A DNA stretch of 64,000 bases from Candidatus Nealsonbacteria bacterium DGGOD1a (lineage in GTDB: Bacteria; Patescibacteriota; Minisyncoccia; Minisyncoccales; UBA5738): the NCBI GenBank assembly GCA_022530585.1, contig CP092821.1:819465-883464 (forward strand), given 5' to 3'. Of this stretch, positions 1-64,000 are shown piece by piece; the first letter of the stretch is position 1, and each line of letters begins with the position of its first letter. The notes beneath the pieces are model-generated. The model made no database searches and was not told where the DNA came from. It saw only the letters and a list, made by a program, of their open reading frames with translations. The position numbers were made by a program, and so were the translations under genes.

Positions 1-599
1 TTTACCAATGCCGGCCCCTCATTGTAAAAATCGCCGAAATAACTGATGCCCGCTTTGTCCAAATACGCCCGCGATTGCGCAAAACCGTCTTTGCCGAAAT
101 CCCGCACATGATTATTGGCCAAATTAACGATATTAAATCCGCTATCCTTGAGCGCCTTCGCCAACGCCGGGTCAAAAGTGAAACTGGTATTGTTCGGATC
201 CAGCGGCCGCGGCTTAAAATCCGTGAACGATCCTTCCAAATTCGCCAGAACCAGATCATTGCCCGCCAAAAAATCTTTGATATTTTCAAACGGATAATCC
301 GCGCCCTTGCGGTCAATCTCCCGCTTGATATAACGGTCAAGCAACAAATCACCAAACGCCAGCAAAGTTACCGGCGCGATTTTAACAGTCTCTTCTTTTT
401 CGATAATTTCATTTCTCGCTGTCTTTGCCGGGGTCGCAAAAATCTGATCCCGGCGGCTATCGTTTTCCGAATGGTTAGGCCGCAAGAAAAAAGCAAAAAA
501 CGCGGCCAGGCCGAAAATCACCGTGAAAACAGCCGCTCCGATAAATCGCGCGCGCTTTTCGTCTCTGATTTTAACCTTAAACGGTTTCTTTTTTGCCAT
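1..599 (-). CDS. CapA/PgsA-family metallophosphatase (poly-gamma-glutamate capsule biosynthesis CapA-like). The gene continues beyond the window start.
   Basis: The minus strand is open from the ATG at about 597-599 (MAKKKPFKVKIRDEKRARFIGAAVFTVIFGLAAFF, an N-terminal TM helix) to the window edge. Motifs LLAFGDLLLDR, NLEGS and NLANNHVRDFG are typical of CapA metallophosphatases. The ORF track missed it because it is truncated. Track ORFs 2..355(-) and 75..635(+) are the wrong frame or strand. Confidence 0.6.
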   Translation of the reverse strand, partial: MAKKKPFKVKIRDEKRARFIGAAVFTVIFGLAAFFAFFLRPNHSENDSRRDQIFATPAKTARNEIIEKEETVKIAPVTLLAFGDLLLDRYIKREIDRKGADYPFENIKDFLAGNDLVLANLEGSFTDFKPRPLDPNNTSFTFDPALAKALKDSGFNIVNLANNHVRDFGKDGFAQSRAYLDKAGISYFGDFYNEGPALV

Positions 600-751
600 C
601 GCAACAAATGGCGCACCCGGCGCCGATCACCTTGATTGATATGGTTTTATTTCCCATTGTTTTTTTGCTTATCCTTGAATTACGAAACGCTTTGCATAAC
701 GAATTTCCGGTTCTCGAAATTTTGCCCTTCAAAATCCATAATTTTGCAATC

Positions 752-784
752 TAAAAAGCCGCCTGCTTGGCGGCGACTTTGAAA
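752..784 (-). terminator. Candidate rho-independent terminator downstream of the small gene at 785..1054
   Basis: A GC hairpin (aagccgcc-tgcttg-ggcggc) is followed by a T-run when read on the minus strand. Confidence 0.35.
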
Positions 785-1054
785 TTATGCCGGAAATGGC
801 TGAAGAAGCCAACCGCCGCCTTCTTTATGCGCTTCAATGCATTTTTGACTGCCGTGTTTAACCTTTTCGGCGATGGAAATGCTGTTACGATTAAATTCCT
901 TGTCGTCTTTTACGGTGATAATGATGCAAGCCCTGTCGGGAATTTTTTCAAATTCCTTCGGATGTTTTGACAGATATTCGTCAAATTCCAAAGAAAGTTT
1001 GATATTTTTTTTAATAAAATTTTGTCTCATAATTTTATTATGATTATTTGGCAT
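785..1054 (-). CDS. Small hypothetical protein, possible partner (antitoxin-like) of the upstream DUF6516-like gene
   Basis: 89-aa ORF. It overlaps the upstream gene by 1 nt (ATGA-type coupling) and has no recognisable motif. Confidence 0.35.
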   Translation of the reverse strand: MPNNHNKIMRQNFIKKNIKLSLEFDEYLSKHPKEFEKIPDRACIIITVKDDKEFNRNSISIAEKVKHGSQKCIEAHKEGGGWLLQPFPA

Positions 1055-1365
1055 TAACCATTCATTAAATAATTCTCCATGATCTTTCTGAAATTTTTGG
1101 TTATATGCCGCTTGGCTTCCGTAAAAACATTATTAGCATCCCCGTCCAGATATGTAAAGATTCGCTTCTTTTTCAAGTAATAGGTGTGCTTATGCGATTT
1201 ATTGCCGTGGCGGCAATTATCTATTCTTATTATAGTACGCCAGCGAGAATCAACCAAACTGTGGTATTGGACAACAAATTCCAATATATATCCCCGTTTT
1301 TCGGTGAATTCAACAAGCAATTTATCTTTATCGGTTAACGGTTGGATATACCTAACCTTTTTCAT
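1054..1365 (-). CDS. DUF6516 / TumE-like small protein (putative toxin of a TA pair)
   Basis: 103 aa. The RIDNCRHGNKSHKHTYY segment resembles the RWDNAPHH..HHKH signature I recall for DUF6516/TumE. The family assignment is from memory. Confidence 0.35.
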   Translation of the reverse strand: MKKVRYIQPLTDKDKLLVEFTEKRGYILEFVVQYHSLVDSRWRTIIRIDNCRHGNKSHKHTYYLKKKRIFTYLDGDANNVFTEAKRHITKNFRKIMENYLMNG

Positions 1366-1370
1366 ATTTA

Positions 1371-2396
1371 TTACTTCCAGCCTTGGTTGACGACGCGCCA
1401 GACCACTTGTTCTTGCGGAAGCTGGATCGCGCCCTGCGGAGTCTGCTGAACCATATTGGTTTGCTGTTTGCGGTAGTCGATGGAAAGTTCGAAATAATTT
1501 TGCAGGTCTTTACTTTCCACATAGGCGATGCGATAATCCTTTTTGGTTTGCATCACATTCTGTCCCAGCTCGTTTTCCGGATTCCACAACGAATTCAAAT
1601 TCATCTCGCGGTTATATTCTTCCAGCAAATCGGTCATCGCCTTCGATAACTCCTCATCGGCGTATTGCACGGTTTTGACGCCCAAATCCTCCTTGGCTTC
1701 CTTGCGGCCGATGAAATATTGGTGCGAATATAATTTTTCCGTGAAATAATCCACCACTTTCTCGATCTCCTCTTCGCGCATCGGATTTTTATGGCTTTTC
1801 AACAACCGCTTGGCCAGAATACGGATCAGATTATGGATGCGATTCACATTGCCCAACGCCAATGGATGGATCTGCGGATTGGCATCCACGAATTTCTCGA
1901 AAATGCGCGAAAGCTGTTCGTCGTCCTTGATGCCGAACTTGTTTTTGGCCAGATCAAAATAAGCCATTACATCCTCCACCGAAATCGGAATTCTCTGGTG
2001 CGGGTTTTGCGGATCGACCGGATTGAAAACATTGGCCGTGGACGGATCGATGGGCGAAATTTCCGACAAGTTGCTCATCACAATTTCATCCGCGCCCAGC
2101 GCGATCATCGTGGCCGCGCTGTGCGCTTTATAAGACACCAGCACCGAAAACTTGGCGCAATGTTCGCGGATCATCGAAACCAAACGCCAGGGAACCATCG
2201 TGTCTCCGCCGGAACTGTACAGAAACAAATCGATATTCTCGGTTTTGCCGATGGCCCGCAATTGCTTGCCGGCTATCGGAATGATATCCATTGCCACGCG
2301 CGCGCTCACCGGCCCCGGCCGGTCGCTGGTCAAATAAGTAATCACCCGCGATTCGCGCAAACCTTCAATCCGCTGAATCAATTGTTTTTTATCCAT
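1371..2396 (-). CDS. Clp-fold serine protease, SDH (serine dehydrogenase proteinase) / SppA-like family
   Basis: 341 aa. The LYSSGGD...SYKAHSAATMIALGADEIVM segment matches the ClpP/SppA-fold SDH family (Ser nucleophile GGD, Lys/His region). Confidence 0.55.
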   Translation of the reverse strand: MDKKQLIQRIEGLRESRVITYLTSDRPGPVSARVAMDIIPIAGKQLRAIGKTENIDLFLYSSGGDTMVPWRLVSMIREHCAKFSVLVSYKAHSAATMIALGADEIVMSNLSEISPIDPSTANVFNPVDPQNPHQRIPISVEDVMAYFDLAKNKFGIKDDEQLSRIFEKFVDANPQIHPLALGNVNRIHNLIRILAKRLLKSHKNPMREEEIEKVVDYFTEKLYSHQYFIGRKEAKEDLGVKTVQYADEELSKAMTDLLEEYNREMNLNSLWNPENELGQNVMQTKKDYRIAYVESKDLQNYFELSIDYRKQQTNMVQQTPQGAIQLPQEQVVWRVVNQGWK

Positions 2397-2464
2397 AAAT
2401 TTTTTCGCTTTTAGATTGCCATAATCATATCATTTCCTCCGATATTTGCCACTCTCGCAAATAA

Positions 2465-3175
2465 TTATCCGTCATTTTTGTTCTTGGCGCATCTATAATT
2501 TACCAGGCTGACATCGGCGTAAACCGCGCTTTTGAATTTCCACAAAACATCAAGGCAAAAAGCGGTATCTTCGCCGATACGCAAATCGTTATATTCAACT
2601 TCCTCAAAAACATCCCGGCGCACCGCCGCGTACCCGTGATGCGGATGAGCCCCCTCTATCCATTTTTCTTCCGCCGGCCGGTCGATAAAAATAAATTTGG
2701 AATTGTCTTTTTTGGGAGGATTGCCAAAAGTGAAATCAATCAGCTGCCGGCTGAAAACAAACGGAATTTCATCTTTGTCGTACTTTTCAAACCCGCGGCC
2801 GTCCCTTTTGAAACCGTGCAAAAATAATTTTGGATCGTATTTCAGAAAAACATCTTTGGTTATCTCGATTTTCTGCGGATGGCACTCGTCGTCGGCATCG
2901 CAAAAAACCAAGATATTATGCGCGGCCAGCCTGGCTCCTCTGTTCCGATTCTGGCCCGCGAACTGTTTTTCGCCGATAACGCGAAACTTCACGGGAAAAG
3001 GATATTTCGAATACTTTTCTTCGAGAACGGAACCGTCTTTTTCCGATGTTTCGCTCAAAGCGACGATAACCTCTTCCGGAAGGCGGGTTTGGCGGCGCAA
3101 ACTCTCCAGCATTCTCCCGATGTCGCAAATATCGGAAGGATGGCAAGGAATGATAATTGATAAATCATTGATCAT
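2465..3175 (-). CDS. Family 2 glycosyltransferase (GT-A fold)
   Basis: N-terminal SIIIPCH...VIVALSE and the DADDE (DxD-like) motif. Confidence 0.75.
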   Translation of the reverse strand: MINDLSIIIPCHPSDICDIGRMLESLRRQTRLPEEVIVALSETSEKDGSVLEEKYSKYPFPVKFRVIGEKQFAGQNRNRGARLAAHNILVFCDADDECHPQKIEITKDVFLKYDPKLFLHGFKRDGRGFEKYDKDEIPFVFSRQLIDFTFGNPPKKDNSKFIFIDRPAEEKWIEGAHPHHGYAAVRRDVFEEVEYNDLRIGEDTAFCLDVLWKFKSAVYADVSLVNYRCAKNKNDG

Positions 3176-3199
3176 CGTTTTTCCGTTTAAACGCGAAAA

Positions 3200-4390
3200 T
3201 CACAACTCGCCGAGCAAGCCCAAGAGCTGTTTGAAAATTACATCCGAGCCCAAATTGCGTTTTAATTCGGCGCGCGACTCCCGTCCGACCCGGCGCTCCG
3301 CGGCGGTTTCTATTTTATCGAAAACATTATTTGTATTTTCAAAACCGACGATAAACGATTCCAGCCCGAAGCGCCGGAATTGTTCGGCCACCCCCATATT
3401 GGGGCTGATCAGCGCGGGCGTGCCGCAAGCGACCGCTTCCATGGCGATATTGCCGTAAGTTTCAAAATGCGAAGGACAAATTACGACATCCATCATCCTG
3501 TAAAAACGCGCCAGTTCTTTATTCAGCATCGGAGCGACGAATTTTATGTCTTTTTTTAATTTGGCATAAATCCTGCTTCGAGGATTAAGGCTCGCGACCG
3601 CGCAGATATTTAATTTCCCTCCTGCCGACGAATTGAATTTCGCGAGCCTGGCGATGAAACGGGGATTTTTCTCGTGTGTCCAGCGCATAACAAATCCCGC
3701 GTTGATGCCGCTTCTTCCAGCCAGTTCCGGCAAAGGGCAGTTGGCGAGTTCTCCGATTTTTGAAGTATTTTTAAAAAAATACAAAGGTACCGGATTCGGG
3801 AGGATTTTGCATTTTTTCAATGGCCGGCCAAACACTTCTTTTTCCGCGGCTTCGCGCGCGATATTCGAAGGAAAAATATAAAACACGCTATCGTCAAGAT
3901 AGCTTTTTTCCATTTCGCGGTAAATGTTCCGCGCCCTTTCTTCATACTTTTCGACTTCTCTGGAAATCACCCCGTGGTAATGCAAAACTATTTTTTTCGC
4001 GCGCGCCCTAACGGCCGCGATGTACAGACACCAAACCAGATGATATGTGCCGCTAAGAAGGATTATATCCGGCTTTTCCGCCGCGATCACTTTTTCGTAT
4101 TCGAGGATAACGCTTTCCATCGATGATTCAAATTCCCCGAGATTGCCGGCCGCTTTTGCCAAATCGCCGATATTTTCAAACGGGATCGAAATCGAATAAA
4201 GCTTCCAATTTTTTTCTCCGGAAATGTTAACCAGCGATTTTTCTCGGCCGCCGTCGGCCCGCGTGATATCAACGCCGATCAGTTCGACTTCTTCTTTTTC
4301 ATATGTTGCCTTGATGTAATCCGCCAAAGAAAGAACATAATGCGTTATACCCGCGATTTTATGGAAATGGATGCTTGTTAATATTTTCAT
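3200..4390 (-). CDS. Family 4 (group 1, GT-B) glycosyltransferase
   Basis: The C-terminal EX7E-type region (FETYGNIAMEAVACGTPALIS) is paralogous to the next gene. Confidence 0.75.
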   Translation of the reverse strand: MKILTSIHFHKIAGITHYVLSLADYIKATYEKEEVELIGVDITRADGGREKSLVNISGEKNWKLYSISIPFENIGDLAKAAGNLGEFESSMESVILEYEKVIAAEKPDIILLSGTYHLVWCLYIAAVRARAKKIVLHYHGVISREVEKYEERARNIYREMEKSYLDDSVFYIFPSNIAREAAEKEVFGRPLKKCKILPNPVPLYFFKNTSKIGELANCPLPELAGRSGINAGFVMRWTHEKNPRFIARLAKFNSSAGGKLNICAVASLNPRSRIYAKLKKDIKFVAPMLNKELARFYRMMDVVICPSHFETYGNIAMEAVACGTPALISPNMGVAEQFRRFGLESFIVGFENTNNVFDKIETAAERRVGRESRAELKRNLGSDVIFKQLLGLLGEL

Positions 4391-5571
4391 TTCGAAGACT
4401 TATCCGATTTGACATAATTGAGAAGCAAACCGTGAATACGATCCGGATTGAGTTCATTTTTTAATTCAAGCCTGATCTTCGGATCAACCGTTTCTCCCAT
4501 CATCCGGTCGATTTTCTTAAATACTTTCGCCGGCACATCAAACGGTGAAATCCATTTGTCCAGCCCGAAGCGCCGGAATTGTTCGGCCACCCCCATATTG
4601 GGGCTGATCAGCGCGGGCGTGCCGCAAGCGACCGCTTCCTGCGCCACATTGCCGTATGTCTCGAAACGGGAAGGGCAAACGATAAGATCCATTTTTGAAT
4701 AAAATCGCCCCATTTTCGCGTTTTCCATCGGCTGGACCATTCTAACCGAATCGCAAATATGTTTTGGAATGTCAACCACGGCGCGAAAATCGCTCAACAG
4801 GCTAAAAACATTGTTTTTTATCGATTTTGAATTATGAAGCGCGTATTTTTTAATAAAAGACTTATTCTTTACATGCCGCCATCTGGCAATCATTCCGATA
4901 TTGTTAGTATCATTCTTTATCTTACTCGTCTTAAAGAAATGAAGCGGAATCGCATTGGGCAAAACGCAAAAATGCTTCGGCTCGCGGCCGAAAACATCCT
5001 TGGCCACGGCATTTTTCGCGAATAAAGAAGGAAAGATATATCTTAAATTGTCGGAATCGAAGGTTTTTTCTATGCCTTGGAAAATCCGGCGCATCGCCTC
5101 GGGGTAATGTTCGGTTTCCTTGGTCAGGCTTCCGTGATAATGCAAAACAATATTTTTCACCGTGTTCCGCGCCGCCAGAAACAAACACCACGGAAGATAA
5201 TAGGTGCCGTTGAGCAATATTACATCCGGTTTTTCCCGCCGGATAATTTCTCTGTACCGGTCGATTATCGGGCTTAACTTGTTTTGAACCTCGCCGATAT
5301 TGTCCGATTTTTTCACCAATTCTTTGATATCGGGATGCGGCATGGAAGCGGTTATCACCCGAATATTGTCTTCACGGCTTTCTTTAATTTCCGACGATGC
5401 TCCAAGATTGTCGTTCTTGGCCATTTCCACTCCCACAAGCTCCAAATTATTGGAGTTTTTTTGTTTCTTCACATAAGAAGCCAGCGAAGACAAGGTTTGG
5501 GAGATGCCGGCAAGATTATAGAAGCGGACATTGGTTAGAATTTTCATCCTGTTAAAATTAGCACGATTCAA
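4387..5571 (-). CDS. Family 4 (group 1, GT-B) glycosyltransferase, tandem paralogue of 3200..4390
   Basis: The C-terminal block GTPALISPNMGVAEQFRRFGL is identical to the neighbouring gene. It overlaps that gene by 4 nt. Confidence 0.75.
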   Translation of the reverse strand: MNRANFNRMKILTNVRFYNLAGISQTLSSLASYVKKQKNSNNLELVGVEMAKNDNLGASSEIKESREDNIRVITASMPHPDIKELVKKSDNIGEVQNKLSPIIDRYREIIRREKPDVILLNGTYYLPWCLFLAARNTVKNIVLHYHGSLTKETEHYPEAMRRIFQGIEKTFDSDNLRYIFPSLFAKNAVAKDVFGREPKHFCVLPNAIPLHFFKTSKIKNDTNNIGMIARWRHVKNKSFIKKYALHNSKSIKNNVFSLLSDFRAVVDIPKHICDSVRMVQPMENAKMGRFYSKMDLIVCPSRFETYGNVAQEAVACGTPALISPNMGVAEQFRRFGLDKWISPFDVPAKVFKKIDRMMGETVDPKIRLELKNELNPDRIHGLLLNYVKSDKSSK

Positions 5572-5667
5572 CCGTTATTTCAATAGTTTTGCGGCAATTT
5601 CGCGGAAAGTTGATATCGCTCAAAAGCGCGCCGTCCCTACAGTTCTGCTTGAAAAAACCAACTCGCA

Positions 5668-7431
5668 TCAGCTTGCCCGTTTCCGGCCGGTGAGCATTCT
5701 TACGGCTTGTTCCATGGAACCGGCAAGAGTGATCGTACCGGCGTTGACGAAATAGATTTCATCGGCATTGACGATGGTGTTGAGGCGATGCGCGATAATG
5801 ACTTTGGTGGTGTTTTCCGGAAGTTTTCCGATTATTTCTTCCAGAAGCTGTTCGGTAACCGTATCGATATTGGCCGTGGCTTCATCAAGAATCAATAAAT
5901 CCGGTTTTCTTAAAACCGCGCGAATAAAAGCTATCAACTGCTTCTGGCCCAAACTGATGGTATCGCCATCGCCGACAATCTTTGTTTTCAGCCCCTGGCC
6001 GAACCGCGCCAACAAACCGGAAAGGCCGGCGTCTTCCAGCGCGGTCGCCAGCTGTTCATCGGCGCAATCAATGTAATGCGGATTGCCGTAAACAATATTG
6101 TCGCGGATCGTACCGGTAAACAAAAGCGGCTCTTGCAGGATAAAACCGATCCTTCGCGCGCGGACTTCGGGCGAATACGAACGAATATCTTTGCCTTCAA
6201 ACAAAATCGCGCCCTCGGACGCGTCGTATATCCGGGCCATCAACGAAGCGGTCGTGGTCTTTCCGCCGCCGGTCGGACCGACCAGCGCGTAAGTCTTGCC
6301 TTTTTTGAGCTTTAAATTAACTTTTTCCAAAACCGTTTTCCCGTCCAAGTAAGTGAAAGATACATTCCGAAATTCCAACCGCAGATCGGTTTTATCGCGG
6401 CCAAACCTGTTCTCGACGATTTTCATATCCGATTTTAACGCCAACACTTCCGAAATGCGTTCAATGGCCGCGAACGCCAGTTGCAATGTGGGCCACACCG
6501 TTGCCAGCTGGCGCAGCGGGCCGTAGAAACTGTTGACATACAACAAATAACCGATCAGCAAACCAATGGTGAAATCGCCGGCGCCGATCAGGTAAATTCC
6601 GTAGCCAAGCACGATCATTTGCGCCAAGATCGAAGCTACGCCATAGATTGGAACGAAAACATTGCTCGCGATCCCGGCTTTGACCGCCGCGGAAAAATTA
6701 TTGGCATTGACGCCGTTGAATTTATCGCGGAAATAATCAAGCCGGTTGAATGCCGCGACCACTTTGAAATTCGCTAAACTTTCCTGAATTTCCGAACTCA
6801 TTTTGCCGGTCGTTTGCAAACTTTTTAGATTGGCCCGCTCAACCCACGGCCCGAACAACCGCGTCGCGATCAAAACAACGGCCGCCGGGATCAGGGCCGC
6901 GGCGCCAAGGCGCGGGTTCAACAACACCAAAAATATTCCCGCGCCGGCAACGATAAAAAAACTGCGCATTAATTGCATCAATGCCTGGCCGATGAACTGG
7001 TTTAATTTATCGGTATCGTTGTTGACGCGGGAAATCAAATCGCCGGATTTATTCTGGTTGAAAAACGCCAGCGGCAATTCCTGGAGCTTATTGAATAGTA
7101 TATTGCGCAAATTAAACAGCGCCCGGCGGCCCGTACCGCCCAAAGCGATGGTTTGGACATAACTCGCGATCAATATCACCAGATATACCGCCAACAGCTG
7201 CCACAAGCAAACCGCAACTCCGCGGTAATCGCCGTTTTTTATGTACACATCAACCGCCCGGCCGATGATTATGGGATCAAGCAGAGCGGCCGCCGCCCAA
7301 ACCAAAGCCGCGAAAATCGCCAGCGCGATATTCGCTTTTTCGCCGGCCAAAAGCGGCGCCATCATTTTTAAGGCCCGCGCCGATATTCCTTTTCTGTTTT
7401 TATTTTTGCGGTCGCCAAGCGCGTAATTCAT
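5668..7431 (-). CDS. ABC exporter, fused permease-ATPase (MsbA/type I exporter-like), subunit B of a heterodimer
   Basis: 6 TM helices. Walker A GPTGGGKTT, the LSGGQKQ signature and Walker B ILDEATA. The start is probably at MNYAL (ORF M5). Confidence 0.85.
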   Translation of the reverse strand: MNYALGDRKNKNRKGISARALKMMAPLLAGEKANIALAIFAALVWAAAALLDPIIIGRAVDVYIKNGDYRGVAVCLWQLLAVYLVILIASYVQTIALGGTGRRALFNLRNILFNKLQELPLAFFNQNKSGDLISRVNNDTDKLNQFIGQALMQLMRSFFIVAGAGIFLVLLNPRLGAAALIPAAVVLIATRLFGPWVERANLKSLQTTGKMSSEIQESLANFKVVAAFNRLDYFRDKFNGVNANNFSAAVKAGIASNVFVPIYGVASILAQMIVLGYGIYLIGAGDFTIGLLIGYLLYVNSFYGPLRQLATVWPTLQLAFAAIERISEVLALKSDMKIVENRFGRDKTDLRLEFRNVSFTYLDGKTVLEKVNLKLKKGKTYALVGPTGGGKTTTASLMARIYDASEGAILFEGKDIRSYSPEVRARRIGFILQEPLLFTGTIRDNIVYGNPHYIDCADEQLATALEDAGLSGLLARFGQGLKTKIVGDGDTISLGQKQLIAFIRAVLRKPDLLILDEATANIDTVTEQLLEEIIGKLPENTTKVIIAHRLNTIVNADEIYFVNAGTITLAGSMEQAVRMLTGRKRAS

Positions 7432-9172
7432 GCTCGTATTCATTGGTGCTTTTTTGCGAATTATATATTTGTATGTATTCCGGCGATGACTCGATCAACT
7501 GTCGATGCGTGCCGCGGGCCAGCGCTTCCCCTTCCATCAAAAGAATAATCTGGTCGTAATCTTTCACCGGTTCGATTTTCTGCGTGACCGACACCAAAGT
7601 GATGCCGGGATACCGGCTGCGGATATTGGCCAAAATTTTCCGTTCGGTTTCATTATCCACGCGCGCGGTGAAATCATCGAGCAAAAGAATTTTGGGATTC
7701 AACGCCAGCGCCCGCGCCAGCATAACGCGCTGTTTCTGCCCGCCCGACAAGCTGGTTCCCCGCTCGGACACCATGGTGTCCAGTTTTTTTGGCAGCGTAT
7801 CGATGAATTCCTTCAACTCGGAAGCGGCAATCGCTTTCTCGATGTCCGCCTCGGATACTTTGGCGTTAAACGCGATATTCTCCCGCAAGCTGATATTAAA
7901 AATTATGCTGTCCTGGAACACCAGCCCCACTTGCCGGCGCAAAGCGGCTTTGTCATATTCGTTGATGTTCTTTCCGTCGTAGTAAACCGCGCCGGATGTC
8001 GGCTCCAGCAATCCCGTTAAAATATAAATCAGCCGAGTTTTTCCCGCCGCGGTCGGACCGATGATCGCGGTGCGCGTGCCGGCGTTAATTTTGATATTCA
8101 CATCTTTCAACGCAATTTTCTGGCCGTAAAGCAAATTGATATTTTCCATATCAATATCGCCGCGCAATGCCGTCGCGAGTTTTCCGGTTTCTTTGAGATC
8201 GGGAGCGGCCAGCACCTCGTTAACGCGGCGATAAGACGCGTCGGATTGGGCGATAACCGTGCTCATAAAACTGATGACAATGATCGGAAAAATAAGTATC
8301 GCCAAATAGCTGTTAAACGCCGCGAAATTGCCCAAACTCATCGCGCCGGTGATCACGAAGTGGCCGCCCATTCCCACAATGGCCAGCGTGGCCATATTGG
8401 CGATGAAGGTGACTGCCGGAATCAGAGCCGCAAAATATCTCATAATCGTCAAACCGATGTTTTTCGATTCCTCGTTGGCCGCGCCGAACTTTTCATATTC
8501 ATAACTTTGGGAATTTAGAATCCGGACGACCGCCGCGCCCGTTATGCTTTCGTTGATCACGCAATTCAGCCGATCGATGGTTTCCTGCATTTTGGTGAAC
8601 AATTTATGCACCCGTCCCAGCACCAAATAAAACGCCAGGCCGATGAACGGCATCAGAGCCAAAATCGCCAGCGTCAATTTCCAGTCGATCATCAACATCA
8701 GCGCGCCGGCGCCCGCGATTAAAAAAACCGACGATACCAAAGACGGAATCGCCAACGACACGAACGATTTCACCGCGTCGACATCCGAAGTGAGATTCGT
8801 CAAAAGCTTCGCCGGCGTTACGCGCTCCACGAACGAGTAATTCTGTCGGGCGAGTTTTGCCACCACCTTGGCGCGCAAATCGCGCGCCACCAGCTCCGAC
8901 GCGTAGGTTTGCGCTACTCCCTGCAGATAGGTGAACAAAAAAACAAAAACCGCCACCAGCGAAAACTGAATGGCCAAAGCCCCAACATCAAAACCGCCCG
9001 CGCCATAGGCATCGATCCCCGCCGCGATCAATTTGGGTACCGCAAGACTCAACCCGTTGCTTGCCGCGGTCAACAAAATAATACCGGCCACAAACCGGCC
9101 GTAAGGCTTTACCAGCTTAACCAACTCAACCGAAGTTTTATTGTTTCCGTTGTTTTTCCTGTCAGCCATCAA
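7400..9172 (-). CDS. ABC exporter, fused permease-ATPase, subunit A of a heterodimer
   Basis: TM domain plus Walker A GPTAAGKT, signature LSGGQKQR and Walker B LLLDD. Confidence 0.85.
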   Translation of the reverse strand: MMADRKNNGNNKTSVELVKLVKPYGRFVAGIILLTAASNGLSLAVPKLIAAGIDAYGAGGFDVGALAIQFSLVAVFVFLFTYLQGVAQTYASELVARDLRAKVVAKLARQNYSFVERVTPAKLLTNLTSDVDAVKSFVSLAIPSLVSSVFLIAGAGALMLMIDWKLTLAILALMPFIGLAFYLVLGRVHKLFTKMQETIDRLNCVINESITGAAVVRILNSQSYEYEKFGAANEESKNIGLTIMRYFAALIPAVTFIANMATLAIVGMGGHFVITGAMSLGNFAAFNSYLAILIFPIIVISFMSTVIAQSDASYRRVNEVLAAPDLKETGKLATALRGDIDMENINLLYGQKIALKDVNIKINAGTRTAIIGPTAAGKTRLIYILTGLLEPTSGAVYYDGKNINEYDKAALRRQVGLVFQDSIIFNISLRENIAFNAKVSEADIEKAIAASELKEFIDTLPKKLDTMVSERGTSLSGGQKQRVMLARALALNPKILLLDDFTARVDNETERKILANIRSRYPGITLVSVTQKIEPVKDYDQIILLMEGEALARGTHRQLIESSPEYIQIYNSQKSTNEYEHELRAWRPQK

Positions 9173-9264
9173 AATATACTACCCATTCAACCTACCTCTT
9201 TTATCCCCTTTTTTCAATCAACAACCCCGGCAACAATAAATTTTATATTTTCCATTCGAGTCCG

Positions 9265-9365
9265 CGATCGGGGTATTAACCCCGATCTTGCGGCCAAAGG
9301 GGGCACCCCTTTGGAATCCTCTTGGTGCACCCCGGGGCAAAGCCCCGAGGTATTGCACTCAATAA
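9265..9365. repeat. Structured repeat element, copy 1. The 73-bp core is 100 percent identical to 52244..52316.
   Basis: Hairpin gatcgggg-tattaa-ccccgatc, then hairpin ccaaagggg-gcac-ccctttgg, then the palindromic ccccgggg/ggggcaaagcccc segment. It is followed by the palindrome aatatttcatttgaaatatt. Confidence 0.6.
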
Positions 9366-9539
9366 AAAAATATTTCATTTGAAATATTCATGTTGGGGCG
9401 AGAAAATTTTGCGCCAAAGCCAATTTCCTTCGGTTTCTTTTTACGCAACGGCAACTGCTTGGCGTTTATTGATTGAATTTATCCCACGAAACAACCGCGC
9501 CGTACAGCGCGACATATACGCCGTTGTTTAGCGTTTCAA

Positions 9540-9636
9540 CCGCCCATTGAATTGCGGGCCTTCCCGTGATTTTTTTGGCGGAAAGCGGGTCCAAGACTGA
9601 AAACCTAAGATTTTTTTGGCGGATACCTTTTTGGCG
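9540..9636 (+). repeat. ~97-bp island-associated repeat, copy 1 (cgcccattgaattgcgggccttcccgtgatttttttggcggaaagcggg...gatttttttggcggatacctttttggcg)
   Basis: Near-identical to copy 2 (12934..13030, same orientation) and copy 3 (20029..20133, inverted). It contains an internal direct subrepeat gatttttttggcgga. Confidence 0.6.
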
Positions 9637-10057
9637 GCGGATTTCATCCGTGTCCATTAAACAGGCACAGATCAAAAGACGGTTTGAGCGCGTTCAACTT
9701 TTCGATTGAATTCATCCGGAGCGAGCAATCATCGACTTCGATCCCGACCGAATAGTTCCCCTTTTGGGCAAACACATTCCCTCGGGAATACTCGGGATTC
9801 CTTTCGGTCACATTCCGGCCCTTTCGGTTTCGCCAGACCTCTTTTTCCGTTCGGGCTTCGTACCCTAAACGCGAAAAATATCTCATTATGAGCCATTGAA
9901 TCTACGGATGGTGCGGGGTATGAATTTTTAGTAAATCCTCTACTAAGTAGTTCACTTTAATAGAAAATTAATCCAAAGACTTATAGAATTAGGGTACTTG
10001 ACAGCTTGTGGATAACTTCTTGTATTGCGCCATGAAAAATGGTACTATGTAAATAGC

Positions 10058-10591
10058 TCATCTACCATGCGTAGAAGGAGTATCGGATACCGCCCCCAAA
10101 GGCGGTGTTTGTTTATTGTACTTTTCAAACTCTTTTTTATATCTTTTTTTGTTATATTTATCGATAGGAAAAGCGGTACAAAAAAGGTAATAGTCTTTTC
10201 TTTTAGTAATTATAACTATATAGTCCCATTTACCGAAACAGAAACAAATTCTTTTTTGAATTTTACCTTTTTTGTTTTTTCTTTCCGTTTCCCACAATTT
10301 GATATCACCGCAAGGATAATTCTCAATAATAGCTTTCGGCCACTTCAATCTTTCACATCTTCTTAAATCTGGGGTTCTTTCCTCTTCTACCTCTCCCCCT
10401 GAAATCATGTGCCAAAATGTATATTCTTTTCCCTTTAAATAAGGGTCTCTAATACATTTCACCTGTAATTTATCAAATAAGATTTTGTCTTCAAAAAAAT
10501 CTTTTTTGAAACATAAATATAGGGCTTCTAAATACTTTTCCCAATCTCCACCAAAATCATCAAAACACAACAAGTCGGGTAATTTAGTCAT
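10058..10591 (-). CDS. Hypothetical protein, island cargo
   Basis: 177-aa ORF in an AT-rich segment. I recognise no family. Confidence 0.45.
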   Translation of the reverse strand: MTKLPDLLCFDDFGGDWEKYLEALYLCFKKDFFEDKILFDKLQVKCIRDPYLKGKEYTFWHMISGGEVEEERTPDLRRCERLKWPKAIIENYPCGDIKLWETERKNKKGKIQKRICFCFGKWDYIVIITKRKDYYLFCTAFPIDKYNKKRYKKEFEKYNKQTPPLGAVSDTPSTHGR

Positions 10592-10594
10592 AGA

Positions 10595-11246
10595 TCACTC
10601 TTGCGCTTTCCAAACGAAGACATTAAATTTATCCTCTCGATACAAAGTAGATTTTTGTAGCGAATACCCAGACCTTTCTATGATTCTTTTGATAATATCA
10701 ATTTTCGCCTTGCTTGTTTCCAATCCTCGATTTTGATAGCATACAGCTCCTAACAGAAAATCCGTAACTTGCATTAGTTCAATTTCATCAGATCTAACAA
10801 TCTGCATGTTTTCGATGATCTTTCTATCAAAATCATACATGTTATTAGATAAAACTTCCTGTAATTTTTTCACTTTCTGCCCTCCTCTTGTATCTTTGAT
10901 ATCAATGTATATGCGGTATTTATCTTCGGGATTAAAGATGGTTTTGAGCAGAGCAAAATACATTTTATAATACCACTCATCGTGAGTCTGCTTAAACTGA
11001 GAATGGTTCAAAAGGTGCTTGTCGGGAATCACAAGACACCGAAAATGTAAATCATCATTATCAAAAAAATAATCTACAATTTTTTTATAAAAAGCAACCT
11101 TCGCTGGAGAAACCTTTGTCCATTTTATCTCAAAATTAGATCCTATATTGTTTTCTTTTTTTATCTCTCTAATACGTTTAAAAATTTCGTGCGTTTTTTC
11201 TAATGGACACCATAAAGCACCAAAAGCCTGAAGTGGTCGGGGTTGT
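10595..11246 (-). pseudogene. DUF3800-like gene, C-terminal fragment, interrupted by an IS3 insertion
   Basis: The minus-strand frame is open from the IS boundary (QPRPLQAFGALWCPLEK...) with no ATG. The track ORF 10595..11032 starts at a GTG and is only the downstream part. Confidence 0.6.
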
Positions 11247-12067
11247 CAAGACACGGAATTTTGAGGAACCAGATGGTAAGAATTTGTTAAATTTGTTTGC
11301 TTAATCTTCTGAAAATGCACTTCTGCTGGTCTTCGGTAACCTAATGACTGATGGCGGCGCAGATTATTGTAAAGCGGAAAGTATTCATTTAAACCTCTGC
11401 GGGCTTGTCCCACATCTTGGTAGGAGTTTAAGTAAATGTTTTCCCGTTTGACCGTTCGCCATAATCTCTCGGTGAAAATGTTGTCCATATAGCGGCCGCG
11501 CCCGTCCATGGATATTTCGACTTGTTTTGATTCCAGAATTCCCGTAAATTGAGGACTGGTAAAATGGCTGCCTTGATCGCTGTTGAAAATTGCCGGCCGG
11601 CTTTGCGCCAAAGCTTCGTTTAAACATTCCAAGCAAAATCCGATTTCCAAGTTGTTGGATAATTTCCAAGCGATCACATAGCGGGAAAACCAATCAATAA
11701 TCGCGGCCAAATAAGCAAATCCCGTTTCCAGCCGCACATAAGTAATATCGCAACCCCAAACTTGATTCGGCCCGGTAATTTTCAGACCTCTTAACAGGTA
11801 AGGATAAATTTTGTGTTCGTTGTTTTTTAAGCTTAAATCAAGCTTGTTTTTGGGATAAATCGCCTCAATTCCCATGGTTTGCATCAATGCGCGAGTGTGG
11901 CCGCGGCCAATGGGAATTCGGTAGGTTTGATTCAATTCTTCTTTGATCTTCCGACTGCCATAGAACGGGAATCGGGTGTAAATAATATCAATCAAATCCA
12001 TGATTCTTTTGTCTTCTTCGCTCGGCGGCATCGGGCGGTAATACCAGCTGGCGCGGGATATTCCCAA
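11246..12067 (-). CDS. IS3-family transposase OrfB (DDE integrase, rve domain)
   Basis: Motifs WGCDITYV, NSDQGSHFTS and TERLWRTVKRE. Confidence 0.85.
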   Translation of the reverse strand: MGISRASWYYRPMPPSEEDKRIMDLIDIIYTRFPFYGSRKIKEELNQTYRIPIGRGHTRALMQTMGIEAIYPKNKLDLSLKNNEHKIYPYLLRGLKITGPNQVWGCDITYVRLETGFAYLAAIIDWFSRYVIAWKLSNNLEIGFCLECLNEALAQSRPAIFNSDQGSHFTSPQFTGILESKQVEISMDGRGRYMDNIFTERLWRTVKRENIYLNSYQDVGQARRGLNEYFPLYNNLRRHQSLGYRRPAEVHFQKIKQTNLTNSYHLVPQNSVS

Positions 12068-12484
12068 TAATTGGCATTGTCTTTTTAAAGAAATATTTTT
12101 GTTGTCTTCTTCAATCAGCGATATTTTCCGCTCATGGGTTAGGGATTTGCAGTTTTTTTTTAAGCCATTCCAGTTCCATATCTCTTTGGCCGATAATCTT
12201 GTAAAGATTGTCTAATTCCGCCTGACGGCGGATTTGCTCGTCTTTCTCCTTTTTGCGACCGTCCTTGAACAATTCGGCCAGATTATCCAACGCCTGCTTT
12301 TTCCAAAGCCCGATCTGTGTCGGATGAACTTGAAAATCCGAGCTGATTTGGGCCATTGTTTTTTCCTCCCTGATTGCGGTTAACGCCACTTGCGCTTTTT
12401 CTTGGGGAGTAAAACTCCGCGTTTTTTTGTTCATATCTCATCATATCTTTTCCACACCAGTTGGCGCAAATTTCGTGTCTAGAT
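11247..12484 (-). mobile_element. IS3-family insertion sequence (orfA plus orfB, probable -1 frameshift)
   Basis: Imperfect terminal inverted repeats caagacacggaattt / atctagacacgaaattt and a 4-bp target duplication TTGT/ACAA. A slippery TTTAAAA motif lies between orfA and orfB at about 12082-12090. Confidence 0.75.
12132..12434 (-). CDS. IS3-family transposase OrfA (HTH)
   Basis: An HTH region (FTPQEKAQVALTAI) and a leucine-zipper-like C-terminus typical of IS3 OrfA. Confidence 0.8.
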   Translation of the reverse strand: MNKKTRSFTPQEKAQVALTAIREEKTMAQISSDFQVHPTQIGLWKKQALDNLAELFKDGRKKEKDEQIRRQAELDNLYKIIGQRDMELEWLKKKLQIPNP

Positions 12485-12571
12485 TTGTAAGACCATTATA
12501 GCCATAGCCTGTTGATGGTCATGTTCCAAATGGCAGCTTTCGTCACAATAAATATTATAGATTTGGCTCAT
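12485..12571 (-). pseudogene. DUF3800-like gene, N-terminal fragment (MSQIYNIYCDESCHLEHDHQQAMAIMVLQ)
   Basis: An ATG at about 12569-12571 with the YCDES motif of DUF3800. Removing the IS and one TSD copy joins it in frame to 10595..11246. Confidence 0.55.
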
Positions 12572-12748
12572 AAATTATTAAACCGTAACCCTTAAAAACT
12601 TTATTTTAATCTACAGTTTTCGAAGTATTTAATCAAGATTTAAAAATTCGACGAAGCCTCACGGCTTCGTGAGATTTATTTATATATTTTACCCCCCCTC
12701 CCCCACCTGCGGCTAAAATGCGTTGGCCTGAGCCCAATTCGAGCCCGG

Positions 12749-12818
12749 CTGCCCCCTTGCGAGCGCCGCCCTGGAGGAGAGCCCTCCGGAAGGGCAAGCG
12801 AAGCTCAGTCGGGGGCAG
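12749..12818 (+). ncRNA. Candidate small SRP RNA (4.5S-like) hairpin
   Basis: A GC-rich ~70-nt hairpin. Its ends ctgccccc/gggggcag pair, and it contains uccGGAAggg (GGAA tetraloop) and an AAGC motif reminiscent of SRP RNA domain IV. I could not validate the rest of the consensus. Confidence 0.25.
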
Positions 12819-12933
12819 ATAGATGGTATAAATCAGCTGTTCTTGATAAAATAGGTACAAACTTCGTTGAAAATGTACTCCATAATATAACAAAGTTCCT
12901 TTTTTCCCTCTAAATTGCGGCCGGCGGCGATCG

Positions 12934-13030
12934 CCGCCCATTGAATTGCGGGCCTTCCCGTGATTTTTTTGGCGGAAAGCGGGTTCGATACGGAATACCT
13001 AAGATTTTTTTGGCGGATACCTTTTTGGCG
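12934..13030 (+). repeat. ~97-bp island-associated repeat, copy 2
   Basis: See copy 1. It overlaps the annotated 3' end of vsr. Confidence 0.6.
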
Positions 13031-13433
13031 AGTCTTTCAAAAAACTAATAATTCTATTAACCGATCCATTAAAATCACTTTTAATTTGATGTTCCCAAAT
13101 CGTTAGCACTTGCCAACCAATTTTCCTTAACTTTCCCGCAACGAACCTATCCCTCAATTTATTTTTTCTTAATTTATTTTTCCAAAACTCATTTGGAAGC
13201 ACCGATTCCCACCGTGAAAGTTGCCAACCGTGCCAAAAATCACTATGCAAAAAAACCGCCTTTTGAAATTTTAGTAAAGCAATATCTGGCTTACCAATTA
13301 CTTTTTTGTAGTTTTTTTTAAATTTAATGCCTTTCCTTGATACTTCTCGAAAGATTTTCTGCTCAAAATCAGTATTCGACGAATGAATCCTCGACATTAT
13401 TGAACTTCGTTTTTCCTTACTAAATTTATCCAT
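12999..13433 (-). CDS. vsr: Very-short-patch-repair endonuclease (Vsr)
   Basis: GKPDIALLKFQKAVFLHSDFWHGW matches the Vsr catalytic core. It is adjacent to a C5-cytosine methyltransferase. The last ~14 codons run into repeat copy 2, so the true stop may lie earlier. Confidence 0.8.
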   Translation of the reverse strand: MDKFSKEKRSSIMSRIHSSNTDFEQKIFREVSRKGIKFKKNYKKVIGKPDIALLKFQKAVFLHSDFWHGWQLSRWESVLPNEFWKNKLRKNKLRDRFVAGKLRKIGWQVLTIWEHQIKSDFNGSVNRIISFLKDSPKRYPPKKS

Positions 13434-13436
13434 TTT

Positions 13437-13979
13437 TTAAAAAATACTTTTTGACTCCGCAGCTAATTCTTGAGTTAAACTTAGATTCCATGCTCGCATA
13501 GTTTTATGCCATCTTCTGAATTTTAAGAATTGCTCCCAAGTAAGCTCTAAAATTTTCTTTGGCTTATAGTGTTTATCGATTAAAACGATAATCACATACT
13601 CAAACTTTTTTTCCGGATTTTTATCGGTTTGATCACCGCAACCGTAAAAAACGCCCGTAAGATTCCCTGGTTCTGAAATTGTTTTAATACTATAACGCTC
13701 GCCTCTCCTGCTAATGGCATCTACATTTTGCGTTCCCTCCGGGGCCGCTTGAAGCTTAGCTAAGCCTGGCGTTTTATTGTATATTTTAATTGCCAAAAAT
13801 TCGCCGCGTTCGCCAACTATATTTCTAGTCCTCACTAATCCTCGTTCTTTCAATTTAAGACCGATGTATGCGTAGAGTGTCCAAATTTCCTCATCCGATA
13901 ACTCATTCGCCGCATTCAACACATCGTCAAATTTTAGCAACAAATCTCCTTTTTTTATGTTCTTTTCCATATACTCCAT
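13437..13979 (-). CDS. Putative Type II restriction endonuclease (PD-(D/E)xK-like)
   Basis: 180 aa. It is divergent from the m5C methyltransferase and co-directional with vsr. GERGEF...VDAIS...SIKT is a plausible PD-(D/E)xK arrangement. No family could be assigned. Confidence 0.45.
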   Translation of the reverse strand: MEYMEKNIKKGDLLLKFDDVLNAANELSDEEIWTLYAYIGLKLKERGLVRTRNIVGERGEFLAIKIYNKTPGLAKLQAAPEGTQNVDAISRRGERYSIKTISEPGNLTGVFYGCGDQTDKNPEKKFEYVIIVLIDKHYKPKKILELTWEQFLKFRRWHKTMRAWNLSLTQELAAESKSIF

Positions 13980-14020
13980 TTTACTTTGATGATATAATTT
14001 GTTAAAGAGGGAACAGAAAC
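13980..14020. promoter_or_regulatory. Divergent promoter region between the REase and MTase genes
   Basis: A 41-bp AT-rich intergenic spacer between divergently oriented R and M genes. Confidence 0.3.
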
Positions 14021-15049
14021 ATGACTATCTCGCGTAAAAAAAAGATAAAAGTAATCGACCTTTTTGCCGGTATCGGCGGTATTGGCCTCGCCTTTAAACG
14101 CGCGGGTTTTGATATTGTTTATTCAAATGATTTTGACAGGTTTGCTTGTAAAACATATGAAGCTAATGTCGGAAAGATTGATTATCGCGATATCAAAAAA
14201 GTCAAACCAGAAGAACTACCGATCTATAATGTTTTATTGGCTGGATTTCCGTGCCAACCGTTTTCCGCTCTGGGCCATCGTTTAGGATTTGAAGATCCGA
14301 GAGGTAATTTATTTTTTGAAATAGAAAGGTTACTGCACACAAACAAACCAGATGCTTTTTTTCTCGAGAATGTTCGTCATCTTAAAACTCATAACGACGG
14401 GAATACTTTCCGTGAGATCTCCAAAGCTTTGGAGGGTCGTTTAGGTTATAAATTATTCGTAAATATTTTAAACGGAAAAGATTTCGGCTTACCGCAGAGC
14501 AGAGAGCGGTTTTATTTGGTAGGCTTCAGGGAAAATGTATCATTCACGTTTCCGAAGGTAACAAATAAGGAATTACCGCGCTTGGATTCGATCCTTGAGG
14601 AAAACGTCGACCCCAAATATTACCTTTCCGAAAAATATTTAACTGGGCTAGAAAAACACAAAGAGAGACATCGAGGCAAAGGCCACGGATTCGGATATGA
14701 AATACTAGATCCGCAAGGTATCGCTCACACTCTTGTCGCTGGTAACATGGGCAGGGAAAGAAACTTGATCAAAGATAAACTGGTGGAATCGTATGATCAT
14801 GAAATTTTGACTCCAAGAAATAAAAAGGGTGTTCGCAAATTAACGGTTAGAGAATACGCTCGCCTTCAAGGATTTCCAGATTCTTTCGTTTTCCCGGTTT
14901 CAGACAACCAAGCATATAAACAAATAGGTAACTCTGTCTGTGTACCAGTAGTGCATGCAATCGCAAAAAAAATGAAAAAGGTTCTTGAAAGCACCTATTC
15001 TTTTCAACAAAATCAAGATTTAATGCCAGGAGAACATACAGCGAACTAA
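14021..15049 (+). CDS. dcm: DNA (cytosine-5)-methyltransferase
   Basis: Motif I DLFAGIGG, motif IV GFPCQPFS, motif VI ENV and QSRERFY. Confidence 0.9.
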   Translation: MTISRKKKIKVIDLFAGIGGIGLAFKRAGFDIVYSNDFDRFACKTYEANVGKIDYRDIKKVKPEELPIYNVLLAGFPCQPFSALGHRLGFEDPRGNLFFEIERLLHTNKPDAFFLENVRHLKTHNDGNTFREISKALEGRLGYKLFVNILNGKDFGLPQSRERFYLVGFRENVSFTFPKVTNKELPRLDSILEENVDPKYYLSEKYLTGLEKHKERHRGKGHGFGYEILDPQGIAHTLVAGNMGRERNLIKDKLVESYDHEILTPRNKKGVRKLTVREYARLQGFPDSFVFPVSDNQAYKQIGNSVCVPVVHAIAKKMKKVLESTYSFQQNQDLMPGEHTAN

Positions 15050-15054
15050 AAAAT

Positions 15055-15900
15055 TTAGTGAAATTTCGGCTCCTTGCGAAAACACTTATAACAAAGTGTT
15101 TTTAAGTTATTAATTTCGTTATTTTTCGGATCATTATCGATATGCCGAACGAACAGATCTTTACCATGATCTTTTTGGCTTGATCCCCTGTCTAACCCGC
15201 ATCTCGTACATTTAAAGCCATCCCTTTCTATGGCTTTTTCTCTATTCCCACCGAAATGCTTAAGATTCCAAGCCTCTTTCATTTTTTTCTTAACTTCTGG
15301 TCGTTGAGCGTATTTTTTTGAATATTCTTTATTTTTTTGTTTTATTTTCTCCGCATTTCTTTCATTGGAAGCTTTAACTAAATCTTTGAAATAATCGCTT
15401 TTGAAATAACAGTTACGACAAAGACCATAGCTGTGATGAGGTGTTGTGGTGGTTCCGCAATTTCGACATTTTAAATAAAATCTGCTCCACCGTTGTTTAT
15501 ACTTATCGGAATTTTTACCCAAGATATCAATTATCTCTGGAAAATTTTTTTTAATAATTTTTAAAGAAATTTTCTCATCCGATAAAAATTTGTTCAAAGA
15601 ATATTGAGTGGATGCTTTTTGCATTAATTCATTTCTTCGATTTTCATAAGATCCGTATTTCTTTTCGTCTCGTTTTGTCTCATGCGATTTTTTAATATCA
15701 TCAACAAACGAAGAAACATCAATTACCTGCCCCGCGTTTACGGATTGATGAATTTCATACATAATCGCCTTACTTAGTAATTGGCGAATACGCTCTCTGG
15801 TTATCCCGTGCTTTTGGCCTATTTCCTCAAGCGTGCATCCTTGCTTATAAAGCTCAAGAATATCCAAGAGTCGTGTTATGTTTTTTTCCGCTTCCTCCAT
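15055..15900 (-). CDS. HTH (sigma-70 region-4-like) - CxxC zinc ribbon - HNH nuclease
   Basis: N-terminal LEEIGQKHGITRERIRQLLSKA. Middle CRNCG...CRNC. C-terminal HNH (CTRCG...VRHID...NLKTLCYKC). Confidence 0.7.
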   Translation of the reverse strand: MEEAEKNITRLLDILELYKQGCTLEEIGQKHGITRERIRQLLSKAIMYEIHQSVNAGQVIDVSSFVDDIKKSHETKRDEKKYGSYENRRNELMQKASTQYSLNKFLSDEKISLKIIKKNFPEIIDILGKNSDKYKQRWSRFYLKCRNCGTTTTPHHSYGLCRNCYFKSDYFKDLVKASNERNAEKIKQKNKEYSKKYAQRPEVKKKMKEAWNLKHFGGNREKAIERDGFKCTRCGLDRGSSQKDHGKDLFVRHIDNDPKNNEINNLKTLCYKCFRKEPKFH

Positions 15901-15905
15901 ATTGG

Positions 15906-17735
15906 TTAATGTGATTCATCGGGATTATACGCATCGTCAAACAGAAAATTTCCTAAGTCTTTGGCTGCCGCTTCATGCACCTTTGAAATCATAGTTCCAA
16001 GAATTTCTGCATCTATCGTGTCGGCGTTGAATCGATCTGGATCTTTTTTTGCCAACCGTTGGAGCGCCTCCTTAATAAAAATATCTATATACCTCTGGAA
16101 AAGAAAGTCTCTCCATCTTAAGTGTTCGGCTCCGTATTTTTCTATGATCGCTGCAGCAAGCGGGCTCGAAGTATTAATCCAATAGATTCCCGCATCAACA
16201 TCTTGTATCCTTTGATATACGACAGGCTGACGCGGATCGAGTTGCACCTTTTTCCCTCCATTGAGAGGATCATCGTCAAAACTCGACAGCTTAACCATAG
16301 GAAATTTACCCGTTTTCTTTGGTTTGTCTCCGCCTCCCTGCTGATCGCCAGATCCACCGCCCTTGGTTCCGCCTGAATCACCAGTTCCCGTTCCTCGTCC
16401 GCCCCCGGACCCACCAGAACCAAATCCTCCGCCGGAACCCACCCCTGGCCCGACCAGCACTTCCGCAAACAATTGGCGCATGAATTTATTTTTCCATTCG
16501 TTCAAAAAATCATTATAAGTGGAAGACAATTTTTTGTTAATTTCTTCTTGCTCTTTATCTTCTTGATCAGCGATTCTTGCGGCCAATTCATCCACCTGAG
16601 ACCTTATCCATTGAAGCAATGCGTTACTCCTATCGTTCGGAATAAGCTTTTCCCTGTCATTGCTAACGGAAGAATTCGCTGGTTCTTCAAGAATCGGACA
16701 TTCACATTCCCCATAGAGAAAAACCGCCTGCGTATAATAGCGAATACCCATTTCGTATATCCTGTAAGAACCGATAACCCCAAGTTCGCCAATGATATCG
16801 ACTCTATTAAGATCGGAAAACCGACCGCCCCGCTCTAAGGCAACCTCCGAAGTGCGAAGAATTAACCGGCCACCAGGATATTTCAAATTTTCCATTTCTA
16901 TAACCAGTTTTTCCGCATCTTTTTCCAAAATCAATTTGTCGGGTATCGGAATAACAATAGGTTCTTCGAATCCTGGACGAGGTTTAATTTCGTCTGGCAA
17001 CAATCTTTCGTATAATATTACATCGTTTTGACTTACGGAAAGCGGAATCCGCATCAGCACTCTTCGAGCCTGCGGATGGTTTTTCAATTTTTCACAAATT
17101 CGTAACGCTTTAATTTTTGTTTTCATTCCAACCGGACTAACCCCTCTCGCTACCGTAAACCCCGTCTCACCATTTAAAATTGATTCTTTCAATTCTGACG
17201 GAACAATTTTTTCTATATTGGCAAACTTTATGGCTTCGTTTACGTTAAATGGTATGTCCTTAAAAGGCTTGTTTTTTTGATAATTTGCAAAACCATATTT
17301 TTTATTTTCACTAAAACCAAAAACATTAAGTTTTCCGTCTCGGAAAGTAATAAAATACGATTCGTCAAACATTTGCCTCATATAAAACTTACCGCCGTTT
17401 CCGTGGCCTCCATAAGTTTTTTTCTTCATACCTCGTTTTGCCGCCTCTGGATCGCCCCACCATTGAAAAGCTTCCTGAATATCCAACGACGTCATACCCA
17501 CAAAATCGATATTTTCAACTGTCGCTTGTCCATCTTCTTCGTCGGTAAATCTTAAGACAACATATTGCTTGTTATCTGGCATTCCTTTTCTGATATACGC
17601 ATCCGCCGAATTTTTTACTAATTCTGAAATACCTTTTTCGTGATCGAATTTGAATTCTCTTCCCCAAATTTCCAAAAGATTGTCATGAAATTTATTCTGC
17701 TCTTCCTGAATGACAAACGTTTTCGTTTTAGCCAT
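15906..17735 (-). CDS. GHKL-family (Bergerat fold, MORC/paraMORC-like) ATPase with a Gly-rich linker and a C-terminal uncharacterised domain
   Basis: N-box ELVKNSADAY, G1-like IDFVGM and G2 YGGHGNGGKF. A low-complexity GS-rich stretch (GPGVGSGGGFGSGGSGGGRGTGTGDSGGTKGGGSGDQQGGG) lies at about aa 430-475. It is co-operonic with the HNH gene. Confidence 0.7.
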   Translation of the reverse strand: MAKTKTFVIQEEQNKFHDNLLEIWGREFKFDHEKGISELVKNSADAYIRKGMPDNKQYVVLRFTDEEDGQATVENIDFVGMTSLDIQEAFQWWGDPEAAKRGMKKKTYGGHGNGGKFYMRQMFDESYFITFRDGKLNVFGFSENKKYGFANYQKNKPFKDIPFNVNEAIKFANIEKIVPSELKESILNGETGFTVARGVSPVGMKTKIKALRICEKLKNHPQARRVLMRIPLSVSQNDVILYERLLPDEIKPRPGFEEPIVIPIPDKLILEKDAEKLVIEMENLKYPGGRLILRTSEVALERGGRFSDLNRVDIIGELGVIGSYRIYEMGIRYYTQAVFLYGECECPILEEPANSSVSNDREKLIPNDRSNALLQWIRSQVDELAARIADQEDKEQEEINKKLSSTYNDFLNEWKNKFMRQLFAEVLVGPGVGSGGGFGSGGSGGGRGTGTGDSGGTKGGGSGDQQGGGDKPKKTGKFPMVKLSSFDDDPLNGGKKVQLDPRQPVVYQRIQDVDAGIYWINTSSPLAAAIIEKYGAEHLRWRDFLFQRYIDIFIKEALQRLAKKDPDRFNADTIDAEILGTMISKVHEAAAKDLGNFLFDDAYNPDESH

Positions 17736-17736
17736 A

Positions 17737-18369
17737 TTATTTTATTGCCTTGTAGGTAATTAATTCTTCGAACTTATTAAACAAAAAACTATGATACTGA
17801 ATAATTTTGTCGTAAAGGGGTTTTTTTTCGTCCGATTTCAACGATTTCAACTCCTCAACAACGCTTTTCATTGTCTCAACTCTTCCCATAAAATCATTTT
17901 TACTTGTTCTGACAGTGACCCCCAAATAATTATAAAAATCAGTATCCAATATTTTTTCCCGTTCATCGTTTATAAAAAGACCCTGAAACCCGTCCAGGAT
18001 TAAAATTCTTGCGACTTCTTTTTCCGCATGTCTCGACAAACGATTATCGCTTCTTATATGTTTACCGGCAACCGCATCTTTAATCTGGGTAGCAATGGAG
18101 ACACCACGATCTGTCAAGGTAAATATTTTGTTTCCAGCCGTAACCAATCCTTTCTTCTTCGCATCGTAAAGTGGTTTATGCACCATATCGCCAGAATCAG
18201 GATATTCCTTATATCCCCTCAAATGAAATTCCTCGGGATAATCCTTAAACAGCTTAACCACAATATCTTCAAACCGAATGTTGCGCCGGGTACCCCCAGA
18301 AAGGTTTAACAACGCAAGTAATACTTTTTGAAAACGCGAAAGACTTTGTGATTTTTCCATAATATTCAA
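17737..18369 (-). CDS. Hypothetical protein with a probable N-terminal winged-helix domain. Third gene of the GHKL operon.
   Basis: 210 aa. FQKVLLALLNLSGGT...IRFEDIVVKLF looks wHTH-like. It lies 1 nt from the GHKL gene. Confidence 0.45.
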   Translation of the reverse strand: MNIMEKSQSLSRFQKVLLALLNLSGGTRRNIRFEDIVVKLFKDYPEEFHLRGYKEYPDSGDMVHKPLYDAKKKGLVTAGNKIFTLTDRGVSIATQIKDAVAGKHIRSDNRLSRHAEKEVARILILDGFQGLFINDEREKILDTDFYNYLGVTVRTSKNDFMGRVETMKSVVEELKSLKSDEKKPLYDKIIQYHSFLFNKFEELITYKAIK

Positions 18370-18374
18370 AATAT

Positions 18375-18611
18375 TTACAATTTAAATTCTCCTGTTTTTT
18401 TGGAAAAAATAAATTTAGATTTCGTTTCTTTGATTTTTTTTTCGATTTCAGAAAATATTTTATCTATATCTTCTTCATTATATTCATAAACATGTCTATT
18501 CGCGCAATTTCCCAGAACTTTTAGACGCTTTAAAACCATGTTTGTGCGTAAAGTTGCCAAACGACAAAACCTTTCGCGTGAACTTTCATTTTTTGGTGAC
18601 TGCTTGCTCAT
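18375..18611 (-). CDS. Small hypothetical protein, first gene of the GHKL operon
   Basis: 78 aa, basic, 5 nt upstream of the next gene. No recognisable family. Confidence 0.4.
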   Translation of the reverse strand: MSKQSPKNESSRERFCRLATLRTNMVLKRLKVLGNCANRHVYEYNEEDIDKIFSEIEKKIKETKSKFIFSKKTGEFKL

Positions 18612-18703
18612 ATGCTTTGTTTTTGTTATAGATATATTACCCTTGCAAATAAGATGAACCCTTGGTAAGAGCTTAGCGTATTGTAGATATAAGTCAAGCT
18701 AAC

Positions 18704-20278
18704 ATGTTAAATTATTTTCTATACGCCAGAAAATCTACGGATGTTGAGGATAAACAAGTCCTATCTATTGAGGCGCAGCTTTCCGAATTGCGCGATTTTG
18801 CTACGCGCGAGAATTTGACCATCATCGAGACTTTCATTGAAAAACAATCGGCCAAGATTCCGGGAAGGCCGATCTTCAACAAGATGGTCGAACAGATAGA
18901 GAAAGGCCGGGCGCAAGGCATCATTGCTTGGCACCCCGACCGGTTGGCCCGCAACAGCGTTGACGGCGGCAAGATCATCTATCTTGTCGATACCGGCACA
19001 ATCGCCGCCTTGCGCTTCCCCACCTTTTGGTTTGAACCCACGCCGCAGGGAAAATTCATGTTGAATATTTCTTTTGGCCAAAGCAAATATTATATCGATT
19101 CGCTTTCGGAAAATACCAAAAGAGGGCTTCGCCAAAAGTTAAGGCGCGGCGAATATCCGGGCCGCGTACCGGTTGGTTATATAAACGATTCGCGCGATAA
19201 AAGTATTGCGGTTGATAGAAAGAAAGCGAAAATCATCAAAGAAGCGTTTGAATTGTACGCCAAGAACGAATCAAGGCTCGAAGATATTTCTGCTTTTCTC
19301 GCGCAAAACGGAATCGTAACCAGAGGAACTAAAAGATGCGTCAAACGGAGCCAAGTGTCCCATATTTTATTAAATCCTTTCTACTACGGACATTTCCGGT
19401 TTTTAGGCGAAATCCACGAAGGAAAACACGAGCCAATTATCACAAAGAAACTTTTTGATAAAGTGCAAGAAGTTTTGAGAGATCGCGGCAAACCGCAAAG
19501 GAAAGCGAATGACCCGAAACCGCTTTGCGGTTTGCTTCATTGCGGAAATTGCGGAATGGGAATAACCGCCGAAGTCAGAAAAGGCCATACCTATTACCGC
19601 TGTACCAAAAAATCAAAAACCGTTAAGTGTTTGGAAAAGTATATCCGCGAGGAAGAACTCGACCGGCAGTTGTCCGAAGAATTGCAAAAATTTTCTTTGC
19701 CCGAAGATTGGGCAAATCGATTATCGCAAATGACCGCAAAAGAAGAACAAGGAATCTCTCAATCTTCCGCCGTCCTCACTCAAGCATCGCGCGATGAGCT
19801 ACAAGACATTAAAACCAAGCTCCCGCGCCTTTTGGACAGCTATCTCGATCAAGACGTCGACCGCGAGGACTATCGCCAAAAGAAGGCCGATCTTATGAGC
19901 CGGAAGAAAACGCTGGAAGAGAAAATCGGCGATCTTGAGCAGGGCCGTAATAGTTGGCTCGGACCGATGCGAGAATGGCTAAATGAAGCGCAAAATATAG
20001 GGAAAATCGCTCAAAATTCGGATCTTTCCGCCAAAAAGGTATCCGCCAAAAAAATCTTCGGCTCGGACCTGCATCTTTCCGCCAAAAAAATCACGGGAAG
20101 GCCCGCAATTCAATGGGCGGCGGTCGCCGCCGCGAAAAATTTTCCTCCTAAAACTGACTTAAGTTACTTAATGGAGCGAGTGAAGGGAATCGGACCCTCG
20201 TCTCGACCTTGGGAAGGTCATGTACTGCCACTGTACGACACTCGCGAGTTCGTCCCGCCGTGGCGGGACAATTTTTAA
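18704..20278 (+). CDS. Large serine recombinase (resolvase catalytic domain, recombinase domain, zinc ribbon, coiled coil)
   Basis: YARKSTDVEDK (Ser nucleophile), the resolvase fold, CGLLHCGNCG...YYRC zinc ribbon, and a coiled coil. The C-terminus runs into repeat copy 3, so the true stop may lie earlier. Confidence 0.85.
   Translation: MLNYFLYARKSTDVEDKQVLSIEAQLSELRDFATRENLTIIETFIEKQSAKIPGRPIFNKMVEQIEKGRAQGIIAWHPDRLARNSVDGGKIIYLVDTGTIAALRFPTFWFEPTPQGKFMLNISFGQSKYYIDSLSENTKRGLRQKLRRGEYPGRVPVGYINDSRDKSIAVDRKKAKIIKEAFELYAKNESRLEDISAFLAQNGIVTRGTKRCVKRSQVSHILLNPFYYGHFRFLGEIHEGKHEPIITKKLFDKVQEVLRDRGKPQRKANDPKPLCGLLHCGNCGMGITAEVRKGHTYYRCTKKSKTVKCLEKYIREEELDRQLSEELQKFSLPEDWANRLSQMTAKEEQGISQSSAVLTQASRDELQDIKTKLPRLLDSYLDQDVDREDYRQKKADLMSRKKTLEEKIGDLEQGRNSWLGPMREWLNEAQNIGKIAQNSDLSAKKVSAKKIFGSDLHLSAKKITGRPAIQWAAVAAAKNFPPKTDLSYLMERVKGIGPSSRPWEGHVLPLYDTREFVPPWRDNF
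20029..20133 (-). repeat. ~97-bp island-associated repeat, copy 3 (inverted relative to copies 1 and 2)
   Basis: The reverse complement matches copies 1 and 2, including the shared upstream gcggcggcgaccgccgcccattg. Confidence 0.6.
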
Positions 20279-20330
20279 TTTTCATTAAAACTTCAATTTT
20301 CAAAAAATTTTCAATGTTTCAAATGCCGAT

Positions 20331-20720
20331 TCAGTCTTCTTTTTGTGATGTATTTACTATTTTCTGGAATATCATCGTCAATTCTTGCGCTTCCTGCCAC
20401 AATTTTCGTATTTCTTCCTTGTTTTCCGGAAAACAAACCGCGATCATCCTTAACCAATGTTTTGTTTCTTGACATTCTTTCTTGCAAATATAAATTTTGT
20501 TCCTAAAGTCCTTCTTTGAGCTGGCGCCATTTGCTTCCATATAATTCGCACCGACACTCGTGCCCGACCTTACGATTTGGCTGATAAGCGGTTTTGAAAT
20601 CGTATCTTGTTTTACCGCTCTGCAAAAGATTATAACACTCTCGCCAAATTTAGCGGTGCGTTCTTCCAGATCGTAGCTTTTGCCACCATTTGAAACATTG
20701 CAATTTGAAACATTCATTGA
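20331..20720 (-). CDS. Four-helix-bundle protein (23S rRNA intervening-sequence protein family, TIGR02436-like)
   Basis: LISQIVRSGTSVGANYMEANGASSKKDFRNKIYICKKECQETKHWL matches the family signature. The start is probably at MNVSN (20720). Confidence 0.6.
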   Translation of the reverse strand, partial: SMNVSNCNVSNGGKSYDLEERTAKFGESVIIFCRAVKQDTISKPLISQIVRSGTSVGANYMEANGASSKKDFRNKIYICKKECQETKHWLRMIAVCFPENKEEIRKLWQEAQELTMIFQKIVNTSQKED

Positions 20721-20749
20721 AAATTGGAATTTGAAAATTAAAAATTGTA

Positions 20750-21340
20750 AATGACCCTGCGGCAAGACCGCAGGGCGTTCGCAGCTACAATTCAAACAAT
20801 CGTAACTGGCTCACGTCTTTTGGTCTGCCTTGGTTTTGAATGTATCGCTCAATAACTTTCCTATTACCGCGTGCGCTGATCGTAGCGATATAATAGCCGT
20901 CTGTCCAGAAATCTCCACCCCAGAGTTCTTTTTTAATTTCGGGAACTTGCCGGAACACCTCGCGCGCGGTAATGCTTTTTATTATTTTGATAACCTGGCC
21001 GCCGGAATACTTCGGCAGGAATCTTGCCAGAATATGGGCGTGGTCTTGGTCGAATCCCACATGGCTGATCTCAATGGCGTACCGTTCCATAAATCCTTTC
21101 AGGCTCTCGACAATTGCGGCAATCACCTTTTCGTTCAGTAATGCTTTGCGATATTTGACCGTAATCTGGATGTGGTAATAACATTCGGAAACATTGTGGT
21201 ACCAACGCCAGATATCCCGCTTTTCTTGCTCCATATTGGCTTATTGTAACACGGACGCGCTTTCGCGCGTGATGGTAGGGGGATATCCCCCTACCAAACC
21301 ACCCCCTTAAGTTGTTCCCTGCGGCAAGACCGACAGGGTG
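20750..21340 (-). mobile_element. IS200/IS605-family element (tnpA only)
   Basis: Subterminal hairpins ccctgcggcaagaccgcaggg (about 20755-20775) and ccctgcggcaagaccgacaggg (about 21317-21338), plus the internal hairpins cgcgctttcgcgcg and gtagggggatatccccctac. Confidence 0.75.
20785..21234 (-). CDS. tnpA: IS200-like Y1 (HUH) transposase TnpA
   Basis: The HUH motif HAHIL and a catalytic Y region (DGYYIATIS). 149 aa. Confidence 0.85.
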   Translation of the reverse strand: MEQEKRDIWRWYHNVSECYYHIQITVKYRKALLNEKVIAAIVESLKGFMERYAIEISHVGFDQDHAHILARFLPKYSGGQVIKIIKSITAREVFRQVPEIKKELWGGDFWTDGYYIATISARGNRKVIERYIQNQGRPKDVSQLRLFEL

Positions 21341-21350
21341 AAAACATTAT

Positions 21351-21755
21351 TTAAGGTTTGATTCCTTTGATTTTTTCCCACAGGTCACTCCAGAAGGTGT
21401 CGCCGGAAACGGTTCCATCTTGTTTTGTAGCAGAGGTTTGTCCGTCTTGCAAGACCGCGATCACCTCTTCGCCCGGTTTTTTATAACCTTGCTCGCGCAT
21501 CTTTTCCTCCTGGAAACTTTCCCCCTGCGCGGCGTTCAAGCCGGCTTTGAGCGCGTCACGGCGTTCTTCCAAAATCTGAATCTGCCCCTGCATTTTTTTG
21601 ATCTCGACATCCAGCGCCTGGCGGCTATTGTAGATGCGCCAATTCGAAAGTGCCAAAAACGCGACCACGGCCAAAGCGGCCAACCCCGCCGCCGCCGAGA
21701 CGAATTTTGATTTCAGCGAAGACTTCTTCCTGATTTTTGGAATCCTGATTGCCAT
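21351..21755 (-). CDS. Septum formation initiator-like (FtsB/DivIC family) membrane coiled-coil protein
   Basis: An N-terminal TM helix followed by a coiled coil (QGQIQILEERRDALKAGL). Confidence 0.5.
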   Translation of the reverse strand: MAIRIPKIRKKSSLKSKFVSAAAGLAALAVVAFLALSNWRIYNSRQALDVEIKKMQGQIQILEERRDALKAGLNAAQGESFQEEKMREQGYKKPGEEVIAVLQDGQTSATKQDGTVSGDTFWSDLWEKIKGIKP

Positions 21756-21837
21756 ATGGATTCAAAATAACAAAATTTTCAATTACCAATTTACTTTAAA
21801 TTACGAAATAGCAAATTTTGAAATCAATTTTCGGCGT

Positions 21838-22400
21838 AATCGCGGAAATTTGATTTCAAAATTTGCGCGGTTACCGCCGCGTTTGGTGAAAATTGACTTC
21901 CCAAAAGCTGAAGTCAAATTTCCCCAAACGCTAATTTCGTAGTTCAAAGGAATTTAAATGCAACACCGCGAATCCGTTGAGAATTGACTTCCCATTCGCC
22001 TAGCGGCGAAGCTGAAGTCAAGTCTCCACAGATTTGCTTTGGCATTATCTTCAGCGAACGATTAACTTGGATCGCTTGACTTACGCCTCGAAATATCCGA
22101 TAAATAATACATTGGATATCCGCCGAACCGATAAGTTATTTTACCTCAAAAACAAACAAATATGAAATCCAAAAAAATCATCAAGGGCGTCTGGAAAGTT
22201 ATGATCATTTTTGTGGCCTTGAGCACCGTCCTGTCCTTGGTCGCGGTCGCGCTCTACTGAAGAATCCGTTAATTCAACTAAAAAAACGCCGTACCTGGCG
22301 TTTTTGCGTAATTATAATTTGGCTATTATACCATCGATTGCCGCAAATTCGTTGAGGATTGACCTCCCAAAAGCTGAGGTCAAACCTCAACGAATTTGCT
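21838..22400. repeat. Cluster of hairpin repeats in a 670-bp non-coding region (three copies of attgacttcccaaaagctgaagtcaa-type hairpins plus flanking arms)
   Basis: Copies at about 21885-21925, 21978-22030 and 22345-22397. The last forms a 22-bp near-perfect stem. Confidence 0.5.
22161..22259 (+). CDS. Candidate 32-aa hydrophobic micro-protein (MKSKKIIKGVWKVMIIFVALSTVLSLVAVALY)
   Basis: A short ORF with a single predicted TM helix inside the repeat-rich intergenic region. It has a weak RBS and is below the ORF-track cut-off. Confidence 0.25.
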
Positions 22401-22429
22401 CCCCGGTCAATAATCGTCCACTTCGGCGT

Positions 22430-24235
22430 TTAGCCGGCTTTGAACATATCCATAAACACCGTGGGCGGGATATGGACCTGGCCGCGAGCTTGCAATTTCT
22501 TCTTGCCTTCTTTTTGTTTTTTCAATAATTTGTTTTTTCGGGTCACATCGCCGCCGTACAACGGCGCGGTTACATCTCTTCTCTTGGCGCCCAAAGTTTC
22601 GCGCGCCACCACTTTGCCGCCCAAAACCGCCTGAATCGGCAGGGAAAACATTTGCGATGGCAATTTATCCTTGAGCTTGGCGGCGATCTTGCGGCCCTCG
22701 GGCATCGCTTCTTCCTCGGGAACGATCTTGGCGAACGCTTCTTCCTTCTCGCCGTTGATCAAAATTTCCAGCTTGACCAAATTGGCCGGCCGATAACCGA
22801 TAAGCTCGTAGTTCATCGACGCGTAACCCTGGCTTACACCCTTGAGCGAATCATAGAATCCGCTCACGATCTTGCGCATCGGAATCTCGTAGCCCAAAAG
22901 CAATTTTTCATTGCCCACATAATCGGTGTTGATATAAATGGCATTGTATTCTTTGGCCATATCCGAAATCGGTCCCAGATAATCGATCGGCGTGACGATC
23001 TCCAGCTTCACCCACGGCTCGGAAGCTTCCTTGACCGCCGATTGGTCGGGCCAATCGCTGCTCGTATAGATCACCTGTTCGTCGCCCCGGTTATCCTTGA
23101 TCTTGTAGACCACCGACGGCGAAGAAATTATCAGATCCAGATCAAATTCGCGAAACAGCCGTTCGCAAACGATTTCGGCGTGCAAAGTTCCCAAAAAACC
23201 GCAACGATAACCCCGTCCCAAAAATTCTTTCATTTCCGGCTCAAAAATAAACGACGGGTCGCTCAATTTCAGTTTCGACAGCGCCACTTTCAAATCATCG
23301 AAATCATCGGCGTTTTCCGGATAGACCGAAGCGAAGATCATCGGCTTGGGTTCGTCATAACCCGGCAAAGGCCGGACCAAAAAAGTTTTGGTCTTTTCAC
23401 TGTACGCCCAAGCCTGCGTGATCGTTTCCCCCACCCGCACCTTTTCCGGGTCTTTAACGCCTGTGGCAACATAACCGATCTCGCCGCAAACCAAACCGGT
23501 TGATTTCTCCATTTGCGGCAAAAAATAACCGGTTTCCTTGACAATGCCGTCAACTTTATTTTGTATCAATCGCAATTTATCGTTGAACGCCACGCGGCCG
23601 TCCATCAGGCGCACATACGCGATCACCCCCTGATAAGGGTCGTATTTAGAATCAAACACCAGCGCGCGCAAGGGTTTTTCCTTGTCACCGAGGGGCGCCG
23701 GCACTTTTTTAATCACCTCGTCCAGCAATTGGTCCACATTCAAACCGCTGCGCGCCGACACCGCGAAAATATCCTCCGGCTTTAAATTCAAAAGCGCGGC
23801 CAGATCGGCTTTGGCTTCATCGACTTTGGCATACGGCAAATCGATTTTATTGATCGCCGGAATAATCACCAAATTCTGTTTTCGCGCCAGATCAAGGTTG
23901 GCCAAAGTCTGCGCCTGAATACCCTGCGCCACATCCACCAATAAAATCGCGCCTTCCACCGCCTCCAGACTGCGGCTCACTTCATAGCCAAAATCCACAT
24001 GGCCGGGTGTGTCGATCAAGTTCATCGCGTATCCCTTGTATTCCATCCGCACCGGCGTCATTTTAATGGTTATCCCCCTTTCCTTTTCCAAATCCATCAT
24101 ATCCAGATGCTGTGTTTCCAGCTTGTCTTTTTTGATGGTGCCGGTTATTTCCAAAAACCGGTCGGCCAAAGTCGACTTGCCGTGATCAACATGGCTGATG
24201 ATCACAAAATTCCTTATTTTCGATTGATCGTGCAT
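22430..24235 (-). CDS. lepA: Translation elongation factor 4 (LepA)
   Basis: NFVIISHVDHGKSTLADR, IDTPGHVDF and a LepA-type C-terminus. The true start is at MHDQSK (ORF M28). The upstream ORF extension is an artefact. Confidence 0.9.
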   Translation of the reverse strand: MHDQSKIRNFVIISHVDHGKSTLADRFLEITGTIKKDKLETQHLDMMDLEKERGITIKMTPVRMEYKGYAMNLIDTPGHVDFGYEVSRSLEAVEGAILLVDVAQGIQAQTLANLDLARKQNLVIIPAINKIDLPYAKVDEAKADLAALLNLKPEDIFAVSARSGLNVDQLLDEVIKKVPAPLGDKEKPLRALVFDSKYDPYQGVIAYVRLMDGRVAFNDKLRLIQNKVDGIVKETGYFLPQMEKSTGLVCGEIGYVATGVKDPEKVRVGETITQAWAYSEKTKTFLVRPLPGYDEPKPMIFASVYPENADDFDDLKVALSKLKLSDPSFIFEPEMKEFLGRGYRCGFLGTLHAEIVCERLFREFDLDLIISSPSVVYKIKDNRGDEQVIYTSSDWPDQSAVKEASEPWVKLEIVTPIDYLGPISDMAKEYNAIYINTDYVGNEKLLLGYEIPMRKIVSGFYDSLKGVSQGYASMNYELIGYRPANLVKLEILINGEKEEAFAKIVPEEEAMPEGRKIAAKLKDKLPSQMFSLPIQAVLGGKVVARETLGAKRRDVTAPLYGGDVTRKNKLLKKQKEGKKKLQARGQVHIPPTVFMDMFKAG

Positions 24236-24254
24236 CTTTTTACAAATAGGTATT

Positions 24255-24312
24255 TTGCAATGCTCAAAGCATTGCAATGCAGTAGCAATGCTTTGAGCAT
24301 TGCAATGGCAAT
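24255..24312. promoter_or_regulatory. Nested perfect palindrome (tgcaatgctcaaagcattgca ... tgcaatgctttgagcattgca) between murJ and lepA
   Basis: Two 21-bp self-palindromic units that are also reverse complements of each other. Candidate terminator or operator. Confidence 0.4.
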
Positions 24313-25887
24313 TCAAGAAGCCAATAATTCCTTAATCTCGGGCGTTCTAAAAAGCCAAGCCGCGGCCAGATAAACCGCGCCGCCGACCGCGCCGCCGGCA
24401 AGCAAAGTCGAAAGCGGACCAACGGAAAACGGCAAAGCTTCCATCGTCAAATATAGCGCAAGCGCCATAAAAATTCCAGCGCCGATCGATTTAAACAAGG
24501 AAAAACAAATCTCTCTCGCCAAAACCGGCACCCGGTTTTTGCGCCGGAGCAAAAACCACAGTATCGCAAATTGCAACAAATTGGCGATGCCATAAGCCAG
24601 CGCCAATCCCAAAATCCGAGCCCAGGGCGCGAACCAAAAGACGAACCAAAAACTCATGGCGATATTTGCCGCCACCGAAACAACCGTGGACCAAGTGGGC
24701 GAAGCGGTGTCTTTCATGGCGAAAAACAAGCGAAACAGCGCCGGCATTGCGGCCGCGAAATATATTCCCAAACAGAAAACCATTAATGTGAGCGCGCAAA
24801 TCTCCGCGTCATAAGCGTCGAATTCCCCGTGCCGATACAAAAAATCCACCAACGGCCGGCTTAAAAAGAATATCAAAACCGCGGCCGGAATCGCCAAGAA
24901 GCCAACCTGGCGCAAAGTTTGAGAAAATTTTTGGGCCAATTTTTGCGTCCGGCCTTCGGTGAAATATTTTGAAAATGGCGCGAATGCCGCCGTGGCCCAG
25001 GAAACGCCGACAATCCCCACCGGCAGAGAAAAGATATTGCTGGCCAAATTAAAAATCGTAATCGATCCCGGCGCCAAAGTTGAACCGATGATCGTGGGTA
25101 TGATCAGATTTATCTGATTGGCCGCGATCCCCAAAGTGCGGGGTAACATCAAACCAAATACCCGCTTTAATGATTCGGCGCGCAAATCAAAAACGGCCCG
25201 CCAGCGAAAACCGCATTTGACCGCGGGCGCGATTTGAATCGCCAGATAAAGCAACGCGCCCAGAATCACGCCAACGCCCGCGCCCGCGATTCCCCATTCG
25301 GGCGCCAGAAATAAAATTCCCGCGATGATTCCCAGGTTATAAAGCGGCGCGGCCAAGCTGTAGGCCAGAAATTTTTTAAAGTATTGCAGAACTCCCGAAA
25401 ATATCGATGCGATTCCGAAAATTACGGGACTCAAGAACATCAACCGGCTCAAAAACGCGGTTTGGCTTAATTGTTCCGGCGAAAATCCGGGCGCCACCAA
25501 AACCACAAGCTGCGGCGCGAAAACAAAAAAAACCGCGGCCGACAACGCCAGCAAACCAAAAAAAACATTCAGGATGTTGTTTGTAAAACGCCACGCGCTT
25601 TCCTTGTCTTTTTGGTAATAATCCGAAAAAAGCGGCAGAAATGCCACTGTGATCCCGCCGAAAACCAAAACATTGTAAATAAAGTCCGGGATGCGGAACG
25701 CCGCGAAATACACATCCAAATCCGATCCGGCGCCGAACCGCGCCGCCAACAGCCAGTCGCGCAACACTCCCAGCAACCGGCTGGCAACCGCCGAAACCGC
25801 CAAAATCATTGCCGGAACGGCGATTCCCCGGCTTTGCGCGTTAATCAGGTTGCCGTTAGAAAAATGATTGAACATAAAATACAACAA
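24313..25887 (-). CDS. murJ: Lipid II flippase MurJ (MviN)
   Basis: A 14-TM protein whose N-terminus (AVSAVASRLLGVLRDWLLAARFGAGSDLDVYFAAFRIPDF) is typical of MurJ. Confidence 0.8.
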   Translation of the reverse strand: MLYFMFNHFSNGNLINAQSRGIAVPAMILAVSAVASRLLGVLRDWLLAARFGAGSDLDVYFAAFRIPDFIYNVLVFGGITVAFLPLFSDYYQKDKESAWRFTNNILNVFFGLLALSAAVFFVFAPQLVVLVAPGFSPEQLSQTAFLSRLMFLSPVIFGIASIFSGVLQYFKKFLAYSLAAPLYNLGIIAGILFLAPEWGIAGAGVGVILGALLYLAIQIAPAVKCGFRWRAVFDLRAESLKRVFGLMLPRTLGIAANQINLIIPTIIGSTLAPGSITIFNLASNIFSLPVGIVGVSWATAAFAPFSKYFTEGRTQKLAQKFSQTLRQVGFLAIPAAVLIFFLSRPLVDFLYRHGEFDAYDAEICALTLMVFCLGIYFAAAMPALFRLFFAMKDTASPTWSTVVSVAANIAMSFWFVFWFAPWARILGLALAYGIANLLQFAILWFLLRRKNRVPVLAREICFSLFKSIGAGIFMALALYLTMEALPFSVGPLSTLLAGGAVGGAVYLAAAWLFRTPEIKELLAS

Positions 25888-25934
25888 ATACTCTTTAAAA
25901 AGGGTCTAACCCTCGCGATCACACGAAAGATAGA

Positions 25935-26325
25935 CCCTAAAAACGGAAAACCCAAGCCGGCAATAAGCCGAATTCTGTGTCGCCCCGCCGGATTTGGCGG
26001 GACCAAGCAATCATTTATCTGGACCGCAAATTGCTTCGCGGCCTCAAGCGGTTTACTTTTCACCCCGCTTTGGGCGGGGTGTTTAACCTTGCACCCGAGC
26101 AAGGATTTAGCCGTTTCACCCCTATGTCGCCATAGGATTAATCCCCGGCCTTTCGGCTTGGGATTCTTCCGCCTTTCGGCTCGAGCGTCACTGTTCGCAC
26201 CTCTACCTCGCGGTCGAAGGGAATTACCCTCTGCTTTTTTCCCTCGCCTTGCGGTTCGGGAAGAGTGTTCGGACTTTCCTCTCTCGAAGATTTTAATCTT
26301 CGGGAGCGATTGCGTACCAGCTTGG
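25935..26325 (-). ncRNA. rnpB: RNase P RNA, bacterial type A
   Basis: Minus strand: P4 5' strand GAGGAAAGUCCGAAC and P4 3' strand ACAGAAUUCGGCUUA, with GG-to-AA / CC-to-UU covariation. Also the conserved GGGGUGAAA and GGUUAAACACCCCGCC blocks, a P3 hairpin (cgaagattaaaatcttcg), and P1 pairing aaaacccaagcugg / ccggcuuggguuuu. Confidence 0.85.
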
Positions 26326-26426
26326 GTTTTCCGTCCAATCGTCCCGTTTTCGCGGCATATCCCGTTAGTTCCAGAACTCTTGTTATCGTAACTTCTATAG
26401 TTTAACAATTAAAATCAACACCTGTC

Positions 26427-27919
26427 AAGATAAATATTTTTAATGTCAAATGATAATAGAAATGTCATACCCTGAATTTTTTTAGAAATGTCATACTTGG
26501 AAAAATTTTTAGAAAATTTCGCTTTCAAGAAAATACCTTTTCGTATTCTTCCAGCTTGGCAAACTTTCCGCGCCAGGGATGGTTCGGCGCCGGAGTGCGC
26601 GCCTTGCTCGCCGCAATCGCCACCGGCAGCGGCTCAGCCGCCTTTTGCGGCTTGGCCGGCAAAAGCTTGAAATTCAAGTATTTGCCGCGCAATCTGATCG
26701 CCAGCGATCCGTCAAGCCGTTCTTCAACCAGCGCTTTTTCTTGCCGCCGGATTGTTAATGGCTGTTCTTTGCTTAATTGATACCAATGATTTTTGAATTG
26801 AATGGTAAAGTCATTTTTCACTTGCCGGGTTGACTGGACCGAGAATATCGCGTCCAAATTCGATAATTCCTTGTCGGTCAGTTTGCGATGCAGATCGGTC
26901 TTGATTTTGGGAGCGACGGCGAATCTTTTGCCGTAGTCGCCGGCCCAGAATTCTTCCAAAAACTCATTGGCTTCTTCAACAGTGGAAATGTTTTGCAAGC
27001 GCAATTCCTTTACCAGCCGGTCTTGGAAGGTGCCGAAAGGATTCTCCACCCGGCCTTTGGCTTGCGGACTGTGGGCGGTGATCAGGGCAATATCCAATTC
27101 TTTGCAAGCCCTTTGAAATTGCGTTAACAGCTCATGATTGTCTTTGGCGTTCTTGTGGTTGATTTTGTAAGTGCTGAATTTGTCCAAGTAGATGGCAATC
27201 GGCTTGCCGTATTTTTGAATGTATTCCTTCCAGTAGGCAAAGACATCTTGAATGCCTTCGCTTGTGCCGAGTTTGAGCTTGACCGGCTTGCCGGTGGCAT
27301 CGTCAATGCCGGAGAGCAGGCAAAATTCCCCGCCGCGACCTTCAAACCAGAAATGGTAGCAACCGTCAAACTGGATCATCTCGCCGAAACTGTCCTTGCG
27401 TTCCCTTTGGGAGCGATATTGTTTGTTGCGCTTTCGTTTTTTGGGAATCCAGATTTTTTCTTTGATCATCAAGTTTCGCGTGGCGGCCGGGCCGATATCC
27501 AGACGATGGATTTCCACCAGCTTTTCATGGGCGAATACGGGACCGAAATCAGGGTAATTTGTTTCAATTATATCTTTGGCTTCTTGATACAATGCCGGAT
27601 CGGTTTTGTGGTTGCTTTCCCTGCCTCTTAATTTGTGAATGATGCCTTTGGCGCCATTGGCGATTGTTCTTGCCTTCAAACGCTTTACCTGCCTTACCGA
27701 CAGAGATAATTGCTTGGCCGCGTCCGTGCCGTTGATCAATTTGGCAATCAAATTCTTGATCACTTGATACTTGGCTAAATCTTTTTGCGTCATACCAATA
27801 ATTTCTTTTTCCATGGTTGATGGGATTAATTTATTAATCCCATCATACCGCGAGGTATGACATTTCTATTATCACCGTACTATGACATTACTATTATTAA
27901 ATGACAGATAAATATTTTT
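26427..27919 (-). mobile_element. Insertion sequence with an rve-superfamily DDE transposase (IS481/ISNCY-IS1202-like)
   Basis: Terminal inverted repeats with iterated agaaatgtcata / tgtcatttaataatag motifs, flanked by a 15-bp direct repeat agataaatattttta (about 26427-26441 and 27905-27919). Confidence 0.6.
26525..27814 (-). CDS. DDE transposase/integrase (rve superfamily) with an N-terminal HTH
   Basis: HSPQAKGRVENPFGTFQDRL (the catalytic E region) and an N-terminal HTH. The track ORF's C-terminal ~40 aa read through the IS end. Confidence 0.7.
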   Translation of the reverse strand: MEKEIIGMTQKDLAKYQVIKNLIAKLINGTDAAKQLSLSVRQVKRLKARTIANGAKGIIHKLRGRESNHKTDPALYQEAKDIIETNYPDFGPVFAHEKLVEIHRLDIGPAATRNLMIKEKIWIPKKRKRNKQYRSQRERKDSFGEMIQFDGCYHFWFEGRGGEFCLLSGIDDATGKPVKLKLGTSEGIQDVFAYWKEYIQKYGKPIAIYLDKFSTYKINHKNAKDNHELLTQFQRACKELDIALITAHSPQAKGRVENPFGTFQDRLVKELRLQNISTVEEANEFLEEFWAGDYGKRFAVAPKIKTDLHRKLTDKELSNLDAIFSVQSTRQVKNDFTIQFKNHWYQLSKEQPLTIRRQEKALVEERLDGSLAIRLRGKYLNFKLLPAKPQKAAEPLPVAIAASKARTPAPNHPWRGKFAKLEEYEKVFS

Positions 27920-27972
27920 AAAAGGGTCGGACCCTTTTATAAAAGCGCGGCAAGGAGTTACGAAAAATCTGC

Positions 27973-28605
27973 TTACGACGAAGCGAGGGTGACGGTGGAG
28001 ATTATTTTTTCGAAAAGATCAATATCGGTTTGTTTGCCTTCGTTGCCGTCTTTTGCGTAAAAAAACACAAACCTGTAACAAACATCCTTGATCTTCGCGA
28101 CATAGCCGATATAGTGGCTCGCCATTCCGCCTTGGGCGGTTTCATCCTGCCCGGTTTCAATCCGCGTGAAATTGGCGCCGGAAATATTCTTATCCGTGAG
28201 TTTTATGCTTTGATTCAAAGCGTCCGCGGCGGGTATTTTGCACTCATCTTCCGCGAGCGGCGCGGCAATCGCCGATTTATCCGGATTGGACACGAATTTA
28301 CCCGCGCTAAACACCATTGCCTCGGCCTTTTTGTCGTTCGCCGGATCGGCGTTTTCATAAAGCGTGAACCCGATTCCGCCCTCGGTGCCATCGCTTGGAT
28401 TCGCGGTTTTTTCTTTTTTAGCCAATTCCGCCGGATACTTCAATTCAAATCCGTATTCGCCGTTCTTGTAAGTTTTCCACCCCGCGAAATCTCCCGCCTG
28501 AAAATTGTTTTGTCCAAACATCAAATAAAAACCGGTTCCGGCGGCGGCCGAAACAAGGATAATCGCGGCCAATATCATTTTTATTTTGTTTTTTTGGTCA
28601 ATCAT
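27973..28605 (-). CDS. Hypothetical secreted or membrane-anchored protein
   Basis: An N-terminal signal-anchor (ILAAIILVSAAAGTGFYLMF). No family recognised. Confidence 0.45.
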   Translation of the reverse strand: MIDQKNKIKMILAAIILVSAAAGTGFYLMFGQNNFQAGDFAGWKTYKNGEYGFELKYPAELAKKEKTANPSDGTEGGIGFTLYENADPANDKKAEAMVFSAGKFVSNPDKSAIAAPLAEDECKIPAADALNQSIKLTDKNISGANFTRIETGQDETAQGGMASHYIGYVAKIKDVCYRFVFFYAKDGNEGKQTDIDLFEKIISTVTLASS

Positions 28606-28612
28606 AATTTTA

Positions 28613-29773
28613 TCATTTCTTAAGATTGTCGATCAAGCATTGTTTGAATTTTTCCAGATTTTCGTTTTTCACGCGAAAGCCGCCGGCTTTGGGATGCCCG
28701 CCGAAACTTATTAGCAAATTTTTGCATTTTTTCATCAACGCCACGCTGTCAATGGCATCAATGCTCCGCACCGTTCCCTGGCAATCGAAATCGAGTTTCT
28801 TGTAGATGAAAACCGGCTTTTTGTAATCGATATTCAAAATCGACGCCACGGTTCCCAAAAGATTCATATCCCAATCGGGACTGCCTTCAAAAATTATCGG
28901 GCATTCGATTCCGAAAACCCGCTTTTTTATTTCCTCGACCACCCCGTCGATCTTTGCCCGGCGCAACTTGTTGATTTCCAAAAATTCTTTTATTAACTCT
29001 TGCGATCTCTCCAGCGAATCGGTGGTCAGCAATTCAAACGCCGCGGGCGCGCCGCCGCGCATATCGCGCACATTCAATACCGCGATTATTTTGCTTAGAC
29101 GATTGTTGAAATTGCGCGAATCATTTTCAAAAAACGCATCTGTTTCAAAAAACGCGCGCAAACCGGGCCGAAACGATTGTTTTACCGTCAGCAAACCTTC
29201 GTCGATAATATCATTGTTCCCGGCTTCGCGCGGCATCATATCCGCGATCGTGGCCAGCGCGGCCAGTTCGGCAAAACTTTGCCGCAAATTTCCGTAAAAA
29301 TCCGGGCCGAAAAGCTCCTCGGCCAGTTTGAAAACCAATCCCGCCGCGCAATAAAATTTAAACGGCGAAGAATCTCCCGGCTGTTTGGGATCGACAATTA
29401 TATCGGCTTCGGGCACGCCGTCCAGAATCTCATGGTGATCGATGATCAGCGTGGAAAACCCGGCCTCGCGGGCAAGCTTAACCTCTTTGAAATTGCCGAT
29501 TCCCAGATCAACCGCAATCAAAAGCGCCGGAGCGAGCGGCGCGAGAACTTCCAGCGCGGTTTTCGTAATCCCGTAACCTTCTTTTTCCCGATTCGGAAAG
29601 TGATAGGCCGCCACATTGCCGCCGATATTCTTCACGATCTCGCCGGCCATAATCGCGGCGCTCACGCCGTCAAGATCGGCGTCGCCGTAGATTATTATTC
29701 TTTCCTTGCCGGCGGCGGCAAGTTTTATCCGTTCCGTGGCCTTATCCAAATTTTTTATCTTTTCGTTTTCCAT
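28613..29773 (-). CDS. DHH/DHHA1 phosphoesterase (RecJ/NrnA-like)
   Basis: Motifs DADLDG, LIIDHH and GGHPKAGG. Confidence 0.75.
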   Translation of the reverse strand: MENEKIKNLDKATERIKLAAAGKERIIIYGDADLDGVSAAIMAGEIVKNIGGNVAAYHFPNREKEGYGITKTALEVLAPLAPALLIAVDLGIGNFKEVKLAREAGFSTLIIDHHEILDGVPEADIIVDPKQPGDSSPFKFYCAAGLVFKLAEELFGPDFYGNLRQSFAELAALATIADMMPREAGNNDIIDEGLLTVKQSFRPGLRAFFETDAFFENDSRNFNNRLSKIIAVLNVRDMRGGAPAAFELLTTDSLERSQELIKEFLEINKLRRAKIDGVVEEIKKRVFGIECPIIFEGSPDWDMNLLGTVASILNIDYKKPVFIYKKLDFDCQGTVRSIDAIDSVALMKKCKNLLISFGGHPKAGGFRVKNENLEKFKQCLIDNLKK

Positions 29774-29779
29774 TTTTAA

Positions 29780-30970
29780 TTATTTATTCACGGTCGGCGC
29801 CGGTTCGCTTTGAATGTCGGGTGCGGCTTCCAAAGCGGCGATTCCCGGCAACCGGCCGCCCGCCAGATATTCCAGCATCGCGCCGCCTCCGGTGGACAGA
29901 AATTCAAAATTCTTTTCCGCCTTATATTTATGAATCGCTTCCAATGTTTCTCCCCCGCCGGCCACTCGATAAGCGTTGTTCGCCCGGGCAATCGTTTCCA
30001 GTATCGCTTTTGTGCCCGCGGCAAACGCCGGACGCTCGGACAAACCCACCGGGCCGTTGAAAAAAACCGTTTTGGCGTCGTTGATTATCTCGGAAAAAAT
30101 TTTAACCGTTTCCGGACCGATATCATAGATTTCTTCCTCGCCGCGCATCGTTCCGATCGCCGCGGTTCTTGAATATCCTTCGACGGCGCCCTTTAAAGCC
30201 AGAATACCGTCGATCGGAAGATGGATTTTGGGACTGGTCAAGTTGATCGCGTCGATGGCCGGATCGTCCGGACCGCTTTCCCGACCCATCAACTGCCGTT
30301 TCTGCGCCAATATCTTCTCGCCGATCTTTGAACCGATCAAAACATGATCCGCGACCTTCAATATGTTGGCGATCACTTTGCTTTTTGTTTCGATTTTGGC
30401 GCCGCCGATAACAACCACGAAAGGCCGGGCCGGTTCCTTCAGTATTCGGGAAAGTTTGTTGATTTCATCTTCGAAAAGCAATCCGGCATAGGAAGGCATA
30501 TATTTGGGAACGCCCGTGATCGACGCGTGTTCCCGGTGCGAACAGGAAAACGCTTCATTAACATAGCAATCTCCCATTTTGGCAAGCTGGCGGGCGAAAG
30601 CGTCGTCATTGGCCTTTTCTTGTTCATGAAACCGCAGATTTTCAAGCATTATGATTTTCCCGGGCTTGGCGGATTTGATTTCTTTGTCGATTTTTCCGCC
30701 CGCGCAATCATCCAAAAATTTCACCGGCAGCGAAAGCAATTTTTCCAAACGCTTGGCCGCGATCCGCAAACTGACCGGTTTGCCTCCGTTCTCCAAATGG
30801 CTCATCAAAACCGTGACCGCGCCCTTTTTGGCCAAAAATTTTATCGTGGGCAGGGTTTTGACAATCCGGAAATCATCGCTGATTTCGCCATCGTCGCCGA
30901 TCGCGACATTAAAATCGCACCTCACCAACACTCTTTTGTTTTTGAAATCACCTTCCGATAAGAATTTCAT
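29780..30970 (-). CDS. pgk: Phosphoglycerate kinase
   Basis: VRCDFNV, VLMSHLENGGKP and GGGA...EAL conserved PGK blocks. Confidence 0.9.
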   Translation of the reverse strand: MKFLSEGDFKNKRVLVRCDFNVAIGDDGEISDDFRIVKTLPTIKFLAKKGAVTVLMSHLENGGKPVSLRIAAKRLEKLLSLPVKFLDDCAGGKIDKEIKSAKPGKIIMLENLRFHEQEKANDDAFARQLAKMGDCYVNEAFSCSHREHASITGVPKYMPSYAGLLFEDEINKLSRILKEPARPFVVVIGGAKIETKSKVIANILKVADHVLIGSKIGEKILAQKRQLMGRESGPDDPAIDAINLTSPKIHLPIDGILALKGAVEGYSRTAAIGTMRGEEEIYDIGPETVKIFSEIINDAKTVFFNGPVGLSERPAFAAGTKAILETIARANNAYRVAGGGETLEAIHKYKAEKNFEFLSTGGGAMLEYLAGGRLPGIAALEAAPDIQSEPAPTVNK

Positions 30971-30981
30971 AATAAATATTT

Positions 30982-32757
30982 TTATTTTTCGGATTTTTCG
31001 TTATCCGCCGCACCGCCCAGAGCTTCGTTGAGCGCCTTTTTAAGCTCATCCATCCGCACCTCTTTTTTCGGCCGATAGCCGGGCGAGTCATTTTTTTGGC
31101 CGGCGAAACGCACCGGATTCGCGCGCGCCAAATCCGACAACGATATTCTTGGCGGCGCGGATATCGGCGCGGACGCGGATATTTCCGGCGCGCTCTTCTG
31201 TTGCCGTCGATCATCGCCGTTGTCCCCGGTTTTTTGCGCGTAATTATCGGTTTTGGCGGCAACATCGCCGTTGCCGCGGGCATTGTCGTTCTGCAGTTTT
31301 TTCAAACATGGCTTGCAATAAACCTTCCGGCCCGGTTCGGGCTCGAATATCACTTTGGTTTTTTTGCCGCACATTGAACAGGTTATCTCGTGCATCTTGG
31401 TTTGGCTTTGTCCGTCCGCGGGCATTCCCGGAGTCTTGGCCGCCGCTTCGTTCATTTCACCGCTCCATTTGGCGATCTTCTCTTCGATCACTTCGCGCGC
31501 CACGCTGTAGCGTTCGCGGGAAGCGCGGATGATTTTTTCTTTTTCCGAAACCGCGCCTTTCTCCATCGGCGGCAAAGTGATCGCCGAAAACGGCGCGCTG
31601 GTAATGCCGTCGATCATCAATTTCAAATAAATATGATATTTGCCGAGATTCACGAAATCTTCGATGGTGATCTCGGGCGTGAATTCCGGCTCCAGAAACT
31701 CCGCGTCCTCGGCGCCCACCCGGAATGTAATGATCGTGCCCACATTGCCGAAAACCGCGTCCTTGACCCGCGAACTTTTGCCGTTGGCGCCCATTTCTTC
31801 CAGCTGGCCCAGATACTGGTTGGCCAGGATCAGCGACAGGCGGTATTTGCGCGCTTCCGAAAGAATATTGACAAACGAATCCGTGGCGAAATTCTGGAAC
31901 TCGTCGACATAGCAATAGAAATCGGTTCTTTGCTCCTCGGGAATGTTCTGGCGCGACATCGCCGCCAGCTGGAGCTTGGTGATCACCATCGCGCCGAAAA
32001 GCCGCGACGCGTCCTCGCCCACCATTCCTTTGGAGATATTCACTATCAGTATCTTTTTTTCATCCATTATCTTGCGTATGTCGATGGAAGATTTTACCTG
32101 GCCGATGATATTGCGCATCAACGGATTGGCGATAAACTGGCCGATCTTATTCTGAATGGCCGCGGTTGATTCCTGTTCGTATTTCTGGTTGTACTTGGCG
32201 TATTCATTCACCCAGAACGCCCTGATGATCGGATCGGTAACTTTTTCCACCACCTTGGCGCGGAATTCCGCATCGGAAAACATGCGGTTGATTCCCAGCA
32301 AAGTTGAATTCGGATATTCCAAAAGCGCGAGAATCGTGTTGTTTAAGATATATTCCATCCGCGCCGACCATACATCGGGCCATATCTTTTTAAACACCGC
32401 CATCAACCCCGCGGCGATCAAGTTTCGATGCTCGGGATTGGTGATTTCCATCACATTGAATGCCGTGGGAAAAGCCACATCTCCCGGATTGAAATAAATC
32501 ACATCGTTGACCCGGTGGGAAGGAATATAATCCAAAAGTTTTTCCGCGGCTTCGCCGTGCGGATCGATAAACGCGATGCCGTTGCCGGCCTGAATATCCT
32601 GAATGGCCATATTCTCAAGAAGGTTGGATTTACCCATACCGGTCTTCCCCACCAAATACATATGCCGGCGGCGATCGTCGGTTTTAATGCCGAATTTGGT
32701 TCTCTGGTTGCGCCAGGAAACTTCGCCAATATAAATTATCTTTTCTTTTTGAGCCAT
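30982..32757 (-). CDS. TraD/TraG/VirD4-like coupling-protein ATPase (FtsK/HerA superfamily) with a C-terminal CxxC zinc ribbon
   Basis: Walker A GKTGMGKS, Walker B CYVDEFQNF, and CSMCGKK...CKPC. The start is probably at MAQKEK (ORF M31). Confidence 0.6.
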   Translation of the reverse strand: MAQKEKIIYIGEVSWRNQRTKFGIKTDDRRRHMYLVGKTGMGKSNLLENMAIQDIQAGNGIAFIDPHGEAAEKLLDYIPSHRVNDVIYFNPGDVAFPTAFNVMEITNPEHRNLIAAGLMAVFKKIWPDVWSARMEYILNNTILALLEYPNSTLLGINRMFSDAEFRAKVVEKVTDPIIRAFWVNEYAKYNQKYEQESTAAIQNKIGQFIANPLMRNIIGQVKSSIDIRKIMDEKKILIVNISKGMVGEDASRLFGAMVITKLQLAAMSRQNIPEEQRTDFYCYVDEFQNFATDSFVNILSEARKYRLSLILANQYLGQLEEMGANGKSSRVKDAVFGNVGTIITFRVGAEDAEFLEPEFTPEITIEDFVNLGKYHIYLKLMIDGITSAPFSAITLPPMEKGAVSEKEKIIRASRERYSVAREVIEEKIAKWSGEMNEAAAKTPGMPADGQSQTKMHEITCSMCGKKTKVIFEPEPGRKVYCKPCLKKLQNDNARGNGDVAAKTDNYAQKTGDNGDDRRQQKSAPEISASAPISAPPRISLSDLARANPVRFAGQKNDSPGYRPKKEVRMDELKKALNEALGGAADNEKSEK

Positions 32758-33050
32758 AACGAATGCGGGATTGCTCCTTTGTCTTATTGTTATATAATAC
32801 CTTTTTTGGCAAAATTTGACCAACGGCATCAATGCCATAATTTTCAATTAACAATTAACAATTTTCCTTTGAATTACGAAACAATTAAATTCAAATGCTT
32901 TGGAGGGGTCTAACCCTTGCGATTACACAAGGGATAGACCCCAAATGCAAAGCGTTTCATAATCGAAGATAATTGGTAATTTTGAGACTTAAAAGCAAAA
33001 TTCTCCCGCTTAACGCGGGAGAACCGCAAACTTGATTATCGCCGCGCGGT

Positions 33051-34367
33051 TTAGGTTGGCAAATTGCTCGGCGCCACGGTCTCCTTGGCTTCGGTGCGCT
33101 GAATGCCGGGCGTGGGCGACACAATCTGCGACGGGAAGTGGAAAAGCGTGGCCATTTCTTCAACATTCAATACGATCTTGGAACCCAAATCGCCTTCTTT
33201 GGCTCCCCACGGACTGTAATAATTAAGACGGTCGCGGTAAACCCGCAACAGCCGCCGCTTCTTGACATAGGCGCGGCGCGGCGCGATTGCGTTCACGAAC
33301 GGAATCGGCGAAAGCTTGACCCGGGTTAAAGTTTTGGACCAAACCCACAACGAATTCAAATTGGGGCTGGTGAAATGATTGAAATAATTATATAAAAACC
33401 GGTAATTCGGCGGGAACCACGAATCGCGGCGGCCCAAATAGATATTGCGCACATAACAACCGAAAAACGGTTTGGCGATCTTTTTTTCCACCGCCTCGAT
33501 GGTTTCCCGTTCGCCCGCGGTCAAGCGCATTTCCGCCGGAAAAAGCTCCTGCTGTTTTTCCTCTTTTTCCTTGGCTCCTTCGATGATGAAATCCGCCAAT
33601 TCTTTCCAGAGCGGCGGCAAATCGGCTTTTTTCTCGTCAATCCGTTTGGCCAAAACATCGCGGATATGTTCGCCTTTTTTAACAAACGCCTTGCCGTCGG
33701 AAAGGGAAATATACATCGGCCGGGCGTGTATCTGAATCCATATCTGTTCGCCTTTTTTCAACTTGGCCATCCCCTCCATAAGCGCCGTGAACGGATCAAC
33801 GATCTCTTCCTCTTCAACGCCCTGCTCGACATATTGTTCATAGGTCGGAATCGGAAATTGCGGATCTTTGAGAGTATAATAATCCCAACCGAAAAGATCC
33901 CAATCTTTGTTGGGTATGTCCATGGGAATTTGCTTGGTGTAATCAGGCACCGCTTCAATTTCGGCTTCCGGATACTGCGAATAAACCGCGGCTTCCACCG
34001 CGTCGCGGTAATCGGCGTGGCAGCGAATGTAAAAATGGATTTTCCCGTCGATGGAAGCAATTTCGAATTTATAGCTGGTTTGCGGTTCGCCCGAAGCGTA
34101 TTTTTCCCACCAATCGGGATCGTTGAAAATCGCGCCGTGCAATGCCACGAACAACGCCTCCATGGCTTTAATCGGCTTGGGAATGAGTTTGGGAATTTTT
34201 ATCTCCAAAAGCACCGGCTTCCAAATCGTGCCGAACCACATTTCGGTGCGCCACCATTTCCAATAATCTTCGAATTTTTTCGACAGCCAAAAAAACGCCG
34301 GCAACCACCACCAGTATAAAACAATCCTCCACGCAAGATCGACGAATTGTCCGAGTTCTTCGAGCAC
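33051..34367 (-). CDS. Hypothetical membrane protein encoded upstream of the VirD4-like ATPase
   Basis: N-terminal TM helices (IVLYWWWLPAFFWL). No family recognised. Confidence 0.45.
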   Translation of the reverse strand: MLEELGQFVDLAWRIVLYWWWLPAFFWLSKKFEDYWKWWRTEMWFGTIWKPVLLEIKIPKLIPKPIKAMEALFVALHGAIFNDPDWWEKYASGEPQTSYKFEIASIDGKIHFYIRCHADYRDAVEAAVYSQYPEAEIEAVPDYTKQIPMDIPNKDWDLFGWDYYTLKDPQFPIPTYEQYVEQGVEEEEIVDPFTALMEGMAKLKKGEQIWIQIHARPMYISLSDGKAFVKKGEHIRDVLAKRIDEKKADLPPLWKELADFIIEGAKEKEEKQQELFPAEMRLTAGERETIEAVEKKIAKPFFGCYVRNIYLGRRDSWFPPNYRFLYNYFNHFTSPNLNSLWVWSKTLTRVKLSPIPFVNAIAPRRAYVKKRRLLRVYRDRLNYYSPWGAKEGDLGSKIVLNVEEMATLFHFPSQIVSPTPGIQRTEAKETVAPSNLPT

Positions 34368-34541
34368 AAATAATTTAAAATGTAAAAATCAAAACGACAA
34401 TACAAAATGTTAAAGCGCCGCAATATGGACATTTTGTAATTTTACATTGTCATTTTTAATTTTGATTTTTTAATTTTACATTAAACAAAAATAGACGCCG
34501 TCCGCCTTTATTATAACCCGAGATATTTTTAAAACAAAGTC

Positions 34542-35558
34542 TTACGCTTCCCGCACTCCGGAATGCCAATATTTGCCTTCTTTGTCGCGCAAAAAATATT
34601 TTTTGTTGCTCAAATTCATCAAAACCGTGTTCTCTTTGATGAATCTTTGCTTCATCACGCGATCAAGAATCTCATTTTTGGTCAAGGGCCGGTTTTCGTT
34701 GCTGAAAATGTTTAAAATGACATCTTTGACATCTCCCTCCACATAACCCCATTCGCGCAGGGCGTAAATGCCCCGGCCGATCAAAATAAACCGCTTGTCG
34801 CGGATAAGTTCGTTGTGAACCGTCTGCACCAGACTGCCATCAATTTTTTTGGAGACATCGGTGAAATGAAGCGGACCGCGGCTCTTTTTAAACAAAAGAT
34901 AAATTCTGTCTTTAATACCCTTGGGATTGACTTCCGGCCATTCGCGCAATCCGTAAAGACCCTCTTTGTTTTTTTGGATTTTTTTGGAAATGCCCAGATA
35001 CGACTCGCCCACCGCCTTTTTCAATCCTTTCGGCGCGGCCAATTCGCGGCCCGAAACCAGTTGTTTTTTCTCTTCCAACAACGCGACCGCCGCGGCCTCA
35101 AAATCTTTGGCGGTCCGAACCGACTCTGAATCAACCGCCCAAAAACAATTGAAATTATCGGTTTCGCCCACCCGGATGAAATCTCCGAAAAGCGTTAAAA
35201 GAAAATACGCGTGCGCCTTGAAACCGCTTTGCTCCGCCGAAGCCTTGTGCGAAGGCGAGCCGCCCAATTCCCGCAATAAAACATTTTCTTCGCAAACTCC
35301 GCCGAGGTTCTTTAAATGCTTGGCGAACAATTTGGAAATTTCTTTGTATCCGGAAATCTTCTTTTTCATTTTGGCCAAGCCCGCCTTTTCGATCTGGCGC
35401 ACCCGCTCGCGGCAAATGGCATGACTCTTGCCGATCGCTTCCAAAGTTTCGCGCTTCCCGGTTTTTAAACCAAAACGACGCTCGATAACCTCGCGCTGTT
35501 TTGAAGGAAGCAAAGAAAGCAATTCCGCGCAAATCTGTTGATAATTGATATTGGCCAT
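34542..35558 (-). CDS. Sigma-70 region-4-like HTH domain protein
   Basis: LPSKQREVIERRFGL...GKSHAICRERVRQIEKAGLAKM is region-4-like. The start is probably at MANINY. Confidence 0.5.
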   Translation of the reverse strand: MANINYQQICAELLSLLPSKQREVIERRFGLKTGKRETLEAIGKSHAICRERVRQIEKAGLAKMKKKISGYKEISKLFAKHLKNLGGVCEENVLLRELGGSPSHKASAEQSGFKAHAYFLLTLFGDFIRVGETDNFNCFWAVDSESVRTAKDFEAAAVALLEEKKQLVSGRELAAPKGLKKAVGESYLGISKKIQKNKEGLYGLREWPEVNPKGIKDRIYLLFKKSRGPLHFTDVSKKIDGSLVQTVHNELIRDKRFILIGRGIYALREWGYVEGDVKDVILNIFSNENRPLTKNEILDRVMKQRFIKENTVLMNLSNKKYFLRDKEGKYWHSGVREA

Positions 35559-35644
35559 GATAATGGCATCATTAATGTTAATCCAGGGCAAATTTTAATA
35601 CCATTGATTATTATATATCCCATTTCATTTTTTGTCAAACAACC

Positions 35645-35842
35645 GGGCGGTAACCCCTCACCGGGGTATTTGTATCTGGGGTCTAACTCCTGTGTAATCG
35701 CAGGGGTTAGACCCCTTTAATAGCATTATGAATTTAAATTCGAATGCTGTTGCAGGGGTCGCACCCCTGCTTCGCTAAAGCTTCGCAGGGGAACGACCCC
35801 AAATGCAAAAAGCGCTACCCCCGGTGAGGGGTTGCACAACAA
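35645..35842. repeat. Nested palindromic intergenic element. Outer arms taacccctcaccggggta / tacccccggtgaggggtt with two inner hairpins of the ggggtctaac... / ggggtcgcacccctg... repeat family.
   Basis: Direct inspection. Related hairpin units occur near 25895, 27917, 32903, 40066, 40880 and 44205. Confidence 0.5.
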
Positions 35843-35908
35843 CCGAACAAAAAACAAAAACCCTCGCATAGACGAGGGTCGTTTGCCTTGAATTTCAAAA
35901 CCGAAATT

Positions 35909-36802
35909 CTATTTTTTGGATTTATTTTTGCTTTTTTCCATCCAAACCGCCAAAATCTGGCCGGCCAGAAACACCGAGGAATAAGTGCCGGTAACGATTC
36001 CCAAAATCAACGCCAAAGCAAAATACCTAAGACTGGTTCCGGCCCAGAAATAAAGCGCGAAAACCGGCAGAAGCGTGGCCACCGATGTATTGATCTGCCG
36101 GCTCAAAGTCTGGTTGATGGCGCGATCCAATATCTCGGCGAAAGCAACTTTGCGATCGCGCAAAAGATTTTCGCGAACGCGATCATAAACCACGATCACA
36201 TTGTTTATCGCGTAACCCACCACGGTCAAAAGCGCGGTGATGATCGGAATGGTAATCTGCACGCCGTAGAACGCGCCCAGCAAAGCGAACACGCCCAGCG
36301 GCACCAGCACATCGTGGCACAAAATCAAAAACGATGCCGTGCCGTATTGCCATGAACTGACCGGCCCGGGAACATTGCGAAAAGCCACCGCGATATAAAC
36401 CAGCATCGCCAACAAAGATATCAACACCAGCGCCGTCATTTTTGAGGTCAATTCCTTGCCCACCACCGGCCCGATCGATTCAAAACTTTTTTCTTCAAAC
36501 GATCCGGTCTCTTTTAATTTCTCCAACAGCCGGCCATGCGCCGTAGCGTCAAGGTTTTCCGTGCGGACCATTATGCCTTTGTCCCCGGTCGCGTAAATCG
36601 CTTCCACTTTGAACTCCGCGATCTTTTCCCTGATCGCGCCCGTATCGGGACGCGCATCTTTATAGTCAATTTCCAAAACACTGCCGCCGGTAAATTCAAT
36701 GCCGGGCTTCAAGCCGTAAAAACCGATCGCCGCGATCGATCCGGCCACCAAAACCAATGTCAGAACCAGAAATATATTTTTGTATTTGATGAATGGAATC
36801 AT
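35909..36802 (-). CDS. secF: Protein-export membrane protein SecF
   Basis: A 6-TM SecF topology with conserved periplasmic domain blocks. It is adjacent to secD. Confidence 0.85.
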   Translation of the reverse strand: MIPFIKYKNIFLVLTLVLVAGSIAAIGFYGLKPGIEFTGGSVLEIDYKDARPDTGAIREKIAEFKVEAIYATGDKGIMVRTENLDATAHGRLLEKLKETGSFEEKSFESIGPVVGKELTSKMTALVLISLLAMLVYIAVAFRNVPGPVSSWQYGTASFLILCHDVLVPLGVFALLGAFYGVQITIPIITALLTVVGYAINNVIVVYDRVRENLLRDRKVAFAEILDRAINQTLSRQINTSVATLLPVFALYFWAGTSLRYFALALILGIVTGTYSSVFLAGQILAVWMEKSKNKSKK

Positions 36803-37026
36803 AAGAAATGTAAAATTTAAATATCAAAATGTAAAATTATTGCGTTGAAATTGTTTTCAATTCCAATGATTTTTCCTTAATTTTGATTTTTGATTTTTCA
36901 ATTTTTAATTCTTTTTATACCCCGTCAGCTTGCCGCGGGGAACAAAAAGAATGAGGATTCCAAAGGAAACATCCTTTGGTCGATGGCGGGGTTAATACCC
37001 CGACATCAATGTATTTTTTTATTTGT

Positions 37027-38463
37027 TTATGCCAAGGGTTTCCACAACCAATTGAACTTGCCCAATTTGGTTGCCGCCATTACCCGCAGAAAGGTCCGCG
37101 TAACCACAATGGCCGAATACATCGAAAGCAATATGCCCCAGATAAGCGTGGCGGCAAAGCCTTTCACAAAACTCGTCCCCAGAAAAAATAATATCAACGC
37201 CACCACGATCGTGGTGAAATTACCATCGCGGATCGCCGGCCAAGCGCGGTTGAAACCTTCTTCGATGCTCAAAGCCAGACTCTTGCCGCCTTTGAGCTCT
37301 TCTTTCATTCGGGAAAAAATCAGTACATTGGCATCCACGGCCATACCCACCGACAAGATAAACCCGCCAATGCCGGCCAAGCTCATTGTCACGCCCATCA
37401 ATTTGAATGCCGCCAGTAAAACAACCGCGTAAAGCGTCAATGCCAGCGATGCCAGCAATCCGGGCAGGCGGTAATAGAACACCATAAAAATCACCACCAA
37501 TAAAAATCCCAAAAGACCGGCATTGATCGCCCGGTCAAGCGAAACCGCGCCCAAAGTCGGCCCGATCTTTTGCTGGGTGATAGGTTGTCCCAGCGGAACC
37601 GGCAAGGCGCCTTCGTTCAAGCGCTTGATCAAAATTTTTGCCTCTTGCACGCTGGCAATCCCGGTGATTTGGGCTTTGCCGCCGGAAATCTTTTGTATAA
37701 CATTGGGCGCGTAAAGATCCGCTTCGTCAATCTTATCGTCACCGGTGGTGTCAATAATCGATTTGCCGTCCAAAAAGATCGCCATCGGCTTGCCCACATT
37801 GCGCTCGGTCATCTGTTCGAAAATTTTTGCGCCTTCGCCGTCGAACTGCATTTCCACCACCGGCGCGCCGGTGTTCGGATCAAAATCCAAAGCCGCTTTT
37901 TGCAGATATTTCCCGGTCATTTCGGTTTCTTTGAAATATGGATTCTGAAAAGCAATCTGGTAATCGGCCACCTTAACCATTTCTTCGGGGGTTTTGCCCT
38001 CCAATTCTTTGATCTTGGCAACAATTTTATCGGTTTCTTCCTGGGGCCGCTGTTCCAAAAAATTCAGCCAAGGAGTGGCGCCGATCCATTCGATTGCCTG
38101 GTCGATGCTCTCAATGCCGGGCAATTCCACGATCAAACGGTCTTGTCCCGAAACCTGAATTTGGGGCTCGGCCACGCCATAGCTGTTGATGCGCCGTTCG
38201 ATCAGATCTTTAACACCCTCCATCACGGTGGCGCGATCCTTTTCCGCCACTTGGCTCAAATCGGCCTGATATTCCAAATGCACTCCGCCTTTAACATCCA
38301 ATCCCAAATTAAACGGCTTGTCGGCAACATGCGGAATTTTAAAAGGAATCTTTGAATTTATCGCGTCAATCTGCCGGTTGGCAAACCCCGGAAAGCAAAA
38401 CAACGCGGACACCAACGCCAAAACTGCGATAAACAAAAGCGACCACCAATAATTTTTCTTCAT
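37027..38463 (-). CDS. secD: Protein-export membrane protein SecD
   Basis: SecD periplasmic and TM blocks. The start is probably at MKKNYWW (ORF M27). Confidence 0.85.
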   Translation of the reverse strand: MKKNYWWSLLFIAVLALVSALFCFPGFANRQIDAINSKIPFKIPHVADKPFNLGLDVKGGVHLEYQADLSQVAEKDRATVMEGVKDLIERRINSYGVAEPQIQVSGQDRLIVELPGIESIDQAIEWIGATPWLNFLEQRPQEETDKIVAKIKELEGKTPEEMVKVADYQIAFQNPYFKETEMTGKYLQKAALDFDPNTGAPVVEMQFDGEGAKIFEQMTERNVGKPMAIFLDGKSIIDTTGDDKIDEADLYAPNVIQKISGGKAQITGIASVQEAKILIKRLNEGALPVPLGQPITQQKIGPTLGAVSLDRAINAGLLGFLLVVIFMVFYYRLPGLLASLALTLYAVVLLAAFKLMGVTMSLAGIGGFILSVGMAVDANVLIFSRMKEELKGGKSLALSIEEGFNRAWPAIRDGNFTTIVVALILFFLGTSFVKGFAATLIWGILLSMYSAIVVTRTFLRVMAATKLGKFNWLWKPLA

Positions 38464-38537
38464 ATTAAATCTTAAAAAATTAAATTCACTCGCCCATTTA
38501 AATACCACAAATCCGCCCAAAAGTCCAACGCGCGTTA

Positions 38538-38897
38538 TCAACCCCGCAAAATTTCGCAGTTAAAACGCTTTTCTTGAAAATCGATTGCGCGCCGGATTTC
38601 ATCGTCGCCGGGATCATAACCAGCCGCGGCGACCACCAATTTGTCATCATCATCGTCCAAACGATGAATGATCGCAACCGCTTTCCCCTTCGCTTTTGCC
38701 AGCGGTTCATCCGCTCCCAAGAAATACGCGTCCAAATTCTCGCCGTCCGGCGCGATCACGCCCGGAATATAACCGTAATTAACTTCATAAACAAAACCAA
38801 ATTCGGGATGGACGCTCCCCATCGGCCGGTCAACGACAATTTCCACTTCCCTGCCCAAAAATCCTTTCGCAATTTCCAATGATTTTGAATTTCCCAT
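38538..38897 (-). CDS. Inorganic pyrophosphatase-like small protein
   Basis: YEVNYGYIPGVIAPDGENLDAYFLG resembles the family I PPase motif YPxNYGFIPxTxxEDGDPLDVLV. It is shorter than canonical PPases. The start was chosen at the internal MGNSK. Confidence 0.4.
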   Translation of the reverse strand: MGNSKSLEIAKGFLGREVEIVVDRPMGSVHPEFGFVYEVNYGYIPGVIAPDGENLDAYFLGADEPLAKAKGKAVAIIHRLDDDDDKLVVAAAGYDPGDDEIRRAIDFQEKRFNCEILRG

Positions 38898-39232
38898 TAT
38901 CGATGCATTGCCAGCAATGCAAAATTCATAAAATAACGGTCGAGCGATTCCAAATCGCTGCCGTATACTTTGCCGCCCAGAACCGCGTCGCAAAAAACTT
39001 CATAGGCGCGGCATAGCTCTTTTTTTTGCGAAGCAGTACGGTTCCTGTCCGCGAATGTCAAAAAAAACAATTCTTGGCCGCGAACTACCGCGCCCCAGAA
39101 TTTGGCCGCATCCCTTTCTTTGGCTAACCGGGCGCGGCTGATCTCGCTGCCGATATTCCCGAGTTGCTGCGCGAACGACAATTCAGACCATCGGCCGGCA
39201 GCCAGATTCTTGTGAATGGCTTGCTCGCTCAC
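38897..39232 (-). CDS. Hypothetical protein
   Basis: 111-aa ORF. Its stop overlaps the start of the next gene (TAATG). Confidence 0.4.
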   Translation of the reverse strand: MSEQAIHKNLAAGRWSELSFAQQLGNIGSEISRARLAKERDAAKFWGAVVRGQELFFLTFADRNRTASQKKELCRAYEVFCDAVLGGKVYGSDLESLDRYFMNFALLAMHR

Positions 39233-39576
39233 TTTATTAGTTTATTGATGATTTCTGTTATCTGCTTCTGCGTTTCCAAATTATCAACCGCGCGGCTACG
39301 GTTCCCAAAGGCTGGTTTTAAATTTACCATCGAATCGAATTCTATAAATTCAACTCCCTCTTTTTCCGGATACAAATTGATACCCCAGACATGCTGATGA
39401 TTGGAGCATTCTCTTTCAATCAGTAACTCAAGCTCATCCATGTGCAAATCCCCACCGAGAGCCATTATTCCTTTTTCAACATCCACCGCGGCCTTAACCA
39501 TATCGCCAAAACCCTCTTGGGCGATCTTTTTAAGTTCGAATCTGGTTATCGGGCTTTTGATGATTCTTATTTCCAT
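39229..39576 (-). CDS. Hypothetical protein
   Basis: The start was chosen at the internal MEIRIIKSP. The N-terminal part of the track ORF is a basic read-through. Confidence 0.35.
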   Translation of the reverse strand: MEIRIIKSPITRFELKKIAQEGFGDMVKAAVDVEKGIMALGGDLHMDELELLIERECSNHQHVWGINLYPEKEGVEFIEFDSMVNLKPAFGNRSRAVDNLETQKQITEIINKLIK

Positions 39577-39580
39577 GATA

Positions 39581-40021
39581 TTATTTTGACCCATTAATAT
39601 CGCTATCGCAAAAATTTTTCCCGGTTCGGTAGCTCTCCATCGCCAATTTGCATGTTTCGAATACCGGTTGCGGCAAATTTTCGATTTCGTACCAGCCCCA
39701 TGATTCCGATCTTTCCGGTTCCAATACTTTTGGCTCACCGCTTTCCCAATCCGCCAATAATCCTATATGAACATAATGCTTTGGCGCATATTTGATTATG
39801 TTTGCCAAAAATTGGAATCGGATATTTTTAATTTTAATACCGCATTCTTCGCTAATTTCCCTTCTGACGCAATCCTTGAACGATTCCATATATTCCAAGT
39901 GGCCGCCGGGAAAAGCGTATTCTCCTTGGCCATGGGACCCTTTTCTTTTGCCAAGCAACACTTTCCCTTCTTTAAAGATCATTATACCAATGCCAACCTT
40001 AGGTTTGTTTTCTTGTTCCAT
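39581..40021 (-). CDS. NUDIX hydrolase
   Basis: The Nudix box GGHLEYMESFKDCVRREISEECGI. Confidence 0.75.
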   Translation of the reverse strand: MEQENKPKVGIGIMIFKEGKVLLGKRKGSHGQGEYAFPGGHLEYMESFKDCVRREISEECGIKIKNIRFQFLANIIKYAPKHYVHIGLLADWESGEPKVLEPERSESWGWYEIENLPQPVFETCKLAMESYRTGKNFCDSDINGSK

Positions 40022-40057
40022 AATTAAATTGATGATTTTTCGAACATCGGAATTAAA

Positions 40058-40195
40058 ATACAATTTGGCGAGGTCGCACCTCGGCGAGTACGCCGAGGAA
40101 CGACCTCAAATGCGAATACGGATTATTTCCCGTAGCACTTTTTGTATTTTTTGCCTGAACCGCACGGACAGGGATTGCCGCGATTGACTTTGTCC
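40058..40195. repeat. Duplicated copy (~80 percent identical) of the secA 3' end plus its downstream hairpin (compare 40858..41000)
   Basis: The reverse complement encodes [25 protein letters not shown], a second copy of the SecA Sec-C zinc tail, followed by the hairpin gaggtcgcacctcggcgagtacgccgaggaacgacctc. Confidence 0.6.
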
Positions 40196-40198
40196 AAA

Positions 40199-40546
40199 TC
40201 AACCGCCCATATCTTCCAATATAGATTTGATTCGTTTTTTCAACGGCGGCAAATCTTCTTTTATGGTTTTCCAAACTTTTTCGAAATTCAAACCGAAATA
40301 ATCATGTGTTAAAACATCTCTCATGCCACAAATATCTTTCCATGGGATTTCTTTATGATCTTTTTTAAAATCAGCGGCAATATTTTTTGCCGCCTCGCCG
40401 ATAATTTCAATCCTCCTGACCGCCGCGTCTTGCACCGCGCCATTATTGCGAAAATCACCTTTGGACATATCGCCGACATAAAGCTCGATCTTTTGGATAC
40501 ATTCCAATATATCCCCAATAAAAGCTTTTTGGCTTCTTTTTTTCAT
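40199..40546 (-). CDS. hepT: HepT-like HEPN toxin (DUF86) of a HepT/MntA TA module
   Basis: The HEPN RX4HXY-type motif region ([10 protein letters not shown]). It overlaps the partner by 4 nt (ATGA). Confidence 0.75.
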
Positions 40547-40821
40547 AAAATCGGAATCTGCTCTTTTAGTATGTCGTCTTTTAATAATGGATGCAAAAGA
40601 TGATATTCCACCAGATCAACCTTTTTGCCGATTTTTTCCTCCAAATCAACTTTTAAGCCGCCCATGCCAAATAAAGTCATTTCCTCGGGCAATTCCACCA
40701 ATAAATCGACATCGCTATTCCTTTTTTGTTCGCCGCGGGCGTAAGAACCGAAAATCGCGGCCTTGGTCACACCCCTTGCCTTTAAAATAATTTTTATCTT
40801 TTCAATTATTTTCTTGTTCAT
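40543..40821 (-). CDS. mntA: MntA-like minimal nucleotidyltransferase antitoxin
   Basis: GSYARGEQKRNSDVDLLV (the NTase GS...DxD motif). The true start is at MNKKIIEK. The upstream 84 codons of the track ORF are read-through over the secA tail. Confidence 0.75.
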   Translation of the reverse strand: MNKKIIEKIKIILKARGVTKAAIFGSYARGEQKRNSDVDLLVELPEEMTLFGMGGLKVDLEEKIGKKVDLVEYHLLHPLLKDDILKEQIPIL

Positions 40822-40930
40822 ACGCAAAATATAACACAAAAATATAGTTTTATGAAAATAACGCCAACGCGATTTGCCGTTGTCGCATCGCCGATTACGG
40901 CAAGGAACAACCTCAAATGCAAAACACAAA

Positions 40931-43363
40931 TCACTTCCCGCAACACTTTTTGTATTTTTTGCCACTGCCGCACGGACAGGGAGCGTTGCGGTCAACTTTG
41001 CCGTAGCGAGCCGAAGAGTTTTGCGGTTGAGGCCGGGATGCCGCGGCGACCGCGTTTTTATTGATTGTAACATTCAAAAGATTTTGCAGAATGTTGGCTT
41101 CAACCGTGTCCAAGAGATTGCGAAATTGCTTGTTGGCTTCGCTTTTATATTCCACCAGCGGATCCTGCTGGCCATAAGCGCGCAAACGCACCGAATCGCG
41201 CACGCTGTCCATCATCTCCAAATGTTCCTGCCAGAAAAAATCAATTGTTTTGAGCGCGATGAACCGGCCGGCTTGAATCATCGCTTCCTTGCCGTTTTCC
41301 GCCTCCCGTTTGGCGTATTGATCGCCCGCTTGGCCCTTTTCGACCAGCTCCATAATATAATCATGGATTTCTTCGTCGCTTTTCTGCAGAATTTCATCGC
41401 GCTTTTTGTAAATAACCTCGCGATGCTTGTTTAAGACGCTGTCATAATCCAGCAAGTGCTTGCGAATGTCAAAATTGGCGCCTTCAATCTTGGTTTGCGC
41501 CTCTTCGATCCTTTTGGAAACCATGCCCGACTCGATCGGCTGGTCCTCGGGAACTTTTAACATATCCATCAATTTTCTCATCGCCTCGCCCGCGAAAATA
41601 CGCACCAAATCATCCTCGGTGGAAATGAAAAATTGCGTGGTACCCGGATCGCCTTGGCGGCCGGCGCGGCCGCGCAACTGGTTATCAATGCGCCGAGCTT
41701 CATGCCTTTCCGTGCCGACAATCAGCAATCCGCCCGCGTCGCGCACCTTTTGCGCTTCCGCCGCGGACGAAGGGTTGCCGCCCAAAATAATATCCACGCC
41801 GCGGCCCGCCATATTCGTGGCGATCGTCACCGCGCCATAGCGGCCCGCTTGGGCGATGATTTCGCCTTCGCGTTCATGGTTCTTGGCGTTCAGTATCTCG
41901 TGTTTTATTCCTTCCCTTTCCAACAATTTTCCCAGATATTCGTTTTTTTCCACCGACCGGGTGCCCACCAGCATCGGCTGGCCGATTTTATTGCGTTCTT
42001 TTATCTCGGCCACCAACGCTAAAAACTTGCCGCGCTCAGTCTTATATATCCGGTCGGGCAAATCAACGCGCGCCAATTTATTGTTGGTCGGAATCGGCAC
42101 CGAATCAAGCCCGTAAACTTTATCGAATTCTTCGGCGGAAGTTAGAGCCGTACCGGTCATTCCCGCGAGCTTTTTGTATCCTTTGAAAAGATTCTGGAAA
42201 GTGATTGACGCCAGCGTGAGCGACTCGGCCTGAACCTTTACGCCCTCTTTGGCCTCAATGGCCTGATGCAAACCGCCCGACCAGCGGCGGCCCGGCATCA
42301 AGCGGCCGGTAAACTCATCGATAATAATAACTTGGCCGTCCTTAACCACATAATCGCGATCCGATTTATAAAGCGCCTGGGCGCGCAACGCCTGTTCCAA
42401 ATGATGAAGATATTTTATCCCCTTCTCTTCATATATGTTTTCCATACCCATAATCCGCTCCACTTTGGCAATGCCGCTTTCGGTCAAAGTCGCGGCCCGG
42501 TCTTTTTCGTCCACCTTGTAATCGTCTTCGGGTTTCAACTGCGGAATTACGCGCGCGAAATCCTGATACCATTTGGAACTTTCCTCGTCGGGGGCCGAAA
42601 TAATCAGCGGCGTGCGCGCCTCGTCAATCAAAATCGAATCGACTTCATCGACGATGGCGTAGTTAAAACCGCGCTGGACTTTGTCTTCCAAACGATAAGC
42701 CATATTGTCGCGCAGATAATCGAATCCGAATTCGTTATTGGTGCCGTAAGTGATATCGGCCGCGTAAGCTTCCCGGCGCGAGCAAGGCCGCAAAAAATCC
42801 TGCGAAATATGAAATGACCCCAAATTATCCCGCATCGTATCCTCGGTTTCCTGCGCTTTTTTATAATTCGGATCGTATAAGAACGACTGATCGTGATTGA
42901 TGCAACCCGTGGACAATCCCAACGCGGAATAAACTTGGCCCATCCAAACGCAATCGCGCCGCGCCAGATAATCGTTAACCGTAACCAAATGCACCCCCTC
43001 TCCCGACAGCGCGTTCAAATACACCGGCGCGGTCGCGGTCAAGGTTTTGCCTTCGCCGGTTTTCATTTCCGCGATTTTTCCCTGATGCAAAACAATACCG
43101 CCCATCAGCTGAACATCAAAATGCCGCTGGCCCAAATTGCGGCGCGCCGCTTCCCGCGCCAAAGCAAACGCCTCGGGCAGAATATCGTCTAAAACCGCGC
43201 CTTTGGCCAGACGGTCCTTGAACTCCGCGGTTTTGTCTTTGATCCGCTCATCGCTCAACTCCCGGAAATTTTTTTCCAAGCCGTTAATCGCGTCCACCTC
43301 CGGTCGCAGTTTCTTGAAATAATTTTTGTTTTCGTCGCCGAAAATCTTGGTGAGTAAAGACAT
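40931..43363 (-). CDS. secA: Preprotein translocase ATPase SecA
   Basis: [13 protein letters not shown]..., the DEAD-like motor domains, and a C-terminal zinc tail [15 protein letters not shown]. The ORF-track start (TTG, 43372) is probably 3 codons upstream of the true ATG. Confidence 0.95.
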
Positions 43364-43574
43364 AATTTTCAATTTTCAATTTTCAATTTTTCCGCCAAAG
43401 GACGGATCCGCCTCCGGCGGACATTGAATTTCCAATGAACCAATTTCCAAGCAAAACAACTAAAAAATTGGCAGAAAATTGAATATTTAACTATCTAATT
43501 TTGATCCTCTTAATTGTAGACCAATTTATAAAAAAAGAAAGACCGGCAAGGTTATCACCGGAAAAAATTAAAAA

Positions 43575-43682
43575 TCAATATTTTCTTTTTTTATATTTAC
43601 CTCTGCATATGGGGCAAACTTTCTTGCCCCCAACTTTGGGATGCCCATTTTGGCAAACCCAAATAAACTTCCTTTTACTCAT
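43575..43682 (-). CDS. Candidate 35-aa zinc-ribbon protein (MSKRKFIWVCQNGHPKVGGKKVCPICRGKYKKRKY), bL32-like C-terminus
   Basis: A CxxxH...CxxC ribbon. A strong RBS (aggggga) lies 5 nt upstream of the ATG. Below the ORF-track size cut-off. Confidence 0.35.
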   Translation of the reverse strand: MSKRKFIWVCQNGHPKVGGKKVCPICRGKYKKRKY

Positions 43683-43822
43683 CCTCATCCCCCTGTTTTT
43701 TTATTAAATGTCTATTCGACCCGGAAGATACACCTTCCGGATACCACTTCTCATCGTCTTGAAGCGGTACCTGATCGCGTCTTAGAAATTCTGTCATTAT
43801 AGACCACTGCCAGTAGACTAAA

Positions 43823-44170
43823 TTATTTCCGCGCTTTGTCAAGCATTTTTTCTTTGAAGTCCGTGATTTGCCTTTGCAAATCGTCACGCACCGCCACGAC
43901 GGCTTTTTCCAGATCGTCGGCGCTTTTGGCCGCGCGCAATTTGTTGCGATGAAAAGTTATCAAAACCTCGGCGCGGCAAATATCGCCCTTGCGATGGTGC
44001 AAAGTTGTGCGGCCCACTTCAACAACCGCCTCGATTTTGGAAACCAGCGACGGATCGTCGACTTCTTGCAGCAAGTCGAAATATTTTTCCAGCGACCCGA
44101 TCTTTTCCTCGACAAACTCGCGCAACGACGGCGTCATTTCGATATTCTTGGTTTTAACGATTATATTCAT
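43823..44170 (-). CDS. hpf: Ribosome hibernation promoting factor (HPF/RaiA family)
   Basis: MNIIVKTKNIEMTPSLREFVEEKIGSLEKYF is typical of HPF. The start is at the internal Met (ORF M32). Confidence 0.75.
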   Translation of the reverse strand: MNIIVKTKNIEMTPSLREFVEEKIGSLEKYFDLLQEVDDPSLVSKIEAVVEVGRTTLHHRKGDICRAEVLITFHRNKLRAAKSADDLEKAVVAVRDDLQRQITDFKEKMLDKARK

Positions 44171-44986
44171 GATTTTATCTGATTTCCTTGAATTGCGAAA
44201 CGCTTTGCATTTGGGGTCTAACCCTTGCTGCCTGTCCCGAGTATTCCCGAGGGATAATCGCAAGGGTTAGACCCCTTCAAAGCATTTGAATCCAATGGTT
44301 TCGCAATTCAAAGGAATTTAATAATTCCGCAATTCAAAACGATTTATAAATGATTATACAAATTAAATACAAATTATCAAAACGGATTATTCCGCTTTTT
44401 TATTAAAAATCCGCTTTATTTCGCGGCTTATCGACAACAAAAGAATATTTTAAACAAATATTCTCTTGTTGTTAAGATTGCTTTAATTATTTGTTGGAAA
44501 TCTTTTTCTTGCTTTTCCGATTCTTTATCTTGGTCTCTTTCGAAGGCCGTTGTTTTTTTCTCTTGGGGACTTGAACCATATTTTTAATTAAAGCTTTTTA
44601 TTTCCTCCCGTTCGGCTCAAAGAAAACTATCTCTTCTTTGCAACCTTCTTCTTCGCTTTCGGTTTTGCTTTCGGTTTTGCCTTAGCTTTTTTTGCCGCCA
44701 TGGTTTTTAAAATTATTTTAAAATTACTTCTAAAAATTTTCGACCGTTATTTTTTTGCTCGCGAAATTTTTGTTAAAAAAATTTCGCGACAACTGTTATA
44801 TTTATTTTTTCATGTCGCGAAACTTTGTCAAGTGTGGATAACTAATCCACGAAAAAATTAACAAATTTTTTCGTAATTTTCAATTAACAATTTTCAATTT
44901 TCAAAAATACTTTGCTATCTGTTTGAACATTGACAATTGAGACATTCATTAAAAATTGGAATTTGAAAATTGAAAATTAATTTTGT

Positions 44987-45865
44987 TTATAGGATTTCAA
45001 TCTCTTCTTTCATTCCCACGCCGAATTTTTCTTTGGCCGCGGATTTTATTTGCGCGATGATATCTTTGACATTTTGCGCGGTCGCGCCGCCGCGATTCAC
45101 GATAAAATTGGAATGTTTCTCCGAAACTTGCGCGCCGCCGATCAATTTGCCCTTGAATCCGCAGTCATCGATTATTTTTCCGGCAAAAAATCCCGGCGGG
45201 TTGACAAACACCGAACCGGCCGAAGGATATTCCAGCGGTTGAGTGGTCGATTTTTTGGCAAGATATTCATCCATTAACGATTTGATATCTTCTCGATTGC
45301 CTTTTGCCAGCGAAATATCCGCCGCCGCGATCACCAAATTTTTGTCGTGTTTAAATGCGCTTTCACGGTAAGAAAAACCGCACTCCGGCTTCCCAAAAAC
45401 TTTTTCTTTGACGCCTTTCGGCAAAATTTCGATCACCCTCACCTTGCGGACGCATTCGGAAATCTCGCCATGAAACGCGCCCGCGTTGCCCCGGATCGCC
45501 CCGCCCGCGGTTCCCGGTATGCCAACCGCCCATTCCATTCCGGTCAGTGAACGCTCCAGCGCGTAACGCGCGAGCGCGGCCAGCGGCGTACCGGCGCCGA
45601 CGGCAAGCAAAACGCGCGCGCCCTCCTCTTTGACTTCAATCGAATTATTTTCGATTTTTAATACCATGCCCGGATAGCCTTCGTCGGAAAACAAAACATT
45701 GCTGCCGCCGCCCAAAACAAAGAACGGGAATTTGTTTTCCCGCGCCGCTTCCACTCCGGCGATTATTTCGTCCGTATCGCCCGCCGCGAACACCACTCGC
45801 GCCGGTCCGCCGATGCGATAGGTACAGTATTTATCCAACGGCTCGTTTTTTTTGATCGTCGACAT
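44987..45865 (-). CDS. murB: UDP-N-acetylenolpyruvoylglucosamine reductase MurB
   Basis: An FAD-binding domain (FVLGGGSNVLF) and a MurB C-terminus. Confidence 0.85.
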   Translation of the reverse strand: MSTIKKNEPLDKYCTYRIGGPARVVFAAGDTDEIIAGVEAARENKFPFFVLGGGSNVLFSDEGYPGMVLKIENNSIEVKEEGARVLLAVGAGTPLAALARYALERSLTGMEWAVGIPGTAGGAIRGNAGAFHGEISECVRKVRVIEILPKGVKEKVFGKPECGFSYRESAFKHDKNLVIAAADISLAKGNREDIKSLMDEYLAKKSTTQPLEYPSAGSVFVNPPGFFAGKIIDDCGFKGKLIGGAQVSEKHSNFIVNRGGATAQNVKDIIAQIKSAAKEKFGVGMKEEIEIL

Positions 45866-46054
45866 AAAAAAGAATCAATATAAGAGCGTGGAAAAACTAT
45901 TTTCAGAACGAAATTTTCAGATTTCGAGCGAGAAAAATGAGGAAAGAGAAGGCATACTTGGCTTAAAGTCTGCCGCCGACTGACGAATTTTTCGCAGCCG
46001 AAAGATGGAAATTGCAGTTGAAATATAGTTTTTCTACGCTCTCAATATATAAAA

Positions 46055-48031
46055 TTATTCGTTTGAACCCGCGGCTCGGGATTGAATCGCGTTTATTTGC
46101 TCCAATATCGTTTTTGACTGGGCATTGTTCGGGTAAAGATCATAGGCCTGCCGGGCCAGGACCGCCGCTTCGTCCGGTTGCGATTGGTAAAGTTTCGTCC
46201 GGGCCAAATCCCAATAACTTTGCTGGTTTTTCGGCGACAGTTTTTGGGCTTTTTCCAGCGCGTCCCAAGCCAGAGTTAATTTTGATTTGTCGAATTTCGA
46301 CCAACTGTTGTAAACCCGTCCCAATTGCAAATATGATTGGAAATCAAGAGGCGATTCCCGGACGCTGTTTTCCAGTTCCCCGGCGATAAATACGAATGTT
46401 TCTTCGATTTGCTTTTGGGTGAGCTTGCCGGGAATTCCTTCGGTTTCCATTGCCTGAATCCATTGGCTGGCAAAAAATAATCTTATTTGGTACCTTCCCA
46501 ATGGCGACGATCCCAGCGCTTCACGATAAAGCTGCATTCTTTGAGGCGATCCCAATATCGAAGAAGCGGCCTGAACGGCGTCATAGCCGGCCATCGCCGG
46601 ACCCAAAACAAAAAAATTAAAACATATGATGCCCGCTCCCGCCGGCGCCAAAACTTGCCACCATTCAAACGACTGCGGCCAAACTTTTTTTTCTTGCGAT
46701 CCAAAACGGTGAAGCCACGCGATGAATCCCAAACACATAAACCACATCAAATAACTCGCCACCATATCAAACACGGTCAGGTTTTGCAAAAAATACGCGC
46801 CAAGAAGCGCCGTGAACACGCCGGCTTGGACAAAATCAATCTTCCCCGCCAAATAGCCCTTCCACAAAATATACAGCGCGGCGGCGAAAACCAAAAGATA
46901 ACTCGCCAGACCGATCACTCCCGTTTCATTCAAGGTGTCAAAAATTATATTATGCGCCCGATCATACCAGATCGCCGATGAACACTCGGGAGTTCCCAAA
47001 CACGGATTGTAATATCGCGCGAACACCAAATTAAAATTTTCCGGCCCCCACCCCAGATAAGGCCGCTCCAAAAATCCCTTCCAGGCGATATCCCAAACCA
47101 CAATCCGCGCGCGGATCGCGCCTTCGCCGAACTTTGAAGCCACCGCCGAATGAATCGCGCTCCCCTGATTGAAAGAAAAAACCACGATAGCCGTTCCGGC
47201 AATTCCCGCGCCGAGCAAAACCAGCAATCCCGCCGCCTTTAACGCGATCTTTTTCCGAGTTGACATCCATAGAATTCCCAAAAAAGCCATTCCCGCCAAA
47301 AACGCAAGTTTAACGCCGCGGGCGCCGCTGTCAATGACATCGCGAATCAAACCGTCGCGCGGATATTGAAAATTGCCGTTGACAAGGCTGTTCCAACTGC
47401 GGGTGTTTTCAAAGAAAAGGCAAAATACCATTATCAAAAATGCCGCGCCGAAAAAAATTTTTAAATTTTTGTTTTCATCGAATTTTTGCGATAAAAACAA
47501 ATACAGCGCGATGAAAATATTGAACAAAAGATAAGCGGCCCAGAAAGAATCGTTACCGATAAACCCGCCGCCGCGCGATGTTTCGCGCAGATCAAAGATC
47601 GCCTGCACTCCGATAACCAGCGCGACTCCGACGCCGGCGCCGAACAACCGCCGCCAATCTCTTTTTTCAAACACCGACGATATAACGATCATAAACGCGG
47701 TTAAATGAGAAAGCATTAAAATCCCGCCCATCCGTTCGAATTTCGACCAAAAACTGGCCGAAAAATCCGCGCCAAAAATCGCGGCGGCGAAAGATACGGC
47801 CCAAAACAACAGCGCGGCGGCGATCAACGGATTTTTTAGATCCGGCCGGTACTCCTTCCATCGCCAAGCGAGAGCAACCCAAATAAAAAACACCATTTCG
47901 GCCAACGCCATAAAATAAATTCCTTTGGGCCCCACAAACGGAAAATAAAAATTCATGTTCTTTATGAATGGCGTCAGCAACAATAAAAATATTCCCGCTT
48001 TTATTGAATTTATAAGATATTTAGGATCCAT
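46055..48031 (-). CDS. O-antigen ligase-like (Wzy_C) polytopic membrane protein with C-terminal TPR repeats
   Basis: A multi-TM core with a Wzy_C-like loop and C-terminal TPR-like repeats. Confidence 0.6.
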   Translation of the reverse strand: MDPKYLINSIKAGIFLLLLTPFIKNMNFYFPFVGPKGIYFMALAEMVFFIWVALAWRWKEYRPDLKNPLIAAALLFWAVSFAAAIFGADFSASFWSKFERMGGILMLSHLTAFMIVISSVFEKRDWRRLFGAGVGVALVIGVQAIFDLRETSRGGGFIGNDSFWAAYLLFNIFIALYLFLSQKFDENKNLKIFFGAAFLIMVFCLFFENTRSWNSLVNGNFQYPRDGLIRDVIDSGARGVKLAFLAGMAFLGILWMSTRKKIALKAAGLLVLLGAGIAGTAIVVFSFNQGSAIHSAVASKFGEGAIRARIVVWDIAWKGFLERPYLGWGPENFNLVFARYYNPCLGTPECSSAIWYDRAHNIIFDTLNETGVIGLASYLLVFAAALYILWKGYLAGKIDFVQAGVFTALLGAYFLQNLTVFDMVASYLMWFMCLGFIAWLHRFGSQEKKVWPQSFEWWQVLAPAGAGIICFNFFVLGPAMAGYDAVQAASSILGSPQRMQLYREALGSSPLGRYQIRLFFASQWIQAMETEGIPGKLTQKQIEETFVFIAGELENSVRESPLDFQSYLQLGRVYNSWSKFDKSKLTLAWDALEKAQKLSPKNQQSYWDLARTKLYQSQPDEAAVLARQAYDLYPNNAQSKTILEQINAIQSRAAGSNE

Positions 48032-48077
48032 TTTGGTATGAAATTATAAAAATTACGCGGCCTCTTTAAAAAACAAA

Positions 48078-49943
48078 TCATTGAGATCCAGCCTGGCGAT
48101 TGCCGTTCCAAACACAGGTTGGAACCAGTGAAGAAAGCGCCTTGCGAATTGGAATTTCGCCGTTTTCGATTGCCGCGGCCAGAGAATCAAGATTCGCGCG
48201 CAATCTTGCCTCATCAACGCCGGAGAGCTTGGCAATAAATATTTTTTGGTTCTGGGTGGCCACCACGCCTTCCTCGGCGGTCAACAATTCCTCGAAAAGC
48301 TTTTCTCCGGGACGGATACCGATATAAACAATCGGGATATCGACATCGGGTTCGAATCCCGAAAGCCGGATCATTTCCTTGGCCAAATCCAATATCTTGA
48401 CCGGCTTGCCCATATCCAAAACAAACACTTCCCCGCCCTGCCCCATCGCCCCGGCGCGCATCACCAAAAGGCAAGCCTCGCTGGTCAGCATAAAATATCT
48501 CTTCATTTCCGGATCGGTCACTTCCACCGGACCGCCGCGCCGGATTTGTTCGCGAAAAATCGGAATCACGCTTCCGCGGCTTCCCAAAACATTGCCAAAC
48601 CGCACCGAAACAAACTTGGTCGAGTTACGGCCGTTCAACAACTGGCAAACCATTTCACCGATACGCTTGGTCGCGCCCATCACCGAGGTCGGATTGATGG
48701 CCTTGTCAGTGGAAATGAAAATGAATTTCTCGACATTGTTCGCGATCGCCGCTTCGCCCAAAATTTTCGTGCCAAACACATTGTTGCGCACCGCTTCGTC
48801 GATATTCTCCTCCATTAACGGCACATGCTTATAGGCCGCGGCGTGAAAAATTATTTGCGGCTTGGACGCGGCAAAAACCTTGCCAACTCTCTCTTTGTTC
48901 TGGATATCGGCGACAAATTCTTCAACGGCCAGCCCGGAAAAATATTTTTTCAATTCCGCGTTGATATTAAATATCCCGGTTTCATCCTGATCGAAAATAA
49001 CCAATTTGGCCGGTTTGAATTTGGCCACTTGCCGGCAAAGCTCGGAACCGATTGATCCGGCCGCGCCGGTGATCATCACCCTTTTGCCGGCAATGAATTT
49101 CTCGATCATATCGGTTTCCAAAGATACCGGGTCGCGCTCAAGCAAATCTTCCACTTCGACTTTTCTGATATCCGACAATGAAATGTTTCCGTCTATGATC
49201 TCGCTCATCGGCGGCACCACCTTTATTTTCTTTAAACCGGCTTTCTTGGCCATGCGCACCGCCTCCTTAATCAGCTTGGACCCCGACGGCAACGCGATAA
49301 TTATTTCCTCCACCCCATAATTCGATACGATCCGGGGAATATCTTCCAGTTTGCCCAAAACTTTTATGTCATGAATGATATTGCCCTGCCGCGATTCGTT
49401 GTTATCGACAAAACCGATCGCGCGATACCGGCCGGCGGCGGAACTGATAATACTCCGCAACAATTGTTCGCCCGCGTCGCCCGCGCCCGCGATCAGCACC
49501 CGGGTCTTTCCCTCGCTTGATTTAGGCTTGAAAATATATGAATAAATCCTCTTGGCGAAACGCAGTCCGCCGCAAAAAATAAAAATAAAGAAACAAGCGA
49601 TAAAAATCGTCGACCGCGGAAATCCCGAAAAGAACTGGAAGTCCTTGAACGCGTACAACACCGCGGTTTCCAAAAGCAAAGCGGTCCCCGCGGCGCGCGT
49701 AAGCGCGACCAGTTCCTGGGTGCTGACATACGACCACAAAAAAGAATACAAACGATTGGCCAAAAACGAGGGCAGATAAAAAATCCAGCCCAAAAACACC
49801 AAACGCGCGATCATGACAAAATAGTGCCCCGGAATTTGCGCTTCGAAACGCACCATGAATGCCAGCCAAACCGAAAATGCCACCAGCGCGGCATCGACGG
49901 CGAAAAATAAAAACTTTTTATACTTTTGCAACAAGTTGGCCAT
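48078..49943 (-). CDS. Membrane-bound nucleotide-sugar 4,6-dehydratase/epimerase (CapD/PglF/WbpM family)
   Basis: N-terminal TM helices, a Rossmann GAGDAGE...ITGAAGSIGSE motif and the SDR catalytic region. Confidence 0.8.
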   Translation of the reverse strand: MANLLQKYKKFLFFAVDAALVAFSVWLAFMVRFEAQIPGHYFVMIARLVFLGWIFYLPSFLANRLYSFLWSYVSTQELVALTRAAGTALLLETAVLYAFKDFQFFSGFPRSTIFIACFFIFIFCGGLRFAKRIYSYIFKPKSSEGKTRVLIAGAGDAGEQLLRSIISSAAGRYRAIGFVDNNESRQGNIIHDIKVLGKLEDIPRIVSNYGVEEIIIALPSGSKLIKEAVRMAKKAGLKKIKVVPPMSEIIDGNISLSDIRKVEVEDLLERDPVSLETDMIEKFIAGKRVMITGAAGSIGSELCRQVAKFKPAKLVIFDQDETGIFNINAELKKYFSGLAVEEFVADIQNKERVGKVFAASKPQIIFHAAAYKHVPLMEENIDEAVRNNVFGTKILGEAAIANNVEKFIFISTDKAINPTSVMGATKRIGEMVCQLLNGRNSTKFVSVRFGNVLGSRGSVIPIFREQIRRGGPVEVTDPEMKRYFMLTSEACLLVMRAGAMGQGGEVFVLDMGKPVKILDLAKEMIRLSGFEPDVDIPIVYIGIRPGEKLFEELLTAEEGVVATQNQKIFIAKLSGVDEARLRANLDSLAAAIENGEIPIRKALSSLVPTCVWNGNRQAGSQ

Positions 49944-49964
49944 TTTTTATTAAAATTCCCTCTT

Positions 49965-51104
49965 TCAAGATTGCTTCTTATTGTCTTGCGCGTAAAAACC
50001 TCTGACGCATTTGATCACATAATCGACTTCCGAATCCGTCAATTCCGGGTAGATCGGCAGCCGCACTAATTCCTTGGCGATCTTTTCGGTGACCGGCAGA
50101 TTAAAATGTTCCAAACCAAGGCCCGGCATTTTATGGTTGGGCGTGGTATCGCGCACCAGCAATTCAACGCCTTTTGTTTCCATATATTTCTTAAACTTCC
50201 AGATATCGTCCGTTTTAATAATATATTCCTGATAAATCTGTTTTGGCTGCTGCACCGGCAAAACAACCGGCAAATCCTTCAATCCCTGATTATACCTCAT
50301 GGCGATTTGGCGGCGGCGCTTCAGCATCCGCGGGTAATATTTTATCTTGATGTTTAAAATCGCGGCCTGAATATTATCCAGTCGGGAATTATACCCCCAA
50401 TCCATTGTCTTGGGCGCTCTTGGCTGATGGCCCAAAAGCGCGTTCTGGGTGATGTTCCAGTGGTTGCGCAAAAGCAAAAGTTTTTCGTAAACGCTCCTGT
50501 CGTTGGTGATGATTCCGCCCGCATCGCCCGCGCCGCCCAAAGTTTTGGGCGAAATGAAACTGAAGCATCCCGTATCGCCGAATGTTCCCGCTTTTTTTTC
50601 CCCCAGATATGCGCCCAGCGCCTGGCATGCGTCTTCCACCACCCAAAGATTGTGTTCTTTGGCGATCTTCATGATCCGCGGCATATCGCAAACTTTGCCC
50701 GAAAGATGCACCGGCACAATACCCACGGTTTTATCGGTGATTGCCGCTTCAATTTGGTCAACATTCATCAAGCCGTCTTCGCCCACATCAATCAATATCG
50801 GCTTGGCGCCCAAATGAACGATTTCCTCAATGGAAGCGATGAAAGTGTGCCCCACGGTGATCACTTCGTCGCCCGGTTTGCATCCCAGCGCCCGATAGGA
50901 AATTTTTAACGCGTCCGTGCCCGAATTAACGCCCACCGCATATTTTGCCCCGCAAAAATCCGCCAGATTTTTTTCGAATTTATCGCAATCCTCGCGCAAA
51001 ATAAAATCCCCTTTCGAAAAACACTTGTCCAGCGCCTTCATTATCTGCGCCTTATGATCCTTATAATACCGGCGGTAACTCGAATTAATAAAATCAACCT
51101 TCAT
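49965..51104 (-). CDS. DegT/DnrJ/EryC1/StrS-family PLP-dependent sugar aminotransferase
   Basis: A PLP-lysine region (FSFISPKTLGGAGDAGGI) and the conserved N-terminal blocks. Confidence 0.85.
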   Translation of the reverse strand: MKVDFINSSYRRYYKDHKAQIMKALDKCFSKGDFILREDCDKFEKNLADFCGAKYAVGVNSGTDALKISYRALGCKPGDEVITVGHTFIASIEEIVHLGAKPILIDVGEDGLMNVDQIEAAITDKTVGIVPVHLSGKVCDMPRIMKIAKEHNLWVVEDACQALGAYLGEKKAGTFGDTGCFSFISPKTLGGAGDAGGIITNDRSVYEKLLLLRNHWNITQNALLGHQPRAPKTMDWGYNSRLDNIQAAILNIKIKYYPRMLKRRRQIAMRYNQGLKDLPVVLPVQQPKQIYQEYIIKTDDIWKFKKYMETKGVELLVRDTTPNHKMPGLGLEHFNLPVTEKIAKELVRLPIYPELTDSEVDYVIKCVRGFYAQDNKKQS

Positions 51105-51226
51105 TTTTTTAAAATTATATTTTCAATACTTGATTATAAGCACAAAACCAACCAAAAATGAAGCCCGCGCTAAACTTGCGGGGCTTCTTGTCGCAAATTC
51201 CGGGAGATAAACCCGCGACAAAAAAC

Positions 51227-51255
51227 TTGACAAATTAAAAATTTAGTCATATTAT
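51227..51255 (+). promoter_or_regulatory. Sigma-70-like promoter (TTGACA, 17 nt, TATTAT) for the gene at 51286
   Basis: A canonical -35/-10 with a 17-bp spacer. An aaggaggg RBS lies 6 nt before the TTG start. Confidence 0.45.
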
Positions 51256-51285
51256 TTTATCCAGCAAGCTCAAGGAGGGCTTAAT

Positions 51286-52128
51286 TTGAAAATAAAACAA
51301 ATTTACGATCAAGGCACCGATTCCCGAAAAGAAGATTTATTTGTCGACTTTCCGGGGAAAATAATGGGCGTTCTTGACACCGGCAGCGGCGTTTTTATTC
51401 CGCCCACCAAACCGCAAATGTTTTACGGTATGACCGGCGGACAATACACCGGCCAGCTCATTAAGGGCTCGATATTGGCCGGCATAATCACCAAAGAAAA
51501 TCCACGGTACATCTTGAAATCTGCCAATATTGATCTAGCTTTGGTTTTCCAAGACCATAATCTGAACTTGGAAACGCCGGAAAACAATCCGTTTGCCAGT
51601 TATGCCCTCGCCTTTTTCAATAACAATAACATTGAAATAATCCAAGGAGGCGATTGCCAGTTCATCTGGCAAAGCAAGGACGGCTCCGTTGGCTGGACAA
51701 AAAACCAAACACTGGTTTATGACCGCGAAAATTTGCGCTTGATCACCGATTTTATGCGCAAACATAACGGCATGCGCAACACGATGTGGCAAGAATTCGG
51801 CCCTATCTTAAAAAAACGGCGGCGAGAATACTTCAATTCGTCCATGGGAAAATTTTCTCTACTCAACGGCCAGCCGGATTTTTACAAGTACTGGCAAGCG
51901 GTTGAACTCGATGCCGGCAAAATCGAGACACTGATCGGATACACCGACGGCTTCGTAATCCAGGAAAAAACCGCCAATATGGCAAAACTAGCCCCGCAAA
52001 TTTTGGAAACATGCCAAAATTATGGCTTGCAAACATGGCTTGATGAAACCCATCGAACCGCCAAAGCAAAAGAAAGTGAAACCCACATTCCGCTTCCCGA
52101 AGCTACTGCAATCGCCATCGAATTTTGA
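51286..52128 (+). CDS. Hypothetical protein (TTG start)
   Basis: 280-aa ORF with a good promoter and RBS. No family recognised. Confidence 0.5.
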   Translation: MKIKQIYDQGTDSRKEDLFVDFPGKIMGVLDTGSGVFIPPTKPQMFYGMTGGQYTGQLIKGSILAGIITKENPRYILKSANIDLALVFQDHNLNLETPENNPFASYALAFFNNNNIEIIQGGDCQFIWQSKDGSVGWTKNQTLVYDRENLRLITDFMRKHNGMRNTMWQEFGPILKKRRREYFNSSMGKFSLLNGQPDFYKYWQAVELDAGKIETLIGYTDGFVIQEKTANMAKLAPQILETCQNYGLQTWLDETHRTAKAKESETHIPLPEATAIAIEF

Positions 52129-52214
52129 AGCTCCCAAACTAACCATTTTTGAGCTTTTTTCTTTACGAAAGTTGAAAGTGTGCAATCAAAAATATATTTT
52201 CCAAATGTATTTCG

Positions 52215-52316
52215 TCGAGCGGGGTATGAACCCCGCACGACGACCAAAGGGGGCACCCCTTTGGAATCCTCTTGGTGCACCCCGGGGCAAAGCCCCGAGG
52301 TATTGCACTCAATAAA
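52215..52316. repeat. Structured repeat element, copy 2. The 73-bp core 52244..52316 is identical to 9293..9365.
   Basis: It is preceded by the hairpin gcgggg-tatgaa-ccccgc and followed by a 34-bp perfect palindrome. Confidence 0.6.
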
Positions 52317-52328
52317 TCACCGACATAT

Positions 52329-52362
52329 TCTTCTAAATTTAGCATATGCTAAATTTAGAAGA
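52329..52362. promoter_or_regulatory. 34-bp perfect palindrome TCTTCTAAATTTAGCATATGCTAAATTTAGAAGA, copy 1, downstream of the PaaX-like gene
   Basis: An exact reverse-complement palindrome. An identical copy is at 53060..53093. Confidence 0.5.
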
Positions 52363-52427
52363 CAAAGGAATTGCAAAATCCAAGCCACTGTTTAAAGTAT
52401 CCCAACTGTTAACTATGACGACGGAAA

Positions 52428-53006
52428 TCAATTGATGCGGAAATGCCGGCGAAGCGGTGCATCGTCCTCAATTTGGATCGCGGTAATAATTTTCATCTCT
52501 TGCGATTCAAGTCCAAAAAAGTCGCGCAGCAATTGCATCTCTTTGGCAAATTCATACGGACAAACCCAAACGCTCTTTTGCAATTGATACAGGCCCAGTT
52601 CCTTTATTTTGCCGCGCAGCGCTTCTCTTTTTGTCCCCTGTTTGTTTGCAATATCAAAAATCAGTATCCGCCATTTTCTATCCCATTTTTTCGCGGTCTT
52701 TATTTTAAGATCATTAATCTTATACTTGCCTGCTTTTTTCTTTCCTTCATCGGTAAGGTAAATGTACATTTGGTTGCCGCGATAAACAACTTTAACCAAG
52801 CCCCTCTTTTTTAGATAATAAAACGCATTATAAAATTTCTTTCCGCTATCCTTATCGTGGCCAAACAATTTTCTGTTACTATAACTGCAAACATCGCGGC
52901 GAAAAGCGCTTATCGGCCTTGGCTGCATCGCGAAAAGAAGAAATTCCCCGGTTTCTGCCAAATTTTGTAAAATCGCTTTAACAGTTTCACCTCTGGGATT
53001 TTTCAT
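52428..53006 (-). CDS. PaaX-family-like transcriptional regulator (N-terminal wHTH, PaaX_C-like C-terminus)
   Basis: WDRKWRILIFDIANKQGTKREALRGKIKELGLYQLQKSVWVCP resembles the PaaX C-terminal motif WDGxWxLV...R..LR..L...GFG.L..GVWI.P. Confidence 0.55.
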   Translation of the reverse strand: MKNPRGETVKAILQNLAETGEFLLFAMQPRPISAFRRDVCSYSNRKLFGHDKDSGKKFYNAFYYLKKRGLVKVVYRGNQMYIYLTDEGKKKAGKYKINDLKIKTAKKWDRKWRILIFDIANKQGTKREALRGKIKELGLYQLQKSVWVCPYEFAKEMQLLRDFFGLESQEMKIITAIQIEDDAPLRRHFRIN

Positions 53007-53059
53007 ATTTTTAATCTGACTTTTAAAAAAACCGACCCAATAAATATAATTATAACTTA

Positions 53060-53093
53060 TCTTCTAAATTTAGCATATGCTAAATTTAGAAGA
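53060..53093. promoter_or_regulatory. 34-bp perfect palindrome, copy 2, about 55 bp upstream of the PaaX-like start codon. Candidate operator.
   Basis: Identical to 52329..52362. Confidence 0.5.
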
Positions 53094-53140
53094 CATATCA
53101 AAAAAGCGGATTGTTTGTCCGGGTAATGGCTCACAATCAC

Positions 53141-54024
53141 CTAAAACAAACCAAAATGTTTGAAAACTTCGAGGATGCCGTTTTGGTCTATGTGGGGGCC
53201 GAGGAAATTGCGGTGCGGGTCGTTGGCAATGGCGGTGGCAATGTTTTGTTTCACTTTAGGCAGAGCGTTTTCGAGAGTGGCGCGATAGCCGCAGAGTTTC
53301 ATAAACTCCCAGTCAACAACGCCGTCGCCCGCGCCCAAAACACTTTCGAAAGATATGCCCAGATGCTTGATAAGCTTAGATAAGCTGGCCACTTTCGACA
53401 CACCCGAAGGCACAAAAAAACCGTAATAATGATCGGTCAAGAATAAATTGTTTCCCCATAACAGCTCAATCCTTCCATTGAATTCGGTGATAATCTCCGC
53501 CATCGCCGTTTCAGCGCTCTTGTTTTTGGAACTGCCCGACATATAAATACTTGAGAGTCTTTGATGCTCTCTTCCAGCGAATCAACCACCTGCGGCAAAG
53601 TTTCGATCGAAGCAAACAACAACTTGTTGATTTCATTATCGGTCTGGTTTTTCTAAACATAATATTTTTCTGCGGTGGAAAAATATGTGACAATATTATT
53701 TTCAAGCAACCGGCGCGCCAGCCGGCGGCAATCGCTTTGCTTAATGGTTTTGCACTGCAATACATCTTCCGAAAACGGATTTGTTATCAGGCAGCCCATC
53801 TCGCCGATATGGAAATTATCCAGTCCGGCGGCTTCAATCACATATTTCATCGCCGGAGTATAAAACGGCCGGCCGGTGCATAAAATTACCGGAATCCCGC
53901 TTTCTTTTATGGCTTTAAGCGCGTTGACAATTTCCAAACAAGGCATCGGAAAATTCACCCCGTTTTTAAAACCGACCAAAATACCATCAACATCCAAAAC
54001 CACTGCTTTAATATTGGAATTCAT
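53141..54024 (-). pseudogene. HAD-IIB (Cof-like) hydrolase split into two ORFs (53653..54024 N-half, 53141..53542 C-half)
   Basis: The N-half carries motif I VLDVDGIL and CTGRP. The C-half carries GAGDGVVDWEF (motif IV). They are separated by about 110 bp with frame disruption. Confidence 0.5.
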
Positions 54025-54032
54025 AAATTAAT

Positions 54033-54890
54033 TTAGCTTAGCACAATCAATAAAAGCCCGGCGATCACACCGGCGATACCAAGCATTTTTTGCTTGGTGA
54101 ATTCGTCGCCGAAAAGTTTGACCGCCAGCAAGCTCACAATCGCCACGCCGGTTGTCTGGATGGCGTTCACATAGCCCATATTGGGCGCGGCCACAAACGC
54201 GTTCCACATCAGCACATTGGCAATTCCCGACGCCAAGCCCAATAAAAACAACAAACCGAATTGTTTTTTATGTTTCAATAACGGCAATTTTTTGCGCCGA
54301 ATTTCAACGCCCCAAATCGCCACCGCAATGGCTACCGCCCAGAACAAAAATGCGGTTTGGTTGATATCCAAAAACATATTGGCATACTTTACCGCCACCG
54401 ACCAGCCGGCATAGCAAAAAAACGCGATAAAGGACATCCTGATCCAACGAGAATTATGCAAGATTTTGCCGCCGGATTTTTTGCCTGCAATCAGCAGCTG
54501 GCTGGCCAGGATCAGCGCGATACCCGCGATCTTGCGCCAGGACAATTCGCCGCCGAACATAAAAATCGCGGCCAGCGTCGTCAAAACCACATAGCTTTTA
54601 TTAATCGCTTGGCTGTAACCGGGATTGGGCGCCAGATTCAGGCCGCGCACGCTGGCCGCGTTGCCAAAATAAACGCAAAGACCGGCGAATAAAACCAGCC
54701 AAATATCCGCTTTCGCGAAAACATTGAACTCCCCTTCGGGCACCGCGAAAACAAATACCAAAAGCGCCACCGCGTAGGTGGCGAGATTGATCACCGGCGC
54801 CGGCACGCCCGCGCGCCAATTATATTTGCTCAAAATACTGGTCGAAGCAAATAGCACTAAACTGATCAAGCTCCCGATTATCCAATTCAT
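54033..54890 (-). CDS. EamA/DMT-family transporter
   Basis: 10 predicted TM helices in two 5-TM repeats. Confidence 0.7.
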   Translation of the reverse strand: MNWIIGSLISLVLFASTSILSKYNWRAGVPAPVINLATYAVALLVFVFAVPEGEFNVFAKADIWLVLFAGLCVYFGNAASVRGLNLAPNPGYSQAINKSYVVLTTLAAIFMFGGELSWRKIAGIALILASQLLIAGKKSGGKILHNSRWIRMSFIAFFCYAGWSVAVKYANMFLDINQTAFLFWAVAIAVAIWGVEIRRKKLPLLKHKKQFGLLFLLGLASGIANVLMWNAFVAAPNMGYVNAIQTTGVAIVSLLAVKLFGDEFTKQKMLGIAGVIAGLLLIVLS

Positions 54891-54895
54891 AATTT

Positions 54896-56029
54896 TTACA
54901 GACCGGCGAATTTTTTATAATTTTCCTTGCTGATCATTTCCACTTTGGCGTCCGGATAGGCGCGCGAAAACGCCACCGGCACTTTGCCCGGCCGCGATTT
55001 CCATTTGAATTCAAAGCCGGCGAGCTTGCCGCCGCGTTCCTCGATCAGATCGATTTCTTGTTTTTGCAATGTGCGCCAAAAATACATATTGGCGCCGCCA
55101 TCGGTATTATTATCGCTTTTGACGCGTTCGCCGATCATGAAATTTTCCCACAACGCGCCCGCGTCCTGGCGCAAATCCAACGGATTCAAGTTATTGATCA
55201 GCGCGTTGCGGATGCCGTTATCGTAAAAATAGATCTTCCGATTGCTTTTGATTTCATTTCGCAAATTGCGCGAGAAAGAAGGCAAACGAAAAACAATAAA
55301 CGCTTTTTCCAAAATTTGGATATAATCGGCAACCGTTTGCTTGTTGATCTCGATCAATGACGCCAATTCGCCGTATGAAACCTCATTCCCCACTTGCAAT
55401 GCCAGCGCGCGCAATAATTTTTCCAAAACTTCATGATTTTTTATGTTCCGGTATTCCAAAACATCCTTGTAGACATAACTTTTCGCCAGCGTTTTCAGCG
55501 TCTTTATTTTTGCAAAATCGCTCTCAAAAACAACCCCGGGGTACATGCCGAAAATCATTCTGTTTTCCAAAATCCGGTCAATTTCGATTTCCGAATAGAT
55601 TTCTTTCAATTCGGCGAGTGAAAAAGGATACAAATAAAATTCAATTTTTCGGCCCGTGAGCGGTTCAACAATTTCATTGGACAAATCAAACGACGACGAC
55701 CCCGTGGCAATGATCTGCATTTGGGGATAATTGTCAACCATCAATTTCAAAGTCAAGCCGATATTGCGCACTCTTTGGGCTTCATCCAAAATAACCAGTT
55801 TGTTATCTCCAAAAAACAATTTTAATTCGGTCGAAGTTTTACCAGTGAGGGCATCGCGCACATCCGCTTCGTCGCAATTGAAATAAGCGGTAGCAATTTG
55901 TTTTTGGTTTTCCTGGATAAGTTTGACCAAAGTGGTCTTTCCCACTTGCCGCGGGCCGTAAATTACCACAATTTTACCCTTAAAGAGGGTTTTTTCAACT
56001 TCTGATTGGATTTTTCGTCTAATTAACAT
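54896..56029 (-). CDS. AAA-family ATPase (AAA_14 plus DUF4143)
   Basis: Walker A GPRQVGKTT and Walker B LVILDEAQ, with the DUF4143-like C-terminus. Confidence 0.75.
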   Translation of the reverse strand: MLIRRKIQSEVEKTLFKGKIVVIYGPRQVGKTTLVKLIQENQKQIATAYFNCDEADVRDALTGKTSTELKLFFGDNKLVILDEAQRVRNIGLTLKLMVDNYPQMQIIATGSSSFDLSNEIVEPLTGRKIEFYLYPFSLAELKEIYSEIEIDRILENRMIFGMYPGVVFESDFAKIKTLKTLAKSYVYKDVLEYRNIKNHEVLEKLLRALALQVGNEVSYGELASLIEINKQTVADYIQILEKAFIVFRLPSFSRNLRNEIKSNRKIYFYDNGIRNALINNLNPLDLRQDAGALWENFMIGERVKSDNNTDGGANMYFWRTLQKQEIDLIEERGGKLAGFEFKWKSRPGKVPVAFSRAYPDAKVEMISKENYKKFAGL

Positions 56030-56208
56030 ATAATTTGGCTAGTTAACTAACTGAATTATATATTAATTTAGCTAATTGTCAAGCCAGCGGCCAAATTATA
56101 TGATAATCAAACCATTTTACCCCCTATTTATCAATTAATTTGGCCATAATCAACAGAAGTCGGAAACCTGCGGATAAATAATCAAGATCAAACGGTTTAT
56201 AATCTTGT

Positions 56209-56715
56209 TTATAGCCGAATATAGCAAGGAGCCGGCGATGAGTAAGTTTCCAAGATAATGTTTTTCACTTCTTCGGGTTTTGCGGCAAGATAGGTTTTAA
56301 AATTGGGCAAATGAGCGAAAACCCGGGATTCTTCGTCTTCAGTGATCAAATTATGGGAAAATCCTAAAAATTTGTATTTCTCGCTCCCCTTCACGCCGAT
56401 GATCTTCACATTCGCATTGTGCAAGCACACGGCGTTGCGCACCGCTTCAAACGGCCGGAAAGCGACAAAATTTATCATACTGTAAACATAGGGCTTCAAG
56501 CCCTCCAGCGCCATGCCCGCGGCAATCGTCATCGTGCTTTGCTCGGTCACGCCCAAATTAAAAAACCGATTTGGAAATTTTTTTTGGAACTCTTCAATGT
56601 AATTAAAACCCACATCCGGAATTATCAAAACGATCTTTTCGTCGATTCGCGCCAACTCAATCAAAGCATCGATGAATTCCCGGCGCGTATCCTGTTGTTT
56701 GATTATTTCAGCCAT
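56209..56715 (-). CDS. Transketolase C-terminal-section subunit (Pyr domain only)
   Basis: FNLGVTEQSTMTIAAGMALEG, ending with the PCYIRL motif. It lacks the usual ~120-aa transketolase C-terminal domain. Confidence 0.7.
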   Translation of the reverse strand: MAEIIKQQDTRREFIDALIELARIDEKIVLIIPDVGFNYIEEFQKKFPNRFFNLGVTEQSTMTIAAGMALEGLKPYVYSMINFVAFRPFEAVRNAVCLHNANVKIIGVKGSEKYKFLGFSHNLITEDEESRVFAHLPNFKTYLAAKPEEVKNIILETYSSPAPCYIRL

Positions 56716-57490
56716 TTGTTTTTAATTCTTTTAAAGCCGCCTGGTATTCCTGTTCGGACGGCGCTTTATAATGGTATAAATTCTGCCCTTCCATAAAGCT
56801 CACGCCTTTGCCTTTGACGGTTTTGGCAATCGCCACGGTTGGTTTTCCCGCCACCGGTTCATTGATCGCTTTTTCGATTTGGCCAAAATCGTGGCCATCG
56901 ATCTCGCGAACATTCCAGCCGAACGCCCGCCATTTATCGCCCAGCGGCTCGATATTCAAAATTTCGTCCACGCCGCCCATGGCCTGCAAGCCGTTGCTGT
57001 CGACAAACACCAAAAGATTGTCCAAACCGTGCTGGCGCGCGATCAACGCCGATTCCCAAGTGGTGCCGATCTGCATTTCGCCGTCCGACATCACGGCAAA
57101 AATTTTCCCGCTTTCTTTTTTTGTTTTTTTGGCCAGCGCGAATCCCACGCCGAACGGTAAACCAAAACCCATCGATCCGCCCGCGGCCGGAATTTCGGGA
57201 ATTATCGGCTCGGCCAAACCGATGAATTTACTGCCCGGCTGGCAGAAACTATCCAAATCCGCTTCGGTGATCCGCCCCTTTTGCTTGAGAAAATAATAAA
57301 GCGATGCCGCCGCCCAGCCCTTGCTCAAAATCACCTTGTCGCGATCCAAGTCAATGTTTTCAAAAATCACCGCCAGCATATCAACACAGCTGTAATTGCT
57401 GCCGATATGGCTGGTTTGCGCCTTATAAATCATTTCCAAAACCCTGATTCGGGCATCGTTGGCGATTTTTTTATAGTCCGGTTTATCCAT
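56708..57490 (-). CDS. Transketolase N-terminal-section subunit (TPP-binding)
   Basis: SHIGSNYSCVDMLAVIF...GSMGFGLP...DGEMQIG TPP-binding blocks. Confidence 0.8.
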   Translation of the reverse strand: MDKPDYKKIANDARIRVLEMIYKAQTSHIGSNYSCVDMLAVIFENIDLDRDKVILSKGWAAASLYYFLKQKGRITEADLDSFCQPGSKFIGLAEPIIPEIPAAGGSMGFGLPFGVGFALAKKTKKESGKIFAVMSDGEMQIGTTWESALIARQHGLDNLLVFVDSNGLQAMGGVDEILNIEPLGDKWRAFGWNVREIDGHDFGQIEKAINEPVAGKPTVAIAKTVKGKGVSFMEGQNLYHYKAPSEQEYQAALKELKTNG

Positions 57491-57616
57491 AAATTATTTT
57501 TCGCAATTTATTTTTTTAACTTTAACACAAAACCGCGATTTTTAAAAATATTCCCAAAAACAATCAAAAAGAGGGTTGACCCCTGTAAATTCAAACTAGG
57601 TTGGGTCTCCGCGAAT

Positions 57617-58546
57617 TCAAGCAACGGATTTTGACAGAAATTCAAGGTCTTCCTGCGGCAAACGCCAATCCAACGCGCCGATGTTTTCAACGATATGCTC
57701 GGGCTTGGTGATACCCACAAGCGCCGCGCCATTGGAATTGCGGTCCAAAACCCAGCGAATCGCGGTTTGCGCAGCCGTTTTGGCGTATTTTTTTCCGATA
57801 TCTCCCGCCCGTTTTGCCAATTCCAAATTTTGTTGAAACTTTTCCCCCTGCCAGTTCGAATACCGGCCGCGGACATCGTCTTTTCCGAATTTGAAATCCC
57901 CGGCGATCTTTCCCGACAGCAAACCTTGCGCCAGCGATCCGTAAGTGATTAAAGTGATTTTTCTTTCTTTGCAAAACGGAACCAGTTCGGTTTCGATGCC
58001 GCGGTCGATTAAATTATAAGGCGCCTGCGTTGATTCTCCCCGGCCGACTCTTTCGGCCCTCTCTATCAAACCAACCGGAAAATTGGAATAACCGATATGC
58101 ATAATTTTGCCCTGTTCTTGGCATTTGACCAATGCCGCCATTGTTTCTCCAATGGATGTCGCACCGTCGGGCCAATGAATTTGATACAAAGGAACGCATT
58201 CGATTTTCAAACGCCGCAAACTGGCTTCCAGCGCCTCAACGGCGTATTGGGGGCTGATATCTTTAAAAGTTTTGCCGTCCGGGCCGACGCGCACGCCGAA
58301 TTTCGTGGCGATCACGGCATTCTTGCGGTTTTCGCCCAAGGCCCGGGCCAAAATTTCTTCCGCGTGGCCCCGCCCGTAAACATCGGCTGTGTCAAAAAAA
58401 TTAATCCCCAAATCCCAGGCCCGGCGCAACGCCGCGATAGAATCAAAATCATTGATCTTGCCCCAGCCGAAACCGCCGATCGCCCAAGTGCCCACGCCCA
58501 GACGGCTGATCTTTAAATTTGTTTTTCCCAAATTAACGAATTCCAT
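57617..58546 (-). CDS. Aldo/keto reductase
   Basis: LGVGTWAIGG, FFDTADVYG and IGYSNF conserved AKR blocks. Confidence 0.8.
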   Translation of the reverse strand: MEFVNLGKTNLKISRLGVGTWAIGGFGWGKINDFDSIAALRRAWDLGINFFDTADVYGRGHAEEILARALGENRKNAVIATKFGVRVGPDGKTFKDISPQYAVEALEASLRRLKIECVPLYQIHWPDGATSIGETMAALVKCQEQGKIMHIGYSNFPVGLIERAERVGRGESTQAPYNLIDRGIETELVPFCKERKITLITYGSLAQGLLSGKIAGDFKFGKDDVRGRYSNWQGEKFQQNLELAKRAGDIGKKYAKTAAQTAIRWVLDRNSNGAALVGITKPEHIVENIGALDWRLPQEDLEFLSKSVA

Positions 58547-59171
58547 TTTTTTTCTCTCCCAAGCTTCTCTTTTTTAAAAAAATTACTTTCACGATTTCCC
58601 AAAAAGTGAGCCAGATTATTTTGACATCGGTGAAAAACGAACTTTCTTTGGCGTATCTTATGCGCAATTTGTTTTTTTCCGGCTCGATCTTTTCCATATA
58701 AATTTTGTCCACATCTTCGCTGCCCAGAATCTGGTCCAAGTTAATGAACGCGATTGACGCATAATCGGTCATTCCGGGCTTGACGCTCAAAATCAGCCTT
58801 TCTTCTCCTTCATACAAATCAGTGTATTTTTTAACCTGCGGCCGCGGCCCGACGATGCTCATCTCCCCCTTTAACACATTGAATAATTGGGGCATTTCAT
58901 CCAGCTTGTATTTGCGCAGCGTCCGGCCGATTTTAATGTTGCGCGGATCATTGTCCGCGGTCGACGGCCCGCCCAGTTTCTCGGCATCGACCACCATGGT
59001 GCGAAACTTTAAAATCTTGAATTGTTTGCCGCCCTTTCCCGTGCGCAAGCCGCGGTAAAACACCGGGCCGGGCGAATTCAATTCAATTGCCAGCGCCACG
59101 ACAATCATTATCGGCGCGAATATGGCCAAACAAACCGCGGAAACAACAATGTCAAACAGCCGTTTCAACAT
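58533..59171 (-). CDS. Polyprenyl-phosphate sugar phosphotransferase (PglC/WbaP 'bacterial sugar transferase' family)
   Basis: MLKRLFDIVVS plus TM, KFRTM, and DELPQLFNVLKGEMSIVGPRP. The start is probably at the internal MLKRL. Confidence 0.75.
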   Translation of the reverse strand: MLKRLFDIVVSAVCLAIFAPIMIVVALAIELNSPGPVFYRGLRTGKGGKQFKILKFRTMVVDAEKLGGPSTADNDPRNIKIGRTLRKYKLDEMPQLFNVLKGEMSIVGPRPQVKKYTDLYEGEERLILSVKPGMTDYASIAFINLDQILGSEDVDKIYMEKIEPEKNKLRIRYAKESSFFTDVKIIWLTFWEIVKVIFLKKRSLGEKKNGIR

Positions 59172-59176
59172 ATTTT

Positions 59177-59953
59177 TTATTCTTTGGGGTCCGACAAAAC
59201 AAAAATCGTTTGCCACGCCAGCCATTGAATTCCCGGAATCTTCAACAAAACCGCGTCCACGATTTCAAAAAACCCGAGCACCGGCTTGAAAACCGGCGTA
59301 TGCCGGAACGGTACGGCCAATAAGGCGGCCAGATAAAAAAATTTTATGTCAATTTTACCAAAATTTTTTTTGGCGGCGTAAATCGATTCTTTGGTCAAAA
59401 TATGGTTTGCCTCCCATTCGGTTCGCAATTTCGGCGTCATTTTGCGGTAAAGCTGGAACACCGGATTATAGGCCAAGGGTTCACCGCAAATGACCTGGCC
59501 GCCGGGCTTCAAAACCCGCGCCAATTCCGGATAAACTTTTTTTAAATCAAGATGATGCAAAACTCCGGTACAAACAATATAGTCGAACGAATTGGCGGCA
59601 AATGCCATATTCTCCCCGTCCATCACCAAAAAGAGCGGCTTGTTTTCCTGCCCTGATTTCTGCGCCTTTTCGTTGGCGAATTTTATTGAGACATCGGAGA
59701 TATCAATGCCGGTGATATCGGCTCCCAGCGACGCCAAAGAAACGCTCACATCGCCTTCACCGCAACAAAAATCCAGAAATTTTTTGCCCGGAGCAATCCT
59801 TTGCGCCACCCAATTATCAATATGCCGGCGGCTTTTGCGAGTTATTGAATAAAACTTTTTATTATCTGCGGCGGCCTCCGCGTCATCAGCCCGGCGCAAC
59901 ATATTCTTCAAATTGTTCGCGTGCTCCCTCTCTTTGATTTTTCGCTGTTCCAT
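59177..59953 (-). CDS. Class I SAM-dependent methyltransferase
   Basis: FLDFCCGEGDVS (motif I), then DISDVS. The start is probably at MEQRK. Confidence 0.65.
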   Translation of the reverse strand: MEQRKIKEREHANNLKNMLRRADDAEAAADNKKFYSITRKSRRHIDNWVAQRIAPGKKFLDFCCGEGDVSVSLASLGADITGIDISDVSIKFANEKAQKSGQENKPLFLVMDGENMAFAANSFDYIVCTGVLHHLDLKKVYPELARVLKPGGQVICGEPLAYNPVFQLYRKMTPKLRTEWEANHILTKESIYAAKKNFGKIDIKFFYLAALLAVPFRHTPVFKPVLGFFEIVDAVLLKIPGIQWLAWQTIFVLSDPKE

Positions 59954-59964
59954 TTTGATATTAT

Positions 59965-60972
59965 TTATTTCGTAAAGATTAATTTTAAAAAACCGTTCAT
60001 TGATCCCAGCGCGTAAGCCAAATGGCGCGATCCAAACGCGACGGGCATCAAAAACGCGTAGCGCCAATCGCGCTCTTTTACGGAAATTTTAACAGAAAAA
60101 AACAAACTAAGCAAAATATAAAACGCGGCCAAAAACCACAAAACCGGCCAAAAACCCGGCCAAAAAAACCCGGCAACCGCGAATAAAACCGCAAATAAAA
60201 AACACGAAGCGGGCAAATAGTGCCTTAATCTTAGCGATTCCTTGGTAAATTTGCGCGAAAAGATAACCCATGTGCCGCCGTAAAAATCGTGAATAAAAAA
60301 ATCTTTAAGGTCGGACCGCGCGTAATAGCGGCAAATAATGTCGGGAGCCAGCAATATTTTACCGCCGGATTTTTTTAATCTGACATTAAATTCCATATCT
60401 TGGCCGCGCGTCAATTTTTCATTGAAAAAACCTATTTTGTCGAAAATTTCTTTCCGGTAACAACCGCCAAAAACCGTATCCACCCATTTGGGTTCATTGG
60501 ACTTCATGCGGAAATGGGAATCGCCCACGCCAAACGGACTGGATAAAGCCCGAACAATCGCCTTGCCCATTATCGTGCCATTTCTCGATAGAGTAATCAT
60601 GCGGCCACCGACATTATCGGCACCGTATTCATTCAGATAGTAAACACATTTGGACAAATAATCATTTTGATAATCAGCGTGCGCCCCCATTATAGCGACA
60701 ACTTCCCCCTTGGCACTTTGTATGCCGAGGTTAAAAGCAAATGGAGTGAATATTTTTTCATTATCCAGCATCCGAATCCGGCGGTCTTTTTTTGCGTAAC
60801 TTTCCAAAATCCGGCGCGTGCCATCCGTACTGGCGCCATCGACAACAATAATCTCAAAACGGCCGCCGGGATAATCCTGCGCCAAAACCGCATCAAGACA
60901 TTTTGCGATGTGCTTTTCCTCGTTGCGGCAAGGAATTACAATTGTTACCAATGGCAATGTAATTTTGTCCAT
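59965..60972 (-). CDS. Family 2 glycosyltransferase with a C-terminal TM extension
   Basis: VTIVIPCRNEE...IVVDGASTDGT, then hydrophobic C-terminal helices. Confidence 0.75.
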   Translation of the reverse strand: MDKITLPLVTIVIPCRNEEKHIAKCLDAVLAQDYPGGRFEIIVVDGASTDGTRRILESYAKKDRRIRMLDNEKIFTPFAFNLGIQSAKGEVVAIMGAHADYQNDYLSKCVYYLNEYGADNVGGRMITLSRNGTIMGKAIVRALSSPFGVGDSHFRMKSNEPKWVDTVFGGCYRKEIFDKIGFFNEKLTRGQDMEFNVRLKKSGGKILLAPDIICRYYARSDLKDFFIHDFYGGTWVIFSRKFTKESLRLRHYLPASCFLFAVLFAVAGFFWPGFWPVLWFLAAFYILLSLFFSVKISVKERDWRYAFLMPVAFGSRHLAYALGSMNGFLKLIFTK

Positions 60973-60976
60973 ACCA

Positions 60977-62545
60977 TTACTTTAACCGATAAATCTCCAA
61001 CCCGGCAACTTTTCCCATGCTGATATCGGGTTTGTTTTTTAAAAATTCAGGCGCGGCGCCGGCGGCCTTCCAAACAATATAATAGTCAATGTCGCAATCA
61101 AACAGTTGCGAACGCAAATCTTCCCGGCCAAGTTCGAAATTTGGAATACCGTAATACTGTCCCCGAAACTGAAACGCCAGATAAAGCGACCTTGACCATT
61201 CGGCATTGGAAGCGATTTTCCCGTTCACGCCGGAATTTTCCAACTGTAAATACATCCGCCGGTCTTCCCGGCCCGTATCCACGCGGGACACAAGTTTGTA
61301 TATTGGCATCAGCGTAAAAGAAAAAATGGCAAAAAACAATACCGCCGATTTTATTTTCGGATTCTGTTTTAACCATCCAAAATCATCAACGATTTTCGCC
61401 GCCAATACCAACAGCAATATCTGCGCAACCCAGATATAGCGTTCTTCAATATGAATCGGAAGATACCCGGCCGTTAATATCAAGATCGTCAAAACCAAAC
61501 AAATATGGTCGCGGATAAAAATCTTTCGCGAACCGCTTTTGAAAATTATAACGATCGAAATAACCAGCGCGGCCAGCGCCAACAGCGAAAACCGCCCGTA
61601 GATGCCGATGAACGCCTTTCCGGAGTTAGCGATCGCATTAAGCGCGTAATGCCGGATTTTTTCGTCGAACGGTACCTTTTGAGCCACCGGAACCGCGATC
61701 AATCCCGGATCATCCCACGCGCTCAACGAATATTCATCCGCCGGCGGCAGAAAGCCAAGATAATCCAGCGGATCTCCCTCCGCGCCCGGACCGTAGGCCG
61801 CCAGATTATACGCTCCGGTACGACCGATGGTGAATTCTCCGTATTTGGCGGAGATCAACGCGATCCAAACGCCGCCGATAATCGCGAACGCCATTGTTCC
61901 GGCGATAAAATTGCGGAAAATATTTTTTCTTTCCGCAACCGTTTTTGACCGCCAGAAGAAAATCGCGCCAAACAGCGCGAAATGAACAATAAAAAATAAA
62001 AAGGCGTAAGTTTTGGCAAGATACGCCAATCCGCCCAAAATGCCGCACCACAACCCGTAATTGTTAGCCATGCAATCCTCGCGGAAAATAAAACTTAAGT
62101 AAAAAATTATAATCGCTGACAACAACAAATCCGGCGTGGTCAGCGACACGGCGCAATAAACCGCGATCGGAACCAACGCGGCAATAATCATTTTTTTGGC
62201 GCGCCCGGCCAGATCAAAACAATCCAAAAGTTTATTTGACGCGATCAGCAATCCCAAACCGGCCAAAATGCCAACGATCTTCGCCGCGACCATCGCCGGA
62301 ATCCCAAACGCGATAAAGATCGCGATCAACCAAGAATATAACGGGCTCCAAAAACCGTTGACCGCGGGCCAAAAATTTCCCGCGGCGTATTTTTGCGCGA
62401 TCGAAAGATAGGCCAGTCCGTCGGTATTCCACTGGTAACGGTAAAAAAAGGCGAACAACAACGCCAGAGACAAATACACCACGGCCGATAAAAACTCAAA
62501 CTTGTTAATTTTTTTAAAAATCGAAGCCATTGAATTTGTTGGCAT
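60977..62545 (-). CDS. GT-C-fold glycosyltransferase-like polytopic membrane protein (ArnT/PMT_2-like)
   Basis: About 12 TM helices with a conserved N-terminal loop. Confidence 0.55.
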   Translation of the reverse strand: MPTNSMASIFKKINKFEFLSAVVYLSLALLFAFFYRYQWNTDGLAYLSIAQKYAAGNFWPAVNGFWSPLYSWLIAIFIAFGIPAMVAAKIVGILAGLGLLIASNKLLDCFDLAGRAKKMIIAALVPIAVYCAVSLTTPDLLLSAIIIFYLSFIFREDCMANNYGLWCGILGGLAYLAKTYAFLFFIVHFALFGAIFFWRSKTVAERKNIFRNFIAGTMAFAIIGGVWIALISAKYGEFTIGRTGAYNLAAYGPGAEGDPLDYLGFLPPADEYSLSAWDDPGLIAVPVAQKVPFDEKIRHYALNAIANSGKAFIGIYGRFSLLALAALVISIVIIFKSGSRKIFIRDHICLVLTILILTAGYLPIHIEERYIWVAQILLLVLAAKIVDDFGWLKQNPKIKSAVLFFAIFSFTLMPIYKLVSRVDTGREDRRMYLQLENSGVNGKIASNAEWSRSLYLAFQFRGQYYGIPNFELGREDLRSQLFDCDIDYYIVWKAAGAAPEFLKNKPDISMGKVAGLEIYRLK

Positions 62546-62562
62546 TTAATTTTATTTCGCAA

Positions 62563-63651
62563 TCACCTTGGCAATAAATATTTATACAAGCCTTCCATCA
62601 GCCGCATTTGGGTTTTGTAATCGTTTCTTTCCATAATCGTGCGGCGGGCGTTTTCTCCGATTTTGGTTGTAATCTCGCGATCGGATAAAATTTTAATGAT
62701 ATTTTCCGCCAACACGGCATAATCTTTAACCGGCGACAAAAAACCGTTCTTGCCGTTTTCGATCCACTTGCCGTTTTCTCCGGAATCGGTAACCGCCGGG
62801 GGCAAACCGCAAGCCATCGCCTCGGCCGTACTGCCGGCAATGCCCGAATCCGAAAGCGAAGTGGAAACATAGGCGTTAAAACTGCGAAACCAGCGCGGCA
62901 AATCATTGTGCGGAATGAATCCGGCGAAAATCACATTGCTTTCAATCCCCAAATCTTTTGCTTGGCGTTTCAATTCCGCTTCAAGCGACCCCCGGCCGCC
63001 GATAACAAATTTGGCGGCGGGAATTTTTTCAATCACGATCGCCGCGGCTTTCAACAAAGCGGGAATATCATAAATCGGCTCAAGACTGCGCACGCTGACA
63101 ACCGAGGGGCAATTTTCAATACCCAATTTTTTTTGCAGTTCCTTGTCGGCCGGACCCGGACAAAAAATATCGGCCTCAACCCCGAAATTGACAATTTTAA
63201 TTCTTTGTTCGGGTACTCCCAGCCTGATTATCGCGTCTTTCAAATGAAAAGCGTCGCAGGTCACCAAGTTGGCATCTTTCATTGCCGGCGCGATCAAAAG
63301 CCTCATCGCCGGTTTTCGCGCCGCGACCAAAATATCCGACCCCCATGCCGTGATCACCAGAGGATGGAACCCGGCAAGCCAAGCCAATACTCCGTTAACG
63401 CCCGCGTAATGAGCGTGCAAAATATCCGGTTTGATCTTTTTAACCAATCGGCGCACCGCCCGCGCGTTGGCGATAATTTTAAAACTTTTGAACCGGCTGT
63501 CCTTTATCAGATAAAATCTGACATTGGGCGGCAAAACGCCTTCCGGCTTGGAAGTCGATATCCAATCGATATTATGGCCGTTTTCGGCGAAATAGCTTAT
63601 CCACCGCAGCGAATGCGGACTGGCCGCGTCGGCAATATAACAAATTTTCAT
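62563..63651 (-). CDS. Family 4 (group 1) glycosyltransferase
   Basis: A GT-B fold with the C-terminal motif AGSTAEAMACGLPPAV. Confidence 0.75.
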   Translation of the reverse strand: MKICYIADAASPHSLRWISYFAENGHNIDWISTSKPEGVLPPNVRFYLIKDSRFKSFKIIANARAVRRLVKKIKPDILHAHYAGVNGVLAWLAGFHPLVITAWGSDILVAARKPAMRLLIAPAMKDANLVTCDAFHLKDAIIRLGVPEQRIKIVNFGVEADIFCPGPADKELQKKLGIENCPSVVSVRSLEPIYDIPALLKAAAIVIEKIPAAKFVIGGRGSLEAELKRQAKDLGIESNVIFAGFIPHNDLPRWFRSFNAYVSTSLSDSGIAGSTAEAMACGLPPAVTDSGENGKWIENGKNGFLSPVKDYAVLAENIIKILSDREITTKIGENARRTIMERNDYKTQMRLMEGLYKYLLPR

Positions 63652-64000
63652 GGTTTCAATTTTTTAAACAAATCAATCGCGGAATCCCGGTACAACCCGA
63701 TATCGGATTTCCTGGGCAAAATAATTTCAAGAAAACTGTTTTTTGAAATGATCTTATACGCGATCGCCGCGCAAAAAAACATTAAACAATAAGTGGCATC
63801 GGCGGCCCAAGCCGCGCCGATTATTCCCCATCGAGATATAAAGAATATATTGAAAATAATACCGGAGAAAAACGCGGCCGCGCTGATATAGCTGACGATT
63901 ATCTGCCGGCCGCGGCCGCAAATGTCGTTGGAAAGTATTTCCCAGCCGCAGTACGCGACAACTCCAATCAGCAATATCCGAAGCGGCTCCACGGCGTCGG
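63648..64000 (-). CDS. Polysaccharide flippase (Wzx/MATE-like), C-terminal part. The gene continues beyond the window end.
   Basis: C-terminal TM helices. The frame is open to the window edge. It overlaps the GT4 gene by 4 nt. Confidence 0.5.
   Translation of the reverse strand, partial: DAVEPLRILLIGVVAYCGWEILSNDICGRGRQIIVSYISAAAFFSGIIFNIFFISRWGIIGAAWAADATYCLMFFCAAIAYKIISKNSFLEIILPRKSDIGLYRDSAIDLFKKLKP

Follow-up and report, generated by a model that had tools for sequence, protein, structure and literature searches.

A large serine recombinase element probably integrated at a tRNA 3′ end in Patescibacteria, with repeats that correspond to the recombinase coding tail

Large serine integrases catalyse integration by recombining attP with attB, and their excision requires a directionality factor. 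Each usually has one specific target, typically a protein-coding gene, whereas it is tyrosine integrases that usually occupy tRNA genes. The locus described here, together with its relatives (the window family), resembles several of these systems in part. With the phage-type large serine integrases (phiC31, Bxb1, Listeria A118/LI, SPbeta) it shares the Resolvase-Recombinase-zinc ribbon architecture and a short crossover identity, and it is alike in its apparently hybrid attL/attR host target and perhaps in a motif that lies 4-5 bp further from the centre on the element arm than on the host arm (PMC3783163). The window family differs from them in that it targets the 3′ ends of many tRNA genes and not one protein-coding site, has a C-terminal tail of ~60 extra aa whose coding DNA would act as the P′ arm, and carries a second, inverted attP-like site.

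The tRNA islands and prophages that use tyrosine integrases (P4-like elements, tycheposons) are similar in that they insert at tRNA 3′ ends and keep the tRNA intact, with the integrase gene beside the tRNA junction and defence cargo that varies at one hotspot. Unlike them, the window family uses a serine enzyme, leaves no tRNA 3′ direct repeat (only 2-6 nt are shared) and occupies tRNAs with at least 23 anticodons, as opposed to one tRNA per integrase. SSV1-type archaeal integrases and the mycobacteriophage systems of integration-dependent immunity, which are tyrosine recombinases, also have an attachment site in or at the end of an ORF, so that the C-terminus is altered, although in the window family only the residues after the conserved tail change. 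In Tn4451 (TnpX), Tn5397 (TndX) and IS607 a serine recombinase is likewise the sole mobility gene of a small element (the minimal units here are 1.6-1.9 kb), but those elements have no long perfect inverted repeats and no tRNA-end targeting, and inserted DNA here extends past the repeats. The FLP/FRT system of the yeast 2-micron plasmid is comparable in that two homogenised inverted repeats with recombination sites separate the recombinase region from a second unique region; FLP, however, is a tyrosine recombinase that flips the segment, whereas no flipping is detectable in 45 integrated loci here. We know of no characterised serine integrase with a built-in inverted second attP-like module.

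The window is the whole 64-kb stretch of DNA that was analysed, and all the evidence on the element comes from sequence assemblies. We consider it probable that the island in the window is an integrative element of a large serine recombinase (LSR) inserted at a tRNA 3′ end, and that its ~97-bp repeat corresponds to the ~50-codon 3′ coding tail of the LSR gene plus the element-side arm of the attachment site, a judgement that applies to the explanation as a whole. The features concerned are:

9540..9636, + strand: copy 1, a left-type (non-coding variant) recombinase-tail repeat; outer hairpin, spacer and core missing
12640..12842: X, a non-coding, GC-rich stretch beyond the inverted repeat; its hairpin at 12651-12670 resembles a bidirectional terminator
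12843..12877, + strand: Y, a P-arm-like flank (TTGATAAAATAGGTACAAAC-N15), with a degenerate T-loop-like motif from 24 nt before the core
12878..12882, + strand: core CTCCA of the internal attP-like junction J2
12883..13030, + strand: IR-L, composed of spacer type b, a hairpin (12923-12938) and copy 2 (12934-13030); inverted, frame-broken tail duplicate
18704..20278, + strand: large serine recombinase, 524-aa ORF; residues ~442-490 come from copy 3 and the spacer, and the last ~33 codons are antisense tRNA
20029..20171, − strand: IR-R, composed of copy 3 (20029-20133) and spacer type a; coding tail of the recombinase and putative P′ arm of the attL-like junction
20060..20070, − strand: T-loop-like motif AGGTCCGAGCC, on the strand opposite the G-S-D/N-L codons; consensus in the family AGGTTCGAGCC
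20172..20245, − strand: tRNA-Gly(CCC), the putative integration target; the core in common with J2, CTCCA, is its 3′-terminal 5 nt (20172-20176)

The three repeat copies reported in a first-pass annotation of the window were recovered at 9540-9636 (+), 12934-13030 (+) and 20029-20133 (−). In each, a 46-nt left block that is 100% identical across copies (9540-9585, 12934-12979 and 20075-20120) is joined by a centre that varies to a right block of 28-33 nt. Over their 97 nt, copies 1 and 2 share 95% identity; copy 3, which is inverted and 5 nt shorter in its centre, shares 86% with each of them. Chance alone would give no match to the 24-nt core of the left block, against three observed, and all six exact occurrences of a 15-nt subrepeat, GATTTTTTTGGCGGA, lie inside the repeat copies. 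Between copies 2 and 3 the identity runs 12 nt further outward, through the GGCGGCGAYCGCCGCC hairpin, and the true repeat unit extends ~45 nt beyond the 97 bp to the common CTCCA (12878-12882, 20172-20176), additional length that had been missed. At this full extent the IR-L and IR-R of the window are only 78% identical, over 148 and 153 nt respectively, and their spacers differ (type b vs type a). Neither the repeats nor X matched Rfam at gathering and E-value thresholds. The island is AT-rich, as had been stated, with a GC content of 0.33-0.45 (10-19 kb) against 0.45-0.52 in the flanks.

A serine recombinase at the island end, with an ORF reading through copy 3, had also been correctly recognised, and the domains Resolvase (PF00239, E=2.7e-21), Recombinase (PF07508, E=1.4e-17) and Zn_ribbon_recom (PF13408, E=1.1e-9) were all detected in it. 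This predicted combination of a resolvase catalytic domain with Recombinase and zinc beta-ribbon domains is that of an LSR, and within the catalytic motif YARKSTD the residues Y7, R9, K10, S11, T12 and D13 are invariant among 19 sequences. The tail, DL[FS]AKKVxAK[EK]IFGSNLxL...QWAAL.AA, is conserved among proteins that are only ~60% identical; the first reading had not seen that copy 3 is protein-coding. The iterated gatttttttggcgga subrepeats, once suggested to be protein-binding sites, turn out to be the reverse strand of S-A-K-K-I/V codons in this tail, which is conserved at the protein level, and AGGTCCGAGCC, which lies between the subrepeats, is the stronger candidate for a site acting at the DNA level. 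Since the recombinase ORF has no stop codon before the predicted crossover, its end is set by the flank, and with the attachment site in or at the end of the ORF, integration would change the encoded C-terminus.

A tRNA-Gly(CCC) gene, overlooked in the first-pass annotation, lies 38 nt past copy 3 and abuts it via the spacer. The arrangement was assessed in 80 metagenome relatives, of which 56 had downstream DNA, 74 were scored for the upstream duplicate and 33 had duplicates that were measured. An antisense tRNA overlaps the end of the recombinase ORF in 45 of the 56 (23 anticodons), and in ~7 of the other 11 the ORF ends in Y sequence instead, which would be an intact attP. A one-genome-per-species scan found the repeat in six Patescibacteria MAGs (8 loci, 1-2 per genome), mostly flanked by the 3′ end of a tRNA gene (Gly, Ala, two Arg) on one side and that of the recombinase on the other, the exceptions being L001 (a left-type copy) and L002 (a non-tRNA flank). 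The outer end of the repeat is always at tRNA position ~72 (N72-N73-CCA), and recombinases that are 85-90% identical in DNA occupy different tRNAs. The recombinase has >7,900 database relatives at E<=1e-20, is <=28% identical to any integrase of the GenBank phages and is rare in viral contigs, where a scan at the DNA level gave no match. Full-text literature searches found no description of this LSR family, and the window appears to hold an integrative element of a very large, apparently undescribed LSR family of Patescibacteria.

At the site formed by LepA, DivIC and tRNA-Gly(CCC), the window and the relatives L091/L092, L094 and L095 carry an insertion, L093 and L096 have the site empty, and the sequences diverge directly past the tRNA end. 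As is typical of a tRNA-associated island, the locus occurs at this tRNA in some related genomes and not in others and has its boundary at the tRNA 3′ end, and the earlier view of it as mobile DNA is borne out by the empty tRNA-Gly in two relatives. The proposed comparison with island-free relatives succeeded to this extent, but both L093 and L096 are non-syntenic downstream and no left boundary could be defined from the relatives; RsgA, which lies between the island and an ABC transporter in L091, is absent from the window. The right boundary, at the tRNA 3′ end, lies 38-43 nt outside the 97-bp repeat and copy 2 is internal, so that the repeats do not bound the island as had been thought, and no relative confirmed copy 1 as a boundary. 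Copy 1 is 99% identical to the IR-L of L094 and 95% to that of L091, and a search for recombinase remnants near it found none; this second, outer-truncated left-type copy at a rearranged left edge is not predicted by the element model, and the window copy of the element is a partly decayed hybrid. The island cargo consists of defence genes, and none of it was found to be common to the window and its relatives. The ORFs outside the recombinase are:

10058..10591, − strand: PDC-M04B candidate defence protein, 177 aa (PADLOC E=7e-56)
10595..11032, − strand: DUF3800 / PDC-M04A gene, C-terminal part, split by an IS3-family insertion (Pfam DUF3800; PADLOC PDC-M04A E=8e-55)
11246..12434, − strand: IS3-family transposase genes inside DUF3800, orfB 11246-12067 and orfA 12132-12434 (Pfam rve, HTH_21, HTH_Tnp_1)
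12479..12571, − strand: DUF3800 N-terminal fragment (MSQIYNIYCDESCHLEHD...)
12999..13433, − strand: Vsr very-short-patch endonuclease, stop codon within copy 2 (Pfam Vsr E=1.5e-19)
13437..13979, − strand: restriction endonuclease (PADLOC mREase_II, E=5e-58)
14021..15049, + strand: C5 cytosine DNA methyltransferase (Pfam DNA_methylase E=2.5e-92)
15055..15900, − strand: 281-aa protein whose HTH resembles Sigma70_r4 and which matches HNH weakly
15906..17735, − strand: 609-aa protein, a possible GHKL ATPase (HATPase_c_3 at E=0.017, which misses the cutoff)
17737..18611, − strand: two ORFs (210 aa, 78 aa) with no assigned function, divergent from the recombinase

Of the label "GHKL-HNH operon", which the first-pass annotation gave to the 609-aa and 281-aa genes, the GHKL part comes solely from the sub-threshold HATPase_c_3 match and the HNH part from a weak one.

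An inverted duplicate of the tail lies upstream of the recombinase in ~58 of the 74 relatives scored. The 33 measured duplicates span 72-162 nt with a median identity of 99.3% (14 are at 100%), while between related elements the same stretch of tail differs by 6-35%. IR-L is a conserved processed form of IR-R, in which a ~50-nt deletion is followed by the recombinase promoter. Outside IR-L, Y (~45 nt) and X (150-250 nt) move with the element to various tRNAs and hosts, and the X of the window is homologous to the segment adjoining IR-L in L005, L006, L009 and L094. In six relatives with triple junctions (L023, L024, L025, L030, L041 and L065), X/Y is duplicated in inverted orientation over 156-253 bp at 95-100% identity, and directly past the distal copy comes a terminator hairpin (L023, L024, L041) or, in an operon, the next same-strand tRNA (L065), from which it follows that the natural tRNA-plus-downstream site is restored. 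The three-way overlaps at these junctions are 2-6 nt long (CA, GCAC, CTCCA and GGCACA); a fixed dinucleotide free of mutation could not lie in both the L023 overlap (positions 72-73) and the L030 overlap (73-77). The relatives have the short shared crossover sequence without long flanking direct repeats that is characteristic of LSRs, with a crossover position that is predicted from the junctions. The distal junction, J1, is present in only ~8 relatives and missing from ~ten others with 2-10 kb of upstream DNA, and no second X/Y copy (attR) was found throughout the 64-kb window. The window likewise has no tRNA 3′ fragment as a direct repeat at a distal end, the only sequence in common being the 5-nt CTCCA, inverted.

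The motif AGGTTCGAGCC is fixed at the DNA level in the tail; the tRNA arm has it too, as does the Y arm, where it is displaced outward by 4 bp. Its G-S-N codons are GGC in 48/53, TCG in 49/49 and AAC in 46/47 cases, compared with a median dominant-codon fraction of 0.44-0.47 at other invariant 4- and 6-fold sites. GGTTCGA starts 20 nt (18-21) before the repeat in tRNA arms vs 24 nt (22-25) in Y arms, a shift compatible, by analogy, with that of the Listeria integrase, whose zinc-ribbon-domain motif lies 5 bp further out in attP than in attB (PMC3783163), with GGTTCGA as the putative bound motif. The P′ arm has no inverted T-loop motif at the expected distance, and the Y motif of the window is degenerate (GGTACAA). 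The motif in Y, the one inside the tail and the T-loop of the tRNA covary in some elements (L065, L054 and the window subfamily) but not in others (L059 and L061).

The sequences show directly how the element is built, that this layout is conserved, that the same tRNA can be filled or empty and that the motif is constrained as DNA; from them we infer the att assignments, the crossover position and T-loop recognition as follows. Insertion would be site-specific at the extreme tRNA 3′ end, with the crossover within tRNA positions 72-74. In the window, junction J3 (tRNA-Gly(CCC)-CTCCA-spacer-copy 3) would be attL, with the tRNA T-arm and acceptor strand as B arm and the recombinase tail as P′ arm, and J2 (X/Y-CTCCA-spacer-copy 2) would be an internal inverted attP-like site made up of P arm Y, core and P′ arm. 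A J2-type site, which the family conserves, would directly precede either the recombinase alone or the recombinase with its cargo, and here would bracket the Vsr/REase/Dcm and 609-aa/HNH cargo. In complete relatives J1, consisting of the inverted X/Y copy, the core and native tRNA-downstream sequence, would be attR, 1.4-7 kb further out; in the window J1 is missing, and the outer module (the PDC-M04 pair, disrupted by IS3) would end at copy 1. Most likely the recombinase reads GGTTCGA, the conserved DNA motif of the T-loop, at a constant spacing from the crossover, and recognition of so conserved a motif would allow any tRNA to serve as target. Insulation or termination, and autoregulation of the recombinase, are the most likely roles of the internal inverted attP-like site. 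An intact chromosomal attP beside an active integrase should be a hazard, which counts against the model. More tentatively, and with slightly less than an even chance, we suggest that a family spanning the Patescibacteria may use the T-loop and acceptor end, present in nearly all tRNA genes, as a generic landing site, reading GGTTCGA at a set spacing from a crossover at the discriminator base, the same motif being hard-wired synonymously in the integrase tail DNA and in the second inverted attP-like site, which might be a regulatory or insulating module or a second recombination module.

The first-pass annotation had taken the three copies to be equivalent att or res-like sites, or terminal repeats of serially integrated elements, so that copies 1-2 and 2-3 would each delimit one element, with deletion between the former and inversion between the latter. 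Copies 1 and 2 are indeed direct repeats around a separate defence module, tandem arrays of elements exist (the J1 of L030 abuts the repeat of another element), and copies 2 and 3 have unlike spacers, as though different elements had supplied them; yet the inverted pair is constant in single elements, down to minimal units of 1.63 kb, copies 1 and 2 are both of the non-coding left type with the same centre insertion, and copy 1 has no associated recombinase. Serine integrase junctions carry identities of 2 bp only and not 100-bp repeats, which is a further point against equivalent sites, and no inversion between copies 2 and 3 was seen, the recombinase pointing at the tRNA in 45/45 integrated relatives. 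Copy 3 is a coding tail at the tRNA junction and copy 2 an internal inverted duplicate, and neither is the end of a serially integrated element. What stands of the earlier proposal is that the repeats are att-related and tied to the serine recombinase; three equivalent sites are unlikely. The invariant orientation, along with the conserved asymmetry of left and right arms, also makes it very unlikely that the module is invertible, as a Hin/Gin switch or a 2-micron FLP/FRT-type flip-flop serving gene switching or copy-number amplification of a circular form. Its layout, with two long, perfectly homogenised inverted repeats that each have a recombination site and one unique region encoding the recombinase, is 2-micron-like, in L042, L057 and L009 repeats of 476-487 bp, or attP, lie on either side, and the high arm-to-arm identity implies frequent exchange. 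Against this, the protein is an LSR of 490-520 aa and not the small enzyme with a C-terminal HTH of Hin/Gin-type switches, and recombination of attP with attP or attL is, according to PMC3783163, not normal for large serine integrases.

A further reading is that of an IS-like transposon, in which the unit from IR-L to IR-R (the recombinase with or without cargo, between ~115-bp terminal inverted repeats) would be mobilised by a serine transposase targeting tRNA ends, with Y as preferred target DNA. Transposons of serine recombinases are established (IS607, Tn4451, Tn5397), the minimal units, of 1.63-1.9 kb, have nothing but the recombinase between two repeats, and contigs often break at the repeats. 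We nonetheless consider it quite unlikely, given that X/Y travels outside IR-L to different tRNAs and hosts and is duplicated at the distal junction next to natural tRNA-downstream DNA, which means that the inserted DNA extends past IR-L. No target-site duplication was seen, and IR-L, as a processed IR-R, is not the symmetric inverted-repeat terminus of an IS or transposon. The last reading, a dispersed genomic repeat (REP-like, or a shared terminator) near the recombinase by chance, relates to the possibility, raised at the outset, that the repeat is widespread and unlinked to mobile DNA. In its favour, the left block can fold into a hairpin with a T-run behind it, and in L094 this sequence is flagged as terminator-like. 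The window, however, has three copies in 64 kb, all in the island, the other six MAGs have 1-2 per genome, each beside a recombinase gene, and not the many independent copies of a REP-like repeat, copy 3 encodes a conserved protein tail, and a terminator scan did not flag the window copies. The distribution of copies effectively refutes this reading.

On the preferred reading of an integrative LSR element, the right island boundary in the window is placed at the tRNA, and copies 2 and 3 are explained. Little is known of the mobile elements of Patescibacteria, and in the reduced genomes of these bacteria the family would be a major route of gene flow, here of defence systems. An integrase recognising the T-loop and the CCA end would, if real, have potential landing sites in almost any genome and be relevant to genome engineering. 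Two oddities are concrete and testable, namely the pair of inverted attachment sites and the DNA motif that is fixed at codon level in the integrase gene.

Several candidate functions for the non-coding segments were also considered. X folds only modestly better than shuffled sequences (z=-3.0), and we therefore make no claim of an ncRNA. Y was rejected as a sigma-70 promoter, with an inconsistent hexamer spacing of 19-21 nt and a promoter scan that flags L005 only, and the left flank was rejected as the DUF3800 start codon (ATGGAG = CTCCAT), the actual start being at 12571. A terminator function of the left block, flagged in L094 yet not in the identical window sequence, is kept as a weak idea. 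In the relatives, small HTH genes are often divergent from the recombinase.

Repeat comparison bore out the three copies of a ~97-bp repeat reported by the first-pass annotation, at 9540-9636(+) (copy 1), 12934-13030(+) (copy 2) and 20029-20133(-) (copy 3), in a region that is, as had also been noted, richer in AT than its flanks. Common to the three are a 46-nt block that is 100% identical (9540-9585, 12934-12979 and 20075-20120) and a second block of 28-33 nt (GATTTTTTTGGCGGATACCTTTTTGGCG), which enclose a variable centre; copy 3, which is inverted, has 5 nt fewer there. For the repeat core zero matches are expected by chance. Outside the repeat, copies 2 and 3 remain alike across a GC hairpin and a ~40-nt spacer that has diverged, as far as a common CTCCA (hereafter the core), which at copy 3 forms the last 5 nt of a tRNA-Gly(CCC) gene. 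Copy 1 is a left-type copy without hairpin, spacer or core; it is 99% identical to the left arm of a relative (L094) and is probably left over from a second or older module, the least certain part of our account. With IR-L and IR-R denoting the left arm with copy 2 and the right arm with copy 3, the arrangement is:

9540-9636 (+): copy 1, followed up to J2 by 420 nt of non-coding DNA, PDC-M04B, its partner DUF3800/PDC-M04A gene split by IS3, and sequence X
12843-13030: junction J2, made up of sequence Y (12843-12877), CTCCA (12878-12882), spacer b and copy 2
J2 to recombinase: cargo, comprising Vsr, mREase_II nuclease (PADLOC), Dcm methylase, an HTH/HNH-like protein, a 609-aa protein and two ORFs
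18704-20278 (+): large serine recombinase
20029-20171: IR-R, copy 3 plus spacer a, the putative P' arm of attL
20172-20245 (-): tRNA-Gly(CCC), 38 nt past copy 3

Occupancy of this tRNA is polymorphic among syntenic relatives, which were retrieved via LepA homologues (83-90% identical). After the run LepA-DivIC-tRNA-Gly(CCC), L091/L092 and L094 have a 91-94% identical recombinase alongside other cargo, L095 has a decayed recombinase copy, and L093 and L096, which lack the island, have unrelated DNA without the repeat (in L096 a terminator comes directly after the tRNA). The loci part straight after ...GCTCCA, which sets the island's right boundary at the tRNA 3' end, 38-43 nt beyond the 97-bp repeat, and not at the repeat itself, as had been supposed. 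At T-loop position 55, all six occupied tRNA-Gly(CCC) genes (window, L091, L094, L095, L003 and L007) have C (GGTCCGA) and both empty ones (L093 and L096) the canonical T (GGTTCGA), the genes lying at 20172-20245 in the window, 12740-12813 in L091, 8548-8621 in L094, 13178-13251 in L093 and 12658-12729 in L096. Nothing but this C/T distinguishes the window tRNA from its L093 counterpart; the C55 variant may be selected by the integrase subfamily, or the change may follow integration.

The serine recombinase is a genuine member of the large class, with Resolvase, Recombinase and Zn_ribbon_recom domains. Its ORF reads into copy 3, as first annotated, and continues across the spacer into the tRNA, to which it is antisense; in its frame copy 3 encodes ...DLSAKKVSAKKIFGSDLHLSAKKITGRPAIQWAAVAAA... 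The iterated subrepeats, earlier put forward as possible protein-binding sites, are present (the 15-nt subrepeat occurs exactly six times in the window, always within the copies), and gatttttttggcgga represents S-A-K-K-I/V codons read on the opposite strand. At E<=1e-20 the recombinase has over 7,900 relatives, of which the best 120 are 58-92% identical, and their C-terminal tail is conserved as protein (DL[FS]AKKVxAK[EK]IFGSNLxL...QWAAL.AA), past which they continue into ERVxGIEP...PWEGxxLPL, the antisense tRNA. Neither in the window (20177-20278) nor in relatives does the ORF contain a stop codon ahead of the crossover, so that its last 1-90 residues would be set by the flank, either tRNA (…ERVxGIEP…) or Y (e.g. 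…YIMELFV in P0002), and integration would change the recombinase's own C-terminal extension.

An exact-pattern scan for paired subrepeats, covering one genome per species, returned eight loci in six Patescibacteria MAGs, at one or two per genome. A tRNA 3' end adjoins six of the eight, five with a called tRNA (tRNA-Gly-CCC, Ala-GGC, Arg-TCT or Arg-GCG) and the sixth (L008) with a 3' stub at the contig end; the remaining two are a left-type copy (L001) and a locus with a non-tRNA flank (L002). L005 and L006 are complete small units, in which ~158-bp inverted repeats (97-98% identical) surround the recombinase and 1-3 kb of cargo, and the right arm's outer end overlaps the tRNA by 3 nt. This anatomy is conserved in a survey sample of 80 metagenome loci of recombinase relatives (47-64% identity): antisense tRNA overlaps the ORF end in 45 of 56 loci with >=120 nt downstream, representing 23 anticodons and 13 amino acids, and an inverted duplicate of the tail is found in ~58 of 74 loci with upstream DNA. 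The 33 inverted repeats measured are 72-162 nt long with a median identity of 99.3% (14 perfect), while the same stretch differs by 6-35% between related elements, which points to concerted evolution of the two arms. IR-L and IR-R usually lie 1.63-1.96 kb apart where the recombinase alone separates them, and up to 7.6 kb apart where there is cargo. Recombinases 85-90% identical in DNA are found at different tRNAs (for example Val-TAC/Leu-TAG and Arg-TCT/Leu-TAA/Val-GAC).

The outer end of both arms always falls at tRNA position ~72 (N72-N73-CCA). Beyond IR-L lie Y, a conserved ~45 nt (TTGATAAAATAGGTTCGAGC-N15), and then the GC-rich and hairpin-rich X, both of which accompany the element to different tRNAs and hosts. 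An inverted duplicate of X/Y (156-253 bp, 95-100%) occurs 1.4-7 kb further out in L023, L024, L025, L030, L041 and L065, with partial distal copies at contig ends in L016 and L079. The distal copy likewise stops at the core, beyond which L023, L024 and L041 have a terminator hairpin and L065 has 17 nt and then tRNA-Pro-Gly-His, which shares its strand with the tRNA-Leu abutting IR-R. Joined to the sequence past the distal X/Y, the tRNA yields a natural tRNA-plus-terminator or tRNA operon, which makes it the simplest reading that J3 (tRNA-core-IR-R) would be attL, J1 (X'Y'-core-Z) attR and XY-core-IR attP; J2 (XY-core-IR-L) would be a complete attP-like site held inside the element, inverted. 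J1 was seen in only ~8 loci, and all data come from assemblies, in which contigs can be broken or misjoined at inverted repeats. Three-way overlaps in relatives (CA, GCAC, CTCCA, CACC and GGCACA) would place the crossover within tRNA positions 72-74, with L023 and L030 not both unmutated. Y replaces the tRNA at the recombinase 3' end in ~7 loci (L036, L048, L057, L058, L062, L081 and L009), i.e., a putative unrecombined attP, and some of these carry 476-487-bp perfect inverted repeats spanning X-Y-core-IR. The perfect inverted repeats of L042 (1-476/2057-2532) and L057 (1-487/3351-3837) are whole attP-like sites, of which L057 has three, and these elements seem to be modules set apart by inverted att-bearing repeats. 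L030 holds a tandem array of elements. In L065 a 9-kb insertion (2416-11481) separates tRNA-Leu from tRNA-Pro; its apparent cargo includes a gene for tRNA-His and one, recognised by eye only, that resembles histidyl-tRNA synthetase.

In most elements IR-L and IR-R are the same as far as a T-loop-like motif, after which IR-L lacks ~50 nt, resumes for ~15 nt (ATCCCTTGCGATTTT) and leads into a sequence resembling TGnTATAAT that precedes the recombinase start; given this conserved gap and resumption, IR-L is a conserved processed version rather than a casual duplicate. The left type in the window's subfamily differs by a 5-9-nt insertion at the motif. The start of GGTTCGA precedes the repeat edge by 20 nt (18-21) where the arm is a tRNA and by 24 nt (22-25) where it is Y. 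Counted from the centre, the motif lies at ~13-21 and 17-25, close to the 11-19 and 16-24 of the Listeria integrase, whose zinc-ribbon-domain motif is 5 bp nearer the centre in attB than in attP (PMC3783163). Nearly every element has a third copy, AGGTTCGAGCC, within the tail-coding DNA, 85-140 nt from the core, which is the reverse strand of G-S-N-L codons in the recombinase tail. In the window (20060-20070(-)) and 54 relatives the G-S-N codons are near-fixed (GGC 48/53, TCG 49/49, AAC 46/47), against a median dominant-codon fraction of 0.44-0.47 at other invariant four-/six-fold sites of the same genes, and the motif is thus constrained as DNA (or RNA) inside a coding region. The window's internal motif is, like its tRNA, the C variant (AGGTCCGAGCC, 20060-20070).

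We propose that the element, as a circle carrying attP at the 3' end of its recombinase gene, would use serine recombination to enter a tRNA gene at the discriminator region, a gene whose T-loop would be the host-arm recognition motif and whose positions ~72-76 the element would supply. The downstream host arm would be essentially unconstrained, since a terminator, another tRNA or another element's arm occurs there. J2 is apparently unused for integration, because a tRNA adjoins IR-L in no locus; candidate roles are to shield the recombinase/cargo module on either side against read-in transcription, to autoregulate via the motif beside the recombinase promoter, or to pair mRNA ends. The alternatives each fail at least one direct test. 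This holds for a transposon bounded by the two arms and for serial integration at equivalent sites, which the first-pass annotation had entertained. It had also thought inversion between copies 2 and 3 conceivable; against such an invertible segment, and against use of J2 for inversion, stands an orientation that is invariant among the loci. A widely dispersed repeat is contradicted by the low count per genome. Compared with tRNA-associated genomic islands, the tRNA-integrating element proposed here behaves alike, but with serine chemistry and without direct repeats. Its enzyme is a large serine recombinase, yet <=28% identical to known phage integrases, and the family is rare in viral contigs. 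No description was found in full-text literature, itself of incomplete coverage, on serine recombinase/integrase, tRNA and Patescibacteria/CPR/Parcubacteria.

The local element departs from the family norm in that its arms are only 78% identical and its spacers differ; its Y is degenerate, and the b-type spacer is found at the tRNA in L091. No inverted X/Y copy was found within the 64-kb window. RsgA, which in L091 lies between the island and an ABC transporter (window 9173-9540 vs L091 20396-21497), was not found anywhere in the window, from which we conclude that the left edge of the island has been rearranged, this too being among the least certain parts. In the operon formerly called GHKL-HNH, one protein is HTH/HNH-like and the GHKL match of the other, the 609-aa protein, is only sub-threshold. 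The DUF3800 gene, correctly described as disrupted by an IS3-family insertion, and a 177-aa gene correspond to PDC-M04A/B, a candidate defence pair in PADLOC (10058-12571(-); E=8e-55 and 7e-56). The folding of X (12640-12842), GC-rich and adjoining Y, is somewhat better than that of shuffled sequence (z=-3.0). X has a bidirectional terminator-like hairpin at its end (12651-12670) and no Rfam match; in relatives it is part of 200-480-bp inverted repeats, with X itself variable in sequence.

Immediately to the left of copy 1 (9245-9366), and once more 43 kb away (52193-52316), there is a hairpin-rich repeat of ~76-125 nt whose copies match at 99% over 76 nt; it could be a REP-like or IS200-associated element. 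Directly host-side of the tRNA are a 23S_rRNA_IVP-family protein and an IS200-like Y1 transposase (20331-21234(-)); L093 and L094 have the IVP gene and lack the transposase. Outside the island, members of one family of ~45-nt palindromic repeats (GGGGTCTAACCC...GGGATAGACCCC) occupy intergenic positions 25902-25941, 32904-32951, 35669-35716 and 44182-44227.
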